Shown one piece after another: positions 1 to 32,000 of a stretch of 32,000 bases of DNA. Source of the stretch: Dickeya solani IPO 2222 (GTDB lineage: Bacteria > Pseudomonadota > Gammaproteobacteria > Enterobacterales > Enterobacteriaceae); NCBI RefSeq assembly GCF_001644705.1, contig NZ_CP015137.1, positions 2,250,001 to 2,282,000 of the forward strand. Reading direction: 5' to 3'. Made by a program: the position numbers and the translations under genes. Below the pieces are notes generated by a model, which did no database searches, had not been told where the DNA came from, and saw nothing but the letters and a program-made list of their open reading frames with translations. How positions within the stretch are numbered: the first letter of the stretch is position 1; each line of letters starts with the position of its first letter.

Positions 1-682
1 TGCCGTTGAAACCGATCTTATGTTTGTGTTCCACCACCATCTGCATGAAGCGCCCAATCTGTTCGCGTTCCTGGCGCAGGTCGGTATTGAGCAGGGTTTC
101 GTAACCTTCGCGACCGCCCCACAGCACATAGTTCTCACCGCCCAGCGTTTTGGTGGCGTTCATGGCGGTGAACACTTGCGTGGCGGCCCAGGCGAATACC
201 TCCGGGTCGGGATTGGTGGCGGCGCCGGCGGCATAACGCGGATTCGTGAAACAGTTGGCGGTGCCCCACAGCAGCTTCACGCCGGTTTCCTGCTGTTTAG
301 CCGCCAGAATCTCGGTCACGGCGGCGAAGTTGTTCAGGTATTCTTGCAACGAACCCCCTTCCGGCGCGACGTCGACATCGTGGAAGCAGTAATAGGGCGC
401 GCCCAGTTTATTAAGGAATTCGAAGGCGATATCGGCTTTGCGTTTCGCCAGCGCCAGCGCGTCGCCGGACTGCTGCCAGGGCCGGGCGAAGGCGCCGGCG
501 CCGAACATGTCGGAACCGTTCCAGCAGAAGGTGTGCCAGTAACAGACGGCAAAACGCAAATGGTCGGCCATGCGCTTGCCGAGGATTACCTCGTCAGGGT
601 TGTAATGGCGGAAGGCAAACGGATTGCGGCTGCCCTGACCTTCAAAGCGAACTTTTTCTATCTGATCAAAATAAGCGTGCAT
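1..682 (-). CDS. xylA: Xylose isomerase XylA, N-terminal ~227 codons; the gene runs off the left edge of the window
   Basis: Reverse-complement translation from the ATG at 682-680 reads [56 protein letters not shown]...[28 protein letters not shown]. This has the enterobacterial XylA pattern. It is absent from the supplied ORF track because it has no stop in the window; ORF 20..790 (+) is its antisense shadow. It is divergent from xylFGH as in E. coli. Confidence 0.93.
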
Positions 683-798
683 TGTTATCTCCTTGCAAAC
701 CACCGGAATGGCTGTTTTCAGCCTTGTTTCAATATTCCGTTTGCCTGCCGGTTTCCTCAATTACGTTATTTCACACTGAAATTCAGATAATTATTAAA

Positions 799-814
799 TG
801 TGCGCTCGATCGCA
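799..814. promoter_or_regulatory. Candidate CRP site in the divergent xylA/xylF control region
   Basis: AAATGTGCGCTCGATCGCAAAA resembles the CRP consensus TGTGA-N6-TCACA (here TGTGC-N6-TCGCA). It lies centrally in the 366-bp xylA-xylF intergenic region, where E. coli also has a CRP site. By-eye match only. Confidence 0.35.
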
Positions 815-1048
815 AAAAATAACCGGAATAATCTGCAAAACCGCTCGCAACTGGCTGTGTTATGAAATGGGTTAACAAGGTGAAAATATGACCGCTATCA
901 AAAAATAACAATTAAACCAAAAAACGTAAGTCAGAGATAAAAATCAGCAATTGCTGACCCTGACTTTTCTTGTCAACAATTTCATGCAACGTAGCCGTAA
1001 GTGAAGTGACGTTTTTATCCTGCCTTCCTATAACAAAGGTACTCTACG

Positions 1049-2044
1049 ATGAAAATGAAACACGTATTACTGTCAGCCTGTGCCGCGCTTGCCATGCTGA
1101 GTCAGCCGGGGTTTGCCAAAGAGGTTAAAATCGGCATGGCTATCGACGACCTGCGTCTCGAACGCTGGCAGAAGGATCGGGATATTTTTGTGAAGAACGC
1201 CGAAGCAAAAGGGGCGAAGGTGTTTGTGCAGTCCGCCAACGGCAATGAAGAAACGCAAATATCCCAGATAGAAAATATGATTAACCGCGGCGTCGATGTG
1301 CTGGTGATTATCCCTTATAACGGTCAGGTTTTAAGTAACGTGATTGCCGAAGCCAAACGTGAAGGAATAAAAGTACTGGCTTATGACCGTATGATTAATA
1401 ATGCGGATATCGATTTTTACATTTCGTTTGATAATGAAAAAGTCGGAGAGCTTCAGGCACAATATCTGATCAACAAGGTGCCGCAGGGCAGTTATTTTCT
1501 GATGGGTGGCTCACCGGTTGATAATAACGCCAAGCTGTTCCGTCAGGGCCAGATGAAAGTATTAAAACCGTTAATTGATAGCGGCAAGATCAAGGTGGCG
1601 GGCGACCAGTGGGTGGATGCCTGGCTGCCGGAAAATGCGCTGAAAATCATGGAAAACGCGCTGACCGCCAACAACAACAAGATTGATGCGGTAGTGGCGT
1701 CGAACGACGCGACCGCGGGCGGTGCGATTCAGGCGCTCTCCGCCCAGGGGTTGGCCGGCAAGGTGGCGATCTCCGGTCAGGACGCCGATCTGGCGGCCAT
1801 CAAACGGATCGTGGCCGGCACCCAGACCATGACCGTGTACAAACCCATCAGCAAACTGGCGCAGGACGCGGCGAATATCGCGGTGTCGCTGGGGCAGGGG
1901 GAAAAACCGGAGTCCAACGCCACGCTCAATAACGGCAAGAAAGACGTACCCGCCTTCCTGCTGACGCCGATCCCGGTCGACAAGACGAATATCGACAGCA
2001 CCGTCGTCGCCGATGGGTTCCATAAAAAAGCAGATATTTATTAA
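1049..2044 (+). CDS. xylF: D-xylose ABC transporter periplasmic binding protein
   Basis: 331-aa ORF with a signal peptide (MKMKHVLLSACAALAMLSQPGFA/KE) and a periplasmic sugar-binding protein pattern. It is the first gene of an xylFGH-xylR block divergent from xylA. Confidence 0.95.
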   Translation: MKMKHVLLSACAALAMLSQPGFAKEVKIGMAIDDLRLERWQKDRDIFVKNAEAKGAKVFVQSANGNEETQISQIENMINRGVDVLVIIPYNGQVLSNVIAEAKREGIKVLAYDRMINNADIDFYISFDNEKVGELQAQYLINKVPQGSYFLMGGSPVDNNAKLFRQGQMKVLKPLIDSGKIKVAGDQWVDAWLPENALKIMENALTANNNKIDAVVASNDATAGGAIQALSAQGLAGKVAISGQDADLAAIKRIVAGTQTMTVYKPISKLAQDAANIAVSLGQGEKPESNATLNNGKKDVPAFLLTPIPVDKTNIDSTVVADGFHKKADIY

Positions 2045-2104
2045 CCAGTTCGCCCGCCGCCCGGCGCGTCGTCGGGTGAGCGGCAGCGGTCAGGCGGAGG
2101 GGTT

Positions 2105-3646
2105 ATGCCGTGTCTGTTGGAAATGAAAAACATCACCAAGGCCTTCGGGGCGGTGAAAGCGGTGGACAATGTCAGCCTGCAACTTGAGGCGGGGCAGGTG
2201 TTGTCGCTGTGCGGCGAGAACGGTTCAGGTAAGTCGACGCTGATGAAGGTGCTGTGTGCGGTGTATCCGTACGGCAGCTATGAGGGCAGCATCCGCTTCG
2301 CTGGCGATGAGCTGCGGGCCGGGCATATTCGCGACACCGAGCAAAAAGGGATCGCCATCATTCATCAGGAACTGGCGCTGGTCAAAGAAATGACGGTGCT
2401 GGAGAACATCTTTCTCGGCAATGAGCGAACGCGCTTCGGCGTGATGGATTACGACGCCATGTACCTGCGCTGCCAGACCATGCTGGCGCAGGTGCGGCTG
2501 GACATTGACCCGAATACCCGCGTTGGCGAACTGGGGCTGGGTCAACAGCAATTGGTGGAGATCGCCAAAGCATTGAACAAGCAGGTTAGGTTGCTGATTC
2601 TCGATGAACCGACCGCGTCGCTGACCGAACGGGAAACCGGCGTTTTGCTGGATATCGTGCGCGACCTGCGCCACCACGGTATCGCCTGCGTCTACATTTC
2701 CCACAAGCTCAACGAGGTCAAAGCGATTTCCGACGTGATCTGCGTGATCCGCGACGGCAGGCACATTGGCACCTGCCCGGCGGACTCGCTCAGCGAGGAT
2801 CAGATCATCGCCATGATGGTGGGGCGTGAGCTGACGGAGCTGTATCCGAACGAACCGCATGATATCGGCGAAGAGGTGCTGCGGGTGGATCACCTGACCG
2901 CCTGGCACCCGGTGAACCGCCATATTCGCCGGGTCGACGATGTGTCGTTCAGCCTGCGCCGCGGCGAAGTGCTGGGGATCGCCGGGTTGGTCGGCGCCGG
3001 GCGTACCGAGACGGTTCAGTGCCTGTTCGGCGCGTATCCGGGGCGATGGCAGGGCGATATCCGGGTGGAAGGCAAACCGGTCGTTATCCGGCACTGCCGG
3101 CAGGCGATGGCGTTGGGTATCGCCATGGTGCCGGAAGATCGCAAGAAGGACGGCATCATTCCGGTGATGAGCGTAGCGCAGAACATTACGCTGGCGGCGC
3201 TTGACCAGTTCTCCGGCGCGCTGTCGGTCCTGCGGGATGCCGACGAGCAGCACAGCCTGCGTGAATCGATCGCCCACCTGAAAGTGAAAACCGCGTCGCC
3301 GGAACTGGCGATTGCCCGTCTCAGCGGCGGTAACCAGCAAAAGGCCATTCTGGCGAAATGCCTGATGTTGCGCCCGAAAATCCTGATTCTGGATGAACCG
3401 ACCAGGGGGATCGACATCGGCGCAAAGTATGAAATCTACAAATTGATCAATCAGTTGGTGAAGCAACAGATCGCCGTCATCGTTATTTCCTCCGAATTGC
3501 CCGAGGTGCTGGGCCTGAGCGACCGGGTGCTGGTGATGCATCAGGGGCGGCTCAAGGCGGATTTGCCCAACCGCGGCCTGACGCAGGAGCAGGTGATGGA
3601 AGCCGCATTAAGGAGTGAGCATCATGCTGAAAACCTGGCTGTCTGA
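2105..3646 (+). CDS. xylG: D-xylose ABC transporter ATP-binding protein (duplicated ATPase)
   Basis: 513 aa starting [23 protein letters not shown]. Walker [10 protein letters not shown], and two ABC signature regions (LGLGQQQ and LSGGNQQK). Collinear with E. coli XylG throughout. Confidence 0.96.
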
Positions 3647-4808
3647 CCGTACGTCCGCACCCGCGGCGTCTCCCGGCGAAGCGCCTCGCCGCCGTTCTTT
3701 CAATCTGCAGGTGCTGGTGATGATCGCGGCGATTGTCGCAATCATGCTGTTTTTCACCGCCATGACCGATGGTGCGTACCTCAGTGCGCGCAACATTTCC
3801 AACCTGCTGCGCCAGACCGCCATCACCGGCATTCTGGCGGTGGGCATGGTGTTTGTGATTATCTCCGCCGAGATCGACCTGTCGGTCGGTTCCATGATGG
3901 GGCTGCTGGGCGGCGTGGCGGCGATTCTGGATGTCTGGTTCGGCTGGCCGTTGCCCCTGACGGTGGCGGTGACCCTGCTATTGGGGCTGTTGCTCGGCGC
4001 CTGGAACGGCTGGTGGGTGGCGTACCGGCGCGTGCCGTCGTTCATTGTGACGCTGGCGGGCATGCTGGCGTTTCGCGGCGTGCTGATCGGTATCACCAAC
4101 GGGACGACGGTATCGCCCACCAGCCCGGCCATGTCGCAGATTGGCCAGAGTTATCTGCCGGAAGGTGTGGGATTTTTGTTCGGCGTTATTGGGCTGATGC
4201 TGTTTGTGGTGTGGCGCTGGCGTCAGCGGTTGCGTCGCCAGCGTCTGGGATTGCCGGTGGCCGCCGCTTCCGGCGATGTCGCCCGTCAGTCGCTGATGGC
4301 GGTGCTGGTGCTGGGCGCCATCTATCTGCTCAATGATTATCGCGGTGTGCCAACGCCGGTGCTGCTGCTGACGCTCATTATGCTGGGCGGCATGTTCATG
4401 GCGGCGCGCACTGCTTTCGGGCGGCGTATTTACGCTGTGGGCGGCAATATCGACGCGGCCCGTCTGTCGGGGGTGAATGTCGAGCGCACCAAGCTGGCGG
4501 TGTTCGCCATCAACGGCCTGATGGTGGCGGTCGCCGGTCTGGTGCTCAGCTCCCGGCTGGGCGCCGGGTCGCCGTCTGCCGGGAATATCGCGGAACTGGA
4601 CGCCATCGCGGCTTGCGTCATCGGCGGCACCAGTCTGGCGGGCGGGGTGGGTAGCGTGGCGGGCGCGGTGATGGGGGCGTTTATCATGGCATCGCTGGAT
4701 AACGGCATGAGCATGCTCGATGTGCCCACCTTCTGGCAGTACATCGTCAAGGGCGGCATTCTGCTGCTGGCGGTGTGGATGGATACCGCCACCAAGCATA
4801 AGGCTTGA
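3624..4808 (+). CDS. xylH: D-xylose ABC transporter permease
   Basis: Polytopic membrane protein; [19 protein letters not shown]...[40 protein letters not shown] matches the XylH pattern. The track start at 3615 is a GTG that abuts the AAGGAG (3610-3615). ATG 3624 has proper spacing and is preferred. It overlaps the xylG stop, which suggests translational coupling. Confidence 0.93.
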
Positions 4809-5000
4809 TTTCGGGGGCTGATTACGGTGGCCGCCATCTGTTCCCGGTTAAATCAGCGAGACAGTTCGCAAAGTAAGGAAATTATTTTTGGGCTACCGGT
4901 CGGCCGTGCTATTTAGGCGGAAGGCTGGTTTCCGCGCCGGATTTCGCCCGGAGAAGGGATGACGCCCCACCATCGTACTGTCCGAAGAGAACGTATCGCC

Positions 5001-6206
5001 ATGTTTGAGAAACGCTACCGTATTACGTTGCTGTTCAATGCCAACAAAGTATACGACCGGCAGGTGGTTGAAGGCGTAGGTGAGTACCTACAGGCGTCTC
5101 AGTGCGACTGGGATATCTTCATCGAGGAGGATTTCCGCTGCCGCATCGACAATATCCGCGACTGGCTGGGGGATGGCGTAATCGCGGATTTCGACGATCC
5201 GGCGATTATTGCGTTGCTGTCCGGGGTGCGAGTGCCGCTGGTGGGCGTGGGCGGTTCTTACCACAACCTACCGGATTATCCGCCGGTGCATTATATCGCC
5301 ACCGACAATCACGCGCTGGTAGAGAGCGCGTTTTTGCATCTGAAGAATAAAGGGTTGAACCGGTTCGCGTTTTACGGCCTGCCGGCATCGGTGGGAAAAG
5401 GGTGGGCGCAGGAGCGGGAGCACGCCTTTCGGCAACTGGTGGCGGCGGAGCAGTATCAGGGCGTGGTGTATCAGGGCATGGAGACATCGCCGGGCAATTG
5501 GCAGTATGCCCAGAACCGGCTGGCGGACTGGATCCAGACCCTGCCGCCGCAAACCGGTATCATCGCGGTGACGGATGCCCGCGCCCGCCATCTTTTGCAG
5601 GTGTGTGAGCACCTGAACATCGCGGTGCCGGAAAAGCTATGCGTGATCGGTATCGACAACGAAGAACTGACCCGTTACCTGTCGCGCGTCGCCCTATCTT
5701 CGGTGGCGCAGGGGTCGCGGCAGATGGGGTATCGGGCTGCCAAGCTGTTGCACCAGCTGTTGCTGACGCCATATGCGCTGCCGTTGCAGCGCATTCTGGT
5801 GCCGCCGTTGCGGGTGGTGGAGCGCAGTTCGACCGATTACCGTTCGGTGCATGACCCGGCGGTGATTCAGGCGATGCATTTCATCCGTCATCATGCCTGT
5901 AAAGGCATCAAGGTGGAGCAGGTGCTGGATGCGGTCGGGCTGTCGCGTTCCAACCTTGAAAAGCGCTTCAAGGATGAAACCGGGCAGACTATTCACGGCA
6001 TGATCCACACCGAAAAACTAGAGCGGGCGAGAAATCTGCTGGTGTCTACCTCGCTGTCGATCAACGAGATTTCATCCATGTGCGGTTATCCCTCATTGCC
6101 GTATTTCTATTCCGTGTTTCGAAAAGATTACGACCTGACGCCGCGTGAATACCGCGAGCGCTATGGCGAAGGCGGCTACGGCGACAGTCGGTATGACCAT
6201 GAATGA
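5001..6206 (+). CDS. xylR: Xylose operon regulator, AraC/XylS family with periplasmic-binding-protein-like sensor domain
   Basis: From ATG 5001 the protein reads MFEKRYRITLLFNANKVYDRQVVEGVGEYLQASQCDWDIFIEEDF, collinear with the E. coli XylR N-terminus. It has a C-terminal AraC HTH (SINEISSMCGYPSLPYFYSVFRKDYDLTPREYR). The track start at 4959 adds 14 residues with no XylR counterpart. Confidence 0.92.
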   Translation: MFEKRYRITLLFNANKVYDRQVVEGVGEYLQASQCDWDIFIEEDFRCRIDNIRDWLGDGVIADFDDPAIIALLSGVRVPLVGVGGSYHNLPDYPPVHYIATDNHALVESAFLHLKNKGLNRFAFYGLPASVGKGWAQEREHAFRQLVAAEQYQGVVYQGMETSPGNWQYAQNRLADWIQTLPPQTGIIAVTDARARHLLQVCEHLNIAVPEKLCVIGIDNEELTRYLSRVALSSVAQGSRQMGYRAAKLLHQLLLTPYALPLQRILVPPLRVVERSSTDYRSVHDPAVIQAMHFIRHHACKGIKVEQVLDAVGLSRSNLEKRFKDETGQTIHGMIHTEKLERARNLLVSTSLSINEISSMCGYPSLPYFYSVFRKDYDLTPREYRERYGEGGYGDSRYDHE

Positions 6207-6212
6207 TCAGGC

Positions 6213-6235
6213 TGGGCGCCGTCACAGGGCGCCCA
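6213..6235. terminator. GC-rich hairpin between convergent xylR and the DJ-1 gene (possible bidirectional terminator)
   Basis: TGGGCGCC (6213-6220), a 7-nt loop, then GGCGCCCA (6228-6235): a perfect 8-bp stem. There is no clear U-tract on either side. Confidence 0.45.
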
Positions 6236-6236
6236 T

Positions 6237-6812
6237 TCAGGCTGGCACGCGCCAGTAGTCGTAATAGATATGCTCGACCTGGAAGTTCACATCATCGCGA
6301 TCTTCGCTCAGGCGACTGGCAAGCGTGAAGGCGAAATCAAACGTGACGCCAAGCCCTTTGCCGCTGATCAGGTTGCCGTCTTCCACCACTTTCTGGTCGA
6401 CATACACGCCGTCGGTCACGTCTTTCCACAGATCGCCGGAGCAAACGTAGCGGCGTCCTTTCAGCAACTGGTTGCCGCCCAGTACTCTGGCGGCCGCCGA
6501 GCACAGCGGGCAAATCAGCTTGCCGGCGTCGTCATGGCGGCGAATAAACTCCGTCACCATCGGATTGGCGGCCAGGTTCACCGTGCCCTGCGGCCCGCCC
6601 GGAATCACCACGGCATCAAACAGCCGGTCCATATTTCTTTCCAACAGGGCATCCGCGAACATGCGGATATTGTGGTAACTGCGCAGCTCCAGCCGGTCGA
6701 GACAGGAAAGCAAGGTGACGTCCAGTTTCGTGCGATGCAGCACATCGATCACCATAATCGCTTCCGCTTCTTCGAATCCGGGAGCCAAAAGAATGGCGAC
6801 GTTCTTGGCCAT
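6237..6812 (-). CDS. DJ-1/PfpI (ThiJ/YajL-like) family protein
   Basis: From ATG 6812 (GGAG upstream): MAKNVAILLAPGFEEAEAIMVIDVLHR...VVIPGGPQG...KLICPLCSAAARVL. This is the class-I glutamine-amidotransferase-like fold with the nucleophile-elbow Cys typical of DJ-1 proteins. The track start at 6866 adds 18 residues. Confidence 0.8.
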   Translation of the reverse strand: MAKNVAILLAPGFEEAEAIMVIDVLHRTKLDVTLLSCLDRLELRSYHNIRMFADALLERNMDRLFDAVVIPGGPQGTVNLAANPMVTEFIRRHDDAGKLICPLCSAAARVLGGNQLLKGRRYVCSGDLWKDVTDGVYVDQKVVEDGNLISGKGLGVTFDFAFTLASRLSEDRDDVNFQVEHIYYDYWRVPA

Positions 6813-6980
6813 GGTATCTCCAGCAATCATCAAAGGGAGGAACATCTGTGCCGCCGAGGATAGCAAAGAAACCTATTTCAAATGAAACATCGTTTCAATA
6901 TTGAGTGGTAGGTCGCGTAATCGATGTTTGCTCGTCCGCGCTGGCGATAGACAGCGTTATACTCCCTCCCTTCATGCACG

Positions 6981-7259
6981 CTACTTCATATAGGAGCGAA
7001 TCACCGTCACGATCGCTTCCAGGTCGGTGGCGCGCTCCGTCGGGTCTGCTTCTTCATTCATCAGATGGTCACGAATGTGCCCTTCCAGCACCTCTCCCAT
7101 CAACCCGTTCACTGCTCCCCGAATGGCGGCGATCTGTTGCAGGATTTCCAGGCATGAGCGTCCCCCGCCGTCCAACGCTTTTTCCAGCGCTTCCGTCTGA
7201 CCTTTGATGCGTCTGACGCGCGTCAGCAGTTTCTTTTTTTCGTTAATGGTATGCGGCAT
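6981..7259 (-). CDS. rcnR: RcnR/FrmR-family metal-responsive repressor
   Basis: 92 aa: MPHTINEKKKLLTRVRRIKGQTEALEKALDGGGRSCLEILQQIAAIRGAVNGLMGEVLEGHIRDHL. It carries the RcnR pattern (N-terminal His3, LQQIAAIRGAVNGLM) and is divergent from rcnA. Confidence 0.88.
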   Translation of the reverse strand: MPHTINEKKKLLTRVRRIKGQTEALEKALDGGGRSCLEILQQIAAIRGAVNGLMGEVLEGHIRDHLMNEEADPTERATDLEAIVTVIRSYMK

Positions 7260-7282
7260 GGCGACTCCCGTCTTGTCTGACT

Positions 7283-7303
7283 ATATACTGGGGTATAGTA
7301 TAT
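7283..7303. promoter_or_regulatory. Candidate RcnR operator in the rcnR-rcnA intergenic region
   Basis: ATATACT-GGGGTAT-AGTATAT is a 7-bp inverted repeat with a G-rich 7-nt spacer. It corresponds to the E. coli RcnR site type TACT-G6-N-AGTA (here TACT-GGGGTAT-AGTA). Confidence 0.6.
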
Positions 7304-7357
7304 TTTCATTGTTTCACTTCCAGGCCGCCCTCCGACTGCCTGATTCGGACGCTAACT

Positions 7358-8275
7358 ATGACGGATTTTTCCTTACTTTTGCAGCAGGGCGTGGCTAACG
7401 CCTGGTTGTTTATTCCCAGTGCGGTGTTGTTGGGCGCGTTGCACGGTCTGGAGCCGGGGCATTCCAAGACCATGATGGCGGCGTTTATCGTGGCGATTCG
7501 CGGAACAGTGAAGCAGGCGGTGATGCTGGGAGTGGCCGCCACGTTGTCCCATACCGCCGTGGTCTGGCTGATTGCGCTGGGCGGCATGTACCTGAGCCAG
7601 CAATTTACCGCTGAATCCGTCGAACCCTGGTTGCAGTTGATTTCCGGCATCATCATTCTGGCGACCGCCGTCTGGATGTTCTGGCGTACCTGGCGCGACG
7701 AGCGGGCATGGGAGCAGCATCAGCATAGCCATGACCACCATCATGATCACCACCATCATGATCATCACCACCACGAGCATCATCACGACGATCACCACGA
7801 CGACCATGGTGAACATGCTCATCATCACCATGACCTTAACCACGCCCACCATCATGCCGACCATCCGCATGGCCGCACGCAAGTTCATGCTGAGTATCAG
7901 GACGCGCATGAGCGGGCGCACGCTAATGAGATACGCCTTCGCTTCGCCAACCGGGAAGCCACCAACGGGCAGATTCTGCTGTTTGGTTTGACCGGCGGGC
8001 TGATTCCCTGCCCGGCGGCCATCACGGTGCTGCTGTTGTGTATTCAGGTGAAGGCTTTTACGCTGGGGGCGGCGCTGGTGGTGTGTTTCAGTATCGGGCT
8101 GGCGTTGACGCTGGTGGCTGTCGGGGTCGGTGCGGCGCTCAGCGTGCAGCACGCCAGCCGCCGCTGGCCGGGATTCGCCACGCTGGTGCGCCGTGCGCCC
8201 TATTTCTCCAGCCTGCTGATCGCGGTGGTAGGCGTGTATATGCTGCTTCATGGCTGGGCGCGTTTGCCGCTATAG
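7358..8275 (+). CDS. rcnA: Nickel/cobalt efflux protein RcnA with a very long His-rich loop
   Basis: 305 aa: MTDFSLLLQQG...LLGALHGLEPGHSKTMMAAFI...LFGLTGGLIPCPAAITVLL, the RcnA/NicO family signature. It has a central His/Asp-rich segment and is divergent from rcnR. Confidence 0.92.
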   Translation: MTDFSLLLQQGVANAWLFIPSAVLLGALHGLEPGHSKTMMAAFIVAIRGTVKQAVMLGVAATLSHTAVVWLIALGGMYLSQQFTAESVEPWLQLISGIIILATAVWMFWRTWRDERAWEQHQHSHDHHHDHHHHDHHHHEHHHDDHHDDHGEHAHHHHDLNHAHHHADHPHGRTQVHAEYQDAHERAHANEIRLRFANREATNGQILLFGLTGGLIPCPAAITVLLLCIQVKAFTLGAALVVCFSIGLALTLVAVGVGAALSVQHASRRWPGFATLVRRAPYFSSLLIAVVGVYMLLHGWARLPL

Positions 8276-8414
8276 CCTCGTCGTTCCAGAATGCAGCCGT
8301 GCCGGCAGTGTGAGAAACGGCGGTTTTTTGGCCTTGCCTTCGGGCCGGACGCTGCCGTAGCGAATTTTTTTCCTGAAAATCCGCCTCTTCTCTTCCGGTC
8401 CGCCGGAAAAGATG

Positions 8415-8453
8415 TTTAAATTATCAATCATAAATTTTGCATAAATATGCATT
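8415..8453. promoter_or_regulatory. Candidate tandem ARG boxes (ArgR operator) upstream of argG
   Basis: Two 18-mers 21 bp apart: TTTAAATTATCAATCATA and TTTGCATAAATATGCATT. The second contains the 14-bp palindrome TGCATAAATATGCA. They were compared by eye with the ARG box consensus TNTGAATWWWWATTCANW. They lie about 135 bp upstream of the argG ATG. Confidence 0.5.
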
Positions 8454-8558
8454 GATGCGCGGTCGTTCATCACAGTCGATTCTGATGGCGCCGTGTCGTG
8501 CGCGTCTCAATGCATGACCAGACATTGCGTAACCCGGCGGCAGGGCTGCTAAGCTTAA

Positions 8559-9938
<1,380 letters not shown>

Positions 9939-9976
9939 TCGCGGCCTGAATGTAACGATTGATCTTATGTAACGAC

Positions 9977-10006
9977 AAAAGGGCATTCATCTGGATGCCC
10001 TTTTTT
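9977..10006. terminator. Bidirectional Rho-independent terminator between convergent argG and pecS
   Basis: AAAAGGGCAT-tcatctgg-ATGCCCTTTTTT: a GGGCAT/ATGCCC stem flanked by an A-run and a T-run, so it can serve both strands. Confidence 0.75.
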
Positions 10007-10051
10007 AGTGCCCGCCGTCTTTTGCCGGCAGACCGCGATGTCACCCGATCA

Positions 10052-10552
10052 TTAGCGGTTGTTCACCAGGTGTTTTTCAACACGCCCCAGCAGGGCGCGC
10101 AACTGAGTTTTTTCTTCTTCACTGAACGGCGAGAGAATATCGCGTTCATTCTCCACATGTTCTTCCACCACCCGATTGATCAGGGTAAACCCCTCGTCGG
10201 TCAGTTGGATGTTGACTGAACGGCGGTCGCCTTCAATCGGCATCCGGCGCAGCCAGCCGGCCTGCTCCAGCCTGTCCAGCCGGCTGGTTAGGGTGCTGTT
10301 GTTGATCATCAGCGCGTTGACGATCTGAGACGGGCTGATGGCATAAGGTGCGCCTCGCCTGCGCAGGGTCGCCAGAATGTCGAACTCGCGGGCGCTCAGT
10401 TTGTATTTGTTGAATACCTTGTCCAGGGCGCGGTCAATCAGCAGACTGACACGGGACAAGGTGCCAATCACCAGCATGGGTTCGACATCGAGGTCGGGGC
10501 GCTCATTACGCCATTGTTGAACAATATCTGATACTTCCAGGTAGCGTGCCAT
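10052..10552 (-). CDS. pecS: MarR-family global virulence/indigoidine regulator PecS
   Basis: 166 aa: MARYLEVSDIVQQWRNERPDLDVEPMLVIG...SAREFDILATLRRRGAPYAISPSQIVNALMINNSTLTSRLDRLEQAGWLRR, a MarR winged helix. The divergent pecM partner and the downstream indABC match the Dickeya pecS-pecM-ind locus. Confidence 0.9.
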   Translation of the reverse strand: MARYLEVSDIVQQWRNERPDLDVEPMLVIGTLSRVSLLIDRALDKVFNKYKLSAREFDILATLRRRGAPYAISPSQIVNALMINNSTLTSRLDRLEQAGWLRRMPIEGDRRSVNIQLTDEGFTLINRVVEEHVENERDILSPFSEEEKTQLRALLGRVEKHLVNNR

Positions 10553-10694
10553 TAACTAGATATCCTTGATTAATATAAAAAACCATTCCTTTTTATTAAA
10601 GCGTAGGTCAATACCATTACGCGATCAACCCTACTGTAATATTCCGGAAAGAAATATTCAATGTCAGATGTTATTGACATACTAATTACGTGTG

Positions 10695-10720
10695 CGTATA
10701 TTACGAAATCGTAATATACG
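10695..10720. promoter_or_regulatory. Perfect 26-bp palindrome; candidate PecS operator in the pecS-pecM intergenic region
   Basis: CGTATATTACGA-AA-TCGTAATATACG has perfect 12-bp arms. Each arm contains the core CGTATATTACGA of the published PecS consensus (CGANWTCGTATATTACGANNNCG, recalled from Rouanet et al. 2004). Confidence 0.65.
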
Positions 10721-10905
10721 GTGTTGTTCATCGGTGTCACAGGATGTGATACGTCAAGATACGGGAAGATCAAAAGTAAGTCAGGAGAACTGCACATGGA
10801 TGTGCGCCTTCTGTATGGCCAGGGAGGCTGTACGTCTCAGGCTGAGTGGGGGTCGGCAAATTGACCTCTGCTTTTTGACAGGAACAGTTTGAGGAAGGTT
10901 CATTC

Positions 10906-11799
10906 GTGAAATTAAAAGATTTCGCTTTTTACGCCCCCTGCGTCTGGGGAACTACCTATTTTGTCACCACCCAGTTTCTTCCTGCCGACAAACCGCTGCT
11001 GGCGGCCCTGATCCGGGCGTTGCCGGCTGGTATTATTCTCATTTTCGGTAAAACCCTGCCGCCGGTCGGCTGGCTGTGGCGCTTGTTTGTATTGGGCGCG
11101 CTTAATATCGGCCTGTTCTTTGTGATGCTGTTTTTTGCCGCCTATCGCTTACCTGGCGGCGTGGTGGCGCTGGTGGGGTCACTTCAGCCGCTGATCGTAA
11201 TCCTGCTGTCTTTCCTGTTGTTGACGCAGCCGGTACTGGAAAAGCAGATGGTGGCGGCTGTAGCCGGCGGCATCGGTATTGCGCTGCTGATTTCGCTGCC
11301 GAACGCGCCGCTGAACCCCGCCGGGCTGGTGGCGTCGGCGCTGGCGACGGTAAGTATGGCGTCCGGCCTGGTGCTGACCAAAAAGTGGGGCCGCCCGGCC
11401 GGCATGACGATGCTGACGTTTACCGGCTGGCAGCTGTTTTGCGGCGGGCTGGTGATTCTGCCGGTGCAGATGCTGACAGAACCGTTACCGGATGTGGTGA
11501 CCCTGACCAACCTTGCCGGCTATTTTTATCTGGCGATTCCCGGTTCTTTGCTGGCCTATTTCATGTGGTTTTCCGGTCTCGAAGCTAATTCGCCGGTGAT
11601 TATGTCGATGCTGGGTTTTCTCAGCCCGCTGGTCGCGCTGCTACTGGGATTTTTATTTCTCCAGCAAGGACTTTCCGGCGCGCAATTGGTCGGAGTGGTA
11701 TTCATTTTCTCGGCGATTATTATCGTGCAGGATATTTCGTTGTTTCGCAGAAGAAAAAAAGTGAAGCAGTTGGAACAATCTGACTGTGTTGTCAAATAA
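10906..11799 (+). CDS. pecM: DMT/EamA-family membrane protein PecM
   Basis: 297 aa with a GTG start preceded by GAGGAAGG. It has about ten hydrophobic segments and two EamA-like halves, and is divergent from pecS. Confidence 0.88.
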   Translation: MKLKDFAFYAPCVWGTTYFVTTQFLPADKPLLAALIRALPAGIILIFGKTLPPVGWLWRLFVLGALNIGLFFVMLFFAAYRLPGGVVALVGSLQPLIVILLSFLLLTQPVLEKQMVAAVAGGIGIALLISLPNAPLNPAGLVASALATVSMASGLVLTKKWGRPAGMTMLTFTGWQLFCGGLVILPVQMLTEPLPDVVTLTNLAGYFYLAIPGSLLAYFMWFSGLEANSPVIMSMLGFLSPLVALLLGFLFLQQGLSGAQLVGVVFIFSAIIIVQDISLFRRRKKVKQLEQSDCVVK

Positions 11800-12141
11800 A
11801 TAATATATTTTTTGTTTCATATCACAAAATAATCTTGAACATGAAATATTAAAGTAATATACATATTGCCTAATAAATTTAGGTTATCAGATCGATAGTC
11901 AATATCTTGCAGACAGGAAAAACGTTTTTTAATTTAATGAGGATGTTATGTGCCAGTCGATGAAAATAAATCACTGGCGCTTAATGTAAATCGATAATAA
12001 TTCAGGATGTATTGTTATCGATGATATCGTGAAACCAATGATTACTATGTCATTGATACCAGACGTGAGTCATACCTGCGTCTGCGGGAACGACATCGTC
12101 CGGATATAATCTGACATATTCGCCCAGGATGAGAGAATATT

Positions 12142-13092
12142 ATGTCTAAAACGGATTTTTTGCATGAGTTACTGCGGTTTAGTGATGAGGTAAAGGAGGC
12201 GCTGCTTACCGATAAGCCGGTGGTGGCGCTGGAATCGACCGTGATCGCCCACGGCCTGCCTTATCCTGAGAATGTGGCTACGGCCAGAAAGATTGAGGCC
12301 GCGGTGCGGGCCGAAGGGGCGATTCCTGCGACGATCGGCATTGAAAACGGCCGGTTTCTTATTGGCATGTCGGATGCTGATATTGAACGGTTTGGCTCGA
12401 CCAAGGGCATTCCGAAAGCCAGCAGCCGCGATATTCCGGTGATTCTGGCGCAAGGCGGCATGGGGGCGACCACCGTAGCGTCGTCGCTGGTGGCGGCGGA
12501 TCTGGCCGGTATTCCTTTCTTTGCATCGGCGGGCATCGGCGGCGTACATCGCGGCGCCGAGCGGTCGATGGATATTTCCGCCGACCTGATCCAGTTCACC
12601 CGCTCCCGGGTTGCGGTGGTGTGTGCCGGCGCCAAGAGCATTCTCGACCTTGGTCTGACGCTTGAATATCTGGAAACCCAGTGTGTGCCCATCATTTCCT
12701 ATCAATCTGACGATTTTCCCGCTTTTTACTGCCGCTCCAGCGGTTTTCAAAGCCCTCACCGGCTGGACGACGCCACGGTGATTGCCCGCTCTATCGAGAT
12801 GCACTGGAAGCTGGGTAACCAGAGTTCGGTGCTGATTACCCATCCGATTCATGAAGGCGACGCCATCGACACAGATGAAGTGGAGTCGATCATCCGTGAC
12901 GCTGCCGTTCAGGCGGAGCATGAAGGTATTCGCGGGCCAGGCGCCACGCCGTATCTGATGCGCGCCGTCGCCAAAGCCACGGAAGGGCGGACGGTTAAGG
13001 CCAACATGTCGGTGCTGATCAGTACGGCCGCGCTGGCTGGCAAACTGGCCTGCGCCCATACCGACTATCTGCGGCAGCAAAGCCAGGCATAA
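12142..13092 (+). CDS. indA: IndA, pseudouridine-5'-phosphate glycosidase (PsuG/YeiN)-like protein of the indigoidine locus
   Basis: 316 aa: ...[20 protein letters not shown]...[42 protein letters not shown]...[25 protein letters not shown]. Collinear with the E. coli YeiN/PsuG motifs. Confidence 0.9.
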
Positions 13093-13103
13093 GGATATGT
13101 CTC

Positions 13104-13796
13104 ATGAAGCCACTTGTGATTTTTGATCTGGACGGCACGCTGGTCGACACGCCGAGCGGCATTGTTAGTGCATTTGTCACTGCATTGCGCGATCTGGCGA
13201 TGCCGTTTGAGGACCGTCGCGCCATTCGCGCCACTATCGGTTTGCCGCTGGAAAAAGCCTTTGGTCAGATTCTGGCGCTGCCGGTCGAGGATGAAAGGGT
13301 AACCGCTGCTGTCAGGCAGTATCAGGCCGTTTTCCGTGAGCAAGTACTGCCGCAGGCGCCGGGGCTGGTTTTTCCCGGCGTGGTGGAGGGACTGGCGCTG
13401 CTTAAAGGGCAAGGTTATACGCTGGCGGTCGCCACCAGCAAGGTATTCGCCAGTGCGAAAGCGCTGCTGGAGGCGGCTGGATTGTGGTCGTACTTCGATC
13501 TGGTGCTGGGGGCGGACATGGTGGCGCACCCTAAACCGCATCCCGAAATGGGGCTGCTGGCGATGTCCCGTTTGGGCGCTGATGCGGCGACCACCGCGAT
13601 GGTGGGCGACACCACACACGATTTGCTGATGGCGAAACAGGCCGGCATGGCCGCCATTGGCGTCACCTGGGGGATTCATTCCACCGACCAGCTTAAAGCG
13701 GCGGAACCGCAGGTGATTGTTGATACATTTAGCGAGGTAGTCGGGGCTGCCCACGCATTATTAAAACTGTCTTCTTCCCCGGTATCTTATTGTTGA
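13104..13796 (+). CDS. indB: IndB, HAD-superfamily phosphatase (phosphoglycolate phosphatase-like)
   Basis: 230 aa with HAD motif I (VIFDLDGTLVDT), motif II (ATSK) and motif IV (GDTTHD). It starts 11 nt after indA. Confidence 0.87.
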   Translation: MKPLVIFDLDGTLVDTPSGIVSAFVTALRDLAMPFEDRRAIRATIGLPLEKAFGQILALPVEDERVTAAVRQYQAVFREQVLPQAPGLVFPGVVEGLALLKGQGYTLAVATSKVFASAKALLEAAGLWSYFDLVLGADMVAHPKPHPEMGLLAMSRLGADAATTAMVGDTTHDLLMAKQAGMAAIGVTWGIHSTDQLKAAEPQVIVDTFSEVVGAAHALLKLSSSPVSYC

Positions 13797-13875
13797 TTCT
13801 GCCTGATTTTTCTTAGCCGTTTTATTGCCCCGAAAATGGATTTGGCCTGAAGACTGGAGTCTATGCCCAAAGTAA

Positions 13876-13913
13876 TTCACGTTGCAGGAAGACCAATGTC
13901 CCTGCAACGTGAA
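13876..13913. repeat. Perfect 13-bp inverted repeat in the indB-indC intergenic region
   Basis: TTCACGTTGCAGG (13876-13888), a 12-nt spacer, then CCTGCAACGTGAA (13901-13913). No U-tract follows, so an operator or RNA structure is as likely as a terminator. Confidence 0.5.
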
Positions 13914-14008
13914 GTATGGCGGGTATAAGGACAAACCTTATATACGGCGCTTTATCCTGAAATAAAACCGTTCGGTTTATTTTTATTGATTCATGCACGA
14001 GGATTGTA

Positions 14009-17000
14009 ATGGATAACATCTCGAATCACGCATTCAATTACCCGGTATTGATTTTGAATAAAGGATTATTACCCGATCATGACGACGTCTCTTTGGCTCG
14101 TTATCTGTTTTCTGCTCTGACGCTGGCGGTGTCGCGTATTACTCAAAATGAAGAAATGATCGTCGGTTTTCATTTGCATCCGCAGGAAATTGCCTGCTGG
14201 AAAGATGACGAGTGTCTTCGTCAACATATTCTCCCACTGAATATTCGGTTAAATAGCGCGACGCCTATTGCCGGTTTTACCCGCGAAATCATGGCCTGGA
14301 TGACGCCGGACGCTATTCATCAGAAAAATACTGTGGGCGTCAGCGTGCTGACGCTGGGTTCGCAACATGCGCTTCACGATGTCTTTGACCTGGAAATATC
14401 CTGGCAGCCGCCGGTAGAAAACCAGCCGGTTCGGTCGCTGACATGCCATGTCGCCAGCCGCGAAGAGGCGTTTGTGCTGACGCTACGGTTTAACCCGGCC
14501 CGTTTCAGCGCGACGCAGATGCAAAAACTGCCTGAGGTATGGCGCCAGATAACGACGTTTGCCGCAAAAACCGGCGCACAAACGCTGCGTGATATCGGGT
14601 TGATTGACGACGCCGAGCGCCAACGCGTGCTACACGCTTTTAACCAGACCGAACGGGCGTGGGGTGGAGAGCCGACCATCGCCGCAAGGCTGAAAAGCCG
14701 GGCGCAACGTCATCCGGAACAGACCGCGGTGGTGTTCCGCGATGGGACGCTAAGTTACCGGCAGCTCTACCAGCAGGCGGGCGCGCTGGCGCACTACCTG
14801 AATGCGCTGGAGACGGCGCGCGAGCGTTGCGTGGGGTTGTTTGTCGAGCCATCGCTGGCGCTAATGACCGGCGCCTGGGGGATCTTGCTGTCCGGTAACG
14901 CCTATCTGCCGTTGTCGCCGGAATACCCGGAAGATCGGCTGGCTTATATGCTGGAGAACAGCCAAACCCGTATTATCGTTACCCAGTCTCATTTGCGCGA
15001 GCGGCTGCTGGCGCTGGCTCCGCCGGGAATTCAGGTGGTGACGTCGGACGATGTCGATGCGTTTATGCGTCAGCACGCGCACTCCCTGCCCGACGCGCCG
15101 GCGAACGATATCGCACCGCATCATCTGGCCTATGTGATTTATACCTCCGGCAGCACCGGCAAGCCGAAAGGCGTGATGATTGAACATCATAGCGTGCTGA
15201 ATCAGATGAACTGGCTGGCACAAACTTTTGGGCTGAATGAAGAGACGGTGATTCTGCAGAAAACGCCAATGAGCTTTGATGCGGCGCAGTGGGAAATTCT
15301 GTCGCCAGCCTGCGGTTGTCGGGTGGTGATGGGCGAGCCGGGCGTGTACCGGAACCCGGAGCAACTGGTGGACATGCTGGCGGAGTATCGGGTGACTACG
15401 TTGCAGTGCGTGCCGACGCTGCTGCAGGCGCTGCTGGATACCGAACGCCTGACTCACTGCCCGGCGCTGAGGCAGATTTTCAGCGGCGGCGAAGCGCTGC
15501 AAAAGCATCTGGCGCAGGCGTGCCTGGAGACGCTGCCCGATCGCGAGCTCATTAATTTGTATGGCCCGACCGAATGCACCATCAACAGTTCCGCTTTCCA
15601 GGTTGACCCTGCCAGTGTGCAGCAGGGGCCGGATACGTTGTCCATCGGCGCGCCGGTGGCGAATACCCGTTATTACATTCTGGATAACTGCCTGACGCCG
15701 GTGCCCGTCGGGCAAACCGGGGAGCTGTACATCGGCGGCGACGGGGTGGCGAGAGGCTATCTGAATCGTGATGACCTGACCGCCGAGCGTTTCATCGTCG
15801 ATCCGTTTGCGCCGGCCGGTTCCGGGCGACGTTTGTATCAGACCGGCGATATCGCCAGCTGGAATCATGATGGCACGGTCCAGTACGCCGGCCGTGCCGA
15901 CAATCAGGTCAAGCTGCGCGGCTATCGCGTCGAGCTGGATGAGATCCGCTCAGCGATCGAAACCCATGACTGGGTGAAAGCGGCGGCGGTGATCGTCAGG
16001 AACGACCCGTTTACCGGCTACCAGAACCTGATTTCGTTTATTGAACTGAATGCCCGCGAAGCGGCGCTGATGGATCAGGGCAATCACGGTTCACACCATC
16101 AGTCCAAAGCCGATAAGGCGCAGGTCATGATGCAACTGGCGAATAAAGGCTGCCGGGAATTTCCGGCAGCCAGCCAGCCGTATACCCTTGATTTGCCGGG
16201 CAAGCAGCCGGATGAAAAACAGCGCCTCACCGCATTTTCCCGCAAAACCTATCGGTTTTACGACGGCGGCGACGTCAGCCGTAACGATATTCTCTCGTTG
16301 CTGCACGAACCGCTGTTGACGGCTATTTCCCGTCAGCCGGACGCCCTGACGCTGGACGAACTGGGCCACTGGCTGCGTTATCTGGGGCAGTTCACCAGCG
16401 CGGAACGGCTGCTGCCCAAATATACCTACGCTTCGCCGGGCGCGCTGTACGCCACCCAGGTTTTTCTGGAACTGAACGGCGTGGCCGGGCTGGCCGCCGG
16501 GCATTACTACTACCAGCCGGTGCATCACCAACTGGTGCGGGTCAGCGAGCAGGTCTCGGTGACGCCGGGCAGCCTGCGGCTACACTTTGTCGGCAAGAAG
16601 AGCGCGATCGAACCTATCTACAAAAATAACATTCGGGAAGTGTTGCAAATGGAGATGGGGCACATCATCGGCATGCTGGATATTGTCCTGCCGGATTATG
16701 GCTTGGGCGTGGCGCTGTGCGACGCGGCGACGCTGGACTCTGCGCCGCTGGTTATTAACCCGGACGATGATTATCTGGGAGCCTGTGATGTGCTATCCGG
16801 GCCGCGTCTGCCGGCGGATGACGACCTGGATATTTACGTGCAGACCGCCGGCGCGAACATCGCCGACCTGCCGGTTGGGACGTACCGCTACGTTCGCGGC
16901 GACCTGCAGCACATTGCCGATGACGTCATTGATAAGAAACATGTTATCGCCATCAATCAGTCGGTGTATGAACGCTCGTCGTTCGGCATCAGTATCACCA

Positions 17001-18475
17001 GCCGGACCGAAGGCTGGGCCGGATACGTGCATGTGGGACGTAAACTGCAGCGCCTGCAGATGAACCCCCTGAATGTCGGGTTGATGTCTTCCGGCTACAG
17101 CTCGGAAACCGGCAACGATCTGCCCGCCGCCCGCCGCTTCTGGCAGATTCTCGGCCATCGTACCGGGCCATATTATTTCTTTATTGGCGGTCGCATCAGC
17201 GACGAGCAGAAATACAGCGAGGGTATGAAGGAAGACGCCGTGCATATGAAAGGGCCGGCGGAGATGATTCGTGACGACCTGGCGGCGTTCATGCCGGATT
17301 ACATGATGCCGAACAAGGTGCTGATTCTTGACGAGATGCCGCTGACGGCAAACGGCAAAATCGACATGAAAGCGCTGGCGGATATTAATGTCGAGCTTAA
17401 GCACAAAACGATCGTCGCACCCCGTAACCCGCTGGAACATCAGGTCATGGCTGTCTGGCAGGCGAAATTGAAACGTGAGGAGGTGTCGGTGGATGACAAT
17501 TTCTTCGAGTCGGGCGGTAATTCGCTGATCGCCGTCAGCCTGATCAATGAGCTGAACGCGACGTTAAACGCCGGCTTGCCGTTGCAGGTGTTATTTCAGG
17601 CGCCCACCGTTGAAAAACTGGCGGCGTGGCTGAGCTGCGCGCGCCAGGAACCGGTATCCCGTCTGGTTCAACTGCAGCCCAAAGGGCGTCAGGCGCCAGT
17701 CTATTGCTGGCCGGGTTTGGGCGGCTACTGCATGAACCTGCGGCTGCTGGCGCGTCAACTGGGCGCGGAGCGACCGTTCTTCGGCATTCAGGCTCACGGC
17801 ATCAATCCGGGTGAGGCGCCTTATGCCACCATCGGCGAGATGGCAGCCAGAGATATTGAACTGATTCGCCAGCACCAGCCGCACGGGCCTTATACGTTGT
17901 GGGGATATTCTTTCGGCGCGCGCGTCGCGTTTGAAACCGCCTGGCAACTGGAGCTGGCAGGCGAGGTGGTGGACAACCTGTATCTGCTGGCGCCCGGCTC
18001 GCCGAAACTGCGCGATGACCGGGTGGCCGCCATGAGCCGTACGGCGGATTTTGATAACCCCGGTTATCTGACCATCCTGTTCTCGGTATTTATCGGCAGT
18101 ATTACCGACCCAGAGCTGGCGCGTTGTCTGGAAACGGTGCGTGACGAAGAGAGCTTTGTGGCTTTTATCACCGGGCTGAACCCGGCGCTGGATGACGGGC
18201 TGGTCCGGCGGATCACCCGCATTGTGGCGCAAACCTTCGAGTTCACCTACACCTTCAGCGAGCTACAGCAGCGGCAACTGAACGCGCCGGTAACCATCAT
18301 CAAGGCGCAGGGCGACGATTACTCGTTCATCGAGAATCACGGCGGATTTTCCGCCCAGCCGCCTACGGTGCTGGAGCTGATGGCGGACCATTACAGCATG
18401 CTGAAAGCGCCGGGGATCGACGAACTGACGAGCGTCATCCAGTATCAACAGTCGCCTTCCAGCCTGGTGGGATGA
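14009..18475 (+). CDS. indC: Indigoidine synthase IndC: single-module NRPS with an oxidase domain embedded in the adenylation domain (A-Ox-T-TE)
   Basis: 1488 aa. A-domain cores: LAYVIYTSGSTGKPKGV, FDAAQWE, NLYGPTECT, GELYIGGDGVARGY, YQTGD, GRADNQVKLRGYRVELDEI. About 400 aa (YASPGALY..., nitroreductase/FMN oxidase-like) are inserted before A10 (LPLTANGKIDMKAL). Carrier motif FFESGGNSL; thioesterase GYSFG. It lies downstream of indA-indB. Confidence 0.96.
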   Translation: MDNISNHAFNYPVLILNKGLLPDHDDVSLARYLFSALTLAVSRITQNEEMIVGFHLHPQEIACWKDDECLRQHILPLNIRLNSATPIAGFTREIMAWMTPDAIHQKNTVGVSVLTLGSQHALHDVFDLEISWQPPVENQPVRSLTCHVASREEAFVLTLRFNPARFSATQMQKLPEVWRQITTFAAKTGAQTLRDIGLIDDAERQRVLHAFNQTERAWGGEPTIAARLKSRAQRHPEQTAVVFRDGTLSYRQLYQQAGALAHYLNALETARERCVGLFVEPSLALMTGAWGILLSGNAYLPLSPEYPEDRLAYMLENSQTRIIVTQSHLRERLLALAPPGIQVVTSDDVDAFMRQHAHSLPDAPANDIAPHHLAYVIYTSGSTGKPKGVMIEHHSVLNQMNWLAQTFGLNEETVILQKTPMSFDAAQWEILSPACGCRVVMGEPGVYRNPEQLVDMLAEYRVTTLQCVPTLLQALLDTERLTHCPALRQIFSGGEALQKHLAQACLETLPDRELINLYGPTECTINSSAFQVDPASVQQGPDTLSIGAPVANTRYYILDNCLTPVPVGQTGELYIGGDGVARGYLNRDDLTAERFIVDPFAPAGSGRRLYQTGDIASWNHDGTVQYAGRADNQVKLRGYRVELDEIRSAIETHDWVKAAAVIVRNDPFTGYQNLISFIELNAREAALMDQGNHGSHHQSKADKAQVMMQLANKGCREFPAASQPYTLDLPGKQPDEKQRLTAFSRKTYRFYDGGDVSRNDILSLLHEPLLTAISRQPDALTLDELGHWLRYLGQFTSAERLLPKYTYASPGALYATQVFLELNGVAGLAAGHYYYQPVHHQLVRVSEQVSVTPGSLRLHFVGKKSAIEPIYKNNIREVLQMEMGHIIGMLDIVLPDYGLGVALCDAATLDSAPLVINPDDDYLGACDVLSGPRLPADDDLDIYVQTAGANIADLPVGTYRYVRGDLQHIADDVIDKKHVIAINQSVYERSSFGISITSRTEGWAGYVHVGRKLQRLQMNPLNVGLMSSGYSSETGNDLPAARRFWQILGHRTGPYYFFIGGRISDEQKYSEGMKEDAVHMKGPAEMIRDDLAAFMPDYMMPNKVLILDEMPLTANGKIDMKALADINVELKHKTIVAPRNPLEHQVMAVWQAKLKREEVSVDDNFFESGGNSLIAVSLINELNATLNAGLPLQVLFQAPTVEKLAAWLSCARQEPVSRLVQLQPKGRQAPVYCWPGLGGYCMNLRLLARQLGAERPFFGIQAHGINPGEAPYATIGEMAARDIELIRQHQPHGPYTLWGYSFGARVAFETAWQLELAGEVVDNLYLLAPGSPKLRDDRVAAMSRTADFDNPGYLTILFSVFIGSITDPELARCLETVRDEESFVAFITGLNPALDDGLVRRITRIVAQTFEFTYTFSELQQRQLNAPVTIIKAQGDDYSFIENHGGFSAQPPTVLELMADHYSMLKAPGIDELTSVIQYQQSPSSLVG

Positions 18476-18490
18476 GACTGTCGGCATAAC

Positions 18491-18520
18491 GCGCGCGGGG
18501 AGTTCCCCGTGCGCTTTTCT
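18491..18520 (+). terminator. Rho-independent terminator of indC
   Basis: GCGCGCGGGG-agtt-CCCCGTGCGC is a 10-bp stem (one G-U pair) with a 4-nt loop, followed by TTTTCT. It starts 16 nt after the indC stop. Confidence 0.8.
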
Positions 18521-18565
18521 GCGTTGTCCCATTATCAAACCGATTTTTTCGCTGTTTTGTCGACA

Positions 18566-18595
18566 TAATCCCATGTTTTAACGCATTAATCCCAT
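18566..18595 (+). promoter_or_regulatory. Tandem AATCCCAT direct repeat upstream of the KAS III-like gene (candidate activator site)
   Basis: CATAATCCCATGTTTT and CATTAATCCCATTTTT start 21 bp apart. The same tandem motif occurs, in the same orientation relative to its gene, upstream of the AraC-type gene at 23879-23917. Confidence 0.45.
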
Positions 18596-18799
18596 TTTTG
18601 AGATAAACGCATTCTGAAAACAAGGCGACGGCAATTGCGGATAAAAACAAAACTCGTTTGTTGGCAAAGTGTCTGTAGATTGACTGTGCGCGATCATGGG
18701 TCATGAACGGTGTTGCTGCAATTATGGCTTCACTATTAGTGTCATAAGCGTTTGTGCGACATGGGGACGGTAGCCGTGCGAACTTCATCGGAAACCGGC

Positions 18800-19732
18800 A
18801 TGTTTTGCCTTAATGCCATTCATCATGAAGCGCCGGAGCGCATCCGGCGTTTTCCCCTGGGGGAACTGGGGGCTTCGCATCAGCTGCGGGAAGGGCAGCG
18901 CCGCATGATGGAAAAGCTGTATCAACTGAAGACGGTGCCGATGCGCTCCGACAACCATCAGGCGATGCTGGAGTCGGTGGTGGCGGGGCTGGTTGATAGC
19001 TGGCCGACGCTGCCTGCACAGGAAGGGCTGCTGATCTATGCCAAAACGCAGACGCATAACACTTTCTTTGACCGCCACTGGCTGGATGACATTCTGCATC
19101 GCCAGCGGCTGGGGCGCTGGGACGTCACGACGTTCGGTCTGAATCATTGCGCCAGCGCGCTGTCGGCGTTGCATCTGGTGCGGCACAGCGCGGTTCGCCG
19201 GAACAAGCCGGTGCTGTTGTTGACGGGGGAGAAGGCGTTTCACCCTGAAATCAACCGATTCACGGTCGGCGTACAGGGAGAACTGCCGGTGGCGGCGCTC
19301 TTCAATGCGACGAACAGCCCGTGGCAGGTGACGTTTACGGCGGTCAGGCACCTGAGCCGTTTTTATAACAATCCGAGCAATATGACCCGGCAGGAAAAAG
19401 CGGAATTGAATGGCTGCCTGCTGGATGAACTGTGCCGTTTTATTGTCGATGCCGTTAGGGACAGCGGTATAGGCATGGACGAGATGGACTATTTTGTTCC
19501 CTGCAATCTTAATGTCCCGTTATTACGTCAGATGGCGCAACGTTTGAATATGGGCGATCGCTTATTCAGCCAACAGGTTTCTGATTACGGTCATCTGTAT
19601 TGTTCGGACGTTTTATTTAATTTTTCTTCATTAATGAAAACTACAACCGGTCGCGCGAAAAACTATTTTTGTTTTTCGATGGGAATGGGGATCACGCTTT
19701 CCTGCGCGCTGATACAGCAAATTGATATTTAA
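18800..19732 (+). CDS. vfmA: KAS III (FabH)-like thiolase-fold enzyme with a non-canonical active site; first gene of a five-gene operon
   Basis: FabH-like length (about 311 aa from ATG 18800) and motif order: FGLNHCASALSALH (nucleophile Cys), YFVPCNLNVPLL (in place of the FabH PHQAN), DYGHLYCSD (in place of GNTSAAS), C-terminal SMGMGITLSCALI. The start is uncertain (TTG 18752, ATG 18761 and ATG 18800 are all in frame). The symbol is assigned by synteny with the Dickeya vfmAZBCD/E/FGHIJ order as I recall it, not by alignment. Confidence 0.72.
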   Translation: MFCLNAIHHEAPERIRRFPLGELGASHQLREGQRRMMEKLYQLKTVPMRSDNHQAMLESVVAGLVDSWPTLPAQEGLLIYAKTQTHNTFFDRHWLDDILHRQRLGRWDVTTFGLNHCASALSALHLVRHSAVRRNKPVLLLTGEKAFHPEINRFTVGVQGELPVAALFNATNSPWQVTFTAVRHLSRFYNNPSNMTRQEKAELNGCLLDELCRFIVDAVRDSGIGMDEMDYFVPCNLNVPLLRQMAQRLNMGDRLFSQQVSDYGHLYCSDVLFNFSSLMKTTTGRAKNYFCFSMGMGITLSCALIQQIDI

Positions 19733-19745
19733 ACAGGAGACAGAC

Positions 19746-20012
19746 ATGTCTGCGCTATTAATCACTATTCAACAGGCGTTACGCGAAGTCATGGAGAATG
19801 ACGACATCAATATCAGTGAAAAAACGGATTTTGATCATGACCTCGACCTGGACTCGGTGATGTTTGTGCAATTTTTGCTGACGCTTGAAGATAACATCGA
19901 CGGACTGCTGTTCGATCCTGACCAAATCAACATGGATGCCTTCGCCACCGTGGGTAGCCTGATTGGCTGGCTGAATGCCAATGTGTTGCAGGAGGTGCGG
20001 CATGTCAGTTGA
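19746..20012 (+). CDS. vfmZ: Small acyl/peptidyl carrier protein
   Basis: 88 aa from ATG 19746 (AGGAGA 8 nt upstream). Contains the phosphopantetheine-attachment motif DLDLDSVMFVQFLLTLED. The track start at 19722 adds 8 residues. Confidence 0.75.
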   Translation: MSALLITIQQALREVMENDDINISEKTDFDHDLDLDSVMFVQFLLTLEDNIDGLLFDPDQINMDAFATVGSLIGWLNANVLQEVRHVS

Positions 20013-20613
20013 ACGCGTCAAGCAGGTGTGGGAGGTTTTTCGGGATCAGCCGTTGTCCGATGCGCTGACCTGCCTGCTACAACCACCGTCGGAAGAGGCG
20101 CAATACGTTCATCCGATTGGCTATCAGATTCAGGAAATCAGCAGCCTGCCTGACGCCGACCAGCCACAGCGCTTGTTTGACCGGGTGCTGAATCACCTCG
20201 GTCTGGATGCGGTGCGCGGTACGGATACGCTGGCGCTGCCGGCCAGTTTCCCGATACTGGTGTGCGCCGCCCGTCTGGGCGTGCTGGCCCGCATGCAGAC
20301 CATGAGTTGGCAGCATCTGTCCAGCCGTAACAGCTTTGGCACCAAAACCACCCGTCATCAGTTGATCAAAGCCAGCTTCGCCGACGTGGCCGGTAAGGCG
20401 GCGTTGCTGCTGGAACAACAGTATCAGCGTTTGCAGGAGGTCGACCTGGCTGGTCTGGAGGACGATCACTACCAGATCACTCAGCTTAATAACGAAGCGG
20501 AAAAGATGATGGGCGGACACGGTTTCCTGCTGGGCAATACCCACAGCCTGTCCTATTTCTCCATGATGCTCTACAGCATCTATGGCAAGGCGAGCTGTCT
20601 GGCGGCGGCCTGA
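20002..20613 (+). CDS. vfmB: Hypothetical protein with no motif I can recognise; translationally coupled to the carrier protein gene
   Basis: 203 aa from ATG 20002 (AGGAGG at 19990-19995). It overlaps the carrier protein stop by 11 nt. Coding-like composition. Symbol by synteny only. Confidence 0.62.
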   Translation: MSVERVKQVWEVFRDQPLSDALTCLLQPPSEEAQYVHPIGYQIQEISSLPDADQPQRLFDRVLNHLGLDAVRGTDTLALPASFPILVCAARLGVLARMQTMSWQHLSSRNSFGTKTTRHQLIKASFADVAGKAALLLEQQYQRLQEVDLAGLEDDHYQITQLNNEAEKMMGGHGFLLGNTHSLSYFSMMLYSIYGKASCLAAA

Positions 20614-20634
20614 ATACGGAAAAGGATAGCGACG

Positions 20635-21990
20635 ATGAGCCTGATCTCGCGTGTGATGTCCAGAGCCGCCCCGGCTGCGAGCGGGGATGTGCGGCAGATC
20701 ATGGCATTGGCCTGGCCGATGATGGTGACTGCGGTAGTGGTGTCGCTGTCTCAGAATATGCAGATTGCGATTCTGGGCAACGGCACCGAAAGTCAGACGC
20801 TGCTGACGCTGTCCTTTTTGCAGCCGTTCAACTTCCTGTTTATCGCCATTCTGGAATGTCTGGCGATCACCAATCAGGTGTTCAGCGCTCGCTCCCGTCA
20901 TGACTGGCCGCGACAGCGCATCTGGCACAGTACGCTGTGGCTCGGGGGCGCCGGCGTGCTGATGACGGCGCTGGCGGCGCTGTTGTGCCGGGTACTGGCA
21001 TTGCCGCTGTCCGGCTGGATGAACAGTCCGGATCTGGCGTGGATGCAGCGCGCCGCGCCCGGGTATCTGCTGTCGATGACGCCGTTTCTGGTGCTGGAAA
21101 TGTGCAACGCGGCGCTGCGTGGGCAGGGGCGAACCGTGCCGGCCATGACGCTAATGTGTGCCTATGTGCTGCTGAACGCCGCGGGCTGTTACCTGGGTTT
21201 TCACGTCTACCAGCTTGGTTTGGATGCCGTGCTGCTGGCAAACAGCGTTCCGGCGCTGGTGCTGCTGCCGTTGGCGGTGCGTGCGCTGCGTCGGATCGCC
21301 ACACCGGTGGCGGATGAACGGCCGCAGGCGTTCGCGCCTCGCCTGCTGGCGTTGCTGACCAACGCCGGGTTGCCGGTATGCTTTTCCATGCTGGTGGTGT
21401 TCGTCAGTTCGATGGTGATTTTTCCACTGGTGGCTGCGCTGGGGGCGGGATTTTTGCCCGCGTTCCTGATCGTGATAAAGCTGCGGGCTTTCTTCATCAT
21501 TCCGGCGGTGGCGACCGGTTCCGCCATCGCTATTCTGCTGAACCAGCGCCTCAAAACCCATGCCGCGCCGCTGCTGGCGAGCCTGCTGAATAATGGCGTG
21601 TGGCTTATCGCGCTGGTCTATCTGGCGTTGACCGTCGGTGTCTGCTGGGTGCGTGACGGTATTCTGGCCGGGTTCTCCAATGACGAGGCGATCCGCCAGT
21701 CTAGCCAGACGCTGCTGTTGCTGTTGCTGCCGACGTTTTTCCTCACCTCGCTGGTGGCGGCGCTGCAAACGCTGCTGGAACAGATGGAACGGGGAAAACG
21801 GGTGCTGGTTTTCACGCTGGTGCTGGAACTGCTGATGGTGGCGGTCGCGCTGATTGCGCATCGTTACTTTAACGATGTGCAGGCGATCGCCGGTCTGATG
21901 GTGGCGTTTAGCCTGCTGTACGCCGCGGTGTTCCTGCGTGAGTACCGGTTGCTGGCCAGCGCGCTGGGAGAACGGGATGCTGCTGTATAG
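20635..21990 (+). CDS. vfmC: MATE/MOP-superfamily efflux protein
   Basis: 451 aa with about 12 hydrophobic segments and a MATE-like N-terminus (RQIMALAWPMMVTAVVVSLSQNMQIAILGN). AAAGGA lies 8 nt upstream of the ATG. Confidence 0.75.
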   Translation: MSLISRVMSRAAPAASGDVRQIMALAWPMMVTAVVVSLSQNMQIAILGNGTESQTLLTLSFLQPFNFLFIAILECLAITNQVFSARSRHDWPRQRIWHSTLWLGGAGVLMTALAALLCRVLALPLSGWMNSPDLAWMQRAAPGYLLSMTPFLVLEMCNAALRGQGRTVPAMTLMCAYVLLNAAGCYLGFHVYQLGLDAVLLANSVPALVLLPLAVRALRRIATPVADERPQAFAPRLLALLTNAGLPVCFSMLVVFVSSMVIFPLVAALGAGFLPAFLIVIKLRAFFIIPAVATGSAIAILLNQRLKTHAAPLLASLLNNGVWLIALVYLALTVGVCWVRDGILAGFSNDEAIRQSSQTLLLLLLPTFFLTSLVAALQTLLEQMERGKRVLVFTLVLELLMVAVALIAHRYFNDVQAIAGLMVAFSLLYAAVFLREYRLLASALGERDAAV

Positions 21991-23065
21991 TCTGTGCTAT
22001 CCCTTGATGTGGTTGGCGACCCTCGTCCAGTACAACTACTACCGCGTACTGGTGAAGTTCAAGCGCCGCCCGTCGCTGCTGCTTAAAGTGCGGATCAAGC
22101 CGGAAACGCATTACATCCGGCTGTGCCGCGCGTTGCGTCTGGCGGATTTGTGGTTGCTGGAGCGCTGTTCTCTGCATCTGGCGGCTCGCTATCTGCTGCA
22201 CCTGTTCGAAACCACGCGTTATATCTCTTACAAGCAGATGGACCACGAATATCTGGCCGGTTTTCGGCAGGAGACGGTCTGTTTTCAGCACCAGAACGTG
22301 TATGTGTTTCGCTGGGTGCCGCCGCCGGCGGGCGCGCCGGCAAAAACCGTCTTGCTGGTGCATGGTTGGGAGGGGCGCGGCATTATGTTCCGGCCGCTGT
22401 GCGAGGCGCTAAAAGCGCAGGGATACGGCGTAGTGATGCCGGATCTGCTGGCGCACGGGTTGTCTGAGGGAAAGCGGGTATCCAACTATGAGCTGGCCAG
22501 TCTGCTTATCCGGCTGGGGCAGCGCTACGGCCCGTTCTGTGCGGTGGTCGGGCATTCCAGCGGCGGTCTGGTGTGTAGCCTGGCGCTGGCGCAGGGACTG
22601 GCGGCGGAGCGGCTGGTGCTGCTGGCCAGTCCGGACAATTTCGGCAAGATGATCGATCGGTTTCTGGCGGGCGCTTCGGTGTCGGCGTCGTTGGCGGCGC
22701 CCATGAAAGCGATTTATGCGCAACGCTTTGGCTTTCATCCCGATCAGGTCGGCGAAGCGCTCTACCGCATGCTCGATTGTCCGGCGCTGATTTGCCACGA
22801 CTGGCAGGATGTTCGTGTCCATCCGGAGGTGGCGGACGAGATCCACCGGGCGTTTGCCCGCAGCGACGTGTTCTATACCCGTGGGCTGGGGCATCTGGGG
22901 ATTTTACGCAGCCCCCAGGTACACCAGCGCATTCTGTCGTTCTTATCTGACGCCGGAGTGGGAACTGAAAGGCAGATACCGCCACTCATTCAGCATTCGA
23001 TCATGCCTGATGACGCGGATCCGCCGCGGTACGGTCCGATACCGGTGGCATCAAAGCGGGCATGA
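21977..23065 (+). CDS. vfmD: Alpha/beta-fold hydrolase (Ser-Asp-His) with an ~110-aa N-terminal extension
   Basis: VLLVHGWEGRG (oxyanion region), nucleophile elbow GHSSGG, and later D (HDWQD) and H (GLGHLG). ATG 21977 (GGAGA upstream) overlaps the MATE gene stop. The track start at 21938 is less likely. Confidence 0.72.
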   Translation: MLLYSLCYPLMWLATLVQYNYYRVLVKFKRRPSLLLKVRIKPETHYIRLCRALRLADLWLLERCSLHLAARYLLHLFETTRYISYKQMDHEYLAGFRQETVCFQHQNVYVFRWVPPPAGAPAKTVLLVHGWEGRGIMFRPLCEALKAQGYGVVMPDLLAHGLSEGKRVSNYELASLLIRLGQRYGPFCAVVGHSSGGLVCSLALAQGLAAERLVLLASPDNFGKMIDRFLAGASVSASLAAPMKAIYAQRFGFHPDQVGEALYRMLDCPALICHDWQDVRVHPEVADEIHRAFARSDVFYTRGLGHLGILRSPQVHQRILSFLSDAGVGTERQIPPLIQHSIMPDDADPPRYGPIPVASKRA

Positions 23066-23096
23066 TATCGCAGTCGGGCGTTGACGCATCAGGCGC

Positions 23097-23119
23097 GCCC
23101 GCCATCGATGACGGCGGGC
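23097..23119. terminator. GC-rich hairpin between the convergent hydrolase and AraC-type genes
   Basis: GCCCGCC, a 9-nt loop, then GGCGGGC: a perfect 7-bp stem with no strong U-tract. Confidence 0.4.
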
Positions 23120-23128
23120 TATCGGCGT

Positions 23129-23692
23129 TTAATTGCAGAGATTCTGGATATTATCCAGCAGTACGTGACGTGAGAACAGGTGGCGCTGTTTGCCGAAAAT
23201 AATATCGAAGCTCATGTTTTGCAGGGTGCGAGGCTGTTCGTTTTCCCGTTCCAGCGAGACCGCTTTGCGATACTTCAGCGGCGGAATGTTGTAGGTCTTG
23301 GTAAAACAACGGGAAAAATGCGGCAGCGAAGAAAAACCGCAGGCGTAGCAAATATCGGTGAGCGACCAATTGGGCGAAATATGAATGATCTCTTTTGCCA
23401 GCGTCAGGCGTACACGCCAAATCCAGCGCATCGGCGTAATGTTATAGACCTGATTGAAAAGACGGCAAATATCAAATTTTGATTTACCGCTGACGTCTTC
23501 AAGATCTTCCAGCGTAATATTGTTACCGATATTGTCGATGATATAGTCAATAATTCCCGCCAGGCTGGTCGCTTTATTATTGGCTGCGAGCGTTTTGCGC
23601 AAATTAGGGTGACGGCGGTACATATCCTGAATCAGATTGTTGTTGAAAATATCGTTATCCAACGTATGGGCGTAAGTGTTCTGTAAGCTCAT
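23129..23692 (-). CDS. vfmE: Small AraC/XylS-family transcriptional regulator
   Basis: 187 aa from the first ATG (23692). The track start at 23743 is TTG. AraC-type double HTH: ITLEDLEDVSGKSKFDICRLFNQVYNITPMRWIWRVRLTLAKEII...SLTDICYACGFSSLPHFSRCFTKTYNIPPLKYRK. There is no large ligand domain. The gene is AT-richer than its neighbours. Confidence 0.8.
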   Translation of the reverse strand: MSLQNTYAHTLDNDIFNNNLIQDMYRRHPNLRKTLAANNKATSLAGIIDYIIDNIGNNITLEDLEDVSGKSKFDICRLFNQVYNITPMRWIWRVRLTLAKEIIHISPNWSLTDICYACGFSSLPHFSRCFTKTYNIPPLKYRKAVSLERENEQPRTLQNMSFDIIFGKQRHLFSRHVLLDNIQNLCN

Positions 23693-23810
23693 GGTGTCAT
23701 CCCAAAAAAATAGATTCCCCGTGTCTGGTCCGGCTAAATCCAAAAATCCTTACAGCGGCGAAGTCAGTGGTTAATTATTGTCCTTTGGTCAGATGTGCGA
23801 TCTGTCTAAC

Positions 23811-23825
23811 GCAAATTGTGTGCCA
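23811..23825 (-). promoter_or_regulatory. Near-consensus sigma54 (-24/-12) promoter directed at the AraC-type gene
   Basis: The minus strand reads aTGGCACacaatTTGCg, an exact match to the TGGCAC-N5-TTGC core. It is about 120 nt upstream of ATG 23692. A sigma54-dependent activator is encoded 4 kb away. Confidence 0.7.
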
Positions 23826-23878
23826 TGTTGTTAATGGTTGTTTTTCAAGGGAAATACTTACACCTACCTGTAACTCAT

Positions 23879-23917
23879 CCCATTAATGGGATTGAGCCGT
23901 GCCAAACATGGGATTTT
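23879..23917 (-). promoter_or_regulatory. Candidate upstream activator sites: 14-bp palindrome plus a second AATCCCAT copy
   Basis: The minus strand reads AAAAATCCCATGTTTGGCACGGCTCAATCCCATTAATGGGA. The AATCCCAT copies are 22 bp apart. The proximal one is part of the perfect palindrome TCCCATTAATGGGA (23879-23892). It lies 55-90 bp upstream of the sigma54 -24 element, the usual position for enhancer-binding-protein sites. Confidence 0.45.
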
Positions 23918-24066
23918 TCGTCTCGCAAATGACAATCTGGATGAGCTACCCTGCCACGAGCCGGGGGGAGCACGCCGTGCCGGTGGGAGGCTGTGACGTC
24001 TGCATCGGCTGCTGGAGGCCGCCGTCAGCCCGACGAGCGGGTCACCGACCGTGATCAGGATGTAAT

Positions 24067-24081
24067 TGGTATGATTTGTGC
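24067..24081 (+). promoter_or_regulatory. Weak candidate sigma54-type promoter facing the ABC-transporter operon
   Basis: TGGTAT-GATTT-GTGC keeps the GG-N10-GC spacing but departs from the consensus at several positions. Confidence 0.22.
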
Positions 24082-24327
24082 TGTTAATTAGAGGACGCGG
24101 GAGGACGCGGAACCGATGTTCGCGAAGATCATGCGCGTGCTGTCTGACGCAGATGAACGGGAAACGGCATGGAGAGCCAGTCAACGCAAGGAAAGGGCGT
24201 CGTCATGGACAGGTGGGGGTATTTTGGACACATTTTTAAAACCAGAGATAAAAGTGAGTGGCCTGCAGCCTGTAAGATACCCTCGGCCTTAGGAAGGCCG
24301 ACTCTATTTATACACTGAGGATTTCCC

Positions 24328-25035
24328 ATGACGGTGCTGGTTCAACTTGATAATGTGCATAAAATCTTTCTTACCGATGAAATTGAAACGCATGCCCTTA
24401 GCAAGATAAACCTTTCTATTCACTCGGGAGAATACGTCTCTATCGCGGGACCGTCCGGCTGTGGGAAATCGACACTGTTGTCCATCATGGGGTTGCTGGA
24501 CACGCCAACGGAAGGGCGTTACCGGCTGAACGGCACGGATGTTGAACGCATCGGCCGTCGGGAGATGGCTCGTCTGCGCAACCGGGAAATCGGCTTTATC
24601 TTTCAGTCGTTTAATCTGATAAGCGACCTGACTATCGCGGAAAACGTTGCGTTGCCGCTCACTTACCGCAATGACCTGTCGCGATCGGAGCAGAAAGCGC
24701 GGGTCGTCCAGGCGTTGGAAAAAGTCAACATGTCGCATCGGGTGCGGCACTACCCGTCACAGCTTTCCGGCGGTCAGCAACAGCGCGTGGCAGTGGCGCG
24801 CGCCATTGTCGGCAAGCCGTCGTTGCTGCTGGCGGACGAACCGACCGGGAATCTGGATTCCGCCAACGCTGAAGCGGTGATGAATATTCTGGATGAGTTA
24901 CATCAGGACGGCGCGACCATCTGCATCGTTACCCACGATCCGCGTTCCGCCATGCGCGCCCAGCGCACCATTGTGCTGTCTGACGGGCAGGTGGTGGCCG
25001 ATGGCGAAAACGGACAATTGCGTCAGGCGGTATAA
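24328..25035 (+). CDS. vfmF: MacB/LolD-type ABC transporter ATP-binding protein
   Basis: 235 aa: Walker A GPSGCGKSTLL, signature LSGGQQQRVAVARA, Walker B LLLADEPTGNLD. GAGG lies 7 nt upstream of the ATG. Confidence 0.88.
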   Translation: MTVLVQLDNVHKIFLTDEIETHALSKINLSIHSGEYVSIAGPSGCGKSTLLSIMGLLDTPTEGRYRLNGTDVERIGRREMARLRNREIGFIFQSFNLISDLTIAENVALPLTYRNDLSRSEQKARVVQALEKVNMSHRVRHYPSQLSGGQQQRVAVARAIVGKPSLLLADEPTGNLDSANAEAVMNILDELHQDGATICIVTHDPRSAMRAQRTIVLSDGQVVADGENGQLRQAV

Positions 25036-25039
25036 CACG

Positions 25040-27475
25040 ATGAATTTATGGTTCGATATCCGTTACGCTCTGCGCCTGCTGCTCAAAAGCCCTGGATTCA
25101 GCGTGCTGACCATTACCGTGATGGCCTGCGGACTGGGGCTGGCGCTGTATATGTATTCCGTCATCAACACCATCATGTACAAAACCCTGCCGTATCCGAA
25201 GGGGGAAGGCATGGTGATGGTGACGCCGAATGTGGGTGGAGTGAGTCTTGATGACTCAGGTTTGAATTTCCTTGATTATACAGAGCTTTCTCGTCAACTG
25301 ACCAAGATAGACGATGTCGGATATTTTTATGCTGAGTATTTGGATCTTAATGATGGAAAAAGATCTGTTAGGTATATAGGTATCCTCAGCACACCCCAGA
25401 TGTTTGATTATACTGGTGTATCACCGTTAATCGGGCGTGTTTTGAATGATAGCGATATGTTGTCTGGGTCAGTACCTGTTACGGTAATTAGTTATGACCT
25501 ATGGGAAAATTACTTTAACGGCAGAAAGGACATTCTTAACCAATCGGTACAGATAAATGGTGTGCGTACTTATATTGTTGGCGTTATGCCTAAAGGTTTT
25601 GCATTTCCATTTTTTCATGACCTGTGGTTGCCATCAAAAATAAAGTTACAATCTTTCTCTCTGAGAAATGAGGCACCAGAGGTTTATGTTTATGCTCATT
25701 TAAATCCTCGATTCTCCCTGGATGAGGCTAATCAGGAAATTGCATCCGTAATGGAACGGCTGGCTGATAAATATCCAGAAAGCAATAAAGGAATTTCAGC
25801 GATAGCACTTTCCTTTCAAGTCAGCTTTATGGGCGATGATACTGCTCAGGTGTTTCTTATTACTCTATCTGCTGTGGCATTTGTTCTATTATTAGCCTGT
25901 TGTAATGTGGGGAATTTGCTTTTATCTCGCTCTCATCAGCGTACGAGAGAGATTGCAGTACGTGTCGCTTTAGGTTCACCCATGATTCGGTTGGTCATGC
26001 AAATGTTATGGGAGAGCTTAATTATATGTATCCTGGCTGGAATTGTCGGGGTATTGCTTGCGGCTTGGGGATTGGATTTAACAAATACGATATTTCCCCG
26101 CTTTGTTCCTAATCGTGTGCCATCCTGGTGGCATTTATCACTTGACGGCAGCATGATCCTGAATGCGGGCATTTTAGTGATTGTCACCGCATTCATTACT
26201 GGTGCATTACCTGCCTGGAAAATTGCTAATGGTCAATTTTTTCAGGCGCTAAGGGATGGCTCCCGTGGTATACCCGGTTATCGAACCAGTAAGGCTGGAC
26301 GTTCATTAGTCATTATTGAGGTGGCACTCTCTTTTTCAATTTTATGCATTAGTATCTTATTGTTAATTTTAGTGACAAAGGCGAAAAATGCAGACTATGG
26401 GGTGGCAACTGATGGCTACCTTATATCTCGCGTCAATCTTAATAAAGATGTTTACCCTAATGTGCAAAGCAGACGTGACTTTTATCTGGAATTATCTAAA
26501 CAATTACATGATATACCCGGCATAACTGCCGAATCGCTTACAACCAGTGCTCCGGGTGAATTCACAGCTGCTCATCAGCTTCTTATTGAAAACAGAGAAG
26601 ATGGAAGTAATGGTGATGAGCATTATCCCATGGTGAATGATGTGCAAGTCATGCCAGGAGGCCTTGCAGGGATGGGCGTCAAAGTGATTTATGGTCGTGA
26701 ATTTTCAGCATTGGATAATGAAAAATCGCCTCCTGCGGCTGTAATCAGCGAATCGCTAGCTAGAAAGTATTGGCCTGATGGAAAAAGTGCAATTGGCAAA
26801 CGCGTCCGTTTTAGAAACGAGGAAGATTCTGGTTGGTATACAATAATCGGTGTTGTAACCCATGTTGTACATGGCAGGCCGTTTAGTGCGTTCAAAAATC
26901 GTTCAACAGTCTATCGTTCACTATTACAACGACCCACGCCCATGATGACTATTATGCTTAAGGCTGAGCATCTTTCTGCTTTGCCTGAGAAGCTCAAAAT
27001 CGCGCTATATAACGTTGATAGTATGATGCCGGTGGCGCCGCCTCAAACGTTAAACAATATGCTTGAAAGAAATACGCTTGGTGTCAGGTTCGTCGCTAAT
27101 TTATTCATGCTGTTTGGGATTATTGCAATAGTGCTCTCATCCAGTGGTATCTATGCCGTGACACAAAATGCAATCAGCCAACGAACCCAAGAAATAGGTA
27201 TCCGGCAGGTACTGGGGGCGACCCCTAGCCATTTACTTAAAATGTTGATGTTACAAGGGGTGAACCAACTTATTGCTGGTTTGATACTGGGATTACCCTT
27301 GGCATTGCTGGCTGCCCCCGGAATTAACCGCGCTTTAGGCGATGGCAGAGGCCATTTTGTGTTGCTGTTTGTCTGCGTCGCTTTATTTCTCATGCTCATC
27401 GTCGCGCTCGCCACCTGGATCCCGTCCCGACGCGTCATCATGATGAAACCGGGTGATGCGATACGTTATGAATAA
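25040..27475 (+). CDS. vfmG: MacB/FtsX-type ABC permease with duplicated FtsX modules
   Basis: 811 aa from ATG 25040, which is 4 nt after the ATPase stop. N-terminal MNLWFDIRYALRLLLKSPGFSVLTI is typical of large duplicated FtsX permeases. There are two FtsX-type segments (IAVRVALGSPMIRLV...; IGIRQVLGATPSHLL...). The track start at 24893 lies inside the ATPase gene and is rejected. Confidence 0.85.
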   Translation: MNLWFDIRYALRLLLKSPGFSVLTITVMACGLGLALYMYSVINTIMYKTLPYPKGEGMVMVTPNVGGVSLDDSGLNFLDYTELSRQLTKIDDVGYFYAEYLDLNDGKRSVRYIGILSTPQMFDYTGVSPLIGRVLNDSDMLSGSVPVTVISYDLWENYFNGRKDILNQSVQINGVRTYIVGVMPKGFAFPFFHDLWLPSKIKLQSFSLRNEAPEVYVYAHLNPRFSLDEANQEIASVMERLADKYPESNKGISAIALSFQVSFMGDDTAQVFLITLSAVAFVLLLACCNVGNLLLSRSHQRTREIAVRVALGSPMIRLVMQMLWESLIICILAGIVGVLLAAWGLDLTNTIFPRFVPNRVPSWWHLSLDGSMILNAGILVIVTAFITGALPAWKIANGQFFQALRDGSRGIPGYRTSKAGRSLVIIEVALSFSILCISILLLILVTKAKNADYGVATDGYLISRVNLNKDVYPNVQSRRDFYLELSKQLHDIPGITAESLTTSAPGEFTAAHQLLIENREDGSNGDEHYPMVNDVQVMPGGLAGMGVKVIYGREFSALDNEKSPPAAVISESLARKYWPDGKSAIGKRVRFRNEEDSGWYTIIGVVTHVVHGRPFSAFKNRSTVYRSLLQRPTPMMTIMLKAEHLSALPEKLKIALYNVDSMMPVAPPQTLNNMLERNTLGVRFVANLFMLFGIIAIVLSSSGIYAVTQNAISQRTQEIGIRQVLGATPSHLLKMLMLQGVNQLIAGLILGLPLALLAAPGINRALGDGRGHFVLLFVCVALFLMLIVALATWIPSRRVIMMKPGDAIRYE

Positions 27476-27634
27476 ACGGGAGCATACCGACTGGCGCTCC
27501 AGTTTCCCGCAACAGAGCCGTTAATAGTTACCACGGATCGATTATGCTGTAAGAGGCGATCGCAGCGGGAGCGCTCCTGCGGCGGTGCCTGTCAGTGTGA
27601 AATTTCAGTATCAACCCGCGTGATAAGGACCCCT

Positions 27635-29035
27635 ATGGCGGATAAGCAACATATCCTGATTGTTGATGATGACGCGCATATTCTGGCCAGCCTGCAGATG
27701 TTACTGTCCATGGAAGGCTATCAGGTCACACTCGCTTCTGCCGTTGAACAGGTGCCCGTTCAGTTGTCCCAGCATGATTTCGATTTGATCCTGATGGATA
27801 TGAACTATCAACGGGATACCACGTCCGGGCAGGAAGGGCTGGTGTTGCTGGAAGAGATAAAGCGTTACGACGAGTACCTGCCGGTGGTGGCGATGACCGG
27901 CTGGGGTAGCGTCGATATTGCGGTGAGCGCCATGCAGGCGGGCGCGGTGGATTTTATTCAGAAACCCTGGGACAACGAGCGGTTGCTGAATGTGATTCGC
28001 CAGCAGATCTCCTTCAGCCTCAGCCAGCGTTCCGGCAAACGGCTGAAAGAAGAAAACAAGCTGCTGAAGCTGGAACTGGAAGACAATTTCAATGGCGAGT
28101 GGGTGGTGGAGTCCGCGCCGATGAAACAATTGATGCGGGTAGTGGAGCAGGTGGCTGCAACCGAGACCAACATCCTGATTCTGGGTGAGAATGGCACCGG
28201 CAAAAGCCTGCTGGCCCGGGTCATTCATCAGCTTTCTCCGCGCCGTGACGAGAACATGGTGTCGGTAAACATGGGCTGCATCAACGAAAATCTGTTTGAA
28301 AGCGAGATGTTCGGCCATGTGAAAGGCGCGTTCACCGACGCCCGGGAAAGCCGCGTCGGGCGTTTCGAACTGGCGGACAAAGGGACGCTGTTTCTGGATG
28401 AGATCGGCAACCTGCCGATGACCCAACAAAGCAAGCTGCTGCGTATTCTGGAAGAACGCTGTTTTGAGCGGGTTGGCTCGTCCCGTACGCTAAAAACCAA
28501 TTGCCGTATTATTGCCGCCACCAACGCTGAACTGGACGTCAGAGTGGCGGAAGGGACGTTTCGTCAGGATCTCTATTACCGCTTCAATACCATTGAGTTA
28601 CGTGTGCCGTCACTGGTGGAACGGCAGCAGGACATCATGCCGCTGGCGTTGAATTTCATTGATCGCTATGCCAGAAAATACAATAAGCCGGCGCCGGGAC
28701 TTAGCCCGTCTGGACAGGCGGCGCTGTCGGGTTACCATTGGCCGGGTAATATCCGCGAACTGAGTCATTTGCTGGAGCGGGCGGTGTTGCTGTGCGGATC
28801 ATCCCGGCTGAACAGTGACGATATTTTTCCGTCACTGCCTGCCGCGCCGCAAAAAGTGGCGAAAGCCGAGCCGGAACTGGCTTCCGATGCGACGCTGGCC
28901 GATATTGAAGAACGCCTGCTGTGTCAGCGTATGGCGAAGTTTGAGGGCAACGCCGTTAAGGCTGCCCATTCGCTGGGGCTGAGTCGCAGTGCGTTTTACC
29001 GACGACTGGAAAAATACAAGATTAACCATGAGTAA
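27635..29035 (+). CDS. vfmH: Sigma54-dependent response regulator (NtrC family: REC - AAA+ - Fis-type HTH)
   Basis: 466 aa from ATG 27635 (AAGGA 6 nt upstream). REC domain (ILIVDDD...LILMDMNY), Walker A GENGTGKS, sigma54-contact loop ESEMFGHVKGAFTDA (a GAFTGA variant), C-terminal HTH AAHSLGLSRSAFYRRLEKY. Confidence 0.9.
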   Translation: MADKQHILIVDDDAHILASLQMLLSMEGYQVTLASAVEQVPVQLSQHDFDLILMDMNYQRDTTSGQEGLVLLEEIKRYDEYLPVVAMTGWGSVDIAVSAMQAGAVDFIQKPWDNERLLNVIRQQISFSLSQRSGKRLKEENKLLKLELEDNFNGEWVVESAPMKQLMRVVEQVAATETNILILGENGTGKSLLARVIHQLSPRRDENMVSVNMGCINENLFESEMFGHVKGAFTDARESRVGRFELADKGTLFLDEIGNLPMTQQSKLLRILEERCFERVGSSRTLKTNCRIIAATNAELDVRVAEGTFRQDLYYRFNTIELRVPSLVERQQDIMPLALNFIDRYARKYNKPAPGLSPSGQAALSGYHWPGNIRELSHLLERAVLLCGSSRLNSDDIFPSLPAAPQKVAKAEPELASDATLADIEERLLCQRMAKFEGNAVKAAHSLGLSRSAFYRRLEKYKINHE

Positions 29036-30347
29036 ACTCGACTCCTCCTTTGAGCCTCCTCACCTGTTGTCATTCAATGTCGCAGCGATTGCCGGCTTGC
29101 TGGGGTATTTCCTGCTATGGCTGTTTCCCGACCAGTCGGTGTACCTGAAAATACTGACGGTATTCATTATTTTCCTGTGTCTGGTCTACAGCAGCTTTAC
29201 ATTTTCCGAGCGACTGAACGGCAAGATCCACGTCGTGTCCAACCTGTTGGAAGCGCTGGAACAGGAAAACTTCAGCCTGCGCGGTGTTACCAAGGACAAA
29301 GGCGCGTTTGATAACCTGATCCGCCAGATTAACCAGCTTTCCGGCACGATGGCGCGCAGCCGTCAGCAGCAAAAAGAAACCTACTATGTGCTGCACAAGG
29401 TGATCTCCAATATCAATATCAGCGTGTTCGCGCTGGATGCGGAGCGGCGCATCATCTGGTGCAACGACGCGGCGGCGGCGCTGGTCAACAAACCGCTATC
29501 GTTGCTGGTGGGACAACCGGCGGCGGAGTTCGGGCTGGAAGGGTTGTTGCAGCAGCCGTCCGATGCCGAGCCGGTCGACTGGCGCTTCCCCGGCACACGG
29601 GGAATGTTCCAGATTCGTCACGATTCCTTTATCGAAGACGGCCGGCAAAACCACCTGTTATTCATCAGCGATGTGAGCAAGCTGTTGCGTAACGAGGAGC
29701 AGAAAACCTGGCAGAACCTGCTGCGGGTGATCAGCCATGAGATCAACAACTCGCTGACGCCGATTGCCTCTATCAGCCAGACGCTGTTGCAGGTGTTCCG
29801 TAAGGATAATCAGCATCAGGCGGCGCCGGATTTGGTCAACGGCATGGAGATCATCAACAATCGCGCCCGCGAACTGATTACTTTTGTCGGCAGTTATCGT
29901 CAGTTGAACCGCCTGCCGCCGGCCAACAAACAGCCCTGCGATATCGCCGGGTTGATGATGCAAATGGCGATGCTGTTCCCACAGCGCAAACTGGTCCTTT
30001 CCGGGGACGCGCCGCAGCAGGCGATGGTCGATGCCAATCAGATGCAGCAGATGTTCATCAACTTATTGAAAAACGCCGATGAAGCGATGGCGCCCGGGCA
30101 GGGTGAAATCGTGCTGCGCTGGAAGGTGATTGCCCGGCAACTGCATATCGAGATTATCGACCAAGGCAAAGGGGTGGCGAATATCGAAAACCTGTTCGTG
30201 CCGTTTTATACCACCAAGACACATGGCAGCGGCATCGGACTGATTCTGTGCCGGCAGATTGTCGAAGGCCATGACGGGCATCTGACGCTGGAGAACCGTA
30301 AGGATGCAGAAGGTTGTGTCGTCAATATCTTCCTGCCGCTGGGATGA
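29028..30347 (+). CDS. vfmI: Sensor histidine kinase (two N-terminal TM helices, PAS-like region, HisKA, HATPase_c)
   Basis: 439 aa from ATG 29028, which overlaps the regulator stop (ATGAGTAA). H-box RVISHEINNSLTPI, N-box NLLKNADEA, G1 DQGKG, G2 GSGIGL. The track start at 28989 lies inside vfmH. Confidence 0.88.
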   Translation: MSKLDSSFEPPHLLSFNVAAIAGLLGYFLLWLFPDQSVYLKILTVFIIFLCLVYSSFTFSERLNGKIHVVSNLLEALEQENFSLRGVTKDKGAFDNLIRQINQLSGTMARSRQQQKETYYVLHKVISNINISVFALDAERRIIWCNDAAAALVNKPLSLLVGQPAAEFGLEGLLQQPSDAEPVDWRFPGTRGMFQIRHDSFIEDGRQNHLLFISDVSKLLRNEEQKTWQNLLRVISHEINNSLTPIASISQTLLQVFRKDNQHQAAPDLVNGMEIINNRARELITFVGSYRQLNRLPPANKQPCDIAGLMMQMAMLFPQRKLVLSGDAPQQAMVDANQMQQMFINLLKNADEAMAPGQGEIVLRWKVIARQLHIEIIDQGKGVANIENLFVPFYTTKTHGSGIGLILCRQIVEGHDGHLTLENRKDAEGCVVNIFLPLG

Positions 30348-31074
30348 CCTGGCGGCGAGAACATGGCCGTATCCCCACTGTGTTGTAGTACCGCGTGCGC
30401 AGCTGGCGTGCCCGGCAATCGTCGCTCAGGCTCGTCAGGCCTGCGGCATGTCGCCGGATGTGGCGTTGGCGTCCCGCCAACTGGCGGAAGGCATGCTGCG
30501 TACCTTGCTGGCGCCGCTGTGTCAGCAAGAGGCCGCCGCATTACGCTTTGAGCGTAACCCGCATGGCAAACCGTTTTTGCCACAGCATCCGACAATTCAG
30601 TTCAATCTATCCCACACTCATAGCGCCTTTGCTTTTGCGTTTGCGCGCCACAGCGCGGTGGGTGTGGATGTGGAAAGCTGTCAGGGTCATGTGGACCGTA
30701 AGCGGTCAGTGGCCAGACGTTTCTTTCACCCTGACGAAATCCGCTGGCTGGATGCGTTTGATGACGTGCGATTCCTGCCGGCGTTCACCTGCTTGTGGAA
30801 CCGCAAAGAGGCTTATATCAAAGCGCTGGGGTTAGGGTTGCACAAATCGCTGGCATCGTTCAGCTGCCTGGCCGACAGTCAGGGGGCTATTCGGGTGGCG
30901 GATACCGGACAGATTAGCGATTGCCGGCTGGATGAAGCGTGGATTGCGGGGGAGCCGTCCGTCGCGCTCAGCTGCTGCCTTTTCCCCGCGAAATCGACCG
31001 AGCCGGATGCATGGCGCCTGCTGATACTGCGGGATGACGCGCCGGAAAACCGCGCATCGCTTCAGCAGCCGTGA
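30304..31074 (+). CDS. vfmJ: Sfp/EntD-type 4'-phosphopantetheinyl transferase
   Basis: Motifs GKPFL...IQFNLSHTH, GVDVES and WNRKEAYIKALGLGL. The start is uncertain: ATG 30304 overlaps the kinase gene by 44 nt, and the next in-frame ATG (30448) would remove conserved N-terminal sequence. Confidence 0.8.
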   Translation: MQKVVSSISSCRWDDLAARTWPYPHCVVVPRAQLACPAIVAQARQACGMSPDVALASRQLAEGMLRTLLAPLCQQEAAALRFERNPHGKPFLPQHPTIQFNLSHTHSAFAFAFARHSAVGVDVESCQGHVDRKRSVARRFFHPDEIRWLDAFDDVRFLPAFTCLWNRKEAYIKALGLGLHKSLASFSCLADSQGAIRVADTGQISDCRLDEAWIAGEPSVALSCCLFPAKSTEPDAWRLLILRDDAPENRASLQQP

Positions 31075-31709
31075 TGGTCTATCAGGCTGGCCACGCCGTT
31101 GCTGGTATGAACCAGCGTATCCGGTGCTACTCTGACTCTGGCGCCGGTGGTGACGGTTCCACTCAGCTGTCGCACGTGGCATAACCGCGCGTCTACGCCC
31201 ATGGCGATGTTCACGACGGCTTCTTGCGCCGAAAAAGCCGGTTCATGGGTATTGAACGATGACCCCATCGCCAGCGACAGGTCGAGCTGACGCGTGTTGC
31301 CCGCGACATTGATCTCCGTGCCCATGCTGCCGTCAACCGTGAATGTGTCGGGCGAAACCGCACAAGCGGGAACGGCCATTTTGACGCCTGCCTGTGCCTT
31401 GATCGTATTAATCGGTGCGCCGATAGTGACCGTAATCGCCGCGCCGTGATCGCGCAGGATACTGTCATCGCTGGAATGGTTTTCGATTATCAGACTCTGT
31501 CCCTGAGGGCGGATGACCAGCTTCTCCAGAACATCCTGTCTGGCGCTGGCCTCCACGCGGTATCCATTACCGCAAACCAAAGTGACGCTCAGGCCACGGC
31601 TAACATCCAATGTCGTAAAGGAGGGCACATCCACGTTTTGCTGATTCGCCGGTGAACAAGCCACCGTCAATGGCAGCAGCACCAGCGCGGAACAAAGCAG
31701 CGCTTTCAT
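31062..31709 (-). CDS. Putative lipoprotein, possibly DUF2807/GIN-domain-like
   Basis: 215 aa with signal peptide and lipobox MKALLCSALVLLPLTVAC/S. Repetitive beta-strand-like segments (FTTLDVSRGLSVTLVCGNGYRVEA...LVIRPQGQSLIIEN). Its 3' end overlaps the PPTase gene by 13 nt. The function call is weak. Confidence 0.6.
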   Translation of the reverse strand: MKALLCSALVLLPLTVACSPANQQNVDVPSFTTLDVSRGLSVTLVCGNGYRVEASARQDVLEKLVIRPQGQSLIIENHSSDDSILRDHGAAITVTIGAPINTIKAQAGVKMAVPACAVSPDTFTVDGSMGTEINVAGNTRQLDLSLAMGSSFNTHEPAFSAQEAVVNIAMGVDARLCHVRQLSGTVTTGARVRVAPDTLVHTSNGVASLIDHHGC

Positions 31710-32000
31710 TCCTCTCTCCCTTCTCCGTTGCTATCCCTGCCATGCCAGCCTGACGTCCCATATCAGGAGGGAACCCGCGGCCAGTTTATCCTTGTCTGGC
31801 CGATACCCGTCTGAATATTCATCCCTTGCTTCAGTCGAGGCGGTTCAGTTACATCCTTGTCTCTTATCGCCAGCAAGCCAGCGAAAGCTTTCCCTGATTG
31901 CTATTATGCATAGCGGAATTATCCATTTTTGTCTGAAATTGAGAACTGTTCTGATAAATGCGGCTAATAAATAGTGCGGCAAGATCGCGAAGGGTCAGAA

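Follow-up and report, generated by a model that had tools for sequence, protein, structure and literature searches.

The 32-kb window, i.e., the whole stretch of DNA analyzed here, carries the left half of Vfm (virulence factor modulating), a quorum-sensing cluster of Dickeya solani, which is a pathogen of potato. Positions 18476-31074 were assigned with high confidence to the vfmAZBCD-vfmE-vfmFGHIJ part of this cluster, with the mechanism proposed below, and nothing contradicts the Vfm assignment. The locus is a known, well-studied system, rediscovered here and not newly discovered: it has been in the literature since 2013 (Nasser et al., 2013; D. dadantii 3937 being the defining strain), has been worked on in D. 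solani and, according to a review (PMC8860905), governs the virulence of this species. Small additions of the present analysis are (i) pairs of AATCCCAT boxes upstream of both vfmE and vfmA, (ii) a family-wide GAFTDA motif in VfmH, and (iii) full Vfm-type clusters found in Lonsdalea and Vibrio spartinae.

Identity and organization of the locus

Eleven genes were distinguished, arranged as vfmAZBCD (+), vfmE (-) and vfmFGHIJ (+) (Table 1), which is the published order (PMC7912708, PMC9306890) and the one given in the original prediction. All eleven open reading frames are present at the positions given there; its sizes for the carrier protein (88 aa), VfmB (203 aa) and the AraC regulator (187 aa; 23692->23129) were reproduced with the best start codons, each domain function that it named is supported by Pfam, with all domain calls consistent with the Vfm assignment, and the overlapping or tightly spaced genes that it described were confirmed (overlaps of 8-14 nt: vfmZ/vfmB 11 nt, vfmC/vfmD 14 nt, vfmH/vfmI 8 nt). 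Look-ups of ten predicted proteins gave a residue-for-residue identical D. solani protein in every case; the accessions of these are consecutive (ANE75562-ANE75571), and five of them carry the NCBI names VfmB, VfmD, VfmE, VfmH and VfmI. A lack of similarity to Vfm proteins had been named as the observation that would speak against a match to the D. dadantii system; besides the 10 exact matches, the opposite was found in 94-99.6% identity to strain 3937 (VfmD 94.2%, VfmE 97.9%, VfmH 99.6% and VfmI 99.3%).

Table 1. Features of the window and the evidence for them.
Feature	Position	Strand	Remarks
Indigoidine_A	12142-13092		Upstream of vfm locus; Pfam
HAD	13104-13796		Upstream of vfm locus; Pfam
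A-T-TE synthetase, 1488 aa	14009-18475		Immediately upstream of vfm locus; Pfam
Intrinsic-terminator-like hairpin	18491-18514	+	Directly 3' of indC stop codon (18475); left border of vfm locus
Two AATCCCAT boxes upstream of vfmA	18567-18604	+	Boxes 18567-18574 and 18588-18595, 21 bp apart
vfmA, KAS III-like enzyme, 310 aa	18800-19732	+	ATG 18800; exact match ANE75562.1
vfmZ, acyl/peptidyl carrier protein, 88 aa	19746-20012	+	Exact match D. solani acyl carrier protein; Pfam PP-binding
vfmB, 203 aa	20002-20613	+	Exact match "VfmB protein [Dickeya solani]"
vfmC, MATE-family efflux transporter, 451 aa	20635-21990	+	Exact match; Pfam MatE
vfmD, alpha/beta-fold hydrolase, 362 aa	21977-23065	+	Exact match named VfmD; Pfam Abhydrolase_6/_1
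vfmE, AraC-family master activator, 187 aa	23129-23692	-	Exact match "AraC family transcriptional regulator VfmE"; Pfam HTH_18/AraC
IHF-like site AATTAACCACTGA	23764-23776	-	Downstream of sigma-54 element; conserved block in Dickeya/Lonsdalea alignment
Predicted sigma-54 (-24/-12) promoter of vfmE, TGGCACACAATTTGC	23811-23825	-	Exact TGGCAC-N5-TTGC
Candidate upstream activating sequence, two AATCCCAT boxes	23877-23915	-	Boxes 23915->23908 and 23893->23886, 22 bp apart
vfmF, MacB/LolD-type ABC ATPase, 235 aa	24328-25035	+	Exact match; Pfam ABC_tran, 124 bits
vfmG, ADOP-family duplicated FtsX permease, 811 aa	25040-27475	+	Exact match; Pfam, two MacB_PCD (periplasmic) and two FtsX
vfmH, NtrC-type sigma-54-dependent response regulator, 466 aa	27635-29035	+	Exact match named VfmH; Pfam Response_reg, Sigma54_activat, HTH_8
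vfmI, histidine kinase, 439 aa	29028-30347	+	Exact match named VfmI; Pfam HATPase_c, HisKA, weak PAS
vfmJ, Sfp-type 4'-phosphopantetheinyl transferase, 256 aa	30304-31074	+	Pfam ACPS, 61.5 bits; weak AASDHPPT_N
DUF2807 protein, 215 aa, putative vfmX	31062-31709	-	Pfam DUF2807; convergent with vfmJ, overlaps vfmJ

The Vfm cluster of D. dadantii 3937 (26 genes, vfmA-vfmZ) is the orthologous locus of a sister species and shares genes, order, orientation and indABC neighbors with the window; the rest of the cluster likewise lies to the right in D. solani. Synteny with the window is also seen in D. undicola and D. oryzae. D. solani IPO 2222 belongs to Vfm group III and D. dadantii 3937 to group I (PMC9306890), and therefore the two strains should differ in the variable segment of vfmG and in the signal analogue.

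The pecS-pecM-indABC genes directly precede the vfm genes, as expected, so that the indigoidine genes are indeed the immediate upstream neighbors. The hairpin at the left border has a stem of 10 pairs (9 G-C) followed by TTTTCTGCGT, and is kept in D. undicola and D. oryzae. In D. dadantii, read-through from indC has been reported, yielding an indC-vfmAZBCDFG transcript antisense to vfmE (PMC9239193). The proposed division into three adjacent transcription units is thus a simplification. Similarly, the proposed limits enclose the eleven genes, but leave out the DUF2807 gene of the published cluster, and the description of the locus as self-contained was overstated, as the main biosynthetic operon lies outside them.

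Putative genes for signal synthesis

VfmA contains the C-terminal domain of KAS III enzymes (Pfam ACP_syn_III_C, 38.7 bits). Its start at the ATG is tentative, because sequence conservation extends upstream of this codon, and a GTG at 18776 would yield a protein of 318 aa. For VfmB, similarity is limited to the helical C-terminal domain of acyl-CoA dehydrogenases (a marginal Pfam match to Acyl-CoA_dh_1, 23.1 bits against a cut-off of 22.4, and a weak MCAD alignment), and its relatives are restricted to Vfm-type clusters. An alternative start is also available for vfmJ (GTG 30316; 252 aa), D. solani contigs carrying calls of either 256 or 252 aa.

The DUF2807 gene is probably vfmX, a member of the published 26-gene cluster; the name derives from a comparison of gene order with the functions published (vfmW, oxoacyl-ACP synthase; vfmM/O/P, adenylation proteins; vfmX, hypothetical protein; PMC9306890) and from the position of the gene on D. 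solani contigs. On these contigs, three AMP-binding proteins and one PP-binding protein are encoded next to vfmJ, within 10 kb to the right of the window, where the original prediction had expected amino-acid-activating enzymes (beyond position 32000). The adenylation enzymes of this right-hand operon (vfmY/K-W) are free-standing, and the operon also holds two KAS III genes, two acyl-CoA dehydrogenase genes and a glyoxalase gene.

According to their annotation, VfmA, VfmZ, VfmB and VfmD, together with the products of the convergent vfmY/K-W operon, may assemble amino acids and a fatty-acyl part into a small extracellular signal, while VfmJ would phosphopantetheinylate the carrier proteins. The roles of VfmA/Z/B/D are annotation-based because the signal has never been isolated; its structure was described as unsolved in 2022 (PMC9306890) and 2023 (PMC10616651; October 2023 being the date of the latest explicit statement in searchable papers), in line with the original prediction, which described it as long unresolved. 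The signal would be exported by VfmC and/or VfmFG. Naturally occurring null mutants of vfmC and vfmX retain signaling (PMC9306890), and both genes are therefore dispensable.

Signal sensing

The closest NCBIfam relatives of VfmF are DarD, LolD and MacB, each scoring under its own cut-off, while VfmG slightly exceeds the cut-off for ADOP duplicated permeases (TIGR03434; 627 vs. 622 bits). A hydropathy scan of VfmI revealed two N-terminal membrane helices, a loop of approximately 5 residues and no periplasmic domain, and sensing is therefore most likely performed by VfmG. The permease would act as a co-sensor of VfmI in the style of Bce modules, a published hypothesis supported by the co-variation of vfmG alleles with biosynthetic alleles. 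The polymorphism of vfmG is known (PMC9306890), and the segment 25635-27071, a hypervariable, low-GC allele segment (GC content of 43% at 25-27 kb) lacking any DNA alignment to D. undicola, fits the published allele groups. VfmG shares 62.8% amino acid identity with its counterpart in D. undicola vs. 89% in D. oryzae. In D. solani MK10, insertions in vfmG change solanimycin production (PMC9765074).

It is conceivable, though unlikely, that VfmFG only exports the signal and that VfmI senses it directly within the membrane, with no co-sensor. Reviews annotate VfmFG as an export system (PMC7912708, PMC9765074), exporters are typical among MacB/ADOP-type transporters, and no experiment yet demonstrates contact between VfmG and VfmI (PMC9306890). 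However, helices joined by just 5 residues argue against direct sensing by VfmI, and the locus also encodes the MATE exporter VfmC. Moreover, D. solani and D. undicola share 98% identity in VfmI, in contrast to the divergent VfmG of the same pair, and the vfmO/P signal groups are mirrored by vfmG alleles but not by vfmI (PMC9306890).

The analogy on which the co-sensor role of VfmG is modeled, i.e., the Bce modules of Firmicutes (BceAB transporter, intramembrane-sensing kinase BceS and regulator BceR), was drawn in PMC9306890. In both cases a kinase without an extracytoplasmic sensor domain is found beside an ABC permease that has FtsX domains and large extracytoplasmic domains, a layout that would make the transporter the likely ligand detector. 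The systems differ in that VfmG is an ADOP duplicated permease and not BceB, VfmH is an NtrC-type sigma-54 activator whereas the Bce regulator is of the OmpR type, and the Vfm ligand is a self-made signal whereas that of Bce is an antibiotic.

Regulation of vfmE

The vfmE start codon (ATG 23692) does not vary between Dickeya and Lonsdalea, and neither does its ribosome-binding region, whereas an upstream TTG frame does. The sigma-54 consensus promoter that had been proposed for this gene is exact and is the sole such match in the 32-kb window, in which approximately 0.06 would be expected (10 fixed bases, both strands). One copy occurs at the same offset in all seven related loci (five of Lonsdalea, two of other Dickeya species), and its columns are invariant in the alignment whereas the flanking bases diverge. 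The predicted transcription start lies near 23799, which leaves a 5' UTR of approximately 107 nt.

The activity of the vfmE promoter requires VfmH (PMC10714721), and binding of VfmH to the vfmA and vfmE promoters is stated in PMC7912708, which summarizes Nasser 2013. All four copies of the AATCCCAT 8-mer in the window lie upstream of these two genes, in the same paired layout, which suggests that the paired boxes are a candidate VfmH operator. Those of vfmE are centered approximately 90 and 112 nt upstream from where transcription is predicted to start, the proximal one within a perfect palindrome, ATCCCATTAATGGGAT (23877-23892); the second vfmA box lies within a near-palindrome, ATCCCATTTTTGAGAT. 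The vfmE pair is conserved in Dickeya and occurs in Lonsdalea as ATCCCAA, and the vfmA boxes are conserved in D. undicola and D. oryzae. Phosphorylated VfmH would bind the paired boxes and activate the vfmE promoter, probably via sigma-54, as the invariant -24/-12 element suggests. VfmE would in turn activate all vfm operons (positive feedback) and the genes for enzymes that degrade plant cell walls, as published for D. dadantii.

We consider it improbable that the sigma-54 motif is unused and that VfmH activates vfmE via sigma-70 or another route. VfmH carries GAFTDA (residues 231-236) in place of GAFTGA, and its pull-downs did not recover sigma-54, which the authors tentatively ascribe to the G-to-D change; at pelD, VfmH also acts together with CRP (PMC10714721). 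No recognizable sigma-54 element was found upstream of vfmA in the window scan and the Dickeya alignment, though VfmH is reported to activate this promoter too. Nevertheless, GAFTDA is common to 132 of the 134 closest VfmH relatives, down to approximately 50% identity, and this comparison indicates a family-wide selected variant, not a local defect or decay. The conservation of the vfmE element amid diverging flanks, the candidate enhancer boxes at the usual distance and the failure to find a good sigma-70 promoter upstream of vfmE also favor a functional sigma-54 promoter.

The IHF-like site differs by one base from that published for the vfmE promoter of D. zeae MS2, which is bound by IHF (AATCAACCACTGA, -99 to -73 from the start codon; PMC9452768). 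Its location downstream of the sigma-54 element, not between enhancer and promoter, counts against the proposed explanation.

That the locus produces an antibiotic or toxin, with resistance pumps and a pathway regulator, instead of a cell-to-cell signal is highly improbable: secondary-metabolite clusters, too, usually combine chemistry on carrier proteins with two exporters, a PPTase of their own and a pathway-specific AraC regulator, but culture supernatants activate vfmE reporters in a strain-group-specific manner in published biosensor work (PMC9306890, PMC8860905), vfm mutants lose virulence-enzyme production, and the species tested has proteins identical to those of the window.

Comparison with other quorum-sensing systems

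The staphylococcal Agr system resembles Vfm in two-component sensing, positive feedback and allelic specificity groups with co-varying biosynthesis and receptor genes (PMC9306890). Agr uses a ribosomal peptide bound directly by a polytopic kinase, whereas Vfm relies on non-ribosomal carrier-protein chemistry and has an ABC permease as its variable partner; the two systems are unrelated in sequence. The Vibrio LuxO circuit likewise employs an NtrC-type sigma-54 activator within a quorum-sensing relay, but at low cell density LuxO switches on small RNAs, whereas VfmH drives an AraC activator upon signal. LuxO is one of the relatives of VfmH in NCBIfam, with VfmH below the LuxO equivalog cut-off (295 bits, cut-off 800). 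Outside Dickeya, the Vfm system of Prodigiosinella aquatilis (bioRxiv 10.1101/2023.09.17.558112) has differently arranged operons and occupies two loci, vfmE and vfmJ lying away from the main cluster, unlike the contiguous cluster of the window; the same two-locus split was found in Lonsdalea.

Identification of the vfm locus

The eleven-gene locus at 18476-31074, composed of vfmAZBCD (forward strand), vfmE (reverse strand) and vfmFGHIJ (forward strand), is, on the evidence of sequence comparison, orthologous to the vfm cluster described in the literature, and the window is assigned to D. solani; the orthology is argued from exact protein matches, from identities to the proteins of D. dadantii 3937, the strain in which the Vfm system was defined, and from a colinear DNA alignment. 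An exact-sequence look-up among 15 billion proteins returned exact D. solani matches for all ten proteins submitted (consecutive accessions ANE75562 to ANE75571), five of which carry Vfm names from their source. Far from lacking similarity to Dickeya Vfm proteins, the proteins compared share 94.2-99.6% identity with their counterparts in strain 3937 (VfmD 94.2%, VfmE 97.9%, VfmH 99.6% and VfmI 99.3%). At the DNA level, the alignment is colinear from indB to the gene following vfmJ, with 88% identity in D. undicola and 82-84% in D. oryzae, and tblastn matches of VfmJ reach 81 and 73% identity, respectively. The order vfmAZBCD, vfmE (opposite strand), vfmFGHIJ recurs in both species and is identical in published maps (PMC7912708, PMC9306890). 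Just two Dickeya species emerged when genomes were scanned with VfmE; the scan required exact peptide words, so the missing species carry no meaning.

NCBIfam holds no Vfm-specific models, and only generic families were matched, all below their cut-offs except ADOP for VfmG; gene naming was therefore based on the exact-sequence look-up. The exact matches, the named proteins and the gene order bear out the assignment to the Vfm system made in the original prediction. The unrelatedness to LuxI/LuxR or LuxS systems claimed there also holds, as none of the 11 proteins had a Pfam match to an AHL synthase, a LuxR-type receptor or a LuxS domain. What was achieved is the correct recognition of an already known system, and the additions made here are incremental; re-finding the vfm locus in a D. 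solani sequence by itself brings nothing new.

The Vfm system was reportedly first described in 2013; the cluster consists of 26 genes. It is the dominant virulence switch of the Dickeya soft-rot pathogens, which makes the locus biologically important, and several D. solani strains, along with D. dadantii, D. oryzae and D. zeae, depend on it for virulence (PMC8860905). An extracellular, cell-density-dependent signal activating vfmE and virulence genes has been described in strains of D. dadantii, D. oryzae and D. solani (PMC8860905, PMC9306890, PMC9765074), and in D. solani MK10, insertions in vfmG alter the production of solanimycin (PMC9765074). Both VfmE and VfmH have been reported to bind c-di-GMP (PMC9045272, PMC10714721). 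The signal was still unidentified as of 2022-2023 (PMC9306890, PMC10616651), in agreement with the statement in the original prediction that its structure had long been unsolved, and no later report of its identification was found in the literature searched. The division of the locus into three transcription units stands only as a simplification: in D. dadantii, an indC-vfmAZBCDFG read-through transcript, antisense to vfmE, has been reported (PMC9239193).

Gene content and domain architecture

The features distinguished in the window and its right flank are listed in the table. The gene for the MarR regulator and the divergent gene for the EamA transporter form the classical pecS/pecM pair. 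All domain calls made earlier from the sequence agree with the Pfam and NCBIfam results, and the sizes then given (88, 203 and 187 aa), together with the gene overlaps, were reproduced when start codons were chosen by upstream context.

Features of the window and of the adjoining right flank
Feature	Position	Strand	Source	Annotation
argG	8589-9938	+	ORF listing, Pfam	argininosuccinate synthase, 449 aa
pecS	10052-10552	-	Pfam	MarR regulator
pecM	10906-11799	+	Pfam	EamA transporter, divergent from MarR regulator gene
indA	12142-13092		Pfam	Indigoidine_A
indB	13104-13796		Pfam	HAD hydrolase
indC	14009-18475		Pfam	1488-aa adenylation-thiolation-thioesterase synthetase
vfmA			Pfam	KAS III C-terminal domain
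vfmZ			Pfam	PP-binding
vfmC			Pfam	MatE
vfmD			Pfam	alpha/beta hydrolase
sigma-54 element TGGCACACAATTTGC	23825 to 23811	-	exact TGGCAC-N5-TTGC	predicted vfmE promoter
IHF-like site	23776 to 23764	-	published D. zeae IHF site (PMC9452768)	one base off that site
vfmE			Pfam	AraC HTH
vfmF			Pfam	ABC_tran
vfmG			Pfam, NCBIfam	two MacB_PCD and two FtsX; ADOP cut-off exceeded
vfmH			Pfam	Response_reg, Sigma54_activat and HTH_8
vfmI			Pfam	HisKA/HATPase_c
vfmJ			Pfam	ACPS
DUF2807 gene	31062-31709	-	D. solani contigs	probable vfmX
flank genes 1-3	outward from vfmJ		D. solani contigs	DUF2807 gene as in the row above; KAS III; 285-aa protein of unknown function
flank genes 4-6	outward from vfmJ		D. solani contigs	acyl-CoA dehydrogenase; second KAS III; 170-aa protein of unknown function
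flank genes 7-8	outward from vfmJ		D. solani contigs	second acyl-CoA dehydrogenase; glyoxalase
flank genes 9-12	outward from vfmJ		D. solani contigs	two AMP-binding proteins; 102-aa PP-binding protein; third AMP-binding protein

The start of vfmA is ambiguous (18761-18800), with databases giving proteins of 310, 318, 323 and 329 aa; the sequence is conserved 5' of the ATG at 18800, and GGGGA precedes the GTG at 18776. A PDB sequence search gave nothing for VfmA and just a marginal MCAD match for VfmB. No Rfam match to a known RNA was found anywhere within the 32 kb.

Several open reading frames were discarded. A 520-aa ORF (8424-9986, reverse strand) has no Pfam match, argG being encoded on the opposite strand, and is considered spurious; the argG region shares 82% DNA identity with Lonsdalea, yet identity falls to 63% for the minus-frame protein. 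Within the vfmE-vfmF spacer (635 bp), a 58-codon ORF (24117-24293) and a 106-aa antisense ORF (23864-24184) were rejected, because the segment 23931-24219 has no conserved counterpart in D. oryzae and neither ORF is called on D. solani contigs. This central segment is G+C-rich and conserved in D. undicola, cannot be aligned with D. oryzae, and contains a tandem duplication of GAGGACGCGG (two copies, 24091-24110). At the end of the spacer, a terminator-like hairpin (24283-24301, forward strand; TCGGCCTTAGGAAGGCCGA followed by CTCTATTTAT) precedes the start codon of vfmF by only 27 nt.

The biosynthetic operon beyond the right edge

D. solani contigs extending past position 32000 were fetched through the identical 215-aa DUF2807 gene. 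They carry an adjacent biosynthetic operon, located outside the window, that encodes three AMP-binding proteins, a PP-binding protein and two KAS III enzymes, so that the amino-acid-activating enzymes expected there are indeed present. In the published nomenclature, vfmW encodes an oxoacyl-ACP synthase, vfmM, vfmO and vfmP encode adenylation proteins, and vfmX a hypothetical protein (PMC9306890). Matching the contig gene order to these functions makes vfmX the most likely identity of the DUF2807 gene, with an operon that most likely runs from vfmW back to vfmM.

The vfmE promoter and its probable sigma-54 dependence

The element TGGCACACAATTTGC upstream of vfmE is the only exact match to the sigma-54 consensus in the 32 kb. 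D. undicola, D. oryzae and five Lonsdalea loci each have a single copy of the 15-mer at an unchanged distance from vfmE, and it forms invariant columns in the Dickeya/Lonsdalea alignment, while the adjoining bases diverge. The consensus sigma-54 promoter of the original prediction (23811-23825) corresponds to this element. Upstream of vfmA and vfmF, no sigma-54 element was found at up to one mismatch, and TTGGCAAAGT, a block conserved 5' of vfmA, was rejected as a sigma-54 promoter for lack of the -12 GC. The IHF-like site lies downstream of the sigma-54 element. Scans for sigma-70 promoters and terminators gave counts no higher than in shuffled sequence, and of these candidates the indC terminator alone was retained.

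The dependence of vfmE on VfmH has been published for D. dadantii (PMC10714721). The sigma-54 contact loop of VfmH reads GAFTDA, not GAFTGA (28325-28342, residues 231-236), and in a 2023 study, in which sigma-54 was not recovered in VfmH pull-downs, this loop was raised as a possible cause (PMC10714721). GAFTDA is found in 132 of the 134 closest VfmH relatives retrieved, which range from 99 to about 50% identity and come from many genera, as well as in the VfmH homologues of Lonsdalea and Vibrio spartinae. Its retention over this range marks it as a family trait and not a defect. The invariant -24/-12 element and the family-wide GAFTDA argue against the published doubt on contact between VfmH and sigma-54, and because of both, vfmE activation is most likely sigma-54-dependent.

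With just 64% identity, the VfmH of D. poaceiphila is no closer to the D. solani protein than are regulators of Rahnella, Serratia microhaemolytica and Pantoea, which places the group V system of D. poaceiphila at a much greater distance than the systems of other Dickeya species.

A candidate VfmH operator

Further upstream of vfmE, two blocks conserved in Dickeya, AATCCCATGTTTGGCAC and AATCCCATTAATGGGAT, are located 22 bp apart, with centres at approximately -112 and -90 relative to the transcription start predicted near 23799. The window has four copies of the 8-nt box AATCCCAT, two upstream of vfmE and two upstream of vfmA; the vfmA copies (18567 and 18588, 21 bp apart) are kept in the other Dickeya species compared. 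According to a review of the original work, VfmH binds and activates the vfmE and vfmA promoters (PMC7912708). As the paired boxes are present at exactly these promoters, we propose them as a candidate VfmH operator. A palindrome-like motif had 3 matches against 1.3 expected, a count that is not significant alone.

The predicted vfmE 5' UTR (about 107 nt; 23693-23800, reverse strand) shows strong conservation between Dickeya and Lonsdalea and contains several GGA motifs near the ribosome-binding site (AAGGA, TTGGA and GGGATGACACCATG); post-transcriptional control, e.g., by RsmA, is a speculative explanation for these motifs.

Vfm-type clusters outside Dickeya

Reviews regard the cluster as unique to Dickeya (PMC8860905, PMC10616651), and a 2023 preprint places the Vfm genes of Prodigiosinella in two loci (10.1101/2023.09.17.558112). 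With VfmB as query, relatives of 39-53% identity were retrieved in Lonsdalea, several Vibrio (including V. europaeus, V. splendidus and, on a plasmid, V. lentus), Aeromonas hydrophila, Xenorhabdus vietnamensis and one Pectobacteriaceae strain. Two loci, one of Lonsdalea (LUSY01000035, 1-20266) and one of Vibrio spartinae (CP046268, 1-20658), encode homologues of VfmA, Z, B, C, D, F, G, H and I (37-66% amino acid identity), and the Vibrio locus additionally carries vfmE and vfmJ homologues. Each has a divergent operon encoding three adenylation enzymes, a carrier protein, an Orn/DAP decarboxylase and an acyl-CoA dehydrogenase. Judged by gene content, these are complete Vfm-type clusters, which qualify the "unique to Dickeya" statements and offer comparative material for solving the signal.

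In Lonsdalea, a second group of genes, apart from the main Vfm-like cluster, is located beside argG (loci L003-L007; e.g., L004, 7305-12336). It comprises vfmE (85% amino acid identity), a gene for a VfmJ-like PPTase (approximately 50%) and a vfmW-like KAS III gene, whose product is 56% identical to the D. solani KAS III adjoining the DUF2807 gene, and it keeps the identical sigma-54 element. In Dickeya, pecS-pecM-indABC-vfmAZBCD lies between argG and vfmE.

It is conceivable, if somewhat short of probable, that the Vfm circuits belong to a wider, undescribed autoinducer family of Gammaproteobacteria based on carrier proteins together with free-standing adenylation enzymes, in which a GAFTDA activator would act via sigma-54 and, in Dickeya, the AATCCCAT pairs would be the operator. 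If so, distant Vfm-type clusters could be easier hosts for isolating the signal.

VfmI, VfmG and their proposed role in signal sensing

VfmI has two hydrophobic segments (residues approximately 12-34 and 35-61) joined by the linker PDQSV, and no periplasmic domain. VfmG scores 627.1 bits against the ADOP model TIGR03434 (cut-off 622.3; residues 3-811). VfmG has been proposed as a Bce-like co-sensor, and the features of both proteins fit this proposal without adding anything new (PMC9306890). As in Bce-type modules, a kinase with two helices and no extracytoplasmic domain adjoins an FtsX-domain ABC permease. Vfm lacks both a BceB-family permease, VfmG being of the ADOP family, and an OmpR-type regulator, VfmH being an NtrC-type sigma-54 activator; the likeness is therefore a mechanistic analogy only.

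Compared with their D. undicola counterparts, VfmF, VfmE, VfmH and VfmI of D. solani show 97-100% identity, but VfmG no more than 62.8%; with D. oryzae, VfmG identity is 89%. The segment 25635-27071 of vfmG has no DNA alignment to D. undicola, and the GC content within the gene drops to 43% (25001-27000), a dip that coincides with this segment, compared with 55-60% around it and 55-62% in the neighbouring genes. This divergence reproduces the published allele groups (III for D. solani IPO 2222, IV for D. undicola 2B12) and is consistent with recombining vfmG alleles (PMC9306890).

In another D. solani genome (GCA_013339845, JABAOP010000001), vfmG is in three pieces (200, 498 and 75 aa) and vfmC in two, one adenylation gene is split into two, and an acyl-CoA dehydrogenase is fused with its neighbour, reflecting either natural decay of the vfm cluster or assembly frameshift errors.

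Follow-up and report, generated by a model that had tools for sequence, protein, structure and literature searches.

A conserved sigma-54-type promoter upstream of vfmE as the probable entry point of the Vfm quorum-sensing signal in Dickeya

Through what kind of promoter does the Vfm quorum-sensing signal of Dickeya enter transcription? According to the account given in PMC7912708, the signal is perceived by VfmI/VfmH; in vitro, the promoters of vfmE and vfmA are bound and activated by VfmH, and those of vfmFGHIJ or the pectinase genes are not, while VfmE binds all the vfm promoters and the pectinase promoters (PMC7912708, citing Nasser 2013). The cascade from VfmI/VfmH through vfmE to its targets was demonstrated by experiment in 2013, and vfmH is required for vfmE promoter activity (PMC10714721). 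The part played by sigma-54 was left open in 2023, as VfmH has GAFTDA in place of GAFTGA and a pull-down with it brought no RpoN (PMC10714721). HrpS-hrpL is the only D. dadantii entry in a review of sigma-54 in plant pathogens from 2021, and the accessible literature contains no report of a -24/-12 element at vfmE (an earlier mention in Nasser 2013 or Lv 2019 is possible).

The window (the whole stretch of DNA that was analysed, 32,000 nucleotides long) is the Dickeya pecS-indABC-vfm region; vfmE is its AraC-type gene, and VfmH and VfmI are respectively its enhancer-binding protein and its kinase. The genes that matter here are as follows.

18752 to 23065, plus strand: a KAS-III-like gene, an uncharacterised gene, a MATE transporter and an alpha/beta hydrolase (open reading frames and Pfam)
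23129 to 23692, minus strand: vfmE, AraC family, 187 aa (Pfam HTH_18 and HTH_AraC)
24328 to 25035, plus strand: ABC ATPase (open reading frame and Pfam)
24893 to 27475, plus strand: vfmG, an 860-aa MacB/FtsX-type ABC permease (domain scan)
27635 to 29035, plus strand: vfmH, response regulator and sigma-54 enhancer-binding protein (Pfam: REC, AAA+ and HTH_8)
28989 to 30347, plus strand: vfmI, sensor histidine kinase, start codon uncertain (Pfam HATPase_c, weak HisKA and PAS; synteny with D. dadantii vfmI)
after the histidine kinase gene, plus strand: phosphopantetheinyl transferase (open reading frame and Pfam)

From open reading frames, Pfam and synteny, the order indC-vfmAZBCD/vfmE/vfmFGHIJ is that of D. 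dadantii. The window also holds genes that, from reading the translations of their open reading frames, we take to be xylFGHR, argG, pecS, pecM and indA-indB-indC. The VfmE protein is identical to that named 'AraC family transcriptional regulator VfmE [Dickeya]' at NCBI and to the D. undicola 2B12 protein, and VfmH is 98% identical to a named VfmH. The Pfam scan, which covered the window's proteins from 18752 onward, gave VfmH matches to Response_reg (E = 9.4e-24), Sigma54_activat (E = 9.4e-66) and HTH_8 (E = 1.1e-08); its best NCBIfam matches, to a PEP-CTERM response regulator and to AtoC, were both below cutoff. A first-pass annotation made from the DNA alone had placed the window's sole sigma-54 enhancer-binding protein at 27635-29035, in the divergent gene set, and just one Sigma54_activat protein was indeed found. 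Its gene roles were otherwise right, except that the 860-aa open reading frame at 24893-27475 is the permease VfmG rather than the kinase, which lies at 28989-30347.

Upstream of vfmE, on the same strand, are the features on which the rest of the argument turns.

23825 to 23811, minus strand: sigma-54 (-24/-12) promoter of vfmE, TGGCACACAATTTGC, reading TGGCAC, ACAAT, TTGC (exact core match)
23799, minus strand: predicted transcription start of vfmE (+1, a C), by orthology with D. dadantii 3937, 107 nt before the ATG
23799 to 23693, minus strand: 5' leader of vfmE, 107 nt, from the predicted start to the ATG

The element had been read in the first-pass annotation as an exact -24/-12 core pointing at an AraC-type gene with its ATG at 23692, and both parts of that reading stand: TGGCACACAATTTGC has no mismatch to the sigma-54 core TGGCAC-N5-TTGC, and 119 nt downstream of it on the minus strand comes the ATG (23692) of the 187-aa AraC-family gene. 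Its GG (23824-23823, positions -25/-24) and GC (23812-23811, positions -13/-12) doublets are exactly 10 nt apart. The exact core occurs just once on the two strands of the 32-kb window, where 0.10 matches would be expected by chance (dinucleotide-preserving shuffles, 10 out of 100 of which had at least one match); arithmetic scaling of that figure to one strand of the 635-bp vfmE intergenic region gives an expectation of about 0.001. Matches with up to two mismatches numbered 38 in the window against 45 expected by chance, so only the exact site is informative, and further sigma-54 sites in the window were rejected, relaxed matches being no commoner than chance. A scan of 23600-24400 for sigma-70-like promoters found none (1.0 expected).

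The position of the element can be compared with a start site mapped in a close relative. In D. dadantii 3937, vfmE has a 'strong' start at 4735214, which gives a leader of 107 nt in front of the coding sequence at 4735321-4735884 (Forquet et al., PMC9239193 Table S1). The contig L084 encodes the 3937 VfmE protein, and its coordinates differ from those of 3937 by a constant offset at four boundaries (the end of vfmG, the start and end of vfmH, and the start of vfmI). On this contig the motif occupies 5868-5882, and the mapped start falls at 5894, exactly 12 nt past the C of TTGC (5882). The spacing between element, start and ATG in the window is identical to that in L084, the start in the window being placed by orthology with the one mapped in D. 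dadantii. The first-pass annotation had expected a start about 12 nt downstream of TTGC, near 23800, and this agrees, by orthology, with the 12 nt found in D. dadantii. The vfmE start also carries the tag '+pred', signifying that a sigma-70-family predictor called some promoter there as well (Forquet et al., PMC9239193). By inspection, the -10 and -35 positions relative to the vfmE start are a poor fit to sigma-70. To our knowledge, the promoter predictor used in that study had no sigma-54 model, and this may explain why the type of the vfmE promoter went unnoted.

If the element is used, its sequence should be kept where the surrounding DNA is free to change. The vfmE loci of relatives were collected by exact-protein look-ups (a genome scan with exact peptide words from VfmE gave only two Dickeya species). 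Thirteen upstream regions from Pectobacteriaceae were aligned, namely those of the window, Dickeya (undicola, oryzae, chrysanthemi, dianthicola, dadantii, aquatica and poaceiphila), Musicola paradisiaca, three Lonsdalea and the Prodigiosinella-type CE70. Mean column identity was 69%, yet TGGCA and ATTTGC are invariant in 13/13 genomes, and between them the 5-nt spacer varies (ACAAT, with GCAAT in D. aquatica, GTTAT in Musicola and ACTAT in CE70). Of the 16-mer whose conservation across Dickeya had been suggested as a check, the -24 and -12 blocks are thus invariant in the 13 Pectobacteriaceae genomes aligned, and the spacer differs between genomes. Two short blocks held at a fixed spacing around a free spacer are the pattern that selection on a sigma-54 promoter produces. 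Further afield, TGGCATAGCAATTGCT is invariant in Pseudomonas soli, Rahnella and Sodalis, where the surrounding upstream DNA aligns at 66% mean identity, and an exact site, TGGCACGTTGATTGC, stands in front of a vfmE-like gene in Pantoea. The distance from GG to ATG is 129-134 nt in every locus measured. The vfmE site is the best sigma-54-like site in each of the related loci (12-17 kb), and the sole site within one mismatch in 7 of the 12 loci scanned; no other site within one mismatch recurs at a conserved position in the related loci, and a second exact site was seen in Pantoea only. From all this we consider it very probable that the 15-mer is a functional sigma-54 promoter of vfmE and the point at which the Vfm signal enters transcription, although the accessible literature offers no result for vfmE from an rpoN mutant, a promoter point mutant or in vitro transcription.

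Reviews call Vfm Dickeya-specific, yet vfm-like clusters occur in Pseudomonas, Rahnella, Sodalis and Pantoea. Syntenic clusters (vfmAZBCD / vfmE / hlyD-like-vfmFGHIJ) were found in Pseudomonas soli (L079), Rahnella perminowiae (L080/L081) and Sodalis ligni (L082). In the clusters from outside the Pectobacteriaceae soft-rot group, that of Pantoea included, VfmE is about 50% and VfmH about 64% identical, and an extra HlyD-like gene precedes vfmF. Pantoea sp. SGAir0215 (L090) has the part from vfmE to vfmJ only, with vfmAZBCD absent beside vfmE. Its vfmE/hlyD intergenic region (L090:3077-3501) contains two divergent exact -24/-12 sites, TGGCACGTTGATTGC directed towards vfmE and TGGCACACTCTTTGC towards hlyD-vfmFGHIJ, with two TCCCA-N4-TGGGA palindromes between them; this arrangement suggests that the Pantoea sensor operon may be autoregulated, unlike that of Dickeya. 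Lonsdalea (L003-L007) and CE70 (L076-L078) have vfmE genes 83-85% identical and keep the exact sigma-54 promoter, and there vfmE adjoins vfmJ only (in CE70 also a vfmF homologue), with no vfmG/H/I or vfmA-D within 6 kb. In CE70 the promoter and the palindrome are retained in a split vfmJ-vfmF'-vfmE arrangement beside gas-vesicle genes. Prodigiosinella has a published split system of this kind, with vfmJ-vfmF'-vfmE by gas-vesicle genes and a main locus, including vfmH, elsewhere.

A sigma-54 promoter implies an enhancer-binding protein acting from upstream, and two candidate sites are present beyond the -24/-12 element, together with a third feature lying between them and the promoter.

23877 to 23892: proximal upstream activator site, a candidate VfmH dimer site; perfect palindrome ATCCCATTAATGGGAT with core TCCCA-N4-TGGGA, centre -85.5
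23900 to 23913, read on the minus strand: distal upstream activator site; imperfect palindrome TCCCATGTTTGGCA, centre -107.5, 22 bp from the proximal site
23845 to 23841, minus strand: A5 tract (GAAAAAC), about -46 to -42, between the activator sites and -24

The centre of the proximal palindrome is at -85.5 in 12 of the 13 Pectobacteriaceae genomes (and at -84.5 in D. poaceiphila), and the two centres, -85.5 and -107.5, are kept in essentially all the Pectobacteriaceae examined while the intervening DNA diverges. The proximal site is a perfect palindrome in 10/16 genomes, and the TCCCA half-site of the distal one is invariant in the 13-genome alignment. In Pseudomonas, Rahnella and Sodalis the palindrome is centred at -143.5 to -146.5, with a second conserved half-site, CGAAAATGGGA. 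Of the motif AATCCCAT there are four copies in the window, two upstream of vfmE and two upstream of vfmA, and in the related loci palindromes with at most one mismatch are confined to the DNA upstream of vfmE and, in loci that have it, vfmA, with a single stray exception in Lonsdalea (L004, position 403). Since vfmE and vfmA are the two promoters reported to bind VfmH, the TCCCA-N4-TGGGA sites are likely, from their sequence and distribution, to be VfmH binding sites, a claim that we hold somewhat less firmly than that for the promoter itself. A 106-aa TTG-initiated open reading frame (23864-24184, minus strand) overlaps the region upstream of vfmE, palindromes included, and is probably spurious.

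The second occurrence of the tandem sites is where the assignment to VfmH meets its strongest competitor.

18567 to 18603, plus strand: second copy of the tandem sites, upstream of vfmA; TCCCATTTTTGAGA, with AATCCCAT twice, 21 bp apart (motif search)

These sites are centred at -81.5 from the mapped vfmA start. That start, mapped in D. dadantii, is preceded by an invariant TGgCAAAGT (TTGGCAAAGTGTC) that reads as an extended -10 element. A sigma-54 promoter at vfmA was considered and rejected, the best candidates having an 11-nt GG-GC spacing or lacking GC, with the start lying behind the extended -10-like element. Tandem sites at a promoter with no -24/-12 element could mean that the sites belong to VfmE, or that VfmH may also act without sigma-54. 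Thus the tandem TCCCA-N4-TGGGA sites might be boxes for autoregulation by VfmE, with VfmH binding elsewhere in the promoter region: VfmE is reported on all the vfm promoters, including its own and that of vfmA, the same sites occur at vfmA, whose mapped promoter looks sigma-70-type, and, taken as direct repeats, the copies of AATCCCAT have the spacing (21-22 bp) that AraC-family sites typically show. However, a perfect palindrome (10/16 genomes) suits a dimeric Fis-type helix-turn-helix better than a small AraC protein with two helix-turn-helix motifs, the sites are limited to vfmE and vfmA, the promoters reported to bind VfmH, no site within one mismatch lies near the mapped vfmF start, and the phasing of the tandem sites to the -24/-12 element is fixed. 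We regard ownership of the sites by VfmE as unlikely, if well short of negligible, and continue to treat them as candidate VfmH sites.

Other features of the vfmA region deserve a brief record. The vfmA promoter region (18560-18690, plus strand) has a GCAATTGC-GG-AAAAA block whose conservation extends to Rahnella and P. soli. Just past indC, at 18487-18520 (plus strand), a GC-rich hairpin is followed by a T run (GCGCGCGGGGAGTTCCCCGTGCGCTTTT), resembling an intrinsic terminator. A read-through transcript, indC-vfmAZBCDFG, antisense across vfmE, has been described (Forquet et al.).

Can VfmH, with its altered loop, be expected to work with sigma-54 at all? Its loop-1 motif is GAFTDA, not GAFTGA, and the same is true of VfmH in every vfm-like cluster examined, including all those that keep the -24/-12 promoter; among the matches listed, GAFTDA was present in 118/120 homologue clusters (50-98% identity; P0019-P0138). 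GAFTDA is among the tolerated loop variants and is present in Desulfovibrio vulgaris DVU2106, to which sigma-54 target operons have been assigned (PMC4641369), the only characterised GAFTDA activator that we found in the literature. As a family trait that co-occurs with -24/-12 promoters, GAFTDA need not mean that coupling to sigma-54 has been lost. Many of the GAFTDA homologues come from marine Gammaproteobacteria, which points to a large and hardly characterised subfamily of enhancer-binding proteins. One marine homologue of VfmH (51% identical; L089:2607-3334) belongs to a module of HlyD, ABC, MacB permease, activator and kinase genes in which an AraC gene is lacking, with TGGCATAATAGCTGCT about 45 nt upstream of the HlyD gene. 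There are hints here, from gene context, that the ancestral role of VfmH-type activators may have been the control of a MacB-type exporter.

It could still be argued that the -24/-12 match is fortuitous or vestigial, with sigma-70 polymerase transcribing vfmE and VfmH and VfmE serving as conventional upstream activators. Some relatives of enhancer-binding proteins, such as VpsR, do act in that way, VfmH has GAFTDA and brought down no RpoN, and it appears to need no sigma-54 promoter for its action at vfmA and to act with CRP at pelD. Against this, sigma-70 hexamers are absent at vfmE, the start is exactly 12 nt from the GC, and in two bacterial orders it is precisely the -24 and -12 blocks that are invariant while the spacer changes, which would not be expected of a vestige; we think a fortuitous or vestigial match highly improbable. 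It is similarly hard to believe that a real sigma-54 promoter is driven by some enhancer-binding protein other than VfmH, whose role would then be indirect only: in Lonsdalea, where no vfmG, vfmH or vfmI lies within 6 kb, vfmE does survive with its exact promoter and a degraded palindrome, but in vitro the vfmE promoter is bound by VfmH, on which its activity depends, and in Prodigiosinella the missing genes are at a second locus, in which respect Lonsdalea may be alike.

With VfmH as the preferred activator of a sigma-54 promoter, the DNA between its candidate sites and the polymerase would have to bend. By inspection, no convincing match to the integration host factor (IHF) consensus WATCAANNNNTTR lies between the activator sites and -24. 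The A5 tract, whose A columns are invariant or nearly so in the 13-genome alignment, is a possible intrinsic bend, judged from its sequence. In D. zeae MS2 a vfmE promoter probe is bound by IhfA in gel shift, and in D. zeae ihf mutants vfmE expression is down by 2.6-5 log2 units (PMC9452768). The predicted IHF site of D. zeae MS2 corresponds to +22 to +34 in the window, downstream of the start and not between the activator sites and the promoter; the dependence of vfmE on IHF fits what is seen at sigma-54 promoters, although the predicted site lies downstream of the start. This site is overlapped by a 13-mer of the leader, GACAATAATTAAC (23782 to 23770, minus strand; +18 to +30), which is invariant in all 13 Pectobacteriaceae genomes. 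No other close copy of GACAATAATTAAC exists in the window, and the vfmE intergenic region and leader gave no match to Rfam families. The conservation of GACAATAATTAAC is exceeded only by that of the promoter, and it is missing from leaders of the Pseudomonas/Rahnella type.

How might these parts operate together? Sigma-54 RNA polymerase on GG and GC forms a closed complex that cannot open unaided, and by this general behaviour it would sit on the GG at -25/-24 and the GC at -13/-12 of vfmE. VfmI, from domain architecture and the published genetics, would phosphorylate VfmH, and VfmH would assemble on the sites at -107.5 and -85.5 (its binding to the promoter is published, the contacted bases being our prediction). 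Bending of the intervening DNA, through the conserved A-tract or IHF, may then let the AAA+ ring reach sigma-54, and ATP hydrolysis by VfmH would open the vfmE promoter in an rpoN-dependent manner. Transcription would begin at about 23799, giving an mRNA with a 107-nt leader, and VfmE would then activate the vfm operons and the pectinase genes, as has been published.

The two-tier scheme of the first-pass annotation, from kinase to NtrC-type activator to AraC regulator, is thus supported by the conserved element, the orthologous start and the published binding of, and requirement for, VfmH, but it is not a new inference, because the cascade from VfmI/VfmH through VfmE to the vfm operons and pectinase genes was already in print. 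The locus, genes and gene order are those of the Vfm cascade of D. dadantii 3937 and D. oryzae EC1 (Nasser 2013, Lv 2019), from which there is no biological difference. The promoter class, its agreement with the start mapped in D. dadantii and the candidate VfmH operators are what the present analysis adds, and none of the accessible papers states them. Together with the occurrence of the module outside Dickeya, they make up a modest advance that appears to be new.

Nor is the wiring as unusual as the first-pass annotation had held, for there is a classical precedent in XylR acting at Ps1 to express xylS (PMC5481539). On the TOL plasmid pWW0, as is proposed for vfmE, an activator working with a sigma-54 promoter (Ps1) turns on a gene of the AraC family (xylS), and this second regulator turns on output operons, through Pm in the TOL case (PMC5481539). 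The two differ in their input, XylR being a direct sensor of aromatic effectors rather than a two-component response regulator, and in that xylS has a constitutive sigma-70 promoter, Ps2, none being detectable at vfmE. The regulators are not orthologous, VfmH having a receiver domain instead of the V4R/A effector domain, so the Vfm system is not a member of the TOL type. A parallel in the same bacteria is the pathway from HrpX/HrpY to HrpS with sigma-54 and on to hrpL in Dickeya, Erwinia and Pectobacterium, which has the same logic of an enhancer-binding protein fed by a two-component system, and in which the gene for the second-tier regulator likewise has a sigma-54 promoter helped by IHF (PMC8657755, PMC11960120). 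There, however, an ECF sigma factor forms the second tier, the enhancer-binding protein HrpS is without a receiver domain, and the output is type III secretion. VfmH scored 295 bits against the NCBIfam LuxO model, far below its 800-bit cutoff. In Vibrio, LuxO is an NtrC-class quorum-sensing response regulator that acts at the sigma-54 promoters of the Qrr small RNAs and is active at low cell density. Thus LuxO targets small-RNA genes, whereas VfmH targets the gene for a transcription factor and activates when the signal is present.

Outside the Dickeya field, this is an ordinary case of a well-understood promoter class. For Dickeya, the conserved -24/-12 element at the exact mapped start of vfmE answers, at the level of sequence, the question of whether VfmH works with sigma-54: very probably yes, at least at vfmE. 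It also defines a compact promoter of 130 bp with candidate VfmH operators, usable for reporter design. A wider view, which we advance tentatively and with slightly less than even confidence, is that two VfmH sites, a sigma-54 promoter and vfmE form a conserved signal-entry node of a Vfm-like family that extends well beyond Dickeya (to Pseudomonas, Rahnella, Sodalis and Pantoea), that its GAFTDA activators derive from regulators of MacB exporters, that Vfm quorum sensing and pectinase-based virulence have an absolute and so far unrecognised need of RpoN, and that c-di-GMP feeds in through RpoN. In D. dadantii, c-di-GMP controls RpoN levels through EGcpB/EcpC, as reported for hrpL. It is predicted that lower RpoN (for example by way of c-di-GMP and EGcpB/EcpC in D. 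dadantii) would lead to lower vfmE transcription, and if so, the RpoN route would partly explain the lower vfmE promoter activity of an ecpC mutant, which is now attributed to binding of c-di-GMP by VfmE. The widely used vfmE-promoter biosensors should need RpoN, and probably IHF, in their hosts, and mutants of rpoN would be expected not to respond to the Vfm signal and to make little pectinase.
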